Source: Candidatus Latescibacterota bacterium
GTDB taxonomy: Bacteria > Latescibacterota > UBA2968 > UBA8231
Direction: 5' to 3'
NCBI GenBank assembly: GCA_965219385.1
Contig: CBDCNM010000002.1
Span: forward strand, 964,639-1,028,638
Length of the DNA stretch: 64,000 nucleotides
The notes beneath the pieces are model-generated. The model had not been told where the DNA came from. It did not search any database and worked only from the letters and a program-made list of their open reading frames with translations. Below, one piece after another: positions 1 to 64,000 of this stretch. Position 1 is the stretch's first letter. Each line of letters starts with the position of its first letter. Both the position numbers and the translations under genes were made by a program.

Positions 1-3000
1 TAGGATGAAAGGTCGTACTATATTTTTCTTCATAAAACGGTTTTGCCGCAACAATCTCGCTCACGGCAGCACTTCCCGGTTTTCCATCCTCTTGACGCTG
101 TTTGACCTGTATCAAAAGTCCACCGTCTTCTTCCTCATACTGATGAGCGATAACATCTGCGCCTTTGTCGCCTGAATAGGGAGTCAATTCGACGCGGTAC
201 CCTTGCTTATTAAAAAGGGCGGCAACAAAAATCTCGAAGTATTCTGGCTCGAAGCTGTCAACATCTTCTATCGTCAGAGGAGGACCATTCTCTTTTTTAG
301 CTTGCGCTTCTTGCAATCGGGTTAGAATATCTACAGGCTTTACTTCAGCTTGTTCAGTCGGGAATAGTGTTCCTTGTGAAAGTCGACTTTTTCGCTCAAG
401 AAGTCCGTGCAGGATTACATCAAATGTTTGAAACTCCGGGTAGGTAGCCATTGGCAGGTAGATGTGAACAGGGCGCGTCTGCCCGATTCGATAAACCCGG
501 TCACTCGCCTGATCTTCTTTTGCAGGATTCCACCAGCGGCTATAATGAATAACATGATTAGCTGCGGTTATGTTGAGTCCAACACCAGCGGCGAGTGGAG
601 ACATGATAATGGCGTTGAAACCCGGAGCGGCTTGGAAACAATCGACGCTTTGTTGACGGCTCATCCTCATCGAATTTGCCCGTTGTGTGCTTCCGGGAGT
701 ATCGCCATTCACGATAGAGACCTCCTCCAAACCAAAGTGTTCCCGAATGACATGGGCCAAAAGATGTTGCGTCTTTCGACGTTCAGCAAACAGAATCACC
801 TTCTCATCAACAGAGCGATTTTTTTCGAGAAGCTCTACTGTCACCAGAAGTTTTGCCGATTGTTCGATTACCTCAGAGGTAGAAACCCGTTCCCATTGAG
901 AATCAGCCAACAAGGGATGATCTGATATGTCACGTAACTGGTGCAGAACTTGCAAGATACGGTTGCGCGATTGCGGCCTTGTTGATTCGCTGTCTTGGGA
1001 AAATTGAAGTGTGGATCGATAGCGTTCAGCCTGTTTCGGCGACATCTCGCGTTGGCACTCTTCGACATGGATATGTTTTTCAGGGAGGTCGTCTAGAATA
1101 TCGGTTTTTAGCCGTCTTTTGAGGTGAACGCCGATGCGTTTCCGAATCTGCTCGCCAAGGTCTCGAATGTCGGTCTCAGGACGCTCAAGGGGGCGGCAAA
1201 AGTCGCGGTTAAAATTCTTCGCACTGTCGAGATAGCCCGGTGCCACAAAATCCGTGATGCACCACAAATCCATCAACGAGTTTTCAACAGGTGTTCCCGT
1301 CAGCGCGAGGCGAAAATCGGTTTTGAGTGCTTTTAAAGCGTTAGTGGCAAGCGTCCCCGGTGTCTTGATGCGTTGTGCTTCGTCAATGACAACGGTCGCC
1401 CACGAAATCAAGCCCAGATCCAACTGAAAGTCGCGGACGGTTTCATAAGTGGTGAGCACGAGATCGGCAACTCGGAGGAGTTTGACATTAAGCGCGCCGC
1501 GTTGTTTACGTAATTCTTGCAACCGCTCTGCACCTTCAATTTCTGGAACCTGGATGTCATCCGCGTCAGATGACTCGCACTTGAAGGTTTGCAACTCCTT
1601 TCCGTATAGCGTAATGAAATCTAGCGCACCCTTGTCAAAAAATTTCAGGTATTCCGCCCTCCAATTCTCCAAGAGCGCAATAGGTGCAACGATGAGATAC
1701 GGTTGGCGTTGTGACTGTTGCGAGCGATATTTCGCGTTATGCCACTCCAGAAAACAGAGCACTTGTAGCGTTTTGCCAAGTCCCATGTCATCGGCAAGCA
1801 GTCCGCCCGAATATTCCTTCTCTCGAAGTTGTTGTGTCCACGCAAGCCCTTCCTCTTGATGCGGCAGGAGTTTGAATTCCTGTTTCAGGTTTGGCGGGAA
1901 TTCAAGCAGATGACGGAACGGTTCTTCGATCCGAGCATTAGGGATTTGTTCAACATAATCGGAATCCTCAATGTTCTCCCCTATAATCAAGACCGGGGTT
2001 TCCGGTTTTTCATCTGGAGAGCGCGAAGGCTTCTCGCGACGTTTGAGTTGCTTTTCAATGAAGGAGAGATGTTTTTCAACATCAGCAACGGGGAGTTTCC
2101 CCCCTTCCCATATCAGATCTTTTTGACCTGTTTGCTTTGCCGCATCAACTGCCTGCTTGATTTTTTCGCATTCCTCATCGGTTTTAATCTGAATCTTCGC
2201 CTGTGTTCCCGATTCGTCCTCAACCAAAATACCGGGAATCCACTCACTTTTGTAAGGTGAAATGAACGGATAAACCCGAGGCTGGTAGATGCCTATTTCG
2301 CGGACTCGCTCGCTGAAGGATGGGATTTCATCCGTCGGATCGAGTTCGACAATTTCCGGGTCGAAGTGTTCTTGTGGATGTTCAGCAATCTTTGCGAGTT
2401 GTTCGCGGGAAACACGCCGATAGTTCTTAACGGTTTGCAACGCTTTTCGTTGCTGCTCTTGGAAGAGTACTCGCGTTCGTCCACCATCAGGTTGAGAGAT
2501 ATTGTATGTGGGTTCCGGGTTGGGGAATTTATCAAAAACTGCTTCAAATTGTTCGCTATCAACGCCAGCCACATCCGGGATTATCTCAATGTCATCGCCC
2601 GATTCACGTAGACGCAAGCGAACGATTTTCGGCGCGACGACCTCCTCTTGATGCAAATAACGATCAAGTGCTGCACCAGTTTGATTCGCAAGTCCTTTGA
2701 TTTTTGAAAATTCGAGTAGATTCGCCTGGAAATTCTTGTCCCCCGCCTCTCGCGCATTGAACGCATCTAATTCCTCCAAAAGGACGAACTGTGCGCGTGT
2801 TAGTAGATACTTCCACTCCTGCGTTAAGCGCAATAGACAGCCGATGCGTTCAGGATGCAAAGGCTTCTGATCTGGTTTTAGGAACTGATAATTATAGCGA
2901 AACTCGGGTTGGTTGAGTGTGCCGAACGATCGGACCTCAATATCAAACGGATACGGCTCTGGCAAATCGAGCAATTGCTGTTCAACGGAACTTAGACAAC

Positions 3001-3247
3001 ACACCTCTTCACATGGCAGGTGAATCTCGTTGCCTGATGATTCCGCTTGCCCATTATCGAGCAATTCCTTGAGCAACAGCCATTGCGCTTGCGCATGATA
3101 TGCTTCCGTCGGTAGATCGGCAGCGTATTCAGTTGGCGAAAGGTGATCCAATGACGCAGTAAACCGAATGCCCGTCGGCGTTTCCTGCCAGTTGAATTGT
3201 GGCGATTCAGATTGACTTTTACGAAATAAATTTAGCATCACAATCAT
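1..3247 (-). CDS. zorD: Zorya ZorD: SNF2 helicase with C-terminal Mrr-like nuclease (3' end outside the window)
   Basis: Manual translation of a minus-strand frame that stays open to base 2. Its ATG overlaps the zorC stop (ATGA, 3244-3247). SNF2 motifs: LLADDMGLGKT, VIDEAQRIK, LTGTPVEN, AAGVGLNITAANHVIHY, WWNPAKEDQASDRVYRIGQ. Mrr-like end: GDKGADVIA...LLIQVKQ. Confidence 0.92.
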   Translation of the reverse strand, partial: MIVMLNLFRKSQSESPQFNWQETPTGIRFTASLDHLSPTEYAADLPTEAYHAQAQWLLLKELLDNGQAESSGNEIHLPCEEVCCLSSVEQQLLDLPEPYPFDIEVRSFGTLNQPEFRYNYQFLKPDQKPLHPERIGCLLRLTQEWKYLLTRAQFVLLEELDAFNAREAGDKNFQANLLEFSKIKGLANQTGAALDRYLHQEEVVAPKIVRLRLRESGDDIEIIPDVAGVDSEQFEAVFDKFPNPEPTYNISQPDGGRTRVLFQEQQRKALQTVKNYRRVSREQLAKIAEHPQEHFDPEIVELDPTDEIPSFSERVREIGIYQPRVYPFISPYKSEWIPGILVEDESGTQAKIQIKTDEECEKIKQAVDAAKQTGQKDLIWEGGKLPVADVEKHLSFIEKQLKRREKPSRSPDEKPETPVLIIGENIEDSDYVEQIPNARIEEPFRHLLEFPPNLKQEFKLLPHQEEGLAWTQQLREKEYSGGLLADDMGLGKTLQVLCFLEWHNAKYRSQQSQRQPYLIVAPIALLENWRAEYLKFFDKGALDFITLYGKELQTFKCESSDADDIQVPEIEGAERLQELRKQRGALNVKLLRVADLVLTTYETVRDFQLDLGLISWATVVIDEAQRIKTPGTLATNALKALKTDFRLALTGTPVENSLMDLWCITDFVAPGYLDSAKNFNRDFCRPLERPETDIRDLGEQIRKRIGVHLKRRLKTDILDDLPEKHIHVEECQREMSPKQAERYRSTLQFSQDSESTRPQSRNRILQVLHQLRDISDHPLLADSQWERVSTSEVIEQSAKLLVTVELLEKNRSVDEKVILFAERRKTQHLLAHVIREHFGLEEVSIVNGDTPGSTQRANSMRMSRQQSVDCFQAAPGFNAIIMSPLAAGVGLNITAANHVIHYSRWWNPAKEDQASDRVYRIGQTRPVHIYLPMATYPEFQTFDVILHGLLERKSRLSQGTLFPTEQAEVKPVDILTRLQEAQAKKENGPPLTIEDVDSFEPEYFEIFVAALFNKQGYRVELTPYSGDKGADVIAHQYEEEDGGLLIQVKQRQEDGKPGSAAVSEIVAAKPFYEEKYSTTFHP

Positions 3248-4617
3248 CTTTCTAACCGATAACTTCGCAACAGATCAATCTCAAGTTCCCATTCGATCCA
3301 CTCTGAAAAACGATCTTGCCAAGAATAACGCTCTGAGTACGTGTGTACCTCGCGATGTTCTGCCCGTCCTTGGTTACGTAATTTGCTCATGTGATACTCT
3401 GAGTCGCTCAAACTAAAGGGGCAGTTAGTGTTGTCATAGACATAGCAAGCCCCTGCTGTGCTAAACTCAACAAAGGTATAGCCGCCCATCTGAATGATGA
3501 AAGCGTGCTGATCCCTGCCACCGCCTTTTAGCGTTGCAATATTCCGTTTTTGCCCTTGGTAGTAGTGATCGCTTCTAAACAGATCTTCGGCATTTCTACG
3601 TAACACGGGACGACAGAAAGAGATATGTTCGAGATACGCCAGCCAAAATGCTTTTCGATAAGCAAACTTATGGTCGTTGCAGGCTTTGGCGACGACATCG
3701 AAGAAGAAGCGGAGGTCTTCTTTCGTAATCCATCTTGTAAAAATTTGTCGCGCCTTATCGGAAACATCACGCCAGTGCACATCTGCACCAACGATTCGCG
3801 GGTCTTTCCATTCTCGGAGGACATAGGATTGAACAGGCTGTCGCAAGTGCTCAGGCGCATCATATCCAAGTTGCTCAATGAATTTTGACAGAATAGCACG
3901 GCTGGTTTTATCATCGTTGTGTTTCTCGACAAACTTGACGACATCTGCAAAAGCCGCCGTATCACGGGGTTTGTTGAGGGCGACAAATGCTTCCGCAACA
4001 GCTCCAAAATAGCGATAACCTTGTGTATAGTCAGGCAATTCAAGATATGACCAGACATCCGATAGTTTTACTTGTGAGCGCAACAGATTCGTCGCAAGCT
4101 GGATCGTGCCGTTCTTATCGAAATACCACGCTATATTCGTTTTGAGTTTCTGGACAGATTTCCGAGTTCCATCGTAGTTGATCAGATGTTTCTTGACAAA
4201 CGCTCGGAGTATCCCTGCATTCGGTATATCCCACGCTTGCAACAAGGCATAGAAAACGCCGTGAAGTGCGCTGATGTGAAGACGGTTTTCAATTAGCTGA
4301 AGCGCGTCGCGTAGTTTCGTTGTGTCCACAATTCGATGCTTTTTATTTTCAGAGTAAGTCAACGCCCATCCAAGTTGTCGGATACGTTTGAGCGTACCAA
4401 ATTCCTTGGGGAGCCTGCTTGGGGGGGTATCTATGAAGAGGTAGTAAATCTGGCGAATATCTTCTTGATTGGGCACAGTTTGCATCCCACCACGATGCCG
4501 TTCCTCAATTTTTCTTAGCATCTCAAGAGTCTGTTGGCTGATTTTTGGCTTCGGCGCACGGTGAGCAAACTCGTCGGCATCAAATTTGGATTTAAGCAGG
4601 TCTTTCGCCGAGTTCAT
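3244..4617 (-). CDS. zorC: Zorya ZorC, EH-signature domain protein
   Basis: WKDPR...W motif, RKAFWLAYLEH, HAFIIQMGGYTFVEFSTAGACYVY; lies between zorB and zorD with 4-bp overlaps. Confidence 0.88.
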   Translation of the reverse strand: MNSAKDLLKSKFDADEFAHRAPKPKISQQTLEMLRKIEERHRGGMQTVPNQEDIRQIYYLFIDTPPSRLPKEFGTLKRIRQLGWALTYSENKKHRIVDTTKLRDALQLIENRLHISALHGVFYALLQAWDIPNAGILRAFVKKHLINYDGTRKSVQKLKTNIAWYFDKNGTIQLATNLLRSQVKLSDVWSYLELPDYTQGYRYFGAVAEAFVALNKPRDTAAFADVVKFVEKHNDDKTSRAILSKFIEQLGYDAPEHLRQPVQSYVLREWKDPRIVGADVHWRDVSDKARQIFTRWITKEDLRFFFDVVAKACNDHKFAYRKAFWLAYLEHISFCRPVLRRNAEDLFRSDHYYQGQKRNIATLKGGGRDQHAFIIQMGGYTFVEFSTAGACYVYDNTNCPFSLSDSEYHMSKLRNQGRAEHREVHTYSERYSWQDRFSEWIEWELEIDLLRSYRLER

Positions 4618-5330
4618 AATTTTCCTCCGATAATTTTGTCGAGTTGCTTTTCTGCGTTGGTCCGCACTCGAAACTCGACCCGCCGTGATTCTTCGCTATT
4701 TTGCGTACCGTCAGGATTGGCAATCAACTTGCTTGAAGATAAGCCGTTAGCGGTCAAGTACTGCTTTAGCCAGTCCCCATTTCCGCCAATTTTGGGTATC
4801 TGGAGCACATATTGAAGGACACTTCTCGTCCTGTCCTGTGATAACTCCATATTGAGGATATAGGCTTCTTCTGGACTGACCTCCTCAGACCATTCGCTTG
4901 AGGTATGTCCTTCAATCCGAATTTCCGCGATGTCATTGACGTATTTAGGGCGTTTTAAAATTCCGATGTAGCGAGGAAAAAAGGCATCCAGTATCTCTTT
5001 GAACGCTAACTGAACTTCGGCTTTCCCTTGTGCAAACAGCACTTTAGGCTCTCTGAAGCGAACAGAGAGTTTATCTCTATCCAAAACCGCCTTCCATCTC
5101 ACGAGGTCTTTTTCAAACTCTCTCTTGAGGTCGAGGTATAAATCTTCTCGTAACGACTCATATGTCTCGGCAATTTCCAACTGACGTTTCTCTTTTTCCA
5201 TCAGGTCCAACATGACGAAAGAGAGCAGGAGCACGAAAATCAGCAGTAATCCTGCCATTAAGTCGCCTAATGAAAGACTGAACGGGTTTTCATCTGCGAG
5301 CGTTTTAGATTTGGGAGGAGTTCTTCGCAT
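4614..5330 (-). CDS. zorB: Zorya ZorB, MotB/OmpA-like
   Basis: Single TM helix with the conserved Asp (SLGDLMAGLLLIFVLLL); OmpA-like motifs IRIEGHTS, NMELSQDR, SRRVEFR. Confidence 0.92.
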   Translation of the reverse strand: MRRTPPKSKTLADENPFSLSLGDLMAGLLLIFVLLLSFVMLDLMEKEKRQLEIAETYESLREDLYLDLKREFEKDLVRWKAVLDRDKLSVRFREPKVLFAQGKAEVQLAFKEILDAFFPRYIGILKRPKYVNDIAEIRIEGHTSSEWSEEVSPEEAYILNMELSQDRTRSVLQYVLQIPKIGGNGDWLKQYLTANGLSSSKLIANPDGTQNSEESRRVEFRVRTNAEKQLDKIIGGKL

Positions 5331-5336
5331 TACCGG

Positions 5337-7295
5337 TTAGTTCTCCTGCCTGTTTGTCAGTTTCTCTTTCATGTCAGTCAATTCCTCAACATTGTCCGAT
5401 AGAGCTTCAACGCTGCTAGCAAGTGCTGCTGATGCCTGGGTCAACTGATCGGAGAATTCACCGAGATACTTGTTGATCGATTCACGAGTGGAAACAGCAT
5501 AGGAATTCAAGCCCTTCTCTATTTCTCCAAATATGCCTTGCAACCCGGTGTCAATCGTTTGGAAGCGTTGCGCGAAGTCATCGAGCAACTGTTTCGACTG
5601 CACGAGGGTATCTTGAATCTGTTGTGTTGTTTCGCGGTTTGCCGTGAGATATTTTTCGTTTTCTTGCTTAAACGCATCACTCGCCTGTATTAGTTGTTGT
5701 CCCGCGCTTTCAAGCTGCGTTGCCCCTGTCGTCAACTGTCTTGAAAATGCTTGCGTAGTCTCGATTAGTTGGCGGACACTCACTATGCTTGCGTTCACCT
5801 GCTGCAACATTTCGCGTCCCATTGTGAACGTTTGCTGCGAGTTGGTGATCTGTTTATCGAAGGCTTCGATCTGCGGTTGCAGCCGTTGTAAGATGCTGCC
5901 GACGCTCTGCTCGGCATTTTGGACGCTGTCACTGAGTTGAGCAGCAGCTCGCTCAACCTGTTTGCTCATTTGTTCTCTCGCCCTTGCGGATTCTGCTGCT
6001 GTCTGAGCAGTGATCTCGCCAATTGCTTTTTGCTGTTGATCGAGTATCGATTCAAAATCTGCCATCCGCAGGGCAAACTGCTCGTTAGTTCGACTCGCTG
6101 CCGAATCCAATAGATTTTGCACATTGAAGGCAATTTGCCTCATCTTCTCATTTACTGCGTCTGCTGTCTCAGATTGAGCAGTAATCGCTCCTTGGTTTGC
6201 TTCTTGGAGAGCTTCAAGCATTTCGCCGAACATCTTTTTCATCTGATCCGTCTGTTCTTCAGACGTTGTGTCCAGCAATTGACGGGTCTGCTCGATCTGG
6301 TTTTGGACGCCCGTTATCATCTCTTTCATCTGATCGGGTAAATTCTTCAGACTTTGAGCCGCAGCACCTACCGTTTGGGCGAGTTCCTCCATTTGTGTTA
6401 CTGTTGACGAAGAAAGTGAATCTTGGAATTCCTTTATGAGTTTTCCGATAGCGTCTTCAGAAGACTCTTTTTTCTGTTGGCGCAACTCTTCTACAGTTGT
6501 ATTCAACTTATCAAGGCTTGGCGACATCGCAATTTTAATCTTGTCCGCCAAATCCGTCGAAAATGATTTAAGTGCCGCTGTCTGTTGTTCAAGTTCAACT
6601 TCTTGCTGTATCGCAATTTCTTCTTGCGTTGTCAGCGTAAATAGCCGGTCGAGTGCGCGTTGCAAATTCGCGATTGTCCGACTGACACTACTGATGCGGC
6701 TTTTCTCCACCCAGTTGAACAAGAGCGAAGTCAGCATTCCCCAAACGGAGGTCACAAACGCAGTCGATACACCCGATAGGAGTTCTTTAATAGCACTCTG
6801 AATTTGGGCTGTCTGCGTGAAGTCAATGCCAGAAAAGGGGATCAGCCCCCAAACCAATCCGACAAATGTACCAAGAATCCCGAAGCCAACCAACAGCGCA
6901 GGTACGCTATTCCAAAATCGGAGGTTCAAATGTTGCCCCAACAGGCGATCCTCGCTAAAGAAAAGCGATGCCTCGTCCGTTTTGTACACCATCTCCTGAT
7001 TTTCGCGTTGACGTGTAATGAGCGAATCTTCAAACTCTTGCCACGCCTCAGCAAGTTCGCCGTTGCGATTAAACTTTTCTTTCAATTCCTGCTTAATAGC
7101 CGGTTGAGCGGGTCTATCGTATCCACTCACTTCTTTGGTTAAACCGTTAATCAAGCGGCGGCGACGGAAAGTTATCACAGAAAAATAAATTCCCCATAGG
7201 AGGAAAGCCGCTCCAATGACGTAAGCAAAAAGGTCTGAAATCTGGTCGTTGGGAGCGTCTTTCCATGGAAGCAGCAGATTGAAAAATTCGGTCAT
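5337..7295 (-). CDS. zorA: Zorya ZorA, MotA/ExbB-like channel with long helical tail
   Basis: Three hydrophobic segments including GILGTFVGL and GVSTAFVTSVWG, then about 450 aa of Q/E-rich coiled coil. GAGGAG RBS precedes the ATG at 7295. Confidence 0.92.
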   Translation of the reverse strand: MTEFFNLLLPWKDAPNDQISDLFAYVIGAAFLLWGIYFSVITFRRRRLINGLTKEVSGYDRPAQPAIKQELKEKFNRNGELAEAWQEFEDSLITRQRENQEMVYKTDEASLFFSEDRLLGQHLNLRFWNSVPALLVGFGILGTFVGLVWGLIPFSGIDFTQTAQIQSAIKELLSGVSTAFVTSVWGMLTSLLFNWVEKSRISSVSRTIANLQRALDRLFTLTTQEEIAIQQEVELEQQTAALKSFSTDLADKIKIAMSPSLDKLNTTVEELRQQKKESSEDAIGKLIKEFQDSLSSSTVTQMEELAQTVGAAAQSLKNLPDQMKEMITGVQNQIEQTRQLLDTTSEEQTDQMKKMFGEMLEALQEANQGAITAQSETADAVNEKMRQIAFNVQNLLDSAASRTNEQFALRMADFESILDQQQKAIGEITAQTAAESARAREQMSKQVERAAAQLSDSVQNAEQSVGSILQRLQPQIEAFDKQITNSQQTFTMGREMLQQVNASIVSVRQLIETTQAFSRQLTTGATQLESAGQQLIQASDAFKQENEKYLTANRETTQQIQDTLVQSKQLLDDFAQRFQTIDTGLQGIFGEIEKGLNSYAVSTRESINKYLGEFSDQLTQASAALASSVEALSDNVEELTDMKEKLTNRQEN

Positions 7296-7343
7296 ATCTC
7301 CTCTGATTTGCAAAAGAGTAACGTTACTTATTGATTCGCCCGG

Positions 7344-7514
7344 TTAATCAGCACCGCACTCAGGATCACCGGGAATGGTGTCGTCCCATGTCGAATCGGC
7401 GAAATATATCTCGCAAAGTGCTTCGACAACGGGCGATTCCCGGTAACTTCGTTCCAGTATCGCCCTGTGCGGATCATCATGGGGAGGACATCTAGGTGGT
7501 AGCTTCGTGCTCAA
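7344..7514 (-). pseudogene. Truncated TIGR04255-family protein (N-terminal 56 aa)
   Basis: GGAGG RBS + TTG. The translation contains YRESPVVEALCEIYFADSTWDDTIPG, which resembles my recollection of the family N-terminus, then stops. Confidence 0.5.
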
Positions 7515-7610
7515 AGCTGCACCTCCATATCAAAAAGGCTCGGTAGCTGAATCTTATGCGATTCCCCTATGGGAAACAAGCCTAGATACCGCGATTTGGA
7601 GCGAGTCACG

Positions 7611-7650
7611 CCGCGACGCCGACATCCTGCTACCTCGGCTCAGAGCGCTG
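7611..7650 (+). repeat. Diverged copy of the metallophosphoesterase 3' end (matches 9675-9714)
   Basis: 36/40 identity; all four differences are synonymous in the frame encoding RDADILLPRLRAL. Confidence 0.85.
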
Positions 7651-7665
7651 GCTGATTCGCCCAGT

Positions 7666-7832
7666 TAATCACTCAAAAACGACAGGTTTGCCCTAAAACG
7701 CCGATTATCCGCAGATAGCGCAGATGAGTTGAATCAACAGTTTTCTAGTACCGGTGGTTTCCAGATCTAACCTATGGTCGGACAAAGAACTACAAGAATA
7801 CTCAGGCGAAACCTGTCGTTTTCAAGTAACTA
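7666..7832. mobile_element. MITE-like element 1
   Basis: Perfect inverted repeat AAAACGACAGGTTT (7676-7689 / 7809-7822), extendable to 24 bp with 4 transitions; no ORF inside. Confidence 0.5.
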
Positions 7833-7861
7833 AACCGTATTGGTTTTAAAAAGGCTTCTAA

Positions 7862-8072
7862 CTGGACTTTTGCAAATTTGACTTTTTGCGCGCTTTGCTG
7901 ATATTACTACAGCAATCGGCATGGAGTCCGCTAGCGACGTATTAAATGCCCAATATCCCAATATGTTGATATTAAATTACTTATAGATGAAATAGGTCAA
8001 AGCGGTTCAATCGGCTGTCTTTTCGTGAAACGATGATTTTCTACAAATTTTCCGATTTTTGCAAAAGTCCAG
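7862..8072. mobile_element. MITE-like element 2
   Basis: Perfect 15-bp TIR CTGGACTTTTGCAAA; TAA on both flanks (7859-7861, 8073-8075); AT-rich non-coding interior. Confidence 0.7.
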
Positions 8073-8111
8073 TAACGGAAGCCATGGCGGGTTTCTCCTT
8101 TTGGTCTTGGG

Positions 8112-8714
8112 CTAGTCGGGAGCGGCGCCGGATTTTTCCCAGGGCCGGATAAAGGATTCGGGCTCGACGCCCAAAGCGTCTGCCACTCGGTTGATGTAGT
8201 TGAAATAGCCGATGATCTGGACGGCGTCGTGAATGCCGCGATCATCAAAGCCGTGCTGACGCAATTGGTCGATATCCTCAGCGGTTGAGGCCTGCGGTCG
8301 CCGGGTCAGTTTTTCGGCAAAGGCGCATAGGGCCCGGTCGGCTGGGAGCAGATCGGCCCGGCGCCAGTCCGCGGATAACTGATGCACCAGCCGGTCGGCC
8401 GGGGCCCCTTCCGCAACGGCAAAATCTCCGGCGACCTCAGCCCGGAGGTCGTGGGCGTGGCCGCGTATTCAGTACACGCAATGGTTCGTGGCCGAAACGA
8501 CCACGGCCAGCATTTCGCGCCGGCCCCGGCTCAGGGGCGAAGGGCCGTACATGAGGGCTCTGTAAAAATCCATTGAGCTCTTCAGGGCCCGGGGGTTGGG
8601 GCTCATAATGGAGACAATGCCCCAAATGCGCCCAGCCCGGGCCCGGGCGGCTTCGTACTGCTTTTTGAGCAGGCCGGTGGCTCGTTTTAGGGGAACGATG
8701 TCTATATAGGGCAT
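8112..8714 (-). CDS. AhpD/CMD-family peroxidase-related selenoprotein (200 aa; Sec at TGA 8469-8471)
   Basis: ORFs 8469-8714 and 8112-8387 are in the same frame with no other stop between them. Readthrough gives NHCVY-U-IRGH (CxxU in place of CxxC) and a typical C-terminus GYFNYINRVADALGV. Confidence 0.85.
8432..8451 (-). promoter_or_regulatory. Putative bacterial SECIS hairpin
   Basis: CGACCUC-CGGGCU-GAGGUCG begins 17 nt after the UGA, with G at loop position 2. Confidence 0.65.
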
Positions 8715-8829
8715 TTTCTAATCACCTTTGCGGCGCAGGGGTGCAATTTTGCCATGATCTTTTCCTCTTTCGGTTGTCTTTCCAATCGCTTTCTATCATC
8801 TTTAAGGACCTTGTACAGGAGCTGTTTCC

Positions 8830-9723
8830 ATGCCCGTTCGCTTCGCCTTCCTCACTGACACCCACCACTACCCCGACGCCCCCGAGGACTACGGCGCCCC
8901 CAAGATGCTTACCCGCAGCCAGGAGGTACTCGACGCGATCCCCCCCGCCCTCAACGCCCAGGCTTTCGACTTTGTCGTCCACGGCGGCGACTTCCTCTGC
9001 GGCGGGTCGTCCTTCAACCTGCCCACCGAGACCTATTTGCGCTCGATTGACGAGGCGGCTACGGCCTTCGCACGGATCGAAGCCCCTTTCTATTCAATCC
9101 CCGGCAACCACGACTGCGACGCCCAGAGCGGGTCCTTCGACGGTTTCGCCGCCCGCTTCCCCTATCCCGACCCGCTGACCGTCGTCGATGCCGCCCCGCG
9201 CCTGCGGCTGGCCCTGGCCAACGTCTTCCACGCCTGCGATGTCTTCGAGAAAGGGACCGGCGTCTGGACCGACGCGCTGGACGAGGCCCTGCGCGCTGCC
9301 GCCGCCCAAGCCCTGGCCGACGGCTGCGCCCTGCTGCTCGTCCTCCACACCTGGATTTTGCCCGACTTCGACCGGGACCGAGGCGTGGTCGCAGGCGCGG
9401 CCCGCCTTGTCCAAACCCTCGACGAAAGCCCCGCCCTCGTCGCCGCCTTCACCGGCCACCGCCACATCAACCGCATCACCCCCCACCGCGACTACCTAAT
9501 CGTCGATACGGCCTGCCTGATCGGCTTCCCCTTGGAGTATCGCTGCGTCGCACTCTCCGCCGATGGCTTTTTCAAGACGAGCTTCCACACCCTAAACCTG
9601 CCCGATCTTCTCCAAGATTCCTACAACCGCTCGACGCCCGAGGAGAACCGGGTCTGGGAAGGCCACATCCCCGACCGGGACGCGGACATCCTGCTGCCTC
9701 GGCTCAGGGCGCTGTGGGGTTGA
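8830..9723 (+). CDS. Calcineurin-like metallophosphoesterase
   Basis: Motifs TDTH, HGGD, PGNHD, LHT, GHRH. Confidence 0.9.
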   Translation: MPVRFAFLTDTHHYPDAPEDYGAPKMLTRSQEVLDAIPPALNAQAFDFVVHGGDFLCGGSSFNLPTETYLRSIDEAATAFARIEAPFYSIPGNHDCDAQSGSFDGFAARFPYPDPLTVVDAAPRLRLALANVFHACDVFEKGTGVWTDALDEALRAAAAQALADGCALLLVLHTWILPDFDRDRGVVAGAARLVQTLDESPALVAAFTGHRHINRITPHRDYLIVDTACLIGFPLEYRCVALSADGFFKTSFHTLNLPDLLQDSYNRSTPEENRVWEGHIPDRDADILLPRLRALWG

Positions 9724-9967
9724 GCTTGCCCTCGTCCTCCGCGTTCCCGCCATTGCGTTGGCCGCAGAGGCCGTCGCATACCCGGTTCAAAATTTCGTCA
9801 TCGACCGCCCAACCGCAAGTAGCCAGTCCCCCACCAGCGTGGCCGGAACTCGACCACTGTGAATCGAGACCGACCTGACCAACGCCGCGCCGGCAAACTC
9901 GGCTGCCGAGAACGGGCACGGCGAAGAACAGGGAAAGGAACAACCGCTGCGGCATCCGAGGCTGCCT

Positions 9968-10117
9968 AAATCGCCAAATCAAACTCTTGCCGATTCTGAT
10001 ACTTGCCTTGCTCCCTTTATCGGCATTATTGGGGACACCGGCCTTATTTTGTCGCAACACCTCGTCGCAAATCTGGCGATGATATGCGCGTCTCAGGTCT
10101 TCGATCTTCCCTGTCAT
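9968..10117 (-). pseudogene. 5' remnant of an NgoMIV-family type II restriction endonuclease
   Basis: RRAYHRQICDEVLRQNKAGVPNNADKGSKASIRIGKSL resembles the NgoMIV N-terminus from memory; similarity ends after about 50 aa. Confidence 0.65.
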
Positions 10118-10245
10118 TGCGGTTTCACCAATCCAACCACGTACTCTTCGTGCATCCGCTCCTCAATCTGTGAGTGTCGTTTATTGCCCCAGCGCGCCGG
10201 CATCATGCGCTTGTCACGATCCAAGCGGCGGACGCCGATTCCGGC
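10114..10245 (-). pseudogene. 3' remnant of a DNA methyltransferase
   Basis: GIGVRRLDRDKRMMPARWG...IEERMHEEYVVGLVKPQ* parallels the C-terminus of the methyltransferase at 15598; ATGA overlap with the NgoMIV-like start. Confidence 0.55.
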
Positions 10246-10281
10246 CGTCGATTCCTCGGAGGCACTGACTCGGCGGCCAAT

Positions 10282-12159
10282 TCAGTCCACCATCAGTAAC
10301 TTACATGGCGTCGGATCAATGCCGATGAGCAACGGTCGGGTAAAGGTTGTAAATGACCCGATGGCCTGTCCAGGAGCTAGGGACGGTAACTGTCGCCAAA
10401 GCCCTTCGTTGATACCCCCTATTGAGCGTTTGAGCCTACTGACTACCGTCGCGTCACTCACTTTGTGCAGAATCCAGTTGTTGATCAGGCCCAACACCTC
10501 ATCGGGCAAGTGCTGCGGTAATTGCGTGATGAAGACCAGCCCCAGCCAGCGCTTACGACCCCTCCGAGCAATGCGGGCAACCTGCTGAAAAAGCACCTGC
10601 ATCTTCTGAATTCGCTGCGCCGAGAGAAATTCGTGAGCCTCTTCGATAAAGATGGTCGTTGGTGTTGGTCTCTCTTTTCTATCAGCCGCCTGCTTATAGT
10701 TGATTTCCTGCTGCTTCTGCACCCCGCGCAGGATCTCCGCAATAACCAGATTGTTGATCTGAGGCGAATCGGTGTCGCTCAGATCCAAGATATTCACACG
10801 TCCCGGTTGCAACATCTCTGTGTAATTGATCTGTTCGGCTTTATCAGAATCAAAAATTTTCAAACGCTTAATTTTGCTCAATTTCCCCATCAGTGCCCGC
10901 CAACTGGGTAAACTGTCGGGCTTTTTGTCGGCATTAATGAGCTGTTTTAGCTGATCGCGGTTTTCTCGGAGAAAGTCTGTTTCCAAATAGGGGTCCGTCT
11001 CGTCTTTAGCCTTGATGGCGTGGATCTGTCTGACCACGTCATACAGACAGGTCAACGTCATTTTATGATAGCCTGTCTCCATTTCATCAAGTTCAAAAAG
11101 TTGTTGCCTCTGTTGGTCGTTGGCTGGCCAGATCTTCAGTTTTTCCAAAATCCGCTTCGTTATGTCATACGCTTTGAAAAAGCGCCCGCTCTGGGCTTCG
11201 TTCAGTTCGAGAATCTCCTCCAAAGCATAGGGCGAAAGGGCACTGAAGCGCAGCGAGAACGGTTTCACATCGGCATGCTCCGGATTAGCGGCATCTCGGT
11301 CTACGAGATGGTAAATATGGGTATTGCCGACTCCCTCGGGATTTAGATTTTGCTGTGTTAGTGCCTGAATCATGCGGTTATCCGCAGTCGGTTCGTCTAT
11401 AGCGCAGTATTCACCCTCTGTATCAATGAGGACGATTGCCATATTCTCTTTTTGCGCTTTGGCAATCAGACCCGATACAGTCGTCGATTTACCACCGCCA
11501 GTTGTGCCCAAAATCCCTAGGTGTCTCGGAAAAATGCCTTTACTATCCGCAGGCACACACACTCCCAGATCGTCAAAGCCATCAGCTAAACCCAGGCGAA
11601 GACTGCCCTGAATCGACAGCACCTTAGCCGTTTCGTCTCTATCCAGCGTAAACACCGGACTATTGGGCTTGGGTCGGCGACGCGGCGGCAGCAAGGTACC
11701 GTTATCATCATCCAACTGCTCGCCAATAATTTCGACCTGGACGCGACCGTGGTATTTAGGCATGAGAAGACCACCCTGCACAGTGCTTACGACCATCGGC
11801 GTAGCATCGGCCCTTAATCCATCGGGTTCGGCGAAAGGTCCTTCGGCTACTGCCCCCATATAGACGCGACTATCGGCTAAGCTCTTGATACGCACTAGTG
11901 CCTGACTTGGAAACACGTCTATATTCTCAGGTGGTAACAATACGGTGAGGGTTCCGTCCTTGCTAGTGGGCGTATCGAACATCGTCCTTCCCACCGACTC
12001 TTCGTAACCGGGTGGAGGTGTGTAAGCTCCACCAGCGTCTATACTGTCCTCATCAATAGCTTGAAGCACCTCTTGAGGAATGTCCATTATATTTTCCTCC
12101 ACATGTCCGTCCCCACCTTGGGTGTACATATCGCTTCCGTTTTTAGGTTCCATCTTCAT
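10282..12159 (-). CDS. herA: HerA-family ATPase (DUF87/DUF853)
   Basis: N-terminal HAS-barrel-like region; HLGILGTTGGGKST (Walker A), IFIEEAHEF (Walker B), ARRGRKRWLGLVFITQ (arginine finger/sensor). Confidence 0.9.
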   Translation of the reverse strand: MKMEPKNGSDMYTQGGDGHVEENIMDIPQEVLQAIDEDSIDAGGAYTPPPGYEESVGRTMFDTPTSKDGTLTVLLPPENIDVFPSQALVRIKSLADSRVYMGAVAEGPFAEPDGLRADATPMVVSTVQGGLLMPKYHGRVQVEIIGEQLDDDNGTLLPPRRRPKPNSPVFTLDRDETAKVLSIQGSLRLGLADGFDDLGVCVPADSKGIFPRHLGILGTTGGGKSTTVSGLIAKAQKENMAIVLIDTEGEYCAIDEPTADNRMIQALTQQNLNPEGVGNTHIYHLVDRDAANPEHADVKPFSLRFSALSPYALEEILELNEAQSGRFFKAYDITKRILEKLKIWPANDQQRQQLFELDEMETGYHKMTLTCLYDVVRQIHAIKAKDETDPYLETDFLRENRDQLKQLINADKKPDSLPSWRALMGKLSKIKRLKIFDSDKAEQINYTEMLQPGRVNILDLSDTDSPQINNLVIAEILRGVQKQQEINYKQAADRKERPTPTTIFIEEAHEFLSAQRIQKMQVLFQQVARIARRGRKRWLGLVFITQLPQHLPDEVLGLINNWILHKVSDATVVSRLKRSIGGINEGLWRQLPSLAPGQAIGSFTTFTRPLLIGIDPTPCKLLMVD

Positions 12160-12220
12160 ATTCTCCTTGATTGATTAAAAACGACAGGTTTGCTCCAAAT
12201 TGAGGTACGCTGGAAACTCC

Positions 12221-12522
12221 TCAACATGACCAAGGATAGGTATCACCCTTTCTGCGATTGTTTTCCCATTGAAGAGGTTGAAGATTATTAAGCTCGTCTG
12301 AGCCACCTTTGGCTGAAGGTATAATATGATCAATTTCCCAGCCGTATTTAGAGTCTGTATTGCCATGTTCAGAATATTTCATAACATGGCCACACATATC
12401 CCAACGCCAGATCTTAGGATCATATTCTGTACCGTTCTGAACAGTTATCCTCCCCTATCCCAAACAGCACGCTTTGTCTCTTCCTCTGCACCATAAAATG
12501 GGTATCTATATTGATATGACAT
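12221..12522 (-). pseudogene. HNH endonuclease (~100 aa) with a 1-nt frameshift at a G4 run (12452-12455)
   Basis: AGGAGA RBS, then MSYQYRYPFYGAEEETKRAVWDRG; the -1 frame continues ...GWEIDHIIPSAKGGSDELNNLQPLQWENNRRKGD. Length 302 nt. Confidence 0.85.
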
Positions 12523-12561
12523 GTGTTTCTCCTTTTTTGTTTTACGTGTACCGCTTGGTGA

Positions 12562-13821
12562 TTAGCGTCGTGTGCTACGTTCAGCTAAGTAGCGGAAGGG
12601 CTCACCGGCTTCAGAGTAGGCTGCTTGGGCAGACGACATGAAAGTATCGGCTCCAAAAGACGACTGGCATAGCCGATCAGCCAAGTCGATGAGCATGGGG
12701 AACCCCCTGTGTTCTTGGAGTACACTGTCGGCCATGGCGATGAGGGCCGCTTCGTGAACACGATCAATGTGTGCGAAGAACATCTGAGGGGGCGACAGCT
12801 TGGAGACTCGGTACATGGCAATGGCAATTTTGGGTCCGCACTCCTCGACAAATTCTTCGACCGCCCTCCTGAGACCGACCCACTCTTGGCCACGGTAGTG
12901 TCCACTGGCGATCCGATCCAGTGTGTCCTTATACGTGTCGATAATGGCGTATTCGGACGGCTGCAAAGCGTTGCCGATGGTTAACAACTCGCGTGCGTTA
13001 GTCGTGCTGGGGATAAATACAAATCGCTGATGGTCCAAAACTAGCCGCCTCAACAACTCTATACTGCTGCGCAGTAGATCCGGCATGCCCGAACCTGTAA
13101 CCAGTTCGTAGGGTGTAGGCACCCCATGCCCCATGCGCCAGATGGCTTTCGACCGATCCAACAGTACCGCCCGCTCAGCATAAGCCATTATACCCCGCCG
13201 GGCCAAGCTGCTTATCCGGTCACGCTGACTTTCTTGATCTACCGCACTACGCTGCCGCCGCTTCTCCAAAAGCTCCAAGGTCTCGTCCACCGGATTCTTA
13301 CCAGTCGTACGCAAATCGCGACGAAACATCCGATGGACCCAAGATCCCTGGTCTCCTTGGTAGGAAACCAAGCAGACGCCAATCTGGGTGATAGTCATCG
13401 GCAAGGTATCGTGCGTGACTACCGTACCGTCGCAGGCTTCCACTCCACCGTTAAACAACAGCTTCGCGTGGATGTCCTCCAATTTCTCGACCGATGCCCT
13501 ATATACACCGGCCCCAGGAGGAGCACCTGGACGACCTTTGAGCCTAGGAAATATTTCAGCGCGAATTCTTTTCGTATAGCCGTCCTCTTGGCGGACAGCC
13601 TCGGCAATCTCCCGCTCTAAGCGCTCGTACATCTCGACAAGATCAGCCCCCGGGGACCAAGTAGCGAGATCCAGCGTCTCGGACAGTTTCTCTCCATGCG
13701 CTTCTTCATATTCATTGCTCGTCAGGAGAGGCTGATCTTCGGACAAGTTTTCTGGCAATTCATCCGTCACCCTATCCATGCTCGATTTCATGGGCTCTTC
13801 TCCTCGGTTTTCTGCGGCCAT
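12562..13821 (-). CDS. Divergent NurA-like nuclease
   Basis: EACDGT (compare NurA DGS) and C-terminal RGFPMLIDLAD (compare GYPxxLxxAH/D); upstream of herA. Confidence 0.7.
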   Translation of the reverse strand: MAAENRGEEPMKSSMDRVTDELPENLSEDQPLLTSNEYEEAHGEKLSETLDLATWSPGADLVEMYERLEREIAEAVRQEDGYTKRIRAEIFPRLKGRPGAPPGAGVYRASVEKLEDIHAKLLFNGGVEACDGTVVTHDTLPMTITQIGVCLVSYQGDQGSWVHRMFRRDLRTTGKNPVDETLELLEKRRQRSAVDQESQRDRISSLARRGIMAYAERAVLLDRSKAIWRMGHGVPTPYELVTGSGMPDLLRSSIELLRRLVLDHQRFVFIPSTTNARELLTIGNALQPSEYAIIDTYKDTLDRIASGHYRGQEWVGLRRAVEEFVEECGPKIAIAMYRVSKLSPPQMFFAHIDRVHEAALIAMADSVLQEHRGFPMLIDLADRLCQSSFGADTFMSSAQAAYSEAGEPFRYLAERSTRR

Positions 13822-13874
13822 CTATTCATCTATTCCCATTATTCCCATCAAAAGAGCCCAGTTCGACAAAAAAT

Positions 13875-14621
13875 TCATCCGTTGAGCCATTCCTTAAAAG
13901 AGCCGGCAGGGCGCTGGCTCATCACCAGCATGTGCCCGTAGCCATGAGCGACCGTTTCAGGCAAGCCAAATTCCTGTCGCAGTGTCTGAGCCACCCGCTC
14001 ACAGGCTGATGTCTCCTTCCACGGTATAGCCCGAGCCTGTAATCGGCTGAGCACAATCTTCCTAGGTGCCAACAATTCCAGTGCTAAACGGTCGGCCCGA
14101 TCCTCGGCGTCTAGAATACGCAGGTGCTCTACTTGGCCGCTAGGCGACCGATCCATAAAGTGCGTGAATGTCTGCCAAGATACACCCTGAAGCAGACCAC
14201 CTAGCCGTTCTTCAGGAGTAGGGGAACGCCGGCCGTCGAGTACATCTCGAATCTCTGATCCTAACATGGAGAGTGCATGCTCTCGCGGCTGCCAGTAATC
14301 GAGCATGAAGTGGGATATTTCGTGTGCTAAGGAGAAACGCCGTTCGTCTTCTGAGTCGCTGCCATCAAGAAAAATCATCCCATACCCGGCTTTGGCTAAA
14401 AGACAAGCCCGCAAACAGCGGTAAGCCACTGTAAAAGGGGGAATAATACCCTGCTGATCCAACCACTCCGTCAGCGAAGACACTTCTAGGCGAGGAAGTT
14501 TGATCAGGGCTACGGGCAATGCCCAAGATAGGGGTGCTTCCAAGGATCGAGGAAACGACTCTGGTCGGCCAGCTAGGCTCCAAAATCTCTCTGCCAGCTC
14601 GACTACATCCCAGTTTCTCAC
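13875..14621 (-). CDS. ImmA/IrrE-family metallo-endopeptidase
   Basis: RRFSLAHEISHF (HExxH) and AEDRADRLALELLAP. Confidence 0.88.
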   Translation of the reverse strand: MRNWDVVELAERFWSLAGRPESFPRSLEAPLSWALPVALIKLPRLEVSSLTEWLDQQGIIPPFTVAYRCLRACLLAKAGYGMIFLDGSDSEDERRFSLAHEISHFMLDYWQPREHALSMLGSEIRDVLDGRRSPTPEERLGGLLQGVSWQTFTHFMDRSPSGQVEHLRILDAEDRADRLALELLAPRKIVLSRLQARAIPWKETSACERVAQTLRQEFGLPETVAHGYGHMLVMSQRPAGSFKEWLNG

Positions 14622-14995
14622 GCCTTGTCCACTTCTCTTTCTTCTTTGCGATCCCGGGCCGCCATAAGCATTGCGCCTTGTCGCTCCCCGGCACCTTTCT
14701 GTAGTGCGGCAAAAGCAGCCACTTCGCGCATGAGGCGTACAAGCCGATCAGGGCTACAGGCACCAAACCCAGCAATGCGGCGGACCTGCTCTTGAAATTG
14801 GTCCCCTTGGTCGTCAGGCTGGTGACATAGGGAAAGCCGGTTGATGTGTTCTATATCGCACTCCAAGAATTGGGCCAGACCTTGTTCATCTATATCATGG
14901 AAAGCCCGATATTGAGCCAATGACCAACCGACAAAAAAACGATCAGTATTCGCCTTTTCCACAAGTTTCTGTAGATATTTTACCTTATTACTCAT
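14618..14995 (-). CDS. Small hypothetical protein, XRE/HTH-like (possible repressor or anti-sigma)
   Basis: LAQYRAFHDIDEQGLAQFLECDIEHINRL has XRE-like spacing; C-terminal LMAARD; overlaps both neighbouring genes. Confidence 0.55.
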   Translation of the reverse strand: MSNKVKYLQKLVEKANTDRFFVGWSLAQYRAFHDIDEQGLAQFLECDIEHINRLSLCHQPDDQGDQFQEQVRRIAGFGACSPDRLVRLMREVAAFAALQKGAGERQGAMLMAARDRKEEREVDKA

Positions 14996-15590
14996 AGCCT
15001 AAAATATCTCCATGGTGTCTTTGCAGGCGTTTTTTAATGCGATCCTTGTTCCTTTTTACTTCGGTACGCTGCTCGTCTTCGGGCAGTGCCTCCAGCTCCA
15101 GAACCTGAGCGAACACCTCAGTGGCCCGTTCTCCCTCAATTATCAGCTTGACTACCGCCCGGTCCTTGGGATCATCAAACAGTGCATCTAATGCATCTTG
15201 CATCCGTTCAGAGTCTATTTTTTCCTCTAATTCACCTGTTCTAGTATTCCCACCTCGTTCATCAACTTCGACAAACTCTAGCTGAATTTCTTTTTTTTGG
15301 CGGCGAGCGATTTTAGCCAGAGCATTCTTCAGATCTCCTTCAGCCGCCATTACCAGAAAGCCGAATAAACCGCGTTGGGTCGGATCAAACTGCTCTGGAC
15401 GCTTGCTATAGTCCATCAACGCATCCGCAACGACTTCGGTAGGCAGATCAGGGTCTCGCAGATTGGGGTATTTATGGGACAATTTTTCGACCAACGACTC
15501 CATTACCTCTTCGGCAAGCTCGGCAAATGCCGTCAAATCGCCCTCGCACAACCGTTTGTGAATGTCTGTATACCAAGCGTCATCGAGCAT
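14988..15590 (-). CDS. ECF sigma-70-like protein
   Basis: 200 aa; GDLTAFAEL, region-2-like QFDPTQRGLFGFLVMAA, region-4-like DALDAL...DRAVVKL...RIKKRL. Confidence 0.65.
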   Translation of the reverse strand: MLDDAWYTDIHKRLCEGDLTAFAELAEEVMESLVEKLSHKYPNLRDPDLPTEVVADALMDYSKRPEQFDPTQRGLFGFLVMAAEGDLKNALAKIARRQKKEIQLEFVEVDERGGNTRTGELEEKIDSERMQDALDALFDDPKDRAVVKLIIEGERATEVFAQVLELEALPEDEQRTEVKRNKDRIKKRLQRHHGDILGYE

Positions 15591-15597
15591 AAACTAT

Positions 15598-16884
15598 CTA
15601 CTTCCGCAAAGCTAAGATGAGTTCCCGTCTCATTCGTTTACCCATAGAGACTTGCCCATCCACTAACTGAGGCGGCGGCAAGGAGCGATGTGCTACGTTT
15701 ATGTGACGCATAGCACTGCCGACCAGCGTAAGACCAACATGCTCTCCTATTTGCGAAAAAATTTCTTCTGCATCCGTCTTTTTGGCATTGATAATAGTCG
15801 GCCCCACGACAAACAATCCCACGCCGTCCGGTTTTAATACGCGTTTGATTTCGCCAAATACCTTGTGCATGTCGGACAAATATCTCTTTACATGCGCTTT
15901 TCTGCGTTCTTCTTCGATTTTTTTGTCTAATCGATCCTCTATAACAGAAGGTAAGCCGTCGCTATGCCACAGCCCGCATTCAGTACCCACCATGGTGCTG
16001 CGCAGCCAGCGTAATTTTTCCAGCGGGTAGTTCATCCACAGAAGGGAAAATTTATGCCCTCGCATATAATCTATGGCATTGAGATAAGGTGGCGAGGTTA
16101 GCACTAAATCGATGCTTGAATCTTCAATAGGAAGGCAGCGGGCGTCCCCATGTTGGATAGTGCTGTGCGTCGTCAACTGCTTATCGTCGACAAAAGGCAA
16201 CCGTTTGACGGCCCTGTCAAAACGTTGCACCCAACCAGCAAATGGCTCTACAATGGTCTTTCCCAACTTTTTGTGTGGACGGGATCGAGAAATATCCAGC
16301 GCCCAACTCGCACCGGCCTTCTTGGCGATAATTAGACTAGAGAAGATAGCCCAAGCCAGATTTTGTTCGGAACCTTCGCTCTCTTCGCCGATGCTCCGCC
16401 GTAAGGCCAATAGCTGCTCTTGGGACTTTGGGGGAAACCAGAATTCAATAAAATCTCGATCCTTTTCCGGTAGTTGATTGAGCTCCTCTTCTAGACTTGC
16501 CTTCTTTTTTTGTAGCGTTTGTTTAGCCCGACCCAAGACTCGTTCTTTCAGGTCATGTAGGCGACGAGAATCAAAATTTTGGATGGTACTATCTGCAATG
16601 AGTACGGCCAGCGGGTCTCGATCAAATCCATATACTGTCCGACCTAGCTGCCGTGCAGCAATTAGGGTCGTTCCAGAGCCGGCCATAGGGTCGAGGACGA
16701 CAGCTTCCGACTCTGTTATTCGACTAATCAAATGCCTTGCTAAGGAGATGGGCATGCGAGCAGGAAATGGGTGAAACCAAGAAGGCTCACGCTGCTGTCC
16801 CTTTGCCTTCGACCCAGAGACTTCGCATATAGCGTTCAATATTTTGCGGTCACTATAGACAGAACTGAACAATTTCAACTCCAC
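15598..16884 (-). CDS. DNA methyltransferase (amino-MTase, probably N4-cytosine)
   Basis: HPFPARMP, SAM-binding DPMAGSGTT followed by catalytic TSPPY; start codon uncertain. Confidence 0.88.
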   Translation of the reverse strand: MELKLFSSVYSDRKILNAICEVSGSKAKGQQREPSWFHPFPARMPISLARHLISRITESEAVVLDPMAGSGTTLIAARQLGRTVYGFDRDPLAVLIADSTIQNFDSRRLHDLKERVLGRAKQTLQKKKASLEEELNQLPEKDRDFIEFWFPPKSQEQLLALRRSIGEESEGSEQNLAWAIFSSLIIAKKAGASWALDISRSRPHKKLGKTIVEPFAGWVQRFDRAVKRLPFVDDKQLTTHSTIQHGDARCLPIEDSSIDLVLTSPPYLNAIDYMRGHKFSLLWMNYPLEKLRWLRSTMVGTECGLWHSDGLPSVIEDRLDKKIEEERRKAHVKRYLSDMHKVFGEIKRVLKPDGVGLFVVGPTIINAKKTDAEEIFSQIGEHVGLTLVGSAMRHINVAHRSLPPPQLVDGQVSMGKRMRRELILALRK

Positions 16885-16915
16885 TTAGGCTTTAGTTCCA
16901 AGCCTTAATATATCC

Positions 16916-18273
16916 TAAAGTTTGGACCAGACATAGGGTCTATCCAGCCGCGATAGCATAGTGTGAGTTCATTTTTTCGTTGTTTTCTTTTTCCGTACTA
17001 CTCAGCGAAAATAGGACGTATCGTTTCTGCCATCGCAGGTAGTTTGGGATGATACCAGTGGATGTTCATCTGGGCCAGCCCTTCTTCTACCGCCGGAAAG
17101 GTCCAAAGGCCGGCCAGGCGATCAACGGGGTCAGACTGGTCGCCACGAAGGACAGCAGGACACTACGATTGATGGACCGCTCGGAGCGCACCTGATACGG
17201 ATCGAAGCCCAGTTCCTCCTTGGTATCGCGCATGTTGGTTTCAAAGCCCCACCGCAATTTGTAGTAGCGGAGGATGGTTTCGACCGATAGACTCAGATCG
17301 GTGGTGTAGACCATAAAGTAGCGATAGGGTTTGCTTTTTTTAGCTCGGGTGCGTACCACCACTAGATGCACCGGCTGGGGACACATGCGGGTGCGCACCT
17401 GTTGGTGGGCCACCGACAGCGGCTTGTCAAAACTGGGGACCGCTAGATCGGTATAGGTCCACTGCTCGATGTGGACACGTCGACCATAGATTCTCTTCCG
17501 TCCTTTCTTAGGTTGCTCGGCCGGACCCGGTCGATAATAGAACGCTGCATTTTTGCGGGCGCGACATAACAGATGAGGCCCTTGGGCTAATAATTCCTTG
17601 AAATACGTGCGGTTATTGAACCCCCGATCAAAGATGATCAAACGGGCCGGCAGCACCCAAATGATCGAGGCAAACCCGGCCAAGGCCGAACCGCCCAAGG
17701 CGGCCGGATCCAACCGGTGGACCCACAGCGGGAACAAGCGGCGTACATCCCATCCAGGCCCAACAAGCCCAAGCCGGCAAACTGGTGGCCCCAATGGAAC
17801 TTGGACTGATTGGTATTGCGTTTACGATAGCGATGATTGCGGAAAAAGGGTAAGCCAAACTGCTTTTTACCGGTCTTGATGGCGTGGGTATGATCATAGA
17901 CATAGGCCCATTCATCCATATACTCCAGCAGCAAACCGGTCAGGCGCTGGACCACCATGGTTTCGTCCCATTTTCCGCGACGGAGAAACTTAACCAGCGA
18001 CCAGTAGCGGCTGTTCGGCTGACCGGCCAGGTAGATCCCACTGACCGTGTGCCGGCTTTCGCACCGGAGCACGCCCCACACATAGGCGTAAAACAGGGCG
18101 AAGTTTTGACTACCGAACAGATCGCGAAATGCATATACTATCGTATCAAGCAGGGTGCCCGTTGGCATGACCATCCTCCTTCTTTTTCTTGGTCGGAAAA
18201 CAAGGTAGGATAATCTAACGGCCCCTGCCATTTTTTTACAACCCTAAACGGACTTCAAATTGTCCAAACTCTA
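16916..18273 (-). mobile_element. Decayed IS701/IS4-like element with frameshifted DDE transposase
   Basis: ORFs 17638-18231 and 17087-17794 with YDHT, FDRGF, YKLRWGFETNMRDTKEELG; ends TAAAGTTTGGAC and GTCCAAACTCTA form an 11/12 inverted repeat. Confidence 0.8.
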
Positions 18274-18342
18274 TATAGGGAAAACTACCATATGCGAATC
18301 CGATCGGTCGGGAGCTGTTGGAGCTGGCCTTGCCGATTTTTT

Positions 18343-19239
18343 CTACTCCACAGGGGACGGCGGGTTCCCCTGATGAAGTATCTGGTCAATCAGGTTTCCT
18401 GTGTAAGAAATCCCTGCCGTCCAAGTAGGGCCAGCGAAATAGGTATAGGGGGGAGGACCTACAGATGGGTCAGCGCGCCCGCTGATGCTCATACGCGCCG
18501 TGATTTCGAAGCTCAGGTTTTGCTGAAGACCAACAAGGAGCATGGGCGCCAAATAGGTGATGCGTCTGCCGGAGCTTCTGATACCTTCTAATTTGAGAGC
18601 GAGGAGGAGTTTGTCCATGGGACTATAGCCTGCCTCGGCGTTATAAATAAACTCTTCGTTAGGGTCGTAGTCGATGGTACTGTTTTTTTGCCGGAGGCGA
18701 TACCCCAGATTGACATTGGTGTAGAGTGGGAGAGGCCAAAAAGACCGACCGACTTGCGCGATGATGTCAAAATCCCATTGGCCATCGCTTACGGAAACGG
18801 CTTCGGGCGCTTTGCGAAATTCACCTATTGGGGCTTTGAATCCAAGTCTCAGGGTGCCCACAAAAGGTTGTTGCACGAGGTTGACTTTGGCGAATCCTCG
18901 AAGGTCACCCAAACCCGATTCTCCCGTCTCATCACCAAACATCTCTTTATGCATATCTGCTTTAAAATCTACAAATTCCCTGCTGACGAAAGGAAGCTGT
19001 AGGCCGATGTCAACGCGGTCGTTCACGCCGTAAAACACGTCGAGATATAACGACCGGGAATTGTACTGGGCAGGGAACTCACTCACCTTTCCATCCTTAT
19101 CATAATGCTCCGTGGTCGATTGCGACAAGCCGGTGATTTTGCTCCACACGTGGCCCTTTTTAAGCGTCCAAGCACCTGCATAGGCGGTCTGGGGCAGAAG
19201 GACACTAAGGGCAACGATGAGAAAGGGGATTATGTGCAT
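18343..19239 (-). CDS. Secreted protein, probable outer-membrane beta-barrel
   Basis: Signal peptide ending AYA-GAW, SGLGDL motif, alternating beta-strand pattern. Confidence 0.6.
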   Translation of the reverse strand: MHIIPFLIVALSVLLPQTAYAGAWTLKKGHVWSKITGLSQSTTEHYDKDGKVSEFPAQYNSRSLYLDVFYGVNDRVDIGLQLPFVSREFVDFKADMHKEMFGDETGESGLGDLRGFAKVNLVQQPFVGTLRLGFKAPIGEFRKAPEAVSVSDGQWDFDIIAQVGRSFWPLPLYTNVNLGYRLRQKNSTIDYDPNEEFIYNAEAGYSPMDKLLLALKLEGIRSSGRRITYLAPMLLVGLQQNLSFEITARMSISGRADPSVGPPPYTYFAGPTWTAGISYTGNLIDQILHQGNPPSPVE

Positions 19240-19537
19240 AGAGTTTCTGGTGCAGAAACTCTATGCACGAGTTTGAGGTGGGCGTGGAAGGGCTCATTTC
19301 CTACTCCTTTCTGATAAGTCCCCGCGTTTTGCCAGAAGGTTGCCTGGCAAATTAGAGGACAAGATTGTGATAAGGCACTTTATCAGACACAAGGGTCTGG
19401 CCGACTACCTCTCAAGATAAACCCAAGAAGGCTATTAATCAAGGAGTAGGGGCCTCGGCGGCGAGAGGACGCAACCCCTTTAGGATATGCACCCAAAGAG
19501 GACCAAATAGTTACGGTATTTCGTGAAGTACTGATTC

Positions 19538-20326
19538 TTATCGCAAGGCCTGCTGCCGCGCCGCTTCGAGGACCTCGCGGCCGGCGCGAAACAGGTTGGA
19601 AAAATCCACGTTCAGGTTGAGCCACTTGATGCCCAGTTCCATCCAGCGGGCGTAGGTTTTGGCGGAATAAAAGGTGGATATGCCCAGGATGCGGTCGCTC
19701 GCCCCCACCTTCTGGGCCACCGTGGCGATGGCGTCCTTCACTTGCGGATCGTCGGTTTGACCAAGCTTGCCCAGGGAGCCGGACAGGTCGTTGAGCCCCA
19801 GGCACAAGACGTCGATGCCGGGCACTTCGAGGATTTCGTCGAGGTTGTCGACGGCGTCGATATGCTCTAGCTGAATCGCGATGATCGGATCGTCGGCGCA
19901 GTGTTCGAGGTATTCCGGCTGCGCAACGGCGCCGAAGCGAGTCCCGCGCCGAGGGCCGTACCCGCGCACCCCGACCGGGGGATAACGGCACGCACTGACG
20001 ACGGCCTCGGCTTCGGTTCCCGAGCTGACCTGTGGTACGATGATGCCGGCCGGCGCCAGATCGAGCACCGGTTTTATCACGTCCACATCGTTTTGTCGCA
20101 CCCGCACGAACGGCGCCGTGCTGGTGCCGCGATGGGCCACGATGTGCTGCAGGACGCACTGGTGATCCAGGGGGGCGTGCTCCATGTCGATCCACGAAAA
20201 ATCGTAGCCCGCCGCGGCGATCAACTCGCTGATCGCCGGATCGGAAAAGGTTATGCCCATGCCGATCGAGACCTGTCCGGCGGCGAGGCGCTGGCGGAAT
20301 AGCTCAGTGTTGTTCACACTGGTCAT
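19538..20326 (-). CDS. HpcH/HpaI aldolase family protein
   Basis: GYDFSWIDMEH, RYPPVGVRG, IQLEH, GLNDLS. Confidence 0.9.
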   Translation of the reverse strand: MTSVNNTELFRQRLAAGQVSIGMGITFSDPAISELIAAAGYDFSWIDMEHAPLDHQCVLQHIVAHRGTSTAPFVRVRQNDVDVIKPVLDLAPAGIIVPQVSSGTEAEAVVSACRYPPVGVRGYGPRRGTRFGAVAQPEYLEHCADDPIIAIQLEHIDAVDNLDEILEVPGIDVLCLGLNDLSGSLGKLGQTDDPQVKDAIATVAQKVGASDRILGISTFYSAKTYARWMELGIKWLNLNVDFSNLFRAGREVLEAARQQALR

Positions 20327-20517
20327 GTATCGTGCTCCGTCGTTGAGAGGTAGAGGTAATTTAGAGACTATCGCCTCTGAAAATAGGCCAACGAGAGCAT
20401 CTGGTCCAGGAATCGCCGAAGGCGCAGGGCTGCGCAGGATCGCGGCCCTATTTTTGCGCTCTCGAGTTCTTTACCTATCTTTCACCACGACAACTGGTTT
20501 CAACTCAGAGGGATAAA

Positions 20518-21108
20518 ATGGATTGTGACAGACTGGTTCGACAAGTGGATTTCATCATCGAGATCGATAAGCTGAAACAAATCTTCCGCCAGACCTTGTT
20601 GCCGGCCGACCAGCGACGGGAGAACGACGCGGAGCACTCCTGGCACCTGGGGCTTATGGCCGTTCTGCTGGCGGAGTACGCCGCAGGGGAGGTGGATGTG
20701 CCGCGGGTGGTGAAGATGCTGCTGGTACACGACCTGGTGGAGATCGACGCCGGCGATACCTTTGCCTACGACGCAGAGGCTCACCAGGATAAGCAAGAGC
20801 GCGAAGTCAAGGCCGCGGAGCGGATCTTCAACCTGCTGCCGGTGGATCAGGCGCGGGAAGTGCGGGCGCTGTGGGACGAGTTCGAGGGGCGCCAGACCCC
20901 GGAAGCGCGCTATGCCGAGGCCCTGGACCGGTTTCAGCCGGTGTTGCTCAACCTGTACAACAAAGGGGAAGGTTGGCACCGGCACGGCATCAAGAAGGCC
21001 CAGGTCATCGCCTACAACCAGCACATGGAAAAGGGGGCACCGGCCCTGTGGGAGTACGCGCGGGAGAAGATCGACGAGGCGGTCGAGCAGGGGATTCTGG
21101 AGGAGTAG
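20518..21108 (+). CDS. HD-domain phosphohydrolase
   Basis: RENDAEHSWH, LVHDLVEIDAGD. Confidence 0.9.
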   Translation: MDCDRLVRQVDFIIEIDKLKQIFRQTLLPADQRRENDAEHSWHLGLMAVLLAEYAAGEVDVPRVVKMLLVHDLVEIDAGDTFAYDAEAHQDKQEREVKAAERIFNLLPVDQAREVRALWDEFEGRQTPEARYAEALDRFQPVLLNLYNKGEGWHRHGIKKAQVIAYNQHMEKGAPALWEYAREKIDEAVEQGILEE

Positions 21109-21109
21109 A

Positions 21110-22402
21110 TCAGGTATACTTGAAACGCTGTAGCTGCCAGCGGGCGATCTGGTCTTTGTCCAGCCGCACCCTGAGACACACCTGATTGCCGTGGAAATGT
21201 TGTTCGAGGATTTGCCCCTGGGCGTGGAGTTGGGCCAGCAGCCGGCCCTCGCGCTGGGGGATCTGCAGATTCAGGGTAATTGAATTGGCCAGACACAGCG
21301 CCTGGATCCGTCTCTTCAGCGCCTCCAATCCGAATCCCGTCATGGCCGAAACGGCGATCACATCTTCCTCATCGGCATGCGCCCTGGCGATCTGGTTTTC
21401 TTCTCCCTGCCCTACTTGGTCGATCTTGTTATAGACCAGGAGCGTGGGTTTTTCTTTGAGGCCGAGTTCCCGCAAAACCTGAGTGCAGGTTTCCATCTGC
21501 ATGGCGTGGTGTGGATGGCTCAAGTCCACGACGTGGAGCAGCAGATCGGCTTCTACCGCTTCTTCGAGGGTGGCGCGAAAAGAGGCGAAGAGGTGATGCG
21601 GCAGGTTGCGGATGAAACCGACGGTATCGGTGAGGAGGACCTTCAGGTGTTGATCCAGGGCCACGGAGCGAGTGGTCGAGTCCAGGGTGGCGAAAAGCTG
21701 GTCCTGAACCAGCACCTGGGCACCGGAAAGGGCGCGCATCAGGGTGGATTTGCCGGCATTGGTGTAGCCCACCAGAGCGATCTTGAAGGCGTCCGAGCGC
21801 CCCTTGCGGCTGGTGGCCATCTGGGTGCCGATGCGGTCGAGTTTGGTGGTGAGATCGCGGACGCGCTTGCGGATCATGCGACGGTCGGTCTCCAGCTGGG
21901 TTTCGCCGGGCCCGCGGACCCCGGCGGCTCCCATGCCGCGAATGCCGCCGCCGGCCTGGCGCGACAGATGAGTCCACTGCCGCGTCAGGCGCGGCAACAG
22001 GTAGTTGAGCTGGGCCAATTCGACCTGAATCTGGGCGGTGCGGGTGCGGGCGTGGCGGGCGAAGATGTCCAGGATCAGGCCGCTGCGGTCCAGGATGCGC
22101 ACCTCGGTCAGTTCTTCAAGATTGCGCATTTGCGCCGGGGAGAGATCGTTGTCGAAGACGATCAGGTCGGCACCGCCGGCCCGGGCTTTGAGTTCGGCGG
22201 CCTTGCCCTTGCCGATATAGCAGGTAGGATCGATCCTGTCTCTGACCTGGAGGACCCGTCCGGCCTCTGCGAGCGTGGCGGTAGCGGCCAGGCGGCTCAA
22301 TTCGTCCAGGGAATCTTCTGCCTCCCAGGTGGGGAGGTGGGACAGGGCCACGCCTACCAGCAAGGCGCTTTGCCGGTGTTGAGGATCGAGGTTTTCTCCC
22401 AA
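21110..22402 (-). CDS. hflX: GTPase HflX
   Basis: GPGETQLETDRR, GYTNAGKST, LFATLD, DTVGF, NKID. Confidence 0.96.
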   Translation of the reverse strand: MGENLDPQHRQSALLVGVALSHLPTWEAEDSLDELSRLAATATLAEAGRVLQVRDRIDPTCYIGKGKAAELKARAGGADLIVFDNDLSPAQMRNLEELTEVRILDRSGLILDIFARHARTRTAQIQVELAQLNYLLPRLTRQWTHLSRQAGGGIRGMGAAGVRGPGETQLETDRRMIRKRVRDLTTKLDRIGTQMATSRKGRSDAFKIALVGYTNAGKSTLMRALSGAQVLVQDQLFATLDSTTRSVALDQHLKVLLTDTVGFIRNLPHHLFASFRATLEEAVEADLLLHVVDLSHPHHAMQMETCTQVLRELGLKEKPTLLVYNKIDQVGQGEENQIARAHADEEDVIAVSAMTGFGLEALKRRIQALCLANSITLNLQIPQREGRLLAQLHAQGQILEQHFHGNQVCLRVRLDKDQIARWQLQRFKYT

Positions 22403-22446
22403 CAGGTAATATCCTTATGGTATGAACTTTGGAAACTATCTGCCCA

Positions 22447-22489
22447 ATAATATACGTACCTTGACACTTGTCAAGCCACCCTCTAAGCT
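22447..22489. promoter_or_regulatory. Divergent sigma70-type promoters for hflX and lon sharing a palindrome
   Basis: CTTGACA-CT-TGTCAAG at 22460-22475; plus strand TTGACA-17-TAAGCT, minus strand TTGACA-16-TATTAT. Confidence 0.5.
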
Positions 22490-22542
22490 TAGAAGCCTTC
22501 TTAGAAGCCTTCTTAAATTGACCTGATTAAGAGGAGCAATAC

Positions 22543-25056
22543 TTGAGCGAATTTCAGTCCGAAGTCGAGTTTACCGAAGGCCTGGTCATACCCGCTGCAA
22601 TAGGGATCTGCCCTTTGCGGGACACCGTGGTCTATCCCCACATGCCCCAGTTGCTCACGGCCTCCCGCCGGTATTCTATCCGCGCCACCGAAGCCGCCAT
22701 CGAGGAAGATGGTCTCATCGGGCTCTTCGCCCAGCGCGACCCCGCGGTCGAAGAGCCTGGTTTCGCGGATCTTTACGCCATGGGGACCATCGGCAAGATC
22801 CACCGCGAGTGGCGTCTGCCGGATGGCAGCCTGCGGTTGATCGTCCAGGGGCTGGTGCGCGGCAGACTGGACGAACTGGTGCAGGAGCGCCCCTTTTTGA
22901 CAGCCAGGGTGAGCCGGCTGGAAGACCAGGGGGACTTGAGCTCCATGGATATCCAGGCCCTGCGCCGCAACATCAGCGAACAGTTCGCCGCCATCGTCAA
23001 AATGACCTCCCACCTGCCCGATGAACTACAGATCATGGTGGTGAACATCGACCACGCAGGCCGCCTGGCCGATTTCGTCGCCGCCAATCTGAATCTGCAG
23101 ATGGAAGAGCACCAGAAACTCCTGGAACTGATCGAGCTCGACAAACGGCTGGAGTACCTGAACGAGCTGCTGGCCCGGGAAGTGGAGATCCTGCAGGTGG
23201 GCTCCCGGATTCAGACCCAGGTCCAGGAGAAGATGGACAAGTCGCAGCGGGAATACTTCCTGCGCGAGCAACTCAAGCACATCCAGCAGGAGTTGAGCGG
23301 CAGCGATCCGCTCACCGCCGAGTTGGAAGAGTTGCGCCTCAAGATCGAAGAAGCCCAGCTGCCCCAGGAAGCCAAAGAGGCGGCCGAGCGCGAGCTGGGC
23401 CGGCTGGAGCAGATGACGCCGGGGGCGCCGGAGTACTCGGTAGCGCGCACCTACCTAGACTGGCTGATCGCCCTGCCCTGGTCCGTCTCGACCGAGGACC
23501 AGCTGGAGATCGCCGAGGCCGAAAGGATTCTCGCCGAGGACCACTACGGGCTGGAAAAGGTAAAAGAGCGGATCCTGGAGTACCTGGCGGTGCGGCGTTT
23601 GCGCCGGGAGACGAAGGGCCCCATCCTCTGCTTTGTCGGACCGCCCGGGGTGGGCAAGACCTCGCTGGGCCGCTCCATCGCCCGGGCCCTGGGTCGAGAG
23701 TTCACCCGAATTTCCCTGGGCGGGGTGCACGACGAGGCCGAGATCCGCGGCCACAGGCGCACCTACATCGGCTCGTTGCCGGGCCGCATCATCCAGGGGT
23801 TGCGCAAGGCCGGCTCCAACAACCCGGTCTTCATGCTCGACGAGATCGACAAGCTCGGGGCCGACTTCAGGGGCGATCCGGCCGCGGCCCTGCTCGAGGT
23901 CCTGGATCCCGAGCAGAACTTCTCCTTTTCGGATCACTACCTGGATGTGCCCTTTGATCTGTCCAAGGTGATGTTTATCACCACGGGCAACCTCCTGGAT
24001 CCGGTTCCCCCGGCCCTGCGCGACCGCATGGAGGGGATCGCCCTGCCGGGCTATACCCCCGACGAGAAGGTGGAGATCTCCCGGCGCCACCTGCTGCCGC
24101 GCCAGTTGCGGGAACACGGCATTGACCCGGGGAAACTGGAACTCAAAGACGCGGCTCTGGAACGCCTGATCGAGGACTACACCCGCGAGGCCGGCCTGCG
24201 CAATCTCGAACGCCAACTGGCCACCATCTGCCGCAAGGCGGCGCGCCGCTTTGTCGAAGGCCACAAACGCAAAATCACGGTCGGGCCCAGGCGTGTGGAG
24301 GAGTATCTTGGACCGGTCCTCTATTTTGGCGAAGTGGCCGGTCGCAGCGGCGAAGTTGGGGTGGCCACGGGCCTGGCTGCGACCGCGGCCGGCGGCGAGA
24401 TCCTCTTCATTGAGGCGACCCGCATGAAGGGCGAGCAAAACCTGCTCCTGACCGGACAACTGGGCGAGGTTATGCAGGAGTCGGCCCAGGCGGCGCTGAG
24501 CTATCTGCGCTCCCGGGCGCGCGCCCTGCAGATTGATCCCGAGGAATTCGCCCAATCCGATATCCATATCCACGTACCCGCCGGGGCCATGCCCAAGGAA
24601 GGACCTTCCGCCGGTATTGCCTTGGCCGCTGCCCTGGTATCGCTGTTTACCGGCCGGCCGGTGCGCCACGATGTGGCCATGACCGGAGAGATTACCCTGC
24701 GGGGCAGGGTCCTGCCGGTAGGTGGGGTCCGGGACAAGATCATGGCCGCCCAGCGGGCCGGTATCAAAACCGTCATCCTGCCCGCGAAAAATGAGAAGGA
24801 TCTGGAAGAGGTGCCGGAACAGATCAGCAAACAGATGCGTTTTGAACTGGTCGAGCACTTCGATCAGGTCCTGAAAGCCGTGCTGGGAATCAGGGTGGCG
24901 GGCAGGCTCCCTGCGAGCGGGCAAAAAAGCAGGCGCGAGTTGTCGATGAAGGTTGGGGCGAAGAAGACGGACCTCAAAAAGAAAAAAGCACCGGTCTCCC
25001 CCAAAAAACAGTCCGCCGGACAACCGGGGGTGAAAAAGAAAACCACCAGAAGGTAG
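22543..25056 (+). CDS. lon: ATP-dependent protease La
   Basis: GPPGVGKTS, RGHRRTYIG, LDEIDK, PKEGPSAG, TGEITLRG. Confidence 0.97.
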   Translation: MSEFQSEVEFTEGLVIPAAIGICPLRDTVVYPHMPQLLTASRRYSIRATEAAIEEDGLIGLFAQRDPAVEEPGFADLYAMGTIGKIHREWRLPDGSLRLIVQGLVRGRLDELVQERPFLTARVSRLEDQGDLSSMDIQALRRNISEQFAAIVKMTSHLPDELQIMVVNIDHAGRLADFVAANLNLQMEEHQKLLELIELDKRLEYLNELLAREVEILQVGSRIQTQVQEKMDKSQREYFLREQLKHIQQELSGSDPLTAELEELRLKIEEAQLPQEAKEAAERELGRLEQMTPGAPEYSVARTYLDWLIALPWSVSTEDQLEIAEAERILAEDHYGLEKVKERILEYLAVRRLRRETKGPILCFVGPPGVGKTSLGRSIARALGREFTRISLGGVHDEAEIRGHRRTYIGSLPGRIIQGLRKAGSNNPVFMLDEIDKLGADFRGDPAAALLEVLDPEQNFSFSDHYLDVPFDLSKVMFITTGNLLDPVPPALRDRMEGIALPGYTPDEKVEISRRHLLPRQLREHGIDPGKLELKDAALERLIEDYTREAGLRNLERQLATICRKAARRFVEGHKRKITVGPRRVEEYLGPVLYFGEVAGRSGEVGVATGLAATAAGGEILFIEATRMKGEQNLLLTGQLGEVMQESAQAALSYLRSRARALQIDPEEFAQSDIHIHVPAGAMPKEGPSAGIALAAALVSLFTGRPVRHDVAMTGEITLRGRVLPVGGVRDKIMAAQRAGIKTVILPAKNEKDLEEVPEQISKQMRFELVEHFDQVLKAVLGIRVAGRLPASGQKSRRELSMKVGAKKTDLKKKKAPVSPKKQSAGQPGVKKKTTRR

Positions 25057-25058
25057 CA

Positions 25059-27671
25059 ATGAGGGAGAAGGTGCAACCCGGTGCAGCGGGAGGACCCGGT
25101 CAGGGCCCGGAAAAATCCACTACCGCCTCGTTGCGGGCGTTCTGGGAAGAACGCATTACAGAGGTGCGCCAGGCTCATGGCGACGGTGCAGACGGTCTGG
25201 AGGTAGCTCGCCGCCTAGCCGCGACCATGGATGCCGTGGTCCACGCAGCCTACGAAAAGGGGCTCGAACAAACCACGGGTGACGCCCATGCTCTGGTGGC
25301 CCTGGGCGGGTACGGGCGCCAGGAGATGGCCCCGTACTCGGACGTGGATCTGCTCTTCCTCTTCCGCAGGGAAAAAGACAAGACACCGGGGTTCATCGCC
25401 GGCGTGCTCCACCCGCTGTGGGATCTGGGATTCGAGATCGGCCACAGCAGCCGCACCCTGCGCGAAGTCGGTAAAATGGCCCGGGAGGATCTGGAATCCT
25501 GCACCTCGATGATGGATGGCCGCTTTCTGGCCGGGGATCCGGATCTGTTCGACGATTTTCAGCGGTACCTCTATAAACAAGTCCCCAGAAGCATGGTCGC
25601 CAAGCTGCACAAGGGGCGCCAGGCCCGGGAGGGCAGCAATGGCTCGGTACAACTCCTCGAACCCAATTTAAAGGAAAGCCCGGGCGGTCTGCGCGAGTTC
25701 CACGCCCTGAACTGGGCCCTGAAAGGGAAAGCAGCCAGTCCCGAAGTGGAGGGCTTGCGCCGCCAGTGCCTCGACGATCAGGACATCGCCACCCTGGAGC
25801 AGGGTCGCGAATTCCTCTGTCGGGTGCGCCACGAACTGCATTTTGTCGCCGGTCGGCGCCACGATGTTCTGCAGCACGAGATCCAGCCGGACGTCGCCCG
25901 CAGTCTGGGCTATGAAGCTCAGGGCGTGGAGCTGGCGGTGGAGCGTTTCATGCAGGATTACTACGTCCATGCACGCGCCGTCTACCACCTGGTCGATCTG
26001 GCCTTCGAGCGCCTGACGCGCAAGCCGCGCAATCCCTATCGCAGCGTCTGGGTCGACATAGGGGTAATGGCGATCCAGGGAGAAATCGTGCTGCGCCAGG
26101 GAGAAGGTTACTTTGAGTCCGACCCGCACCGCCTGCTGAGCATTTTTCAGCTGGCACAGACCAAGAAGCTGCGTTTGAGCGAGGAGACGCAGCGGACGAT
26201 TCGCGCCTCGCTGCATCTGATCGACGACGAGTTGCGCCGCTCCGAGGAGGCGCGAGACGTATTCATGCGCATCCTCAAGCGCAAAAGCCGCAGCGCCGGC
26301 ACCCTGCGGCTGATGCACGATCTGGGGGTTCTGGGCGCCTATCTGCCGGAGTTCGGCGCCCTGACCTGCCTGGTGCAGTACGATATCTACCACATCTACA
26401 CGGTGGACGAGCACATCCTGGTGGCGCTGGAAAACCTGGAAGCCCTGGCCCTTTCCGAGAGGCAAACCTCGCTGAAGCGGATCTTTGTGGAGTTCCAGCG
26501 TCGGGACCTGCTGAACCTGGGCGTGCTGCTGCACGATATCGGCAAGTCAAGGCGCCAGGAGCACATTTCCTGCGGGGTCGAGATGGCGGCGGAAATCTTG
26601 CAGCGCCTGGGCGTATCCGAGGCGGATCAACGCTTTCTGCTCTTTCTGGTCGAGCACCACCAGGACATGGTGCTCATCTCCCAGCGCCGCGATCTGGACG
26701 ACTACAAGATGATCGCCGAGTTCGCCGGTCTGTTCTCCAGCATGGAAGAGCTGCAGGCGCTCTACCTGCTGTCCTATGCGGATTTGTCGGCTGTGGCCAG
26801 CGACGCGTGGACCGAGTGGGAAGGGGTCTTGTTGTGGGAGCTCTACCACAAGACCAGCGAGCAGCTCGAATCGGGTATGAAAACCCTCGAGGACAAGCAG
26901 CAGGGCCGGGAAGTGCTGGAAGAACACCTGCGGCGCATCACCCCTACCTGGCCGGCCCTCAAGGTGGTGGCCTTTCAGGAGCACGCCCAGCAACTGCCGC
27001 CGCGCTACCTGGCAGCCTACGACCACGAGCAGATCACCGCCCACGTGGAACTCATCGGACGGTTGGGTGCTGGGGTCGTGGAGGTGGATTTCGCCGAGCA
27101 TCAGGCCCACACAGAGGTGGTCGTCTGCGCCCGGGACCAGCGGCAATTGCTCGCCAAGATCTGCGGGGTCCTGGCGGTCCACGACATCTATATCCTGCGG
27201 GCCGACGTCCACACCCGCGACGATCATATGGTGCTGGACATCTTCCAGGTGACCGATGTGGGCGGCGATCCGGCGCTGCCGGAGTGGAAAAAGGAGCGGG
27301 TCGGCCAGCAGCTCGAGGAAGTTATAAGCGGTCGTCAGAAAATGGACCAGTTGTTCTCGCGCTACAGCACCCGGTGGGATCGCCGCCAAAGAAATGTCCA
27401 GGAACGCTCCCCGGAGGTGGACTTCGAAAATCAGGTCTCGGACCGCTACACCGTGGTCGATACGGATGTCCAGGACGATGTCGGGCTTTTATACAAGATT
27501 ACCTACGCTCTGGGGGAGTTGGAGCTGGATATCCACATGGCGATCATCAACACGGTGGCCAACCGCGCCCTCGATGCTTTTTACGTGGTCGACGCTCAGG
27601 GCGAGAAAATCGTCAACTACGAGATCCTGGAGCAGATCCGCGAGCGCCTGCTGGCGGATCTGGCGCAATGA
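25059..27671 (+). CDS. glnD: [Protein-PII] uridylyltransferase
   Basis: ALGGYGR...SDVDL, EPNLKESPGGLRE, YHIYTVDEH, LLHDIGK, two C-terminal ACT domains. Confidence 0.95.
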   Translation: MREKVQPGAAGGPGQGPEKSTTASLRAFWEERITEVRQAHGDGADGLEVARRLAATMDAVVHAAYEKGLEQTTGDAHALVALGGYGRQEMAPYSDVDLLFLFRREKDKTPGFIAGVLHPLWDLGFEIGHSSRTLREVGKMAREDLESCTSMMDGRFLAGDPDLFDDFQRYLYKQVPRSMVAKLHKGRQAREGSNGSVQLLEPNLKESPGGLREFHALNWALKGKAASPEVEGLRRQCLDDQDIATLEQGREFLCRVRHELHFVAGRRHDVLQHEIQPDVARSLGYEAQGVELAVERFMQDYYVHARAVYHLVDLAFERLTRKPRNPYRSVWVDIGVMAIQGEIVLRQGEGYFESDPHRLLSIFQLAQTKKLRLSEETQRTIRASLHLIDDELRRSEEARDVFMRILKRKSRSAGTLRLMHDLGVLGAYLPEFGALTCLVQYDIYHIYTVDEHILVALENLEALALSERQTSLKRIFVEFQRRDLLNLGVLLHDIGKSRRQEHISCGVEMAAEILQRLGVSEADQRFLLFLVEHHQDMVLISQRRDLDDYKMIAEFAGLFSSMEELQALYLLSYADLSAVASDAWTEWEGVLLWELYHKTSEQLESGMKTLEDKQQGREVLEEHLRRITPTWPALKVVAFQEHAQQLPPRYLAAYDHEQITAHVELIGRLGAGVVEVDFAEHQAHTEVVVCARDQRQLLAKICGVLAVHDIYILRADVHTRDDHMVLDIFQVTDVGGDPALPEWKKERVGQQLEEVISGRQKMDQLFSRYSTRWDRRQRNVQERSPEVDFENQVSDRYTVVDTDVQDDVGLLYKITYALGELELDIHMAIINTVANRALDAFYVVDAQGEKIVNYEILEQIRERLLADLAQ

Positions 27672-27777
27672 CGGGTTGCGCCCCTGCCAAAAGGCGCGAT
27701 TCAGGGTACATGCTGTCTTTTCTTACATTATTAACCCGGTCAGTAAATATACCCCATACTTGGGTATCGAAGCCCTC

Positions 27778-27874
27778 CGTCCTTCCGGCGCAAGCCGGGA
27801 TCCAATGAAATACCCCGCCGTCCGGAGGGCGGCCGGGAAGGACTGGATACCGGATCCAGCGTGTGCGCCATGAC
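27778..27874. repeat. REP-like palindrome pair
   Basis: CGTCCTTCCGGCGCAAGCCGGGATCCA with a degenerate inverted partner TGGATACCGG...ATGAC. Confidence 0.45.
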
Positions 27875-27960
27875 AGCGGTGCAACAAGACCGAGTCCCAA
27901 TTTGGCGGGGCGGGATCGGACATATTGGCGACGGGCAGGTGAGCGTTTGATGGATGAAGG

Positions 27961-28872
27961 ATGGGCGCCCCAAGATACTTCATTGATGATATGACAAGCT
28001 TTCAATTCATTGGGGGTTTGAGGATCGCAACCGTCCTCTGTTTTTTGTTACTACCGGATCAGCGGGCCTGTGTAGAGGGAGACGTAGCGCGTCCGGCGTA
28101 TAATGTGGTGGATCGGCCGAAGGTGCTGGAGGCGATGCGGCAGTGTGGTGATTATGACCCGACGGCGACGACCAATGGCGCACGGTTTCAGGCGGATGTG
28201 GTGCTTTATCTTGCGCGGCAGGCAAGGGAGCGCGATCCGGACGGACTGCCGCTGTTTATCGGGTATGAGGAATGGTTCCGGGCCTTTCTGGAGGTGAGCG
28301 GACGGACGGATGACACCGCGCCGCTGTACGCGCTGCTGGCCTATCGACACGGACAGGATATAGAAGTGGACTATCGGGTAGATCGGGTCATCCGGGAGGT
28401 GAAGAAAGGGCCGCTGCCGGAACTGGCGGTGAATGTGAGGATCAGGTGGGAGGACCGGCCGGGAAAGCCGGATCGATATTCGTACCTGGATACGCTTTCG
28501 ACGCCGCATTTCAAGGTAACCAATTGGCGGGTGATGACCTATCGGTTGCTGGATTTTGGGGATTGGGTTGCTTATGATGAGATTGAGGGGATTACAGGGC
28601 GTCCAACGTCCGGCGCGCTGGGTTTTCTTTTTCGGGTTATCGGCGAGGGACGCATTGCACAGTCTCGAATGGCAATTTCAAAGGACGGCCTTCAGGTGTC
28701 TCGGGCGACGGCAAAGAAGGCGTTTATGGAGGTGACGACCATGGTGACGGTGTATCCGGATGGGAATATGGAGAAGGATGTGCCGGCCGGCCTATCGGAT
28801 CTGCTGGAACTGGAGAGGCGGCTCAAGCAGCCGCTGGAGATTGATTATGTGCAGTTATCGGGCGATGGATAA
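27961..28872 (+). CDS. Hypothetical protein, possibly exported
   Basis: 303-aa ORF with a hydrophobic N-terminal stretch; no family recognised. Confidence 0.6.
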   Translation: MGAPRYFIDDMTSFQFIGGLRIATVLCFLLLPDQRACVEGDVARPAYNVVDRPKVLEAMRQCGDYDPTATTNGARFQADVVLYLARQARERDPDGLPLFIGYEEWFRAFLEVSGRTDDTAPLYALLAYRHGQDIEVDYRVDRVIREVKKGPLPELAVNVRIRWEDRPGKPDRYSYLDTLSTPHFKVTNWRVMTYRLLDFGDWVAYDEIEGITGRPTSGALGFLFRVIGEGRIAQSRMAISKDGLQVSRATAKKAFMEVTTMVTVYPDGNMEKDVPAGLSDLLELERRLKQPLEIDYVQLSGDG

Positions 28873-29054
28873 TGTAGTAGGTGTCGCTTGCACTCCTTGA
28901 CCTTTTTACCGGTATTGTAACCGATTGTTTTTCCTTGGGCTGCCGTTTTGATGCTCGGTGCGTCAAGGCCCCCGGCCGAGGGGGTAGACCGGCGGCCCTG
29001 CCGGGTGCGCTGCTTTAGGGTCAGCGCGTTACAAACGGGTTTTAAAGACGGCTT

Positions 29055-29860
29055 CTAAGACCAGCGGTCTTCGGGGGGAGCGAAGACGAAGCCGTGAAAG
29101 AGCCGGCGCTGTGCCGGGGTGAGCCGGTGGTAAAACTCCTTTTCATACTGCCAGTGCTCCGGGTTGGCCACCATCCAGGGCTGCTCATAGGCATAGTAGA
29201 GCATGAGACGTCGGCCGGCCGGCCGGGTACAGGGGCCTCTGGTGTGCCACAGGGCGTTGTGAAACATGACGCAGGTACCCCCGGGGGTACGCAAAGCTGG
29301 ATGGCGCCGGGAAAGGTATGGTGGCCCTGGAGTTGTTCGGGCGCCGGATCGAAGTCGGTCTTGTGCGAGCCGGGGACGAGCATGAGGTTGCCCTGGTCGG
29401 GCGCGGACATATCCGAGAGGAAGTAGCCGACCTTCAATTGCAGGAGCGGGATGTGGGGCCGCAGCGAGCGGTAGCCATTGCAGCGCCCATCGATATGCCA
29501 GCCAGGTTGGCGCTCTTCGGGTTCTACTTCCGAGATGGCGTCCGAAGCGTGGAAGTGAGAGGGTTCGTCGAGGAAGCCGTGCACGTAATCCATCAGGGGC
29601 GGGTAGTCCAGCAGGTCCAGCAACAGGGGATCATCCCCCAGGATGTGGAAGATGCGGGTATTGGCCCCGTTTATATCGGTCTTGCCGGAGTGGGACTGGT
29701 CGCGCTCGTGGAGCCGGCGCCGACGCGCCACGACTTTTTCCAGACATCCGGTCAGGCGCGCCACGTGGTCGGCTTGCAGGAAGTCTTCGATGACCAGATA
29801 GCCGTTGGTGTCAAAGAAAAACTTCTCCTCCGGGGTAGGGTGTTTGGTCGCGGTGGTCAT
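29055..29860 (-). pseudogene. Phytanoyl-CoA dioxygenase family protein, frameshifted near 29276-29290
   Basis: WHID and VPGSH in the first frame; FHNALWH...R in the second. The shift falls in a C5G5 run. Confidence 0.8.
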
Positions 29861-30054
29861 AAGGCGTTATCGGCAGAGTCCAGGTCGGGAAAAGACGGAG
29901 ATAATATACGTTAATCCGGTGATTGTGCCCAGTTTTTTGGGGTTTTTCGCCGGTGGCATGGGTCGCCGGACTCAAAGCGGATGGGCGCCTCCCCGCGAGA
30001 TCGCCCCTGTGTTTTCAAAAGCTGCTGATTAAAATGCAAAAAAGGAGAACGGGC

Positions 30055-30972
30055 ATGAGCTGGAACTTCGAACAGGTGGCCGGCCCCTTCGGCTTTACAG
30101 AGGGTCCGGCATGGGACGGCGAGGCCGTGGTGTTTACCGATATTCCCAACAACCGCATCATGCGCTACGATCCGGACCGGGGGGAATGCGTGGAATTCCG
30201 CACCGGGACCAATGAAGGCAACGGCTTGATGTTCGATAAGGATGGCCGCCTGTACTGTTGCGAGGGGGCTGGACGGCGCATGGTGCGGTACGAGGCCGAC
30301 GGCAACACCACGGTCCTGGCGGATCAATTCGAGGGCAAGCGACTCAACAGCCCCAATGACTTGGCTTTTGACCCTGAGGGCAGGCTCTGGTTCACGGATC
30401 CGCGCTACGGGGACAAGACCGACGATCTGGAGCTGGACCACCAGTCCATCTTCCGGCTGGATCCGGCGGCGGACGGTACCTGGGAGATCACCCGCATCAC
30501 CCACGATACCACCAAGCCGAACGGGCTCCTGGTCACGGCCGACCTGAAAAGACTCTACGTGGCCCAGAGCGAGTACGGCGAGGGCAAAAAGCGGGAGTTG
30601 CGCGCCTACCCGATTGAGGCTGACGCCGCGGTCGGGGAGTACCAGGTGCTGCACAACTTCTACCCGCACCGCGGCATCGATGGGATGTGCCTGGATACAG
30701 AGGGCAATATCATCGCCACGGCCGGCTGGGCCCGGAGTGGCCCGGGGCCGATGATCTACGTATTCGCGCCCAGGGGGCGGGTCCTGGAAACCCACCCCCT
30801 GCCGACGGACTTTCCGACCAACTGCACCTTTGGAGATGAGGATCTGCAGACCCTCTATGTCACTGCCGGAGGGTGTTTGTACCGCACTCGCACAGAGCAC
30901 AAAGGCTACCTGATTTTCCCGCCTTCTCAACCTTTCACGCCACTGCGGCCAGGGCCGCAAACAAGGCCTTGA
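30055..30972 (+). CDS. SMP-30/gluconolactonase family protein
   Basis: FTEGPAWD, LNSPND, PNGL, DGMCLD, PTNCTFG; AGGAG RBS. Confidence 0.92.
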   Translation: MSWNFEQVAGPFGFTEGPAWDGEAVVFTDIPNNRIMRYDPDRGECVEFRTGTNEGNGLMFDKDGRLYCCEGAGRRMVRYEADGNTTVLADQFEGKRLNSPNDLAFDPEGRLWFTDPRYGDKTDDLELDHQSIFRLDPAADGTWEITRITHDTTKPNGLLVTADLKRLYVAQSEYGEGKKRELRAYPIEADAAVGEYQVLHNFYPHRGIDGMCLDTEGNIIATAGWARSGPGPMIYVFAPRGRVLETHPLPTDFPTNCTFGDEDLQTLYVTAGGCLYRTRTEHKGYLIFPPSQPFTPLRPGPQTRP

Positions 30973-31885
30973 TATAACCCACCGAATAGGCCAGGCCCTG
31001 CCCGTTGTCGGGGCCGTCGCCTTCCAGGGTGGGGACGTGGTCCGGGTTGAGGCAGCCGTCGTAGCCCACCTTGTGCAATTCCAGCAGGATCTTGAACATG
31101 TTGTTGTCGCCGTCGTCCAGCAGGACCTCCTCAAAGCCGCCGGCCGTGGGCAGGCTGCCGCGCACATTGCGGAAGTGGATCTCGAAGAGGCGGCCCTTGC
31201 GGCCGTAGTTGTGGATCTCGTCCAGGACCAGGGCACTGCCGCCGGCCTCGTGGCGAGTGCCGCAGCAGTAGAGGTAGCCGACATTGGGGCTGGGGAAGGC
31301 GTCGATGAGGCGGTAGAAGTTGAGACCGCCGAGGGGGCTGTCGGGATGAGGGGTGTCCGAGGGGTGGGTCATCAGCTTTACGTTGTACTCTTCGGCGATG
31401 GGCACCAGCTTCTCGTAGACCCGGCACAGGTGCGCCCACCAGGAGTCCAGCTCTTCGAGAGGGGGTGGTCCGGACTTGTCCTCGGCGTGCGCCAGACTCT
31501 CGCCCCGCATGGTGTAGCCGCCTCGGTGCACGGCGTCTAGGTGTTTGCCCATCCAGGGGAAGGTGTCGTTGTGAAAGGCGAGCCGAACCAGGGGCACGCC
31601 AGCCTCGCCGTAGATCTGTACGGCCTTGCCGGCGTCCTCCAGTTCTTTGTCGCCGCCTTCCTGGTCCTGCATGAAGGCCTCGCCCAGGCTGACGCCGACG
31701 CGGTTCAGGCGCAGGCCCCAGGAGTGGACCTTCTTTTTGATTTTGAGGAGTTCGTCCAGATCGGGATAGTTCCCTTCCGGGGATGTGGGCGGGGTGATGC
31801 CATCGATGCAATCGGCGCCCAACTGGGTGACTTTTTTCAAGTACGAATCCGAGAGGTCGTGAGACCAGACAGCTATTCTCATCAT
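30935..31885 (-). CDS. Mannonate dehydratase (UxuA)-like protein
   Basis: LVPIAEEYNVKLMTHPSD, IHFRNVRG, FEE, PDHVP, AYSVGYIKAL. Confidence 0.85.
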   Translation of the reverse strand: MMRIAVWSHDLSDSYLKKVTQLGADCIDGITPPTSPEGNYPDLDELLKIKKKVHSWGLRLNRVGVSLGEAFMQDQEGGDKELEDAGKAVQIYGEAGVPLVRLAFHNDTFPWMGKHLDAVHRGGYTMRGESLAHAEDKSGPPPLEELDSWWAHLCRVYEKLVPIAEEYNVKLMTHPSDTPHPDSPLGGLNFYRLIDAFPSPNVGYLYCCGTRHEAGGSALVLDEIHNYGRKGRLFEIHFRNVRGSLPTAGGFEEVLLDDGDNNMFKILLELHKVGYDGCLNPDHVPTLEGDGPDNGQGLAYSVGYIKALFAALAAVA

Positions 31886-31951
31886 GACCAGGGCTCCTTA
31901 TTATCAGACGGGGTGCAAAGCGGTGGAGTACAACGACCGCCGCCGAAGGGA

Positions 31952-33136
31952 CTAGACCACGACCAGGGCATTCTTTTCGATTTCATCCCAGTCCGGCTCT
32001 TCCACTGGTTCGTCGCCGCAGGCCATGCGCAGGTAGCCGTCTTCGAGGTACGGGGTGCCTTTGCAGGTGAGTTTGGCGTCCGCGGGCAGCGGCCCGAGGC
32101 CGACGCACTCTAAATAAGGATCGTTCTGGATGGCCAGGATCACGTCGTGGTGGCCGCCGTGGACCTGGACCCCGAAGCTTTCACACAGTTGCGCCTGCTT
32201 GATCTGGCCGGTGATGCCCACCCCGCGCTGCCGGGCGATGTCGGTGGCCTGCAGGGCCAGAAAGGCCGAGGTGTTGAAGGGCTGGCCACCAATGGCGCCG
32301 ATCCATTCCAGGGCCAGGATGGGCAGATCCAGGGTCGCGCACAGTTTCTTGAGGCCCATGAAGTCGTAGTCCTGCAGGGGTTCCTCCATCCAGGCGTAGT
32401 TGAGCTTTTCCAGGGCGCGGCCCACCTTCACGGCCTCGCTGTAGGTGTAGTGTTCGACCGCATCGTGCATCAGCACAAAGTCGTCGCCCACGGCGGCGCG
32501 CAATTCGGTGGCCAACTCGATATTGCCCCGGACGCCGCGGTAGGAGTGGTCCTTGGCGCCCTTGAAGCCCTGCTCCTTGGCCCGCACCGCGTCGGCGACC
32601 AGCTCGTCTATGGTGGCCCCGCCGATATTGCGGTAGGCCGGGACCTGGTCGCGGCAACCGCCCAGGAGCTTGTACAGGGGTTGCCGGGTGTAGCGGCTGG
32701 TCAGGTCCCAGAGCATGTTGTCGATCTGGTCGACGATGCCGCGGCCGGTGTAGAAGAAGCGCTGGGTGTACCACAGCCGCTGCCAGATGTATTCGCGGTC
32801 GAAGGCGTCGACTTCAAGCAGCATGGGGGCTAGATCCGCCTTGAACTGTTTGGCCTTCCACTCCAGTTCGTCCTGGTGGAAACCGTTGCCGAAGCCGGAG
32901 TAGGCATCCAGATCGCCGTCGGTGACCAGGCGCAGCATGGCGGTGTAGGTGGGGTAGAGGGTATCGTCTTTGTACTCGATGATTTCTTCGGGGCGCTGGC
33001 CGCGGAATCCCTGGGAGTGGGTGAAGAGGCCGGAGAGACCGGGCGGCACCTTCTCCATGGTGTTCCGGCTGTTGCGGACCTGGCGGGAAGCCGGTGCGGC
33101 GGCGCTGATGTAGATTCGGGTATCCTTGATCTGCAT
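31952..33136 (-). CDS. Mandelate racemase/enolase-superfamily enzyme
   Basis: DNMLWDL, PLYKLLGG, KDH, LMHD, WMEEP. Confidence 0.88.
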   Translation of the reverse strand: MQIKDTRIYISAAAPASRQVRNSRNTMEKVPPGLSGLFTHSQGFRGQRPEEIIEYKDDTLYPTYTAMLRLVTDGDLDAYSGFGNGFHQDELEWKAKQFKADLAPMLLEVDAFDREYIWQRLWYTQRFFYTGRGIVDQIDNMLWDLTSRYTRQPLYKLLGGCRDQVPAYRNIGGATIDELVADAVRAKEQGFKGAKDHSYRGVRGNIELATELRAAVGDDFVLMHDAVEHYTYSEAVKVGRALEKLNYAWMEEPLQDYDFMGLKKLCATLDLPILALEWIGAIGGQPFNTSAFLALQATDIARQRGVGITGQIKQAQLCESFGVQVHGGHHDVILAIQNDPYLECVGLGPLPADAKLTCKGTPYLEDGYLRMACGDEPVEEPDWDEIEKNALVVV

Positions 33137-33188
33137 GGGAAGGGTGCTCCTGGTATTTTGATCTGGGTGAGAAGCTGCTGCGCCGGGT

Positions 33189-34217
33189 TCAGAGCACGAT
33201 CTCGGTCTGCTTTTCTACTTCGTCCCAGTCCAGCTCCACCCCCAGGCCCGGCCCCGCGGGCACCGGCAGGTGGCCCTCCTGAAGGTCGAGCGGGTTTTTG
33301 ATCAGGGGTTCGCCGCCCTGGGAGCCGATGCGCCAGCCTTCGAAGAAGGTGCAGTTGCGGATGGCGCCGATGACGTGGGCGTGGACAAAGCCGTTCATGG
33401 TTCCGCCGGAGGTGATCTCGCAGCTGACCCCGAAGGCTTCGGCCAGGCGGGCGATCTTGATCATATCGGTGATGCCGCCGCGCCAGGGCACGCTGGCGCG
33501 CACGATGTCCACGGCCTGCTGGGCGATGAGCTGCGAGGTGGAGTAGATGGAGCCGGGCAGGTACTCGGCCGCGGCAATGGGCAGGTCCAGGGCATCGGAG
33601 AGCTTTTTGAGCCCGATCAAATCGTAGTCGCGCAGGGGTTCCTCAAACCAGAAGTAGTCCTGCTCCTGCAGGACCCGGCCCACCCGGATGGCATCGGTGT
33701 AGGTGTAGTTCTGCACGCAGTCGTGCATCAGGTAAAAGTCCGGTCCCACGGCCTGGCGCACGGCCCGGGCGACCTCGATCATGGTATTGACGCCGCGGTA
33801 GCAGTGATCCTTGTAGCCGAAGAAGCCTTCCTCCTTGGCCTGCACCGCGTCCTTTACATAGTCTTCGACCGCGGGCAGATTACCGCCGCTTTTATAACAC
33901 GGGATGCGATCCCTGAAACCGCCGATGAGGCGGAAGACCGGCAGGTTGGCGATCTTGCCCGTCAGGTCCCACAAGGCCACGTCCACATAGCCGCGCACGG
34001 TGTGGGGCAGGTAGTTGAAGCGGTCGCGGCGGACCAGCTCCTGCCACAGGCGTTCCCGGTTCATGGGGTCCTGGTCGATCAGGGCGTCGCTGCAGCTGCT
34101 CTGGATGTGGTGCGCCGCTTGCGGGTCAACGCCCAGGCACCAGCCCTCGACGTCGGAACTGGTGAGGATGCGGAGCAGGCCGATGGGCTGGTGGATCTTG
34201 ATATCGGTGATCTGCAT
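33189..34217 (-). CDS. Mandelate racemase/enolase-superfamily enzyme
   Basis: DVALWDL, KDH, LMHD, WFEEP, PGLGVELD; AAGGAG RBS. Confidence 0.9.
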   Translation of the reverse strand: MQITDIKIHQPIGLLRILTSSDVEGWCLGVDPQAAHHIQSSCSDALIDQDPMNRERLWQELVRRDRFNYLPHTVRGYVDVALWDLTGKIANLPVFRLIGGFRDRIPCYKSGGNLPAVEDYVKDAVQAKEEGFFGYKDHCYRGVNTMIEVARAVRQAVGPDFYLMHDCVQNYTYTDAIRVGRVLQEQDYFWFEEPLRDYDLIGLKKLSDALDLPIAAAEYLPGSIYSTSQLIAQQAVDIVRASVPWRGGITDMIKIARLAEAFGVSCEITSGGTMNGFVHAHVIGAIRNCTFFEGWRIGSQGGEPLIKNPLDLQEGHLPVPAGPGLGVELDWDEVEKQTEIVL

Positions 34218-34390
34218 GGGTGCGTGCTCCTTCTCGAACAGGTAATGCGGCTGGGCCAAATTTGTGCAGGTGCAAGACTGAAGTAAAGGATAGAGCCTGG
34301 CAGAACGTGCGTCAAATTTTTAATTTTTCCCACCGGCAGGGGCGGGCGTTTGTCTGGGTGCGGGGGATGCGATATTATGAGGTAGACCTG

Positions 34391-36406
34391 CTAATCCCCC
34401 ATTTCTTGCAGAAGCCGGGCGATCTCCATTTTCGCGTGCCGCTGGACGGCGGCCACAAAGGTATCGGTGGTGGTACCCTGCAGCCGGGTCTCGAAGCCAT
34501 AGGAGCCAAAGCCGAAAATCAGTTCCTCTTTTGCGTAGCGCTCGGGGCCGTCGAAATAATAGGGGTTGGTGCCGTGCAGGAATTCGGGGATTTCGTTGTT
34601 GTCATCGGGGTAGATGGCCGGGTTGGTCAGGATGACCTGCGGGCCATCGTCGTCCAAGTCCGGGTCTTTGCGGGGCACTTCGTAGTCGCCCAGCCGCACT
34701 TTCTCTTTCAATACCGGCGCCCAGTGCGCTACCTTATAGGTCAATCCCGGCTCGACCCAGTCCTGCAGCTGGCGCCGCACCCGGGTGAACTCGTACCACT
34801 TCTTCAGCTCGGAGAGGTACTCCGGCGGCAGGGAGCTGATGGCCTCGTAGCGGGACTCGTCTCCCCCGGCGCGGATATCGTTGAAGGCCATGAACCAGTT
34901 GAGGTAGTCGCGCGTCCCCCGCGACAGCCGCATCAGGGTGTTGCCGTGGCTCGGGTTGCAGCTGTCGGCGATCACCACGTGGGGCATGTACCGGTTGAGT
35001 TCCAGGACAAAGTCGCGGGTGAAGCCCATGCGGATGCTGTGGAAGAGTTCGTGGCGCACGGTCAGGCGCATGGACTTGTGCGAGGGATTGCGGAAGTAGC
35101 GCACCTCGAATCCGTCCCGCAGGTACTCCTCCAGGGGCTCGACCACCCACTGACGGCCATAGCGGTCGTTGCCCACCACCACGATGGGCCGGCTGGTGCG
35201 GCGGCGGAATTCCCTCAGGAAGCGGAGAAAACCCACGGCCTCGTACGCGATGCGCCTCACCTCCACCAGGTGCTGTCCGTCCAATTCGAACGCTTCCTCC
35301 TCCTGCGGCGGCAACTCCGGCAATTGCGCGAACAGGGCGTAGTGATCCGGGGTGGCGCCCGCCCCTTCTAATTGCCAGTTGTACTCAGTGGAAAAGCGGC
35401 AGTACTCCAGGTCCTTTTGTAGTTTATTATGCAGGTCGAAGCGGCCGGCCCGGGTCTCGGCGCGCAGGTGCTCCAGCTCATCGATGAGGGATTCGATCGG
35501 AGCGGGGCGGGCCAGGTGCCCCAGCAGCAGAGGGGTCAGGTAGACGCCGTCGTGATTCTGCTGATTGACCTGTTCCAGCCAGGCGTTTATCTGTTCGAGG
35601 CGGGGCAGGGCCTCTTCCCTGGAGTGATTTTCCAGGAAAGGCTCGAGCTCTGGGGCCGGAACCGGGCGTCTGAATTGCTGGGTGGCCAGCACCAGATCGG
35701 TCATGTCCAGGATGTGACTCGAGGTGAAGACGTCTCTGTACCGGGTGTAGAGGATGGTTTTGTCGATTTCCGCTTCCTCGCCCTTTTCCTCCCGCAGCTC
35801 GGGAGTTGTTTCCTTTTGATGTTCCCACAGCCGGGTTTCGGCCTCCAGGATCTGGGCCGGGATTAAGCGGGCCTTGCTCTCGGTGATTTCTTCCCGGGCG
35901 ATGCGATCGCACCAGTATTCGAATACCTCTTCTTCAATTTTATTCCGCGTTTCCACCGGCCTGGCCCGCTCTACCTCGGCGGCGAAGGCCGCCGCGCACA
36001 GGGGGACGGAGGTGTGGCCCTCGACGGCGAACTGGTCCAGCCGGCCGCGCGTGGCGAGGGGGATATGGGGCCGGTGTCCCAGGTATGCGTCGAGGAAAGA
36101 AACGGCTTGCTCAGGGGAGTGGGCATGCGTGGCTTCGACGATGGCTTGAATCGCCTCGAGCGCGGCATTGGGGGTTGAGTTGTCCTTGTTTGCCAGGGCG
36201 AGGACCTGCTCCACGATAGCGGCAAAGCGGCCCTTTTGCAGGAGGAAGGCGCGCCAGGCCGGGCTTCCAGTGTGGTGGACCAGGGTGGAAAGGAGCTGGT
36301 GGCTGGCGTGTTCGTAGTGGCCTATGGCGCGTTCGTAGCGGAGGAGGTCCTCCAGGGGTTTGCCGATGTCTTCCCAGGGGATCTTTCTGTTCGGAGGTTG
36401 GGTCAT
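34391..36406 (-). CDS. Hypothetical protein (671 aa)
   Basis: Long ORF with host-like codon usage and a GGAG RBS; no motif recognised. Confidence 0.8.
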   Translation of the reverse strand: MTQPPNRKIPWEDIGKPLEDLLRYERAIGHYEHASHQLLSTLVHHTGSPAWRAFLLQKGRFAAIVEQVLALANKDNSTPNAALEAIQAIVEATHAHSPEQAVSFLDAYLGHRPHIPLATRGRLDQFAVEGHTSVPLCAAAFAAEVERARPVETRNKIEEEVFEYWCDRIAREEITESKARLIPAQILEAETRLWEHQKETTPELREEKGEEAEIDKTILYTRYRDVFTSSHILDMTDLVLATQQFRRPVPAPELEPFLENHSREEALPRLEQINAWLEQVNQQNHDGVYLTPLLLGHLARPAPIESLIDELEHLRAETRAGRFDLHNKLQKDLEYCRFSTEYNWQLEGAGATPDHYALFAQLPELPPQEEEAFELDGQHLVEVRRIAYEAVGFLRFLREFRRRTSRPIVVVGNDRYGRQWVVEPLEEYLRDGFEVRYFRNPSHKSMRLTVRHELFHSIRMGFTRDFVLELNRYMPHVVIADSCNPSHGNTLMRLSRGTRDYLNWFMAFNDIRAGGDESRYEAISSLPPEYLSELKKWYEFTRVRRQLQDWVEPGLTYKVAHWAPVLKEKVRLGDYEVPRKDPDLDDDGPQVILTNPAIYPDDNNEIPEFLHGTNPYYFDGPERYAKEELIFGFGSYGFETRLQGTTTDTFVAAVQRHAKMEIARLLQEMGD

Positions 36407-36528
36407 GTAGGCTACTCCCGCAATTTTGCTGGTGTAGATGTTTTATTTTCTCAAATTAGGAGTACAAAACAAACCATAGACACTATATCCTGGCTCGACT
36501 TTTCGCAAATCGCCTCTCCTGCCGCTTA

Positions 36529-36557
36529 TTGACACTCACCCTATAGTTCTCGATAAT
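36529..36557 (+). promoter_or_regulatory. Putative sigma70 promoter
   Basis: TTGACA-17 bp-GATAAT about 100 bp upstream of 36658. Confidence 0.45.
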
Positions 36558-36657
36558 CAATAAAGCGCGCCATGGCGTAGAAATTCGCGGCTCGAGGCCG
36601 ATTTGCGCCAAGTAGTGATGATTTGAGAAAAACCACTGCAAGACAGGAGAGCAAAAA

Positions 36658-37524
36658 ATGGCCGACACCCCTTCTGGCGGATCAACCGTCGGCTTCCCGC
36701 GCATCGACGATCGCGACTGGAGCAAGCTTTCCCTTGGAGAGCGGATCCAGCACCTCGAGGTCGAAGGCTACGTCCTGCTGCCGGACCTGCTCGACCAGGA
36801 CCACATTGCGCGGATCAAGGCGCAGGTCGCGACCTTCGAGACCACCCACGTGGACTACAGCGTGCACCAGCGGGGCAAGTCGAGCGTCCAGTTCGCCGGC
36901 GGGCCCGTCACCGAGTTGATCGCCTTTCCGCCCATGATCGAGTTCCTCGAGACCCTGTGCGGCGAGGTGGTGCTGATGTCGTGCGACTACGGCCGCTCCG
37001 AGCCGGGGCACCCGGGCATCAGCCTGCACTGCGACGGCCAGCCCTGGGGCTCCAGGATCTTTCCCAGCGAGTACACCTGCCCCAAGCTGGTCCGCGCACT
37101 CTACCACCTGGACGATCTGATCCCCGAGGTCTCGCCCTTCCGGGTGGTGCCGCGGACCCACCTGAGTTACCACAACCAGGCCAATCCCTACCTGCGCTAC
37201 GAGGAGCACCCCGAGGAGGTGATGGTGACCTGCAAGGCCGGCGCGGCCGTGGTCTTCAACCACAACCTCTTCCACGGCAACTACCCGAATGTGGGCACCT
37301 ACGCGCGAGAGTCGATACAACTCTCGTACCGGCCCACGTGGGCTGGACCTGCCGGCGAAGTGGAGCCGTGGGATCCGGAGGAGGTCGCCAGATGCCCCGC
37401 GGCCGTGCGCGCCTTGATGGGGGATCGAGGCGCCCGCATCTGGGCGTACGAAGGCGGCAACAAACCGCCCAATATGCCGCGCCAGGCACCCGGCATAAAC
37501 CCCAGCCGCTGGGACCTCGAATAG
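36658..37524 (+). CDS. Phytanoyl-CoA dioxygenase family protein
   Basis: LHCD, VVPRTH, FNHNLFHG...R. Confidence 0.88.
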   Translation: MADTPSGGSTVGFPRIDDRDWSKLSLGERIQHLEVEGYVLLPDLLDQDHIARIKAQVATFETTHVDYSVHQRGKSSVQFAGGPVTELIAFPPMIEFLETLCGEVVLMSCDYGRSEPGHPGISLHCDGQPWGSRIFPSEYTCPKLVRALYHLDDLIPEVSPFRVVPRTHLSYHNQANPYLRYEEHPEEVMVTCKAGAAVVFNHNLFHGNYPNVGTYARESIQLSYRPTWAGPAGEVEPWDPEEVARCPAAVRALMGDRGARIWAYEGGNKPPNMPRQAPGINPSRWDLE

Positions 37525-37571
37525 AATCTTCCAGGCGCTTCGAAATCTGGGTGTAGTCGCGCCTCGTCATT

Positions 37572-38195
37572 TTATGCGGCCGGCAGGACCTGGCGCCGCA
37601 CCCCCAGCCAGGTCCTGCGCCCCCCCGAGCGGGTTTCGCTGGAAGGATCGTAGCCCAGCTCGCGGGTGGCCTGGCCCAGGGTGATCATGCGCAGGCCCAG
37701 GCGTGCGAACATCCGCAGGATGCCGGGACTGTCGCTGAACCAGTCGCTGCGGTTGGCGCCCATCAGGATGGCAATTTTGCCCGCGGCGCGGGCCCGGTCC
37801 AGGTCCGCGGCCGTGCGCACCAGCAGGACCCGGTCGGGACAGACCTCGACATTCAGCAAAAAGCGGTCGAGCCCGCCCAGGACCAACTGGGTGGCGTTTT
37901 TGATGGCCAGGCTCAGAAAGATAGCCTCGCGGTCGCGGCCGGGGCGGCGCGTCGGGTCCGCTTGCCACAGAGCTTTGTAGTTGTCGTCGTAGTGCGCGGC
38001 GCCGCCTTTGCACATCACCACGCTCAGGCCCCAGTCCTTGAACTTGGGGAAATCTCCGCGGCAGGTGGTGGGATCGCGCCGGCCCAGGTCGATGTCGTCG
38101 AGCAGAAAGCGAGGGTGGGTCAGGTTGAGGCCGAGCATATCGCAGATGGGGTGGGCGCGGTGGAACCAGCGGACCCGCTCAGAAGGATATTCCAC
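37572..38195 (-). pseudogene. Truncated membrane dipeptidase (M19)-like gene
   Basis: AAGKIAILMG...LGLRMITL...SGGR, then an abrupt end at 207 aa. Confidence 0.65.
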
Positions 38196-38326
38196 GGTTT
38201 TTCCTTTGAGTGAAGCCCTGTGAAAAAATCCGATTTGGACTTGGAGCGATCTTGTCGTAAGTTGGAAAAAGTATAAGAAGATTGCCCAGTGGGAACAATG
38301 CAGTAGAACACGGAGGATGCTTCTTT

Positions 38327-39156
38327 ATGAAACTCAAGGTGGCCACATGCCAGTTTCCGGTGGAAGCGGATAGAAACGCCGCGGCGCCCACGTCGCGCAT
38401 TTTTCGGAAGTGTGTCTCCCCGGGTACGCAGGGGTGGACATCAAATCCATGCAGGGGTTTGACTGGGATCGGCTCCAGGAGGCCCACCAGCAGGTGGTGG
38501 ATCTGGCCAGGGAATTGAAGCTGGGTGGGTTCGTGGGTTCGGCGCACCGGTTGTCGGGCCGCCACAAGCCGCACAACAGCCTCTACATCATCAACGACAA
38601 GGGCCGCCTGGTCGACCGCTACGACAAGATGTTTTGCGTGGGGGACCGCAGCGGCAAGACCAGCGACCTGGCGCCCTATAGTCCCGGCTCGCACTTTGCC
38701 GTATTCGAGATCAAGGGGGTGCGCTGCGGCGCCCTGATCTGCCACGACTTTCGCTACGACGAGTTGTACCGAGAGTACAAGAAGCGCGGCGTGGAGTTGA
38801 TGTTTCACTCCTACCACGCCGCGCGGGTGTCTCCGGCCAAACACCGGCGCTACAATATCTGGGGCACCATCGTGCCGCCGACCATGCAGACCTATGCGGC
38901 CAACAACTACATGTGGATCAGCTCCAACAACAGCTCCACTCCGATGTCGTCGTGGCCTAGTTTTTTCGTGCGTCCCGACGGGATCATCACCGGCAAACTC
39001 GCCAACAACCGCTCCGGCGTCCTGCTGAGCACGGTGGATACCAGAGCAAAGTTCTACGATGCCTCGGTGGATTGGCGAGACCGGGCCATACGGGGAATAT
39101 ACCACAGCGGCAAGCTGGTGCGCGATTCTCGCAGTGCGCGGCGCACGGCGTTCTGA
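38327..39156 (+). pseudogene. Carbon-nitrogen hydrolase with an N-terminal deletion/frameshift
   Basis: MKLKVATCQFPV in one frame; AHFSEVCLPGY, RYDKMF and LICHDFRY in another. Confidence 0.8.
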
Positions 39157-39159
39157 AAG

Positions 39160-40038
39160 GTGGGCATGGCAGACGGTTCCGGTGGATCGATGGACATTCG
39201 CGGCGCTGTTTTCATGGACCTGGATGGCACCCTGCTGACCAGCGACTCGACCATCAGTGCGGCAAACCAGGAGGCTCTGCAATCGGTGCGGGCGCAAGGT
39301 TATGTCCGCGTTGCGGTGACGGGCCGGTCGCTCTACTCCGCCGATCACGTGCTCACCGAGGTTGCGCCGCTGGACTATCTGGCCGTGTCATCGGGCGCTG
39401 CAACATTCGACTGGAGAACGCGAGAACTCCTGCTGTCCCACGAAATCTCCTCCCACGACACCGAGCGCGGGATTGAAATATTGCTCTCGCTGGGCATGGA
39501 CTTCATGGTGCACGATCCCGTGCCCGACAATCATTGCTTTGCCTACTGTAAATGCGATTCCGTCCCCAATCCCGATTTCGAGAAGCGCAAGCAGAGGTAC
39601 CAGCGCTACGCGCGCGCGCTCGACGAAAGCGGATCGATCAGCGGCCCGGCGACGCAATTCCTGGTCGTCAGCCCGCCGCACAACGAGGCGGGCGAGCTAC
39701 ACGAGCACCTGGTCCGTCTTTTCGATGGTTTCACCGTGGTGCGCACCACGTCGCCGCTGGACCCCAACTCGACGTGGTTTGAGATCTTTCCCAGCGGTGT
39801 ATCCAAAGGGGGCGCCGCCGAGTGGATCCGCGACCAGTATGGTCTGGCCAGAGAGCGTTGCCTGGCCATTGGCAACGACTACAACGACCTCTCACTGCTG
39901 GAATGGTGCGGCCATTCTTTCGTAGTCGACAACGCCCCAGCAGCGCTCAAAAACCGCTTTGCGACCGTTCCCAGCAACGACGAGGACGGGGTTTCAAGGG
40001 CGGTCGAGCGCTGGCTCGATACCCTGGAGTCGCAATGA
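39160..40038 (+). CDS. Cof-type HAD-IIB hydrolase
   Basis: DLDGTLL, TGRS, VSKG, GNDYND. Confidence 0.9.
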   Translation: MGMADGSGGSMDIRGAVFMDLDGTLLTSDSTISAANQEALQSVRAQGYVRVAVTGRSLYSADHVLTEVAPLDYLAVSSGAATFDWRTRELLLSHEISSHDTERGIEILLSLGMDFMVHDPVPDNHCFAYCKCDSVPNPDFEKRKQRYQRYARALDESGSISGPATQFLVVSPPHNEAGELHEHLVRLFDGFTVVRTTSPLDPNSTWFEIFPSGVSKGGAAEWIRDQYGLARERCLAIGNDYNDLSLLEWCGHSFVVDNAPAALKNRFATVPSNDEDGVSRAVERWLDTLESQ

Positions 40039-40054
40039 GACGAGTCTCTCCGCA

Positions 40055-41077
40055 TCAAGGGGTGGGCGCGTCCTGGCGCAGCAAGCCCTCGTGCTTCAAC
40101 TCGGCCCACAAATCCGCCGGAATGGGGTGCTGCAGTAGCTGCACATTCCCCTGGACGTGCTCCGGCGCCAGGGCCCCGGGGATGATGGCCGCGACGATGG
40201 GATGGGCCAGCGGGAACTGCATGGCCGCGGCCCCCAGCGGGGTGTCGTGGCGCCGGCACACCGCTTGGATGCGCCGGGTCTTTTCCAGGATCTCCTCCTC
40301 CGCCGGGGCATAGGCGTAGGTCGCCCCTTCCACCGGTCCGGTCGCCAGGATGCCCGAGGCGAATACCGCGCCGATGACGGCCCCGACCCCGCGCTCGGCG
40401 CAGCGGGGGAATTCCTCGTCCAGAACCTCCTGGTCCAGCAGGGTATAGGGCAAGGCGACGATGAAGAAGTCCAGGTCCACCAGGTCCAGGAAGCGCGGCA
40501 TCATACCCATCTCGTTGATGCCGGCCCCGATCCCCTTGATCTGGCCGCTCGAGCGCAACTCGTCCAGGGCGCGCCAGCCGCTGCTGAACAACTGGCTCAG
40601 ATAGGCGTTGACCCCCACTTCGGTCTCGTGGAACCAGAAGTCCAGATCGTGGATGAGCAGCAGGTCCACGGAATTTAGCCCGAGTCGCTGCAGGCTGTCT
40701 TCGTACGAGCGCATGATGCCGTCGTAGCTGTAGTCGAAGCGCAACTCAAAGGGCAGGCCGCCGGCCCAGAACCCGCCTTCAAAGCTGTCCAGGTCGCGGG
40801 CGGCTGTGAGGACGCGGCCGACCTTGGTGGAGAGCATGAATTCCCCGCGCGGCTGCTGGCGCAGGAAATGGCCGACGCGATGTTCGCTCTTGCCGTAGCC
40901 GTAGAAGGGGGCGGTATCGTAAAAGCGCACGCCGGCGTCCCAGGCGGCCCGCAGAACCTCCTGTGCCTGGTCTTCGCTCAGCTTTTCGAACAGATCGCCC
41001 AGGGGGGCGCCGCCGAGGCCCAGCTTGGTTACGGCAGCTTGTAACTTGCCTACTTTGCGGGTTTCTAGGTCGCTCAT
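40055..41077 (-). CDS. Aldo/keto reductase
   Basis: LGLGGAPLG, YDTAPFYG, STKVGR, LIHD; likely start MSDLETR. Confidence 0.92.
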   Translation of the reverse strand: MSDLETRKVGKLQAAVTKLGLGGAPLGDLFEKLSEDQAQEVLRAAWDAGVRFYDTAPFYGYGKSEHRVGHFLRQQPRGEFMLSTKVGRVLTAARDLDSFEGGFWAGGLPFELRFDYSYDGIMRSYEDSLQRLGLNSVDLLLIHDLDFWFHETEVGVNAYLSQLFSSGWRALDELRSSGQIKGIGAGINEMGMMPRFLDLVDLDFFIVALPYTLLDQEVLDEEFPRCAERGVGAVIGAVFASGILATGPVEGATYAYAPAEEEILEKTRRIQAVCRRHDTPLGAAAMQFPLAHPIVAAIIPGALAPEHVQGNVQLLQHPIPADLWAELKHEGLLRQDAPTP

Positions 41078-41243
41078 CGCTAGCTCTCCTGTCGATTGGG
41101 GCACGCTTGTAAAGATCCAGAATATAATAAAATATCCCGGCCGCGCGCATGATATATTCTCGCTATTTCTCGGTCTGCTGAGTATCTTATTTCTCGCAGG
41201 ATAATTTGGGATAAAAGAAGGGCCGGCGAAAGGAAGAAAGAAC

Positions 41244-42041
41244 ATGGATCTGGAACGACTGCTTTTGCAACTCGAGATGAATGGCTGGTGCGTGGTCGAA
41301 GGGGTCGTTCCCGCGGACCGGGCAGAGGCTGTACGCGAGAGCGTGGCGACCGCGGTGGCGGCCAATCGCAACCCCGATGCGCCGGCCGGCATAGGACACC
41401 TTTCGGCTATCATCAACTACGACCAGTCCTTTGCTCCCTACCTGGCCGATCCACTCCTGATGCGCCTGGTCCGCAGCGCCCTGGGCGAACACGTGCGCAT
41501 CTCCTTTACCACCGGCACCATCAATTACCCCGGCAACCAGCGCGGCGGCTGGCACGCCGACTGGCCTTTCAACCAGAACAACGCCGGCCATATTCCCGCA
41601 CCCTACCCGGATATGGTTGCCCACCTTACCACCCTGTGGATGTTTTCCCCCTTCACCGCGGAAAACGGCGGCACCCTCATCGTGCCGGGCAGCCACCGCA
41701 CCGACAACAACCCGACCGGCGACAACGGGGTCAACCCCGTTGCGCCCTATCCGACCGAGTTCAATGCCACGGGACCCGCGGGCAGCGTGCTGATTCTGGA
41801 CAGCCGCATGTGGCATGCCAGTGCGGCCAACCAGACCCGGGAGCCGCGGGTTTCCGTGGTGGTGCGTTATGCCCCCTGGTGGCTCAACCTGGAGGTGCTG
41901 CGGCCGGATTCGGGGGAACGCACGCTCCTGGTCAACAGGACCGGGGGCAGGGAAAACAGGGTTCCCTCCATCCCTTCAGAGGTTTACGAGGAACTGATTG
42001 AAGAGGTGAAGCCTTTGTTCCTGCACTGGGTGGAGGGTTAA
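41244..42041 (+). CDS. Phytanoyl-CoA dioxygenase family protein
   Basis: WHAD, NGGTLIVPGSH, DSRMWH...R. Confidence 0.9.
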   Translation: MDLERLLLQLEMNGWCVVEGVVPADRAEAVRESVATAVAANRNPDAPAGIGHLSAIINYDQSFAPYLADPLLMRLVRSALGEHVRISFTTGTINYPGNQRGGWHADWPFNQNNAGHIPAPYPDMVAHLTTLWMFSPFTAENGGTLIVPGSHRTDNNPTGDNGVNPVAPYPTEFNATGPAGSVLILDSRMWHASAANQTREPRVSVVVRYAPWWLNLEVLRPDSGERTLLVNRTGGRENRVPSIPSEVYEELIEEVKPLFLHWVEG

Positions 42042-42050
42042 AGTCTTTCC

Positions 42051-43253
42051 TCAGTTCGATTTTTTACCGTTCCAGCTGGCGATGAAATCCTCTACGGTGA
42101 AATTTGCGGGCATGTCGTTGGGTTCGTAGGGGGAAGGACCGCCCTGGAAGGACTGATGCTGGTGCGCCGCCGATTGCCGCAGGCAGCCGTCCAGCGGCGC
42201 CAGGCGCTGTTGCAGCAGGTCGATCTGCTCGGCGCTGAAGAGCCCGTCCAGGTAACTGTCGTCCCGGTTGTTGTAGCAGGGGGAAGTCCCCTCGCCCTGC
42301 TTCAGGCCATGTAGCCGGCCGGCCATCTGGTTGAGCATGGCCAGGGTGACGAGGCGCTCGTGGGGCGAGGGGTGCAGCCGCTCCAGCGCGGCGCGGAAAG
42401 TATCGGCCCTGCCGTGGATGATGGTGCGAAAGACCTCGACGTAGAGATCGATTGCTTCGAAGTAGCGTCGGTCCCAGGCTTCGAACTGTTGCCGCGCTCC
42501 GGGTGACAGATGGTGGAAGAAACCCGGCTCCCAGTGGCGCCAGTGGATATTGGGCATGGCGGCAAAATCAAAGGGGCGAAAGCCGGGATGGATGGTGCGG
42601 CGCAGCTTGCGGGTGTAGTTGCTGCCCCAGTGCAGCAGAAGGTGGGTGTAGACCACGCCGTCGCCAGGGCCCAGTTCCACCGGCATCCCGCCGGGCAAGG
42701 GCACGCTTGGATTCTCGGCTAGCTGGCGGTTTTCCTCGGCGGTATTGACCCGTTTGTGGCTTCGGGGCACGATCCAGAACACCCTGTCTTCGTACAGGGC
42801 GATGTTCCACTGCAGGTAGCTGGGGCCGTGTTGTTCCATGTTGGCGATCATGCCGCGCAGGGGCGCGGGATTGCCCGGGCCCACATCGCGATGCCACCGG
42901 CCCGGCCCCGCGTCCTGGGTGTCGGAGCTGCAGATGCAGCTCATGTAGTGGAGCGCCACCTCGTCCGCGTCGATGATCTGGCGGGCCACGCCGAGGACGG
43001 TGTCGCCGAGGAGGAATTCGACGGCGGCGGTGGATTCGGCGTCGCAGTCGGCGTGAAATTGCAGTCGCGGCTGGCCGGAGGCGGCCCAGGCTCCGTGGGC
43101 TTCGCCGGGCAGGCGCTGCTGCCGCGAGACCTCGCGGCGGTGCTGGATCATGTGTTCGACGGCCGCACGGACCCTTTCCAGATCTTTCGGCGGGACTACG
43201 TTGCGCAGGATGATGAAGCCGTCTTCCATAAGTTGTCGGCGGTCAACCTTCAT
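42051..43253 (-). CDS. Phytanoyl-CoA dioxygenase family protein with C-terminal extension
   Basis: WHRD, IVPRSH, LLHWG...RR. Confidence 0.85.
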   Translation of the reverse strand: MKVDRRQLMEDGFIILRNVVPPKDLERVRAAVEHMIQHRREVSRQQRLPGEAHGAWAASGQPRLQFHADCDAESTAAVEFLLGDTVLGVARQIIDADEVALHYMSCICSSDTQDAGPGRWHRDVGPGNPAPLRGMIANMEQHGPSYLQWNIALYEDRVFWIVPRSHKRVNTAEENRQLAENPSVPLPGGMPVELGPGDGVVYTHLLLHWGSNYTRKLRRTIHPGFRPFDFAAMPNIHWRHWEPGFFHHLSPGARQQFEAWDRRYFEAIDLYVEVFRTIIHGRADTFRAALERLHPSPHERLVTLAMLNQMAGRLHGLKQGEGTSPCYNNRDDSYLDGLFSAEQIDLLQQRLAPLDGCLRQSAAHQHQSFQGGPSPYEPNDMPANFTVEDFIASWNGKKSN

Positions 43254-43289
43254 AAAGCTCCTCCCTAGGAATAGCTGTGTGCCTGTCTT

Positions 43290-44366
43290 TTACTCCTCGT
43301 AGAGCGACTCCACGTCCACGGGCTGGCCCTGCTGCGCGGCCGAGCGGTAGGCCGCGTCCAGGAATTCCACGGTGCGCCAGCCAACTTCGGCGGGCGAGCC
43401 GTTTTCCGCCTCGCCCCTGACCACCTGGACCAGGTTGGTGGAGGGCATGTGCATGGGGTAGATCCGCTCGTCGCCTTCCAGCCGCGGCGGGGTCTCGAGC
43501 GACAGATCCGGGTGGCGGATCTCGAGGGTCCCCGCCAGCGAGTCGATCTCCAGCCAGCCCTCATCGCAGAAGACCCGGGTGTTCAGATAGTCGGTATCGC
43601 CGGCCCGCATGATGCCGGTGCTGCCCACCGTGGCCAGGGCGCCGTTGTCCATGCGCACGGTGATGGCATCCACCACATCCGCTACCAAGTCCATGTTTTC
43701 CATCATGGCCGCGACCCGCACGGACTTGAGTCCGGTGATGAAAAACATCAGCCCGGCCGAATGGGTCACCTGCAAATGTCCCTGGCCCTGCCCGGAGCGC
43801 TCCGGGTCGTTGTACACGTCGCCCGGGCCCACCACCGGGTAGTTGAAGACGGGCCGGTACCTGGAGTCGTCGCCGCGCATGAAGTGGATCACCATGGAGG
43901 CAAACATGGAGTTGATGGAGCGCAGCTGGCCCAGTTCGCCCGCGTGGAGGATCTGGCGCGCCCTCAGGGTGTGCGGGGTGTAGTGCCAGGGATAGCCCAT
44001 GATCAATTCGCGCTCGCGTTGTCGAGCCAACCCGGTCAGATCGCGGGCGTGGGAAGCGGTCAGCACCATGGGCTTTTCGAGCAGGATGTGCAAATCGTGC
44101 TCCAGGCAGGTGCGCGCTACCTCGTGGTGGGCGGTGTGGTACACGGCAATGACCACGCCGTCGAGATCCTCTTTTTCGAGCATCTCGCGGTAGTCGGTGT
44201 AGGTCTTTTCCACCTGGTGCCTGGCCGCGGCCTTGGCGAGCACCTCGGGCCTGAGGTCCGAGATGGCTGCGATTTCGGCGTCGGGGTGCGCCTGCAGGGT
44301 GGGCAGGTGGGCGGTGGTGGCCCACCAGCCGGTGCCGATCACGGCGATTCGGGCTTTGTCGGGCAT
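43290..44366 (-). CDS. Gfo/Idh/MocA oxidoreductase
   Basis: IAVIGTGWW, LLEKP. Confidence 0.92.
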   Translation of the reverse strand: MPDKARIAVIGTGWWATTAHLPTLQAHPDAEIAAISDLRPEVLAKAAARHQVEKTYTDYREMLEKEDLDGVVIAVYHTAHHEVARTCLEHDLHILLEKPMVLTASHARDLTGLARQRERELIMGYPWHYTPHTLRARQILHAGELGQLRSINSMFASMVIHFMRGDDSRYRPVFNYPVVGPGDVYNDPERSGQGQGHLQVTHSAGLMFFITGLKSVRVAAMMENMDLVADVVDAITVRMDNGALATVGSTGIMRAGDTDYLNTRVFCDEGWLEIDSLAGTLEIRHPDLSLETPPRLEGDERIYPMHMPSTNLVQVVRGEAENGSPAEVGWRTVEFLDAAYRSAAQQGQPVDVESLYEE

Positions 44367-44381
44367 ATGGTTGTTCTCCTC

Positions 44382-45209
44382 TCAGAGCAAGGGTTGGACC
44401 AGGGTTCTCATTTTGATGGTCTCGGTCATCACGTCGCATTTGTCCATGTCCATCCAGCCGGGATCGTGCTCGTACTCCAGGGTCAAGTAGCCTTCGTATC
44501 CGGCTTCCTTAAGCAGGCCGATCGCGGTCGAAAAGTCAATGATGCCGTCGTCCCAGCGAGCCTGTAGCTGCTGGTCGGCACCCTGGCGCAGGTGGAAGTG
44601 ACCGGCGTAGGGAACCAGGGGATCGATAGCCGAGGCCGGGTAGCCCTGGGCCACAAAGTGGGAGTAGTCGAGGGCGATGCTGAGACCGGGGTTCTGCCGC
44701 AGGAATTCCACGGTCTCGCGCGGGTCTTCGAGGATGGAGTCCACGTGCGGCTCGAAGATCAGGGGCACCCCGGCATCCTGGGCCAGGGTGTTCATCTCGT
44801 TCAGGCTTGCGGCCGCCAGGGCGAGGCTGTCCTGGTGGCTTTTGCCCGGCTGGTCCACCCCCGGCGAGATCAGCAGCGACTGGATCTGCGCGGCCTGGCA
44901 GCACTCCAGCACATTCTTCAAGGTCTCCCTGTTGCGCCGGCGCACGGCAGGATCGGTCGAATTGATGGCCCGGTCCTCGAAGCTGCTCCCGAAGAAGTAG
45001 ATCAGGTTGGGCAGTTCCATCCCGGGTTCGGTGAAACGCCGGGCAAGGCCCTGGGGATCGCGGTCTATTTCCTCGGCGTCGATGGAGGTGCCCGGTATGG
45101 CCAGCAAATCCATGGCGTGCACCCCCAGAGCGCGCCAGATCTGGGCCGATTCAACCAGGCTGGTGCCGACGAAGGACCAGGCTGCTCCTGCTAGTTTGAG
45201 GGTACTCAT
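44382..45209 (-). CDS. Sugar phosphate isomerase/epimerase (AP endonuclease 2 barrel)
   Basis: FEPH, LDYSH, HFHLR, GYLTLEYE. Confidence 0.88.
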   Translation of the reverse strand: MSTLKLAGAAWSFVGTSLVESAQIWRALGVHAMDLLAIPGTSIDAEEIDRDPQGLARRFTEPGMELPNLIYFFGSSFEDRAINSTDPAVRRRNRETLKNVLECCQAAQIQSLLISPGVDQPGKSHQDSLALAAASLNEMNTLAQDAGVPLIFEPHVDSILEDPRETVEFLRQNPGLSIALDYSHFVAQGYPASAIDPLVPYAGHFHLRQGADQQLQARWDDGIIDFSTAIGLLKEAGYEGYLTLEYEHDPGWMDMDKCDVMTETIKMRTLVQPLL

Positions 45210-45320
45210 CCAGCACTCCTTTGTCGTTTGTTTTTACGTCGTCCATGCCGGTGATGGAAACCCCCACTGGACACTCTGCTCCCCTCCATCGCTGTGTGAC
45301 CTGCAAATCGGCATCCATTC

Positions 45321-48300
45321 TCAATTGAGCCTCAACTCGTCGGACACCTCGGAGAGGAGCGCGTTGATCTTTTCCACCGCCTCCGGGTCGGGCGCGGTTT
45401 CTCCACCAAACTCGATGCGGAGGTTGAACTTGATGTTGTTGCCGACCGCGGCCTTGGCAATACCTGGAATCTGATCGGCCAGGTCCTGGATGCCGTTGGC
45501 TTCCAGGACGGCTTCGGCACTGAGCAGTCCCTGTGGTTTGGTTCCAAGCGTATAGAGGTTCCCTTCCCGAGCCTCTTCTCTGGCCGGGACTTGAAGGATC
45601 ACGCGTTGGGCACCAGCGAGGTCGCACGGCCACGAGGTGCCGCCGTCGCTGAGCTCGATCCATCGCGCCCGGATACCGTCTTCGATCGCCGACCGCACCG
45701 TGGACCAGGGCAGGGTCATGCCCCGCTGGGTCGAGAGCGCGGTCGCAATGACGAGGGCGTTGGTCTTGCCCTCTTTCCAGGCGCCGGGAATCGACTCGGC
45801 CATCAACTCGTCAACGGCGATCCGTTCGGGTGGCGGCCTCAGTATCGCGGAGGCGCTGAGCACGCCGGCGGGCACGGACTCATTGAGGATTGAAGCCGGT
45901 CCGCTGTTCAGCCACACCAGCCCCTGCTCGACGGCCTGCGAGATCGCGGCTTCGAGGCGAACTGGTTCGCATCTTGGGATGATGAGCGTCTCTTCGTAAC
46001 CCTCCCTGGGCAGGCTCACGGTGTGGCCCCCGGCGAAGTAGTCGTACACCTCCTGGACGGCGATCTCGTCGGACGACCAGAGCCCCGGGAGCTTCTGATA
46101 TTCGAGCAGATCGGGCGCGAGTTCGCTCAGGGTGGCCGCTTCGGGCAGCAGCACCTCCAGCCCTGAGTCCTCGAAGGCAGATTCGTCGATAGCCGTGCGC
46201 CAGAATGTTCGGACGGTCCGGTCCGGGCGCACGACCTGCGCCACCCAGATTCCTTGCTGAACGCCCTGCACCACGGTATCGAGAATCTCTTTTGAGCGCA
46301 GCATCTTGGGCAGCTTGGGGAACTGCGCGAAGGCGCCGACCAGATCCTTGACCCGACGGGATTGTTCTCCCTCTCGCCACAAGTCGTAAGGGGCTCCCGG
46401 CATCATCGCCTCTGAGCTGATGGCGGTCTCCTGGATGCGGGCTCGCTGGTCGGCCTTGATGATGGTGAACAAGGGTTCGTCGGTGACCACGACTTTGAAG
46501 GCGTGGATGGCATTGCTTTCGTCGACGGTGATAACCACCGAGTAAGCCTGCCTGATCGCCTCCGGGATGCGCCTTCTCGCCGACTCTGTCTCGCTGGCGA
46601 GCATCTGCTCGCGGATCGGATCGAGCGGCTGGTCCTTGAGTTGGTCGCGGACCTCCTCCCAACCGAGATACTCGCGAACCCGGGTGCGCGCCGCCTCGAG
46701 ACCATCCTTGGAAGGAACCGCGAGGACGATGGCGTTGCGATGGACCCGGGGGCGATCGGCCGCGGTGGTCTCGTCGATGAACCGCTTGGCCTCCGCGCCT
46801 GGTTTGCCGGACTCCGAGGCCGCTTGTGGGCCGAGGACCCCGTAGTGGAACGCGCCGTCGTCCGCGATGTCGCGCGGTCTTGCCGGCAGGTTGTGCACCT
46901 TGGCGCCGGCCGCGGACGCGCCTGAGGTGAACGCCTTGAGTTTCTCGATGGCATTGATGAGCTGTGATTCCACGAGTGCCGGGGGTACGCGGTTGCGGCA
47001 GGCATCGTGGTGCATCTGCCGCAGGTTGGGGCGATTGCCCAGCCGCCATGCCTTGGGCAACGGACTGGCGCCCCCCGACTCGCCTCCGGTGGCCACTTCC
47101 ACTTCATCGAGAAACCAGGACAGCTCGGTCCAGCGACGCAGGGCCTTCTCCAGTTCTATTTTGTCCGGATCGGCTGCCCCAAGCAGCACCATCAGCTCTT
47201 GAGTCAATGCCTTGTGACCAATTGGCTGAGAACTCAGAAATACCGCAATGACCGCCTGCTCCATTTCCCGGTGGTGGAGACCAGTCGCCTCGGACTGAAG
47301 CGCGCGGGCCTTGGCCAGCTCCCCCTCGAGGATAGGCCGCCATTCCTGGTGCTTGCCGGTGCCGGTGTCGACGCTGGCAAAGGAAGCAAGTTCGCCTGCG
47401 GCTTCGGCCAGGTCGTTCTTTCCCGGCTCGTTCAAGAACACATTCGGCCCCACCAGCGGACTCGTATCCCACTTCTCCGCGTCGCGCAGGGCAATGGCAA
47501 AGGTCCGCAGGATGCCACGGGTTCGCTGGAAGCCGTCGAGCTGGGTCCAGCGGGTGTAGAAGATCTCGGTGAGGTCCGGATGAAAGGGATAACTGCTCAG
47601 ATAGCGCTCCTCGGCGCTCCCCCGCTCTTTGCGGGTCTGCTCGTCGAGCGCGGCGATGCTGCCCACCACCGCAGTCACGTGCGGGCGGAAAACGCCCGGA
47701 TCGCGAATCGACTCAGGCTTGAAAAAGCGCCGCCGCAGCACCTCCGCCACATCCTCCTTGCTCACCGGACTGGCGTCTTCTTCCATCTGGCGGCCAAAGA
47801 CTTCGGACACCTCGCGAAGCAGCTCGTTGCCAAAGTCGTCGTGCTTCCTGGGGTCGGAGGCGAGCAGCGAGGCCACCATGGCGCAGCGGTCTACTTTTAC
47901 GACCGCTTGCGAGAGGTACTGGAAGAAGCTAATCAGGCGTCCGCGCCAGCTCGGATCGGTTTCGACCTGGGCGCGGATGTACATCAGCACCTCGTCCAGG
48001 AGCACCAGGGTCGAGAGATCGTCTCGTTGCGGCTTGGACAGCAGCTCCACCACCAGCGGTTCCGCCGGGGGGGTATCGCGCTCGGCGTCTTTGCCGTCGG
48101 CGTGGATGAGTCTGAGGCCGTCCGCCCCCGCCAGTTGAAAGGCGAGGATGCTCCACGGATGCTTGAGCATCCTGACCGTCCCAGCGGGACTTGGCGTCTC
48201 GACGCCCTTCTCCAGGTCGACCTTGTCGAAGCACAGGGCCGCAACCCGGGCCTTTGGCGCCTTGAACCCAATGTGCGCCTCGAACTCCCGGACGGCCGGC

Positions 48301-48638
48301 AGGTCGGGCAGCGCGGCCGGATCGTGTACCAGGTGCCTGAGCGCGATGAGCGTATGGGTCTTGCCGCCGCCGTAGTTGACCGAGAGTTTCCGATACGCCT
48401 TGTCGCTCCGGCCGGCCAAACGCAGGGCCACGTCCTTGACCAGTTCCCGCAGATTGTAGGTGGGATAGGTGAGGGCGAAGAACTCGGCGGGATGCTCGTA
48501 CACCGGCCGTTGACCCTTCTGCATGACCACGTCGTACAGGTCGGCGGCGAATACGGCCAGCGACAGTTCACCCGTTTTTAGGTCGTCGCGCAGTTGTACG
48601 ACTTCGTGCCAGGGTTTATAGGAAGGCTTCGTTGTCAT
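45321..48638 (-). CDS. DUF499-family AAA+ ATPase
   Basis: KPWHEVVQLRDD, FAADL, YGGGKTH, LLDE, VLRRRFF, SYPFHP, FQRTRGILR. Confidence 0.9.
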   Translation of the reverse strand: MTTKPSYKPWHEVVQLRDDLKTGELSLAVFAADLYDVVMQKGQRPVYEHPAEFFALTYPTYNLRELVKDVALRLAGRSDKAYRKLSVNYGGGKTHTLIALRHLVHDPAALPDLPAVREFEAHIGFKAPKARVAALCFDKVDLEKGVETPSPAGTVRMLKHPWSILAFQLAGADGLRLIHADGKDAERDTPPAEPLVVELLSKPQRDDLSTLVLLDEVLMYIRAQVETDPSWRGRLISFFQYLSQAVVKVDRCAMVASLLASDPRKHDDFGNELLREVSEVFGRQMEEDASPVSKEDVAEVLRRRFFKPESIRDPGVFRPHVTAVVGSIAALDEQTRKERGSAEERYLSSYPFHPDLTEIFYTRWTQLDGFQRTRGILRTFAIALRDAEKWDTSPLVGPNVFLNEPGKNDLAEAAGELASFASVDTGTGKHQEWRPILEGELAKARALQSEATGLHHREMEQAVIAVFLSSQPIGHKALTQELMVLLGAADPDKIELEKALRRWTELSWFLDEVEVATGGESGGASPLPKAWRLGNRPNLRQMHHDACRNRVPPALVESQLINAIEKLKAFTSGASAAGAKVHNLPARPRDIADDGAFHYGVLGPQAASESGKPGAEAKRFIDETTAADRPRVHRNAIVLAVPSKDGLEAARTRVREYLGWEEVRDQLKDQPLDPIREQMLASETESARRRIPEAIRQAYSVVITVDESNAIHAFKVVVTDEPLFTIIKADQRARIQETAISSEAMMPGAPYDLWREGEQSRRVKDLVGAFAQFPKLPKMLRSKEILDTVVQGVQQGIWVAQVVRPDRTVRTFWRTAIDESAFEDSGLEVLLPEAATLSELAPDLLEYQKLPGLWSSDEIAVQEVYDYFAGGHTVSLPREGYEETLIIPRCEPVRLEAAISQAVEQGLVWLNSGPASILNESVPAGVLSASAILRPPPERIAVDELMAESIPGAWKEGKTNALVIATALSTQRGMTLPWSTVRSAIEDGIRARWIELSDGGTSWPCDLAGAQRVILQVPAREEAREGNLYTLGTKPQGLLSAEAVLEANGIQDLADQIPGIAKAAVGNNIKFNLRIEFGGETAPDPEAVEKINALLSEVSDELRLN

Positions 48639-48874
48639 GTCGTCCTCGTAGGTTCATGGTAGTCTTCGGTAAAGAAAAGTGCGTTCTCCATCCATCCAGA
48701 TTCGTGGAGACGCCCTAGTCCTTGATCCTGCCGTAACTCCCGGACGTTGGGCAGCTCGGAAACCGGGCGGATGATGGCGTCGTGTGAGTCTTCCAGCCGG
48801 CAAACGACGGACATATTCTCGAACGTGCTGTCGTTGACAAAGGTCAATAGATCCGGCGCATGAGTGGTGGTCAT
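48635..48874 (-). CDS. Small hypothetical protein, possibly the C-terminal remnant of an ATPase (TTH motif)
   Basis: 79 aa; ATGA overlap with the DUF499 start; ends LGRLHESGW. Confidence 0.35.
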   Translation of the reverse strand: MTTTHAPDLLTFVNDSTFENMSVVCRLEDSHDAIIRPVSELPNVRELRQDQGLGRLHESGWMENALFFTEDYHEPTRTT

Positions 48875-48890
48875 TATCTGAATGTTGTTC

Positions 48891-49073
48891 TTAGCGGCCT
48901 GCTTTTCGATCTTGGTCGGCGGTCCGTCTCAGGGCACTCAGATCCACTACTTGCTGATCCGCCGACCGCTGTTTGGTTTGGAGATGGGCAACAAGGGACT
49001 CGATATCATAGCCATGTTCCCGAGCGATGCTGTCTTTGATCTGCCAGAGTTCCTTAATGATTTGGTCAGACAT
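48891..49073 (-). CDS. Small putative antitoxin
   Basis: MSDQIIKELWQIKDSIAREHGYDI; overlaps the PIN gene stop. Confidence 0.6.
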   Translation of the reverse strand: MSDQIIKELWQIKDSIAREHGYDIESLVAHLQTKQRSADQQVVDLSALRRTADQDRKAGR

Positions 49074-49554
49074 CTTCAGCTACTCCCATAAGTTCTTGAG
49101 GGGTGCATATTTCGGGACTAGTATGCCCGTGTATGCTACAAATGCTCCGCACGATGGGTTTGGTTTCGGCATTATCAAGATGCCGACAGTTCCAAGTCAG
49201 AAGATAATCGACGCCGTGTACCGCGGATACGGCAATATGCAGGGCATCGTCTAGGGCCTTGGCCGGCAGGGCTCTTCCTTGGAGAAGCACTTTGGATAAC
49301 GCGACGACGCTCCCCGTAATGGGCAATATGGGAATACCGGATAACGCTCCAAGACGTCGTGCCGCCGCCTCAAGGTTGCCCTTTCCAGCCTCTTCAAGCG
49401 CAACATCAGAGGTATAAAGGTTGAATCGGTTTCTCTGTGTTTCCCACCACTCAACCGTGATCATTTGCCAAGCAGATGCCAGCAGATCACTCGTAGGCCG
49501 AGCTGTCAAATATGACACAATCGAGGTTTCGATGTATACCGTTTTCTTATCCAT
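49066..49554 (-). CDS. PIN-domain (VapC-like) toxin
   Basis: TVYIETSIVSYL, DALHIA, YLLTWNCRHL, ICTPQEL. Confidence 0.85.
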   Translation of the reverse strand: MDKKTVYIETSIVSYLTARPTSDLLASAWQMITVEWWETQRNRFNLYTSDVALEEAGKGNLEAAARRLGALSGIPILPITGSVVALSKVLLQGRALPAKALDDALHIAVSAVHGVDYLLTWNCRHLDNAETKPIVRSICSIHGHTSPEICTPQELMGVAEDV

Positions 49555-52500
49555 TGCTATCCGTTTTAGTTCCGAATTGAAGCTGCCTCTGTCTCTGCGC
49601 CTGAACACCACCGCGGGCGGCCACGTGGTTGCTCAGGGCTTCGAGGATGGAGCGTTCGTCGGAACCGGCGTCGGCCAGTTCGATGAGGGCCTGGAGGATC
49701 TGATTGAACAGGGCGTTGCGCTGGAGGCCGCGGGTGTCGAGGTAGTCGTCGACCTTGACCTGGTCGCCGGCGCACCAGAGGTGCATGAGCTTGTGGACCT
49801 GGTCAATGAGCGGCACGGGACGCCCGCCCGGCGCTTCGAGACCGAGGTTGCGGCCCTGCCGCCGGTTATAGGGTTTGAGCTTGACTTTGGCACCGCCGCT
49901 TGTCTCTTCCGCGCCCTCGGGGGGGGCGTCCTCTTCGGGTTGGTCGCTGGCTGCTCCTTTGCCCGCTTGGGCGATGAGGTCGTGCTGGTTGACCAGGGCT
50001 GTGTCGGAGAGGTTGCACGACAGGGCGTAGAGGATGCAGCCGCCGATCGGTGCCTCCTCCATGCCGAAGTCGTGGCGATGGAGCAGGTAGTAGGTGGTGA
50101 CGTCGTCGAGGCCGGTCGCGGCTTCTTGCCCGCCGTCCTGGATCAGCACGCGACCGACGACGAAATCGACGACCATGCGCCGTACCTCGCGCAGGAACGT
50201 CGATACGGTCATCAGTTGGTCAGGGTTGTTCGCCTTCTTGACCACCGGGTGCTTGCTGAAGGCTTCGAGGGCCGGGCCGGTCGCGGCCCACACGAAGTCC
50301 GGCCCGCGGATGCCGGCGTCCCAGAAGTCGCGGAGTTGCTGGGTGATGTTGTGGCGCATTTCGTTGAGGACGGTGTTATCCCAGCCGGCCCGGGCGGCGG
50401 CCCGCTTCTTGCAGACGATCCAGACGGAAGATGACAAGGCGGCGGCGGCAATCGCTCGGTTGCGGTTGCTCATCTCCGTCTGGATGGGCCAGGAGCCGTC
50501 AACGACGAAGCCAGCCCGAATCAAGGCGGCTACCAAGGTCTCCCAGGCATCGGGATGTTTGTTGGCGAACACGACCACGAGGCGCCCGTCCGGCCGCAAC
50601 GCAGCGTGACAAGAGCGGAACGAGCGAGCCATGCCGTCTTCGTAGTTTTGCTTAGAGAGCTCTTTGTCTCCGCCAAATCTTCCCGCATCGTCTATGAGTT
50701 CGCCATCCTCTGCGTCGTGATCCCATTTGGGGCCAAGGGCATCGGAGAAGACCGACTCGACCTCGGCAGACAATCCCGGAATCGAGCGCCTCAGCCAGAT
50801 ATAGAAAAAATCCATCAGGTCGGAATAGGGGATCGCATCATAGTAAGGAGGGTCGGTTAAGATCAGATCGACACTATCGACCGGACAGGAGATTGCCGAC
50901 CCCAAAACGCTCTCTCCACTTCGTGCTGAATCGACACTTTCTTGCAGATGTTCGCAGACCTTGAAAACCCAATCGACGGATTGTACGAATCCTCCCGTGG
51001 TATCTGAGAGCGGCGCAGACTCGGAGAAATCCCATGTAATCGGCAATGCGAACCGAGCGAACGTACTCCTGATTTTTTCGGGATTGTTGGTCCATGTCGC
51101 TAACGTACTGCCTCGGTCAGCCATGCGGCTGATGATGGGCAAGCACATGGCGACCAGTGCCTCTCTCCATTCAGGTGGATAGTCGGCGAGTTGTTCTGAC
51201 ATTTTGTTGAGTGCACGGATAAACTCCCCAAGCGCCAATAGCTGCCGATTCGTAAACAGCTTCCGCCACTTGTCGAAGCCATAGCCGTCCACCGAAAAAG
51301 CACGCGATGCCCCGATCCCTGCCTTGGGCGTCTGTTCCTCCGGCAACCCAAACGGGATGTCCGCATAGAGCACCTGAAGCTGTTCCTCCGTTACTTCCGC
51401 CACTACCCGCTCATGGTCCGTGGGCAAGCGATATTCCTTACCCTTACCCTTGCCCTTCGGCCCATCCACCACCACCGCCGTCATCACCGCGCCCAACCGC
51501 CCAGCGCGTCCTTCAAAACGGATATCCTCCATGGTCGTGATCGCGCCGCAGCAAGGGCAAGTTGCGCCGGTGCGCGACATGGTGCCCGCTCCGATGCGCT
51601 TGTCGTGCTCCCGCCGCTGCGCTGCGTTGCCGCCGTTGTGCGGCACGCCGCTCTGCACGCCGAAGACAACGCCGGTCTGATCGGCCTTCGGCGCCATCGT
51701 CAGCAGCACGCGCTTGCGATCCTTCTTGCACAACCAGCGCGTCTTGAGCAGCGGCAGGGTGGCGCGGCACTGTTTGCAGGTCACGGTCCGCGCCCAGAGA
51801 TAGGCCACCGTCGGCTTGGCGATCCAGCGCGGGTTGCGCGGGTCCTTGAGATAGGCGTCGTCGAACCCGGCGTTGAGCGGATCGAGTTGCGGAATTCCCG
51901 CATCATCAACCTCTAAGAGTTGCACGGGACGCGGCTCATACTCCTCGTCTGGCTTCAGCGGCTCGAACTCGGCATAAGTCGGATAGTATGCAGCCAGCTC
52001 CGTGCGCGCCTTGGCCAACACCCACCGGCCCCAGGCACGCACGTGCCAGGCAAGGTCCGCTTCGAGCGTAGAATCGTCGCGCGCGAGGGCATTGAGCTGG
52101 ATTTCGCCGCCATCGCCGTGGCCGAGCCGCTCCAGGAACGTCCGCAAGCCGGCACCCTTAAACCCCTTCGTCTTCAGGAACGCCTCCATGAACTCGCCGT
52201 CCTCCAGCGCGAACTCGGGCAGCGGGCGGGTCTGACCGGCGAGCTTCTGCGGATATTCGAGGGTACACTTGAGGATGAACCAGGCCACCGGGTTGATGTC
52301 CATGGCGGTCACGTCGCAGCCCAGGCGCATGGCTTCGAGCGGAATGGCGCCGCCCCCGGCGAACGGGTCCAGCACCTTGGGCGCCCGCCCGCCGTACGCC
52401 TTGCGAATCTCTGCGCGGAACCACGCAAGATCGGGGTCATTCTCGCGCCCCCAGTGGAGGATGCCTCCGACGGTCTCCTCCTTCACTTTCTCGACCACGC

Positions 52501-52759
52501 GTCCACCCACCCGCTTGCGCTCAATCTTCTCGACGACGCGACCCGCCATGCGCTCCAGAATCTCCTGCCGTTGCTTGGGATTTCCGGGATCGGCAAGCAA
52601 CGTCGCAATCAGGGCCGCCCGCGACGCGGCTAGCGGTCGCCGCGCCGGCCAGATGTGCAGCGTGGAGATGTGCCCGTGCCGCACGTTCTTCTCGTGGACC
52701 GAGTCGAGGGAGACCTGCTTCAGGGGGAAGGCGACTTCGATTAGGCGTTTGTCAGACAC
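49547..52759 (-). CDS. DUF1156 adenine-specific DNA methyltransferase
   Basis: RLIEVAFP, HIWPARRPLAASRA, DPFAGGGAIPLEA, CxxC pairs, TDPPYYD. Confidence 0.92.
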   Translation of the reverse strand: MSDKRLIEVAFPLKQVSLDSVHEKNVRHGHISTLHIWPARRPLAASRAALIATLLADPGNPKQRQEILERMAGRVVEKIERKRVGGRVVEKVKEETVGGILHWGRENDPDLAWFRAEIRKAYGGRAPKVLDPFAGGGAIPLEAMRLGCDVTAMDINPVAWFILKCTLEYPQKLAGQTRPLPEFALEDGEFMEAFLKTKGFKGAGLRTFLERLGHGDGGEIQLNALARDDSTLEADLAWHVRAWGRWVLAKARTELAAYYPTYAEFEPLKPDEEYEPRPVQLLEVDDAGIPQLDPLNAGFDDAYLKDPRNPRWIAKPTVAYLWARTVTCKQCRATLPLLKTRWLCKKDRKRVLLTMAPKADQTGVVFGVQSGVPHNGGNAAQRREHDKRIGAGTMSRTGATCPCCGAITTMEDIRFEGRAGRLGAVMTAVVVDGPKGKGKGKEYRLPTDHERVVAEVTEEQLQVLYADIPFGLPEEQTPKAGIGASRAFSVDGYGFDKWRKLFTNRQLLALGEFIRALNKMSEQLADYPPEWREALVAMCLPIISRMADRGSTLATWTNNPEKIRSTFARFALPITWDFSESAPLSDTTGGFVQSVDWVFKVCEHLQESVDSARSGESVLGSAISCPVDSVDLILTDPPYYDAIPYSDLMDFFYIWLRRSIPGLSAEVESVFSDALGPKWDHDAEDGELIDDAGRFGGDKELSKQNYEDGMARSFRSCHAALRPDGRLVVVFANKHPDAWETLVAALIRAGFVVDGSWPIQTEMSNRNRAIAAAALSSSVWIVCKKRAAARAGWDNTVLNEMRHNITQQLRDFWDAGIRGPDFVWAATGPALEAFSKHPVVKKANNPDQLMTVSTFLREVRRMVVDFVVGRVLIQDGGQEAATGLDDVTTYYLLHRHDFGMEEAPIGGCILYALSCNLSDTALVNQHDLIAQAGKGAASDQPEEDAPPEGAEETSGGAKVKLKPYNRRQGRNLGLEAPGGRPVPLIDQVHKLMHLWCAGDQVKVDDYLDTRGLQRNALFNQILQALIELADAGSDERSILEALSNHVAARGGVQAQRQRQLQFGTKTDSNG

Positions 52760-53351
52760 AGGCGAAATCTCCACAAGATAGCTGTGCCCCAGATATCGGT
52801 TGAGGACAGGTTGGCCCGAGTTCGTTGATAAAACGTGTCGTTATAGTTTGGGCATGATTTCGTCTGCGGTGAACTCTAACACGCATCTTATGGGCGATAT
52901 CCAGAGGCAAGCCGGTGACGCTCGAAAGGACCAGAATCTTTCGAGCGCGTGTTATAGATACGTAGAAGAGTCGGCGTTGCTCTTCGATAGCAACTCCTGA
53001 CAAATCTCCACCGTTTGGGATTAAACCCTCGACACAACCCATCACGATGACCATATCTGCCGTAAGGCCCTTTGACTTATGGAGACTCATGATCCTCACG
53101 TAGTCCACATCGGTAGGAAGCTCGGGTTGAGTGACTTTGGTCCGGAGAACCTCAAGCAGTTTTTCTGCATCCGCATCCAGATCAATATCTTGAGCCATGG
53201 CACGAATTATGCCGAATTTGTCATTATCTACAGGGAAGAGGGCGTCAAGAAGTTCTTGGCCTCGGAGTGGAGCCAACTCTTGGAGTTTGATCTCCAAATC
53301 TTTAAGCCGGCCAATTATCTTTTTTGTACCAGATACGTTGAACTGCCCGGC
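52752..53351 (-). pseudogene. 3' remnant of a UvrD/PcrA-like helicase truncated by an IS
   Basis: IMSLHKSKGL, EEQRRLFYVSITRAR; the frame is open up to the IS end at 53352. Confidence 0.85.
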
Positions 53352-55471
53352 CTAAGTACACGACAGTGATCTAAGTTGCAGTGCAGCCCTGATTTAGGTT
53401 TATTTGTTCGACCAAGATTGCAACGAAACCCTAAATACAGGAGCTGCACCATGCTTATACATACGATAAAAAAAGCCCTTACGCAAGAGAAGGTACCCCT
53501 CACGCACCACCGTATCGATCTGATCAGCCGCTTGGTGTGTGCGCTCCTCCAAGTTCGTTCCGTCAATATGAAAAAACTAGCGTGTAGCCTGTCGGGCCTG
53601 GCCCAAGTCGATAGTCAATATCGTCGCCTACAGCGTTTTTTCAGCAGTAAGGTATCCCCCGCGGTGTTTACCCCGTTGATCGTATCTAAGCTAGTTCGCC
53701 CCGGCCAACAACAGGTGTTGGTCCTGGATCGTACGCATTGGAAGCGGGGTCGAACCGATCTGAACCTATTGTGTTTAGGACTAGGCTGTGTACGATAAAA
53801 GGTTTTTGAGCCAAATACGGATGAAAGCGAGTATGATCATCGCCTGATACCTGTCGGCGTGTTTTTCATATCGGGTGGCAATGCGTCGGTTTTCTTTGAG
53901 CCGTCCGATGAGTCGTTCCACCACATTGCGCTGCCGATATAAGTCCTTGTCGAATCCGATGGCCTCAGGGGGATACTCCCCCTGCCGATTTTTTCGATGG
54001 GCGATCACGGGCTTGGTTCGCCGTTGGCGCAGTTTCTCGCGGATGGATTGACTATCATAGGCTTTATCACCGGCCAGGGCTTCAAACCGGGTGCGCTTGG
54101 GACCGGGTTTGCCTCCAATGGCCACTGAATCGAGCAAGGCGTCTACCTGGGTGGATTCATGCTGCTGACCCGGGGTTATGGTAACCGTGATGGGCTTGCC
54201 CGCCCCTTCACAAAGGACATGAATTTTGGTGGTATAGCCGCCACGGCTTTGCCCAAGCCCCTGTTTTTGAAGGCTTTCTTCACGGCTTATGGAAACACCA
54301 TTTATGTTTTTTTTGCCCCGGCGGCTGCTTTATGCGCCCGAACGATGCTCCCATCGAGGGCGGCGAACGTAAAATCGATCTGATCCATATGGCGCGCTTG
54401 GGCTTCTAACGCATCCAGGATCTGTTGCCATAAGCCTTTTTGTTCCCAACGACGAAACCGGTCGGCCCCCGTGCTCCAAGGGCCGTACCGGGGGGGCAAA
54501 TCGCGCCAAGGCGCGCCGGTGCGTAAAATCCAGAAAATGCCGTTGAGCACTTGGCGATGACTCCGATAAGGGCAGCCCGGTTTGCCCGACCGTTCGGCAG
54601 GTAACAACGGCTTTAGCAGGGCAAATTCTTCATCGGTTAAGTCGTAGCGGGCCATCGGTATCCCCTCCTTCGATTCAATGGTTGAAAGAGAGTATACCAC
54701 GTCCCAATACTATTTCAAGCAATTATCGTACACAGCCTAGTCTACCAAGGCGGGTCTATTCCGTTGGCCTGTCCGTCGTTGCAAAAGCCGGGCAACTCCA
54801 ACACCGAGGAACGAAAACACCTCCTGACTCAGGCGCTGGCCTACCTCGATCCCGGCTCGTGCGGTCTAGTCGCCGATCGCGAATTCATCGGTCGAGACGG
54901 GTTTACCTTTCTGCTGGAGCAACCCATCGACTTTGTGATTCGCCTGCGGGGCAACCCCTGGATCAGGCTCGACGAGGACCGCTTACGTTATTGGGCCGCC
55001 TTCACCCAGCGCCTGCGACGAGGCACCACCCGGTTCTATCCTGAGACGGTCCTCTATGACGGGTTGACCCTCCATCTGGTCTGTCAGCGCCCCGCTAGGG
55101 GCGAGGTAGTCCTGCTGATCACCAACCGCACCGACCTGAAGCAGGTGCTCGCTCTGTATGGCCAGCGCTGGTCCATTGAAACGGCGTTTGGCTTTTTGAA
55201 GTCCAAAGGGTTTAATGTGGAAGACACCCATCGGACCCACCCTCCACGCTTGCACCTGCTGAGGGGCCTGCTCGCCTGGACCCTCCTGTGGGCGCTACGG
55301 GTGGGTGAGCAACTCCATCAGAGCAAACCCATCAAACGCAAAAAACATGGACGCCGAGCCATCAGTCTCTTTCGACTAGGCCTAGACCCACTCACACCGA
55401 TCACACACCAGGCCCGAGACCCACTTAAACAGGCCCAACGCTATGGACCTCTTTTACTGTCGTGTACTTAG
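53352..55471 (+). mobile_element. IS4-family element interrupted by an IS5
   Basis: 16-bp perfect TIR CTAAGTACACGACAGT; transposase halves LDRTHWK...LCLG and VADREFIG...YGQRWSIETAF...LSCT. Confidence 0.9.
53784..54737 (-). mobile_element. IS5-family (IS427-like) element, two ORFs joined by a -1 frameshift
   Basis: TIR GGCTGTGTACGATAA inside a duplicated (C)TA(G). orfA 54302-54655 has WRDLPPRYGPWST and DGS; A8C slippery run at 54306-54314; orfB has GDKAYDS, RNVVER, RIATRYEK. Confidence 0.92.
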
Positions 55472-55630
55472 CTCGACTTTATCCATTTATGTAGCGTACG
55501 AGACGGTGTGTATCAAGCGGTTGAGTAGGCTTCGGGGTATTTTTATCAGGTCGTGTTGGTTCAGCGAGGTGGAAAAAGTCTGCCAGAGCCGTTGCCGGAC
55601 CCAGGCCAAGGCATCGGAAAAAGTGGGTTT
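55472..55630 (-). pseudogene. 3' remnant of an IS701-like transposase with element end
   Basis: PTFSDALAWVRQRLWQTFSTS...KIPRSLLNRL...YAT* followed by ATGGATAAAGTCGAG. Confidence 0.55.
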
Positions 55631-55919
55631 TAACGTGAGTTCGGGTTAAGCGGCCTCCTGCCATTTTCGTTTGGAAAAAGTCGAGCCCCTTCAGGTTTCG
55701 AGCAAGCTCCGCCCCCTCGACGAAAGGCACCCCAGAGTACGCCCACCCAATATCCGACCGATTGGACCGACGCGCAAGGGCAACGCCTCCAACCACTGGG
55801 GCCTTTGAGCCTAAGGCAGCCCGGGGGTCCGGGGCGGCCTCCTTGGAACCGACGCCCCGTCCTTAAGGGGATGTCTATGACCCAGACCGGGGGCCCGTGG
55901 CCTAGGCGGCCTCCGACGG

Positions 55920-56255
55920 TTGGATACGGCGACGCAGAGAGGATAGTGGTGACGGTCACGGACGTGGCCAATGAGCCGCCGCAGCTCGTGGGGGCCAGCG
56001 ATACCACCTTTGTCGAGAACGGTACGGGGATGGTGGGCACGTACACAGCCACGGGGGGCCACGATGGCGTATACGGTGCCGAATCTGACCAACGGGGTGG
56101 GCTACCAGTTCCAGGTGCGGGCGCTCAACGTGCTAGGGGCGGGGGTGATCGCGGCCTCGTTCACCGTGGCGGCCACGCCGGTGGGGGAGCCCCCTTCGCC
56201 GCCGCCGAGCCTGAGGGCTCAGGCGGGCTTGATTCCCCTAACCTATAGTTTGTAA
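55920..56255 (+). pseudogene. Fragments of a cadherin-like/fibronectin type III surface protein
   Basis: VTVTDVANEPP...FVENGTGMVGTYTAT, then in another frame YTVPNLTNGVGYQFQVRALN. Confidence 0.65.
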
Positions 56256-56338
56256 GTTGTTGGTACTCAGAAAGCTACCCTTCGGCAGGTGAAGCTTGGC
56301 TTCGTAGAAAATGACAGCATCGAATGGGAGATAGAGGC

Positions 56339-56782
56339 ATGAGCACCGTATTTCGTTTCCTGCTCACGGCGATTCCGCTCGTCTTCATGGTCCACCCTTC
56401 ACACGCGGATACGGCCAGAGACCCAGCCGAGGCGCTAGGGGCCGGGGTGGTCTTGGAAGCCGGCCAGATCGACAGCAGCCGGGTGGCCGTGGGCACCTTT
56501 GCCGTGGTGATCTATGGGCAGGGGGAGCAGCATCCGGTTTCGGGGGAGTGGGAAAGTCTGGAGACGGTCAGAGGCTACATTCAAGCCGTTGATGCGGAGA
56601 CGTTGACCCTTGCCTTGGGACGAGATGGGTTGCCGGAGCGGATCGCCGTGGATCGCATTCAAACGCTGCTCCTGGTAGATTGGCCGCGCCGTGTGCAGGC
56701 TCACAGAGAGGCCTTCTTCGAGATCGGCGGATCGGGACAGTATGCGTTGTCGGCTGAATCATCTATTGAGGTGGTGGGCTGA
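56339..56782 (+). CDS. Exported hypothetical protein, probably 3'-truncated
   Basis: Signal peptide (FLLTAIPLVFMVHPSHA); runs into the IS630 fragment. Confidence 0.45.
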   Translation: MSTVFRFLLTAIPLVFMVHPSHADTARDPAEALGAGVVLEAGQIDSSRVAVGTFAVVIYGQGEQHPVSGEWESLETVRGYIQAVDAETLTLALGRDGLPERIAVDRIQTLLLVDWPRRVQAHREAFFEIGGSGQYALSAESSIEVVG

Positions 56783-57180
56783 TTGGCCCATCCACGTCCT
56801 TTCACCCAGCGCCATAAATGATCCATGGCATTCAGCTCGGGGGTAGCCCGTGGCAACAGACGTACTTCAATATTCAGTTCAGCTGCCAAGATCAGGCTTT
56901 CTTCCGCTTTATGAGGCGAGCCTCGATCTTCAAGTAGCACAATATGCCAACCGCGCCACTGCGCTCGGATGAGGCGCAGAAAAATCTGGTGTGTGCATTG
57001 CGTCCACTCATGGGAGATCAGCAGGGCGACATCGCCGCTTTTGATATTGATCGCACCGTGGAGAATCCGTTGGGCCCGATGGCCCGTGATGGGCACATTC
57101 ACCGGTTGGCCATTGCGCCCATAGGTAGTATATAACAGAAGTAAGCCATAATAAAGGGGAGCTGGTTGTTGACGGCAACC
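56701..57180 (-). mobile_element. IS630-family transposase fragment
   Basis: LHGAINI, LLEDRGSPH, LPRATPELNAMDHLW; N-terminus and ends not found. Confidence 0.7.
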
Positions 57181-57568
57181 ACTCCTCAGGTCCTCTAACG
57201 AAAGGGTTGAATCATGTTGCAATTCAAGCATAGCCCAAGGCGGACGCAAAAGCAAGCTGCTTTTTTGCGCAAACTCGTCTTGTCTTCGACGTTCACCGAC
57301 CAAGAAGCAGCCGCCACGGCCCGCTTTTTGGAAACCTGCACCGTGGACAGGCCAGCCGCGCCATAGATAAGGCGTTGGCCCAGATTCGCGAACGCGATAC
57401 CCGCAAAGCGGATTCGCAAGCCCGCCGCCAGACCTACCGGAACGGGAACCACCGCCAGCCTTACCAGCCTAATCCCGAAGTAGCCCGCCAAGCACGCCAG
57501 GTCTGGGGCTAACACCACTACCAAGGGCCGGGGTTCAGATCCCGGCCCACTTCCTCAAGGGGGAACCT

Positions 57569-58528
57569 ATGGAAAAGTCAATCGAAGTAATCAACGGCCC
57601 CGGCACCGGGATAGCCGAGGTCAGCACCGAAACCCGGAAACTCGTAGAAGCCTCTGCCAGCACCGCCACGCGCCGGGTCTACACGCTGGCCTTGCGCCAG
57701 TTCGAGACGTGGTTATGGGAAACGCAGGAAGACCACCAGCCCACTGATAGGGCTTTAGCGGATTACATTGCTGAACGCCACGCCTTGGGTCTGGCGCCAG
57801 CGTCCGCCGCCCAGGTAGTGCAGGCGGTCAGGTTCAACGCCAAGCTCCAGGGCCGTCCGTTGATCGACGGCCCCTTGACGGCCCGCACCTTGGCCGGGAT
57901 TCGACGTGAAGGGCGTAGCCGTGGCCGCGGTCAAGTGCAGGGCGTCCAGTATCTCGACGTAACGAAAATCGAAGTCGTTTGTTCGGTAGAAGATACGCTG
58001 TCCGCCGCTCGTGACCTCGCTATCATTCGCGTTATGAGTGACGCCATGTTACGCATTGGGGAGCTTGTCGCTATCGACGTGGAGCACGTGCAGGTGGAAC
58101 AAGACGGGTCTGGACGCCTAACCGTTCCGGTCTCGAAGACAGACCAAGAGGGCCAGGGCGCCGTGTTGTTCCTGGGCCGGCCCACCATGGCCGCTCTTAA
58201 GACCTACCAGCGCCGGGCCGGGATTGTCGACGGCCCGTTGTTCCGGGGCATGAGGAAAGGGGATACAATGCGCCAAGAGCGTATTAGCGTTCGGGGCGTC
58301 AGGGATCTAATTAAGGCGCGCACCAAGGCTGCCGGGATTGACGGCTTAGTGTCGGGGCATTCGTTCCGTATCGGCACCGCCCAGGATCTGGTTCGAGAAG
58401 GGGCGTCTATGGTGGAGCTACAGCAAGCCGGCAGGTGGACCAGCCCCGATATGCCAGCCCGGTATACTCGAAACCAAGCAGCCGGTCAGGGTGCCGTAGC
58501 CCGGCACCGCTACCAACAGTTCCAGTAA
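57569..58528 (+). CDS. Cre-like tyrosine recombinase
   Basis: RDLAII...MLRIGEL, SKTDQEGQG, SGHSFRIG, AGRWTSPDMPARY: complete R-K-H-R-W-Y catalytic set. Confidence 0.92.
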   Translation: MEKSIEVINGPGTGIAEVSTETRKLVEASASTATRRVYTLALRQFETWLWETQEDHQPTDRALADYIAERHALGLAPASAAQVVQAVRFNAKLQGRPLIDGPLTARTLAGIRREGRSRGRGQVQGVQYLDVTKIEVVCSVEDTLSAARDLAIIRVMSDAMLRIGELVAIDVEHVQVEQDGSGRLTVPVSKTDQEGQGAVLFLGRPTMAALKTYQRRAGIVDGPLFRGMRKGDTMRQERISVRGVRDLIKARTKAAGIDGLVSGHSFRIGTAQDLVREGASMVELQQAGRWTSPDMPARYTRNQAAGQGAVARHRYQQFQ

Positions 58529-59167
58529 GGGCCGCATTCGGCCCCTTGCAGGGCAATCGGGACAATGAGGCAATTGAGGCAATTTGAGCCGGAACCAAAG
58601 GGCCGGGATCTTGGCCCCGGTCCTCGCTATATTTAGCTTGGCGTGCCATGCCCAAGGAGCTATTTGCAAAATTTGCAGAAAAAAAGCCCCTTCTCCCCTA
58701 CTGGGGAGCGGATTGAAACTTGGGCGTCAATTCTTTAAGCATTCTGGGCGCTTCTCCGCTGCCGCTCCAGGGCCGTTTGAAGGCGCCAGGGGGGGAGTTT
58801 ACTTCCTGCTTTGGTCTATCTCGAGAAGTCCTTGGTTACGGATTCCAGCCCCGGAATGTTACGGAAATCCACCGGGTCCGCGGCAGGCCTCAGGGGATCC
58901 GCTCAAAGGCCTTCCGGGTCCGCTCCCTGTATACCCGATTGATCAGGGTCAAGCCCCGTCATTGAGGTCAACTCATGCTCTGTCAGACTCCCGACAAACC
59001 GAGTTGCCGGATTAGGGACAAGCTCACTATTGGAGCGTTTAACCCGGCCCTTCTTGTTGCGCAATGGCCACCCATCAGGTCCCACCAAGGGCTTTAAAGA
59101 GAGAAGCCCACCGGGCTTTGCTATCCGCCCTTGGCCTTTCCACGAGTCAACTTTTCTAATGCTGGCC

Positions 59168-59434
59168 TTACTCCACGTTGGCATGTTGCCGGGCTCTCTG
59201 CTCTTGTTTCCTCTTAGTCGCTATCATGGTATCCAAGTAGTTATCGATCAATTCGCGAACAACTGTTGTCCACGGCACCCCGAGTCTGTCCGCCAATTTG
59301 TCCACCTTGTCCGCCGCCTTTCTCGATAGGGAGATAGTGCGCCGGTCGGGATAGTCGATAGGTCGACGGTATCTGGCCTTTTTGCTCCCCGGTTTGGGTC
59401 CCGGTCGCTGCTTCTGTCTGCTTTCTTGTCCCAT
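59168..59434 (-). CDS. Ribbon-helix-helix (CopG-like) DNA-binding protein
   Basis: RRTISLSRKAADKVDKLADRLGVPWTTVVRELIDNYL. Confidence 0.65.
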   Translation of the reverse strand: MGQESRQKQRPGPKPGSKKARYRRPIDYPDRRTISLSRKAADKVDKLADRLGVPWTTVVRELIDNYLDTMIATKRKQEQRARQHANVE

Positions 59435-59572
59435 GATTCACGGCTCCGGTTGGAAATGTGTAAGGGTGTTGTTCCTCCTCAGGTTAAGATAGCCAAACAG
59501 GGCTGGGAAAGTCAAACCAGGAAAATTTAATAAAAATTAAAAAAGTCCCCATTTACCCCTTGCGGACTTCTC

Positions 59573-59602
59573 ATTAATTGCCTATAATTAATTGCCTATA
59601 AT
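59573..59602 (+). repeat. 14-bp tandem repeat ATTAATTGCCTATA x2
   Basis: Exact duplication in an AT-rich intergenic region; each unit plus the following bases gives TATAAT. Confidence 0.8.
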
Positions 59603-59628
59603 AGTATCATATCGACGCAGGTTTTGGA

Positions 59629-59853
59629 ATGGCTGATCCCATCATAGGATACGATAAGGGAGCTAAATTTGCTTTTGGGGTAGCTCTCGGAGCCGATTAT
59701 CGCTTCAAAAATAAATGGTCCGCCTTTATCGAGAGTAGGGGAGTTTCCTGGTCTCAAGATAATAGAGCTGACACCATTATCTTTAGCTTAGAGGGGGAAC
59801 TAGTTACCATAAGTTCCAGCGAATTCACCATCGGTGCGGGTTATGCCTTTTAG
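59629..59853 (+). pseudogene. C-terminal fragment of an outer-membrane beta-barrel protein
   Basis: GVALGADYRF...EFTIGAGYAF with terminal Phe; no signal peptide. Confidence 0.55.
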
Positions 59854-60148
59854 GAAAGAGGAAAGCGCGAAAGTAGACAGGAAAGACCTGGATTTCGTAC
59901 TACGGTACATAAAAAGGAACCTGCATACCGGTCAATCCCTAAAGAAATTGAGGATAGAGGCGATAAAAGCACGGGCTAAAGAAAGGAATATCCGCCAAAA
60001 TACACTATATGACAGCCTCAAGCGCGCCTTAAAAAATAATCGTAAATGCAGTGTGGAAGAGGTTGACGGGAAAATCGCTAAGATAATTGGGATTCGTCAA
60101 TCTGCACAACCAAAAAGAGATAGACTTCCAAGAGATTTTATATTATAG
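59834..60148 (+). CDS. Basic hypothetical protein
   Basis: 104-aa ORF followed by the hairpin CTGCTA-TAAC-TAGCAG. Confidence 0.35.
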   Translation: MRVMPFRKEESAKVDRKDLDFVLRYIKRNLHTGQSLKKLRIEAIKARAKERNIRQNTLYDSLKRALKNNRKCSVEEVDGKIAKIIGIRQSAQPKRDRLPRDFIL

Positions 60149-60673
60149 AGTTGTCGCTTTATAAGAAAATTTCTGCTATAACTAGCAGAGAAAACAAGAT
60201 GAACCGCCGATTCATGCACCAAAGCCATTATAGGACCCAATATCGGATCCAAAAATAACAGATAAGTTCCTCTCAGTCACAATCCTTTTCGGACTTCTGC
60301 CAACTCTGATTGTGGCGGCTCTGTGGAAAGATAGAGCCCTCGACAAAGGATGGTGGTGGGTCCTTTTACCTGTTTCAGGCTTGGTGCGTTTAGTGCTAAT
60401 TTAGCCAAAACTCCCCGTTTTCTCCGCAATATATTCGCCTCTCCCCGACATAAAATAAAAAGAAAAAGTTGTTGAGACAACGACAATTAAAACAACATCT
60501 TACGTACCAAAAGAAGAAACGAACAGACTAATTTCCTAAAAAACCGTTGACTTTATGGAAAAAATTAGTATGTTCTCCCTTCGAGCTTCTAAAACGAGAA
60601 AGCCCACTCGGGGATTTCTCAAAAACCACCTCAAAGGGGGAAGTCATTATGGAAGTTGTTTTATGGACGTAGA

Positions 60674-60922
60674 ATGTTGCTAGATCTCGGAATCCGAGAT
60701 ATTTCAGAATATGGGTTCGACTCATTCCAGATTGGTCGTTTCTTCTCAAAGGCCACTATCAGCAACGTCAACGGCATTATCCAAGGATCGGGGCCGGAAG
60801 ATGAGAGCAGTGTTAATTACCAATTCGGGACCGACGTGAATTTTCTGATAGCCCTTGGCTTCGAGGGGAGTAGTGGCTATGGTTCCAATTCACATCTGTA
60901 CCTCGTCTTTTCATCAGCCTGA
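60674..60922 (+). pseudogene. Truncated paralogue of the N-terminus of the next gene
   Basis: SEYGFDSFQIGRFFSKATISNVN...NFLIALGFEG...SHLY aligns with SDYGFDTTQVGKYYSGATLENVN...NFFLALGFQG...PHLY. Confidence 0.6.
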
Positions 60923-60928
60923 TAAATA

Positions 60929-62128
60929 TTGCAATTGGGCGTTAACCTGAAGGGAGGCGCGGTGCACGCCCCGCCGCAAACCATTATGAGAATCTGTCAT
61001 AGACGCAGACAATTTTTGGGACTAGGAGCACTACCCTCGGACTACGGGTTTGATACCACCCAGGTGGGTAAATATTACTCCGGGGCTACGTTGGAAAACG
61101 TCAACACAAAAGTGAATAACATGGACGCAAATCTTGAAGCGATGAATTTTTTTCTTGCGCTCGGGTTTCAGGGGAATGACGGCGCCAATCCCCATCTTTA
61201 CCCGAACGGGTATCCTGGCAATCCGACTCCGGGCAATCTCATAGGAACCGTTGATCGGGAAGCCTGGTACGACAATCCCAATCATGCGTTTTACACTGAT
61301 TTTAAGGGATTGTTCAGCCAGGTTGTTAATAGGTGGGGCGCTCGCATGAAAGGCGTGCGCTGGAACCACGAAATCCCACCCTGGCTCTTTAAATGGGGAC
61401 CAAGATGGGTCACCTATGCGGAGGATAACGTGCACAGCCAGTGGCAGGCCATACAGAGCAACGAAGCGGAAAACGACCGCTGGCAGTCGTGGCTTATAGC
61501 CTTGTCCAACGGCACCCTGGGGGAAAATGCCGCCTATGAGGGCCGGGGCGCGAACAAGCGGGGAAGCTTCCCCGCGCCTTATAGAAACACGGACCATCAA
61601 GGCGTGCAGCAGGTGTATAAGAAGTTTGTGGATTTTCAAGTGTCGATCCAGGCCACGATGATCGGCAACCTGGCAGATAGGGTAGAGGAAGCCGAACAGA
61701 CGGTGCATTACGGACCTATTCATTTTTTGGTCTATTCGCCCGCGTATCATTCTCCGGCCTATCCCGAACCCGAATACAGTCTGGACTTGAAGCAGGTCAG
61801 CAAGCCGAATATCATCTGGGAGATAGGCGGCTGGGAACGCAATTCCGACGCCGAGCGCAATAACTGGGCCAGGGAAGCGGGCAGCCGTCCCTATTATTTG
61901 GTCCTGCAGCAGGAACTCAACGCCGCTTGCCTTACGAGTCGTATCGCCAGATTGCCGGACATTATAGAAAATATGCTTGCGCCGAGCACGCCGAACAATA
62001 CGTCCCCTTGGCAAAATTCTTTAGGCTTTTGGAGCAATTGGGACGGGGAGGATCATCCCGGCAATGGTTGGACCGAGACCAGGCAACAGGATTTCATGAA
62101 TAAAATCCAGGAAATCCTAACGGAATAG
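60929..62128 (+). CDS. Hypothetical W/N-rich protein (start uncertain)
   Basis: 399-aa ORF; VRWNHE and IIWEIGG are only suggestive of a glycoside-hydrolase barrel. Confidence 0.6.
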   Translation: MQLGVNLKGGAVHAPPQTIMRICHRRRQFLGLGALPSDYGFDTTQVGKYYSGATLENVNTKVNNMDANLEAMNFFLALGFQGNDGANPHLYPNGYPGNPTPGNLIGTVDREAWYDNPNHAFYTDFKGLFSQVVNRWGARMKGVRWNHEIPPWLFKWGPRWVTYAEDNVHSQWQAIQSNEAENDRWQSWLIALSNGTLGENAAYEGRGANKRGSFPAPYRNTDHQGVQQVYKKFVDFQVSIQATMIGNLADRVEEAEQTVHYGPIHFLVYSPAYHSPAYPEPEYSLDLKQVSKPNIIWEIGGWERNSDAERNNWAREAGSRPYYLVLQQELNAACLTSRIARLPDIIENMLAPSTPNNTSPWQNSLGFWSNWDGEDHPGNGWTETRQQDFMNKIQEILTE

Positions 62129-62130
62129 TC

Positions 62131-63054
62131 ATGATAAGGCTCGCAAAGAGGGGTCTCTTGGGGTCCTTTTTTCTCCTGAGCGCGGCCCCGACTGAGGAGC
62201 CTCAACCCCCTCTCCTGGAAACGTGGGAAAGCGACAAGTATACCATCCAGGCTCAAGATTGGATCACACCGGCCGGAACAACGCACACGATGCTGTTGGT
62301 TCCGGCCGGTCTCTTCTGGAGCGGCTTGGACAAGATCCACTGGGTCGCGATGGCTAGCCAACTTGACTCTACCGGCGCCTTCTGGATCGACAAATATGAG
62401 GTGAGTAGTCGGCTATACAATGAGTTCCGGCAAGCAACGGGCCATCGGGCGCCAAGATTCTCTACGTATTGGGGTGGTCCGGAAATATTTTTACAAGACG
62501 ATCTACCAGTGATAGGCGTAACCCGGCAAGATGCGATTGATTACTGCACCTGGGCAGGGCTGCGGTTGCCCAGAATCCTGGAATGGAGAAAGTCCGCTCG
62601 CGGTACGGACGGACGGCTCTATCCGTGGGGCAACGAAAAGCCTCGCCCCGGCCTGGCCAACTACGGAAAGTACGACGAGGGGGGCTTTGGGTCTTTTGAT
62701 CCCGACAGCACAGACGGCTATTTGTATACTGCTCCGGTGGATGCTATGCCCGATGGGGCCTCCCCCTATGGGGCCCTGAATATGGCCGGGAATGTAGCGG
62801 AATTGGTTATGGAGGTCTCGTCCACCAGAAGAGGTCGCGCCGCCCGGGCTCTGGGGGGCAACTGGCATACCCCCAAGGTTCTACTTGAACTTGGGAGGAG
62901 AGGTTCCATGCCACTCCTTAGAGAGGGGCATGCGCTTATTGACTTCCGTTGTAGAGAGGGGCATGCGAATATCGGCTTCCGTTGCTGCCGGGACGAAGAG
63001 AACACCTCCATCGAACGCAAAAACTGGGGGCAGATCAAACGCCAAGGCAAGTAG
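62131..63054 (+). CDS. Formylglycine-generating enzyme (SUMF1)-domain protein, secreted
   Basis: FWIDKYEV, LPVIGV, ARGTDGRLYPWGN, SPYGALNMAGNVAE, IGFRC. Confidence 0.88.
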   Translation: MIRLAKRGLLGSFFLLSAAPTEEPQPPLLETWESDKYTIQAQDWITPAGTTHTMLLVPAGLFWSGLDKIHWVAMASQLDSTGAFWIDKYEVSSRLYNEFRQATGHRAPRFSTYWGGPEIFLQDDLPVIGVTRQDAIDYCTWAGLRLPRILEWRKSARGTDGRLYPWGNEKPRPGLANYGKYDEGGFGSFDPDSTDGYLYTAPVDAMPDGASPYGALNMAGNVAELVMEVSSTRRGRAARALGGNWHTPKVLLELGRRGSMPLLREGHALIDFRCREGHANIGFRCCRDEENTSIERKNWGQIKRQGK

Positions 63055-63068
63055 ACAGGAGGCCCACC

Positions 63069-64000
63069 ATGCGGATCGGCACACTGTTCTGGATAGTTTT
63101 ACTTTGTGTAGGCTGCGGAGGAGACCGTCCGGTAGGGCCTGTGTCCGGCCCGGCCGCCAAGCCCGCCCAAGGGCAGTCCCACCAGGGTCCTCTCACCTAT
63201 TTTCCCCACAGCGAGGACTGGTTTGGGATACACGCCTGGGGGGTGGCGATTGAGGAGGGCGATGTGGTCCAGGTGCGCTTTTGGGTGGAAGCCGGTATAA
63301 TGGATGTAAATCAGCGGCTGCGCCTTGTACGGATCACCTACACCCATAAAATCTATGGCCCGAGATCGGACGACCCCTGGCAAGATACTACGCCCTTGAT
63401 CCTTGCGGCCGAGCACAAAAGGGAGGACGTAGTACGCTATTTACTGGATCAAGAGGCCGATATCTATGCATATAGTTATTATGGCCGCACCGCATTGATG
63501 GTAGCGGCCTCGGCCGGGTCGTTGCCTATAGTTAAGATGTTGGTGGAACGGGGGGGCCGGATCAAGTATACTGATTTTGGCGGAAAGAATGCCCTGTTTT
63601 TCAGCCTTGGAGGCAAGCCGGGCCAGCTGGCCGTCCTAAAATATTTAGTGTCGGAGGGGGCCGATATCAGCCGGCGCACCAAGCCCAAGCTGCGCATATC
63701 TATGCAGCCGCAGGTGATTATCACTATCACCCCCCTGATGGAGGCCGCTCATTTCAACGGGCCAGAGTCATTGGCCATCATGACCTATCTACTCGAAGGG
63801 GGGGCACGGCCCAACAGACAGAACGAAAACGGCTGGACGGCTCTAATGTCGGCCGCGCACGCAGGACATGAGGACAACGTGCGCCTGCTGGTTTCCTTCG
63901 GTGCCGATGTGAATCTGCGCAACACCCTTGGGCCCTACGGGCGCACCGCCGCAGGCGAAGCCCGCCGGCGCGGCCATGTGGCGATAGCCGACTATCTCGA
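63069..64000 (+). CDS. Ankyrin-repeat lipoprotein (3' end outside the window)
   Basis: AGGAGG RBS, lipobox LLCVGC, repeats TPLILAA, GRTALMVAA, TPLMEAA, GWTALMSAA...GADVN; frame open to the edge. Confidence 0.9.
   Translation, partial: MRIGTLFWIVLLCVGCGGDRPVGPVSGPAAKPAQGQSHQGPLTYFPHSEDWFGIHAWGVAIEEGDVVQVRFWVEAGIMDVNQRLRLVRITYTHKIYGPRSDDPWQDTTPLILAAEHKREDVVRYLLDQEADIYAYSYYGRTALMVAASAGSLPIVKMLVERGGRIKYTDFGGKNALFFSLGGKPGQLAVLKYLVSEGADISRRTKPKLRISMQPQVIITITPLMEAAHFNGPESLAIMTYLLEGGARPNRQNENGWTALMSAAHAGHEDNVRLLVSFGADVNLRNTLGPYGRTAAGEARRRGHVAIADYL

Follow-up and report, generated by a model that had tools for sequence, protein, structure and literature searches.

What is the function of the low-GC gene block found in a defence island of Candidatus Latescibacterota? 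The DNA examined, called the window here, is a stretch of 64,000 nucleotides from a Candidatus Latescibacterota bacterium (GCA_965219385.1, contig CBDCNM010000002.1, positions 964,639-1,028,638). The block occupies 10282..16884, with all of its genes on the minus strand and at the coordinates reported in an earlier note on this DNA. A 7-bp gap (15591-15597) separates the methyltransferase (MTase) and sigma factor genes, the sigma factor and HTH genes overlap by 8 bp (14988-14995), and the HTH and peptidase genes overlap by 4 bp (14618-14621). The GC content of the block is 0.506; the core genes on either side have 0.636 and 0.620, and the whole genome 0.598. These figures bear out the co-orientation, the coupling of the first four genes and the low GC that the note had described, and the surroundings it had named were also found. 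Downstream lies the remnant of an NgoMIV-like restriction enzyme (9953..10117, minus strand), a weak match to PF09015 (E 0.005, below the cut-off) with no counterpart in 80 related loci; upstream lies an IS701-like transposase in two ORFs (17087..18231, minus strand; NF049999, E 1e-30 and 1.5e-13, both below the cut-off). The Zorya genes zorA, zorB and zorC (3244..7313, minus strand; PADLOC and NCBIfam), which belong to this island as a system of their own, begin 3.0 kb from the block.

A conserved six-gene cassette

The block had been proposed as a seven-gene system, and six of the genes are conserved together: those for the MTase, an ECF-like sigma factor, a small HTH-like protein, an IrrE/ImmA peptidase, a NurA-fold nuclease and HerA. 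In 80 genome loci found with NurA as the seed, the sigma factor was present in 75, the HTH-like protein in 74, the peptidase in 75, HerA in 75 and the MTase in 58. Sigma-seeded metagenome loci with enough room contained the HTH-like protein in 66/67 cases, the peptidase in 44/46, NurA in 38/40, HerA in 30/31 and the MTase in 29/33. The linkage thus holds from both seeds, and unrelated taxa share the gene order, a check that the note had suggested.

The seventh gene, encoding an HNH endonuclease (12221-12522; PF01844), is not a member. It lies within a passenger insertion of about 390 bp (12170..12560, minus strand; GC 0.41) and is split over two frames; the frame break is real, as the contigs of four sequencing runs carry no indel there. 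The insertion is missing from the closest relative (L002), one low-depth contig (run X4) skips it, and tblastn detected the HNH gene in 0/80 related loci. The frameshift, the absence from L002 and the latter count rule out an intact seventh cassette gene.

The spread of the cassette is patchy and likely horizontal. Fourteen phylum labels occur in the sigma factor tree, a sample of 401 genomes from one phylum contained the sigma factor in 32, and NurA was detected in none of 40 relatives of the window's host. Cultured carriers exist. PADLOC-DB 2.0, which the note had proposed as a check, matched the full gene set of no named system, the matches to HerA, capP and MTase_II belonging to different systems; no named NCBIfam system matches the cassette, and the literature searched yielded no published description of it. 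Among the individual protein calls, those of MTase, peptidase and HerA were upheld by Pfam above the cut-offs, that of NurA by fold and that of the sigma factor by profiles, while the HTH call is weak. Since no Pfam, PADLOC or NCBIfam model recognises the window's NurA, sigma or HTH protein with a score above the cut-off, a cassette whose sigma factor occurs in 32/401 genomes is invisible to current annotation.

Sigma factor, promoter-like motif and candidate inhibitor

The model of the ECF-like sigma factor (14988..15590, minus strand; 200 aa; pLDDT 88) shows two helical domains with a disordered linker between them. Its family profile matched RpoE (2q1z) at E 0.0023 and six more sigma factors at E under 0.3. 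Sigma70_r2 was detected in 29 of 69 family members at E<=0.01, the window protein by itself giving no match. The second helical domain of the model may be region 4; there is also a weak NCBIfam match over residues 43-190 and an Atlas ECF cluster assignment of 0.96.

A bipartite motif, TGTCGAACTT-N12/13-(C/G)GGAAT, was found ahead of nurA and again within the sigma gene. The copy ahead of nurA (13838..13868, minus strand) is the best-scoring site in the window's genome, being itself part of the training set; the seed pattern occurs there in 55/76 loci, and the motif in 38/41 held-out loci. The internal copy (15243..15273, minus strand) spans codons 106-116 of the sigma gene, points at the HTH and peptidase genes, and lies in the same frame in 60/76 sigma genes (held-out, 65/80). 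The codon for Val107 is GTC in 59/61 cases against a background of 30%, a bias that indicates selection on the DNA. The control gave one match in 280 kb of coding sequence, and the motif was found ahead of the MTase gene in 0/56 cases. Both copies carry the -10 variant TGTA in 6/6 loci with that variant, loci with the TGTA or GGTA variants being kin. Further copies stand just upstream of sigma in eight loci, which would be the usual ECF autoregulation, and directly before herA in four. The motif, directional and bipartite with a fixed spacer, is the only conserved one seen, and is very probably the promoter of the cassette's own sigma factor, judging from its sequence and placement. Such a private promoter-like motif fits the earlier description of the system as inducible. 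The motif itself and the anti-sigma logic discussed below did not figure in the earlier note.

The small HTH-like protein (14618..14995, minus strand; 125 aa) has an invariant Cys57 and a C-terminal LxAARD motif. The adjacent gene encodes an IrrE/ImmA/CapP-type zinc metallopeptidase (13875..14621, minus strand; 248 aa; PF06114 above the cut-off, capP model E 2e-7) that matches the structures of IrrE, PprI and CapP. Its H100, H104 and E173 are invariant in 69 sequences and E101 is conserved at 90% or more, in keeping with HExxH and a distal Glu. The two genes are co-oriented in every locus that holds both, and they are fused, with the LxAARD motif kept, in L057, L240 and P0272. In L221 and L229 the small protein is instead fused to a membrane helix. 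The L221 variant combines the same sigma factor and the same HTH domain (probability 99.2) with a membrane-like helix and a gene for a TPR-CHAT protease; the HTH match ends before LxAARD, and the locus contains no IrrE peptidase. This membrane-anchored variant is known from two loci, one of them incomplete.

From its gene position and fusions, the small protein is probably an anti-sigma factor, because L221 anchors it in the membrane beside a CHAT protease, as would be expected of an anti-sigma. A CapH/ImmR-like repressor that binds the motif until it is cut, with the output unchanged, is an unlikely alternative reading of the same protein. The HTH resemblance, weak and limited to HigA/HipB-like and Xre-like matches, agrees with a repressor, and repressors are the partners known for this peptidase family; the Lau preprint counts 24 CBASS loci in which capH and capP occur with a sigma gene, and in P0271 the small protein is fused to NurA, which also tells against the anti-sigma reading. 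A repressor accords poorly with a sole conserved motif that is directional and bipartite, visual inspection of the intergenic sequences having shown no palindrome, and with the occurrence of the domain beside a membrane-like helix directly after sigma. In addition, capH and capP reportedly diverge from their operon, whereas the cassette genes are all co-oriented.

If the small protein is an anti-sigma factor, how would it be removed? By analogy with CapP, which cuts between F82 and R83, the peptidase is predicted to cut the LxAARD motif between LxAA and RD, before the Arg; the new C-terminal -LxAA resembles a ClpXP degron, so that the inhibitor would be destroyed. We give this step an even chance.

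Nuclease, translocase, methyltransferase and neighbouring genes

The NurA-fold nuclease (12562..13821, minus strand; 419 aa, or 409 aa from the likelier start at 13791) has 2434 homologues and matches no Pfam, PADLOC or NCBIfam family. The top five matches of the fold search are NurA or NurA-like, and the proteins matched include Sulfolobus solfataricus NurA (2ygk; Z 11.3, rmsd 4.7, 209 aligned), Deinococcus radiodurans NurA (7f6d; Z 8.1) and chain G of the TdpAB complex (8wet; Z 7.8, rmsd 9.4); the model has a pLDDT of 68 and is unreliable at residues 132-173. D131 (80/81), E216 and H232 (both 81/81), E239 and D365 are conserved in 80-81 of 81 sequences and D382 in 66. A putative assignment of D131, E216, H232 and D382 to the acidic active-site motifs of NurA would place the His where NurA has its second Asp. 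HerA (10282..12159, minus strand; 625 aa; PF01935 (DUF87) and PF05872 (HerA_C)), an ATPase/translocase, has intact Walker A (GTTGGGKS) and Walker B (IEEAH) motifs that are conserved across copies. Among solved structures, archaeal HerA is closest to it (4d2i, E 2e-21), and TdpA matches it at E 1e-4; the cassette protein scored 50-83 bits against the HerA_antiphage, helicase_HerA and CedD equivalogs, whose cut-offs are 600-970. nurA lies beside herA in 75/80 loci, the misses ending at contig edges. Thermococcus kodakarensis HerA-NurA destroys both strands (PMC12977600).

The first gene of the cassette, here and usually in other loci, encodes a DNA amino-methyltransferase (15598..16884, minus strand; 428 aa; PF01555, E 7e-21; PADLOC MTase_II). 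Motif I (DPMAGSGT), close to the N-terminus, and a central TSPPY are conserved in 59 aligned copies, and solved N4-C MTases are among the best structure matches, so the enzyme is likely of the N4-cytosine type. The earlier suggestion that methylation marks self DNA gains from an intact and usually leading gene, and is weakened by its loss from 7 of 65 classifiable loci (all seven with room on both sides) and by its divergent or downstream position in 11. NurA-HerA is not known to recognise methyl marks. Protection of host DNA by methylation is the weakest step of the model, with somewhat less than even odds.

What follows herA? Within the first one or two ORFs, PADLOC matches were obtained in 22/61 loci compared with 5/40 control stretches (Fisher p 0.011), a moderate excess that includes generic helicase matches and kin that are not independent. 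The defence enrichment that the note had asked about is thus present. The cas genes alone account for 9/61 against 1/40 (p 0.08); they belong to several type I subtypes and lie directly after herA. Extra copies of the motif precede a cas5c operon of Calidithermus (G045) and QueC-TGT-SMODS in L061. Across the 80 loci and the window, the commonest flank clusters are Cas3-like (9 loci), Cas1-like (8) and a family that we take to be integrase-like (6). The cas genes and the G045 motif would suit an inducible helper of CRISPR adaptation, in which NurA-HerA makes prespacers from invader DNA and sigma induces cas genes; CASP-sigma likewise has sites at cas1 (PMC10028731). This reading is very unlikely: the tested ORFs held no cas gene in 52/61 loci or in the window, and the p value is 0.08.

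Other neighbours would fit DNA repair. Metallophosphoesterase and AAA (Mre11/Rad50-like) pairs follow herA in 3/61 loci (L016, L024 and L027), with a motif copy of their own in L024 and L027, and L014, L025, L043 and L046 have UvrD-like or DEDDh genes after herA. The same switch could have a repair output, with a peptidase activated by DNA damage and sigma-induced NurA-HerA, in some cases joined by Mre11/Rad50-like or UvrD-like genes, processing broken ends for recombination. Besides these neighbours, which for the Mre11/Rad50-like pairs fit repair as well as defence, the archaeal repair HerA as closest solved relative of HerA, the archaeal NurA as best fold match and the control of repair genes by IrrE-DdrO (PMC12828697) favour such an output. 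It is nevertheless improbable given the patchy spread (0/40 relatives, 32/401 genomes), the low GC and the defence neighbours, and it leaves the linked MTase unexplained.

Predicted mechanism and known systems

Because of the gene linkage, the placement of the motif, the anti-sigma variant and the defence neighbours, the best explanation of the cassette is a predicted sigma-switched NurA-HerA machine against invading DNA, with a probability of about 45%. A host promoter would first supply MTase and sigma, after which sigma would drive the HTH and peptidase genes, as negative feedback, and nurA-herA; the resulting delay would resemble the one shown by restriction systems that enter a new host. 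The small HTH-like protein would hold sigma inactive until cut by the peptidase, with DNA damage or ssDNA as a possible trigger, and the freed sigma would switch on NurA-HerA. HerA probably feeds DNA ends into NurA, degrading phage or plasmid DNA, and in some hosts sigma probably also induces neighbouring defence genes. Against the proposed trigger, the peptidase falls about 40 aa short of CapP in length and has no GAF match, its matches covering the peptidase motif only, whereas the ssDNA site of CapP lies between its peptidase and GAF domains. The fullest version, in which a damage sensor of the IrrE type exposes a degron by cutting an Xre-like anti-sigma at LxAARD, and sigma with its intragenic feedback promoter turns on a methylation-gated NurA-HerA shredder together with CRISPR-Cas or CBASS operons where these are adjacent, would make the cassette both an immune system and a master switch, widespread and undescribed; it is doubtful as a whole.

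How does the cassette compare with systems already described? TdpABC (An et al. 2025, as cited in PMC12914056 and PMC13223576; PDB 8wet) likewise has restriction-modification-like logic, a DNA-modifying gene, a HerA-like ATPase (TdpA) and another subunit to which the NurA model is matched. It differs in having a phosphorothioation enzyme, TdpC, in place of the MTase, and the cassette adds the sigma-HTH-peptidase switch and the private motif. Comparison of flank clusters across the 80 loci and the window revealed no conserved restriction enzyme, transfer gene or other extra gene. The cassette is a ready test of whether base methylation can gate NurA-HerA, as phosphorothioate reportedly gates TdpAB, and of whether bacterial NurA-HerA serves defence or repair.

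The operon of ICETh1 in Thermus thermophilus (Tth111II, NurA, TdtA and N4/N6 methylase; PMC5365140) shares NurA, a HerA-like ATPase, a methylase (PF01555, about 410 aa) and a connection with foreign DNA. The three same enzyme classes in one operon, and the need of transjugation for nurA and tdtA reported there, could suggest that the cassette promotes DNA donation, which in view of the flanks just described is the most improbable of the readings; unlike the ICETh1 operon, the cassette has the regulatory triad and contains no type IIG restriction enzyme or conserved integrase. The archaeal and Deinococcus HerA-NurA systems (2ygk, 7f6d, 9x1l, 4d2i; PMC12977600) share both folds and the nurA-herA adjacency, and differ in that the cassette NurA has no sequence-level match to them and the cassette has an MTase and regulators of its own. 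The archaeal herA-nurA-mre11-rad50 operon differs further, as mre11 and rad50 are absent from the window, like pairs being confined to the 3/61 loci above.

The regulatory genes resemble CapH-CapP and DdrO-IrrE as well as ImmR-ImmA in the pairing of an HTH-like protein with an HExxH...E peptidase, the fusions and the defence operons (10.1101/2022.04.27.489752; 10.64898/2026.05.16.725639). They differ from them in being co-oriented and always sigma-coupled, with no GAF match, a directional motif and NurA-HerA as cargo. The predicted logic resembles that of CalpL-CalpT-CalpS and Csx29-Csx30-CASP-sigma (10.1101/2024.05.08.593097; PMC10028731), where proteolysis of an anti-sigma exposes a degron and an ECF sigma induces defence genes from sites inside the locus. 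In contrast to these, the protease of the cassette is IrrE-type (PF06114) rather than SAVED-Lon or CHAT, CHAT occurring only in the L221 variant; the inhibitor domain is different, and the cassette does without type III CRISPR. The sigma-promoter pair could become an orthogonal switch. If the proposed mechanism is true, the cassette would join CalpLTS and CASP as a third protease/anti-sigma/sigma immune cascade, one that does not depend on type III CRISPR and derives from the IrrE/CapP family, whose described partners are repressors.

Composition and conservation of the cassette

Six long open reading frames (ORFs) lie on the minus strand of the window at 10282..16884, with the gap and overlaps that the earlier note had claimed. 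The block is lower in GC (0.506) than its flanks (0.62-0.64), and the island setting was borne out, with IS701 on one side, a restriction-enzyme remnant on the other and Zorya 3 kb from the cassette. HNH had also been counted as a cassette gene, a reading that fell. The HNH ORF of the window is split over two frames, and sequencing error is excluded as the cause by contigs from four sequencing runs (three studies), none of which has an indel at the break. One low-depth contig skips the whole HNH insert, and nurA is joined directly to herA in L002, the closest relative locus (NurA 93% identical). Given the frame break and the absence of HNH from L002 and from related loci (0/80, the best 80 of 104), it is excluded as a member and is a passenger. 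The NgoMIV remnant and Zorya are excluded as partners, NgoMIV and ZorA-C being found in 0/80 loci (again the best 80 of 104).

Besides zorA, zorB and zorC, the Zorya region (window 1-7313) has a long SNF2-like ORF, which runs from ~3247 to the window start and which we take to be a likely zorD. At 8112-8714, two small co-oriented ORFs jointly resemble a split peroxidase-related CMD/AhpD protein, with a Pfam CMD match in the first ORF only. Contigs from other sequence variants pile up at 9633-9720 and 10067-10245 in all four runs, a sign that the island's edge may hold repeated elements. A second 235-aa ORF with a TTG start (54764-55471, minus strand) matches the IS701-like ORF at 17087-17794 in size and is possibly another copy of it.

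Pfam matches were obtained for the MTase, the peptidase motif, HerA and the HNH fragment; the 419-aa, 200-aa and 125-aa proteins had no match in Pfam or PADLOC. The NurA-like call for the 419-aa protein was upheld by a fold search with its AlphaFold model (pLDDT 68), in which NurA structures ranked top (2ygk, Z 11.3; 7f6d, 8.1; 9x1l, 6.7; 1zup, 6.0) and the TdpAB complex scored Z 7.8; a sequence search against the PDB returned nothing. Residues D131, E216, H232, E239 and D365 are kept in 80-81 of 81 copies. By the NurA motifs, His232 presumably occupies the position of the second Asp of NurA, which may make this a variant active site. The window's HerA is closest to archaeal HerA, with intact Walker A and B motifs. 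The sigma-like call agrees with matches of the 200-aa family to ECF sigma structures (Sigma70_r2 in 29/69 members), and in the predicted fold of the 200-aa protein a disordered stretch (108-120) links two helical domains. The peptidase retains HExxH and E173 and, as expected of an ImmA/IrrE peptidase, matches IrrE, PprI and CapP besides the Pfam peptidase motif. The HTH call for the 125-aa protein stands in part: an Xre-like resemblance was found and is weak, and the domain databases are silent. This protein has an invariant Cys57 and a conserved C-terminal motif, LxAARD.

The cassette is a real, strongly conserved unit. A search with the NurA-like protein yielded 2434 homologues among 8000 scored candidates, and none in a search of 40 host relatives. 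In the NurA-seeded genome loci (the best 80 of 104), sigma was present in 75, HTH in 74, the peptidase in 75, HerA in 75 and the MTase in 58, in the same order; the five core genes were missed almost only where a contig ends. Sigma, HTH and peptidase genes are usually translationally coupled, and nurA is preceded by a gap (median 91 bp). The reverse test, with sigma as the seed, covered 80 of 106 metagenome loci and gave HTH in 66/67 loci with room, peptidase in 44/46, NurA in 38/40, HerA in 30/31 and MTase in 29/33. With linkage seen from both seeds and 14 phylum labels in a quick sigma tree, the gene order is kept across unrelated taxa, a check that the earlier note had proposed. Sigma was present in 32/401 genomes of one phylum (that of genome G041); the HTH profile matched 2/401 genomes of a second phylum, a figure made uninformative by the 10 candidates scored per genome. 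Carriers available in culture include Calidithermus chliarophilus (L076), Thermalbibacter longus (L072) and Agaribacillus aureus (L042).

The MTase is the loose member. Of 75 loci, 47 have it upstream and co-oriented, 6 have it divergent and 5 have it downstream; 7 lack it despite having room, and 10 are unresolvable. It may provide methyl protection. In a Chloroflexia group (L033, L035, L040, L058, L059), a DHH/CBS/DRTGG gene lies between the peptidase gene and nurA, nurA and herA are separated by extra genes, and the promoter-like motif is upstream of sigma; this layout is possibly a domesticated form. A viral pattern scan gave 69 matches, with the cassette in one (L092, from an IMGVR_UViG_3300050336-type viral contig collection), a single contig with sigma, HTH, peptidase, NurA and HerA.

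A bipartite promoter-like motif

The gap before nurA contains a motif consisting of TGTCGAACTT, 12-13 free bases and (C/G)GGAAT, found by seed pattern in 55/76 loci, one of these poor. A matrix built from these gap sites alone turned up a second copy within the sigma gene; its frame is the same in 60/76 loci, and in 55 it falls at aligned codon 107. At this internal copy, Val is encoded by GTC in 59/61 cases versus 30% elsewhere in the sigma genes, and Leu by CTT in 31/46 versus 16%. This codon bias indicates selection on the DNA and excludes the internal motif as a side effect of conserved amino acids. The -10 variant and spacer length tend to covary between the copies, with TGTA in both copies in 6/6 loci, which are kin. 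The same matrix, with the metagenome loci kept out of training, recovered the internal copy in 65/80 metagenome loci and the nurA copy in 38/41, versus 1 match in 280,108 control positions.

ECF promoters are directional two-box motifs with a fixed spacer at gene starts. The motif looks like such a promoter, and the cassette's sigma is a candidate for recognizing it. Copies were found just upstream of sigma in 8 loci and directly before herA in 4, and before the MTase in 0/56. Recombination sites are excluded as an alternative reading because the spacer sequences differ, a conserved recombinase is lacking and copies also turn up at other gene starts. A region-4-only product from an internal promoter is unsupported, with Met in the following stretch in only 23/69 sigmas. 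With regard to a wide chromosomal regulon, the window's genome has 59 sites scoring >=15 with the matrix. In five other genomes, 6/8 exact matches fall in the cassette; the other two lie before a gene taken from its sequence to be cas5c and inside one similarly taken to be pyrB-like. A scan for sigma-70 promoters and terminators stayed at chance level.

Additional copies accompany other genes. Metallophosphoesterase and AAA ATPase pairs (Mre11/Rad50-like) lie 3' of herA in L016, L024 and L027, with an extra motif copy before the Mre11-like genes in the latter two. At L061:13084-15881, a copy precedes QueC, TGT and SMODS genes, which to us look like type IV CBASS. In a Calidithermus genome, a third copy (L160:1501-1527; G045:C5:142005-142031) is situated at the end of cas3, with a cas5c-like gene ~270 bp further on, and shares the orientation of the cassette, which lies ~11 kb downstream. 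A BrnT-like gene directly follows the nurA motif at L031:9445-9888 (Pfam match) and L052:4175-4570 (same cluster).

The small protein as a putative anti-sigma factor

At locus L221 (711-5588), a sigma gene of this family, internal motif included, precedes the small-protein domain (probability 99.2 over 93 columns), which runs on into a hydrophobic, membrane-like helix and a further domain. The next gene encodes a TPR-CHAT protease, and neither IrrE peptidase, NurA nor HerA was found within 7 kb; L221 appears to reuse the switch with another protease, without NurA-HerA. The truncated locus L229 has the same membrane-helix fusion, and LxAARD is missing from the domain in both. This arrangement is that of a membrane anti-sigma factor and suggests an anti-sigma role for the small protein. 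HTH-peptidase fusions (L057:8756-9862, L240:795-1895 and protein P0272) keep LxAARD or a one-residue variant. A regular-expression count of LxAARD versus peptidase presence was discarded as too loose and as including repeated loci.

Peptidase cleavage at LxAA|RD, by prediction between A113 and R114, would leave a C-terminal -LxAA resembling the ClpXP degrons of ssrA and RseA, and by analogy such a degron-generating cut is predicted. In the Lau preprint (10.1101/2022.04.27.489752), CapP cuts CapH before Arg (F82|R83), and the abstract on CalpL-CalpT-CalpS (10.1101/2024.05.08.593097) describes CalpT cleavage that exposes a C-degron. Against this reading, the small-protein domain resembles a DNA-binding HTH, P0271 (552 aa, a single member) has it fused, by way of an acidic linker, to a complete NurA-like protein, and the peptidase shows no GAF domain, which in CapP contributes to the binding of ssDNA.

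Defence neighbourhood and comparison with known systems

Defence-island enrichment, another check proposed in the earlier note, was found. Downstream ORFs were present in 64 loci, and in 61 of these the first one or two ORFs 3' of herA were scanned (106/173 listed ORFs, cut to 450 aa; PADLOC, E 1e-8). Matches were obtained in 22/61 loci and 33/106 ORFs, compared with 5/40 loci and 6/79 ORFs in 40 control stretches taken at even spacing, half of them from the host and 20 from seven carrier genomes. Nine loci had cas genes among these matches; others were Thoeris-like, SEFIR, Tiamat, AbiEi and QueC/TGT genes and several generic helicases. The excess by locus (Fisher p 0.011) and that of cas genes alone (p 0.08) are both overstated by kinship. 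This neighbourhood is consistent with a defence function.

The gene set is matched by no named system in PADLOC or NCBIfam, as the earlier note had anticipated, and a description of the cassette was not found in the literature searched; it is apparently undescribed. The HerA systems described in PMC10853773 and PMC12839542 are different. The enzyme trio resembles those of ICETh1 (PMC5365140) and TdpABC (known here from citing papers and PDB titles), and the cassette belongs to neither. Its regulators are alike in parts to CapH-CapP and in logic to CalpLTS/CASP-sigma (PMC10028731), again without the cassette being a member. The sigma-HTH-peptidase triad may overlap with a passing note in the Lau preprint, which mentions 24 CBASS loci where a sigma gene accompanies capH and capP. 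Both halves of the cassette, enzymes and regulators, have analogues.
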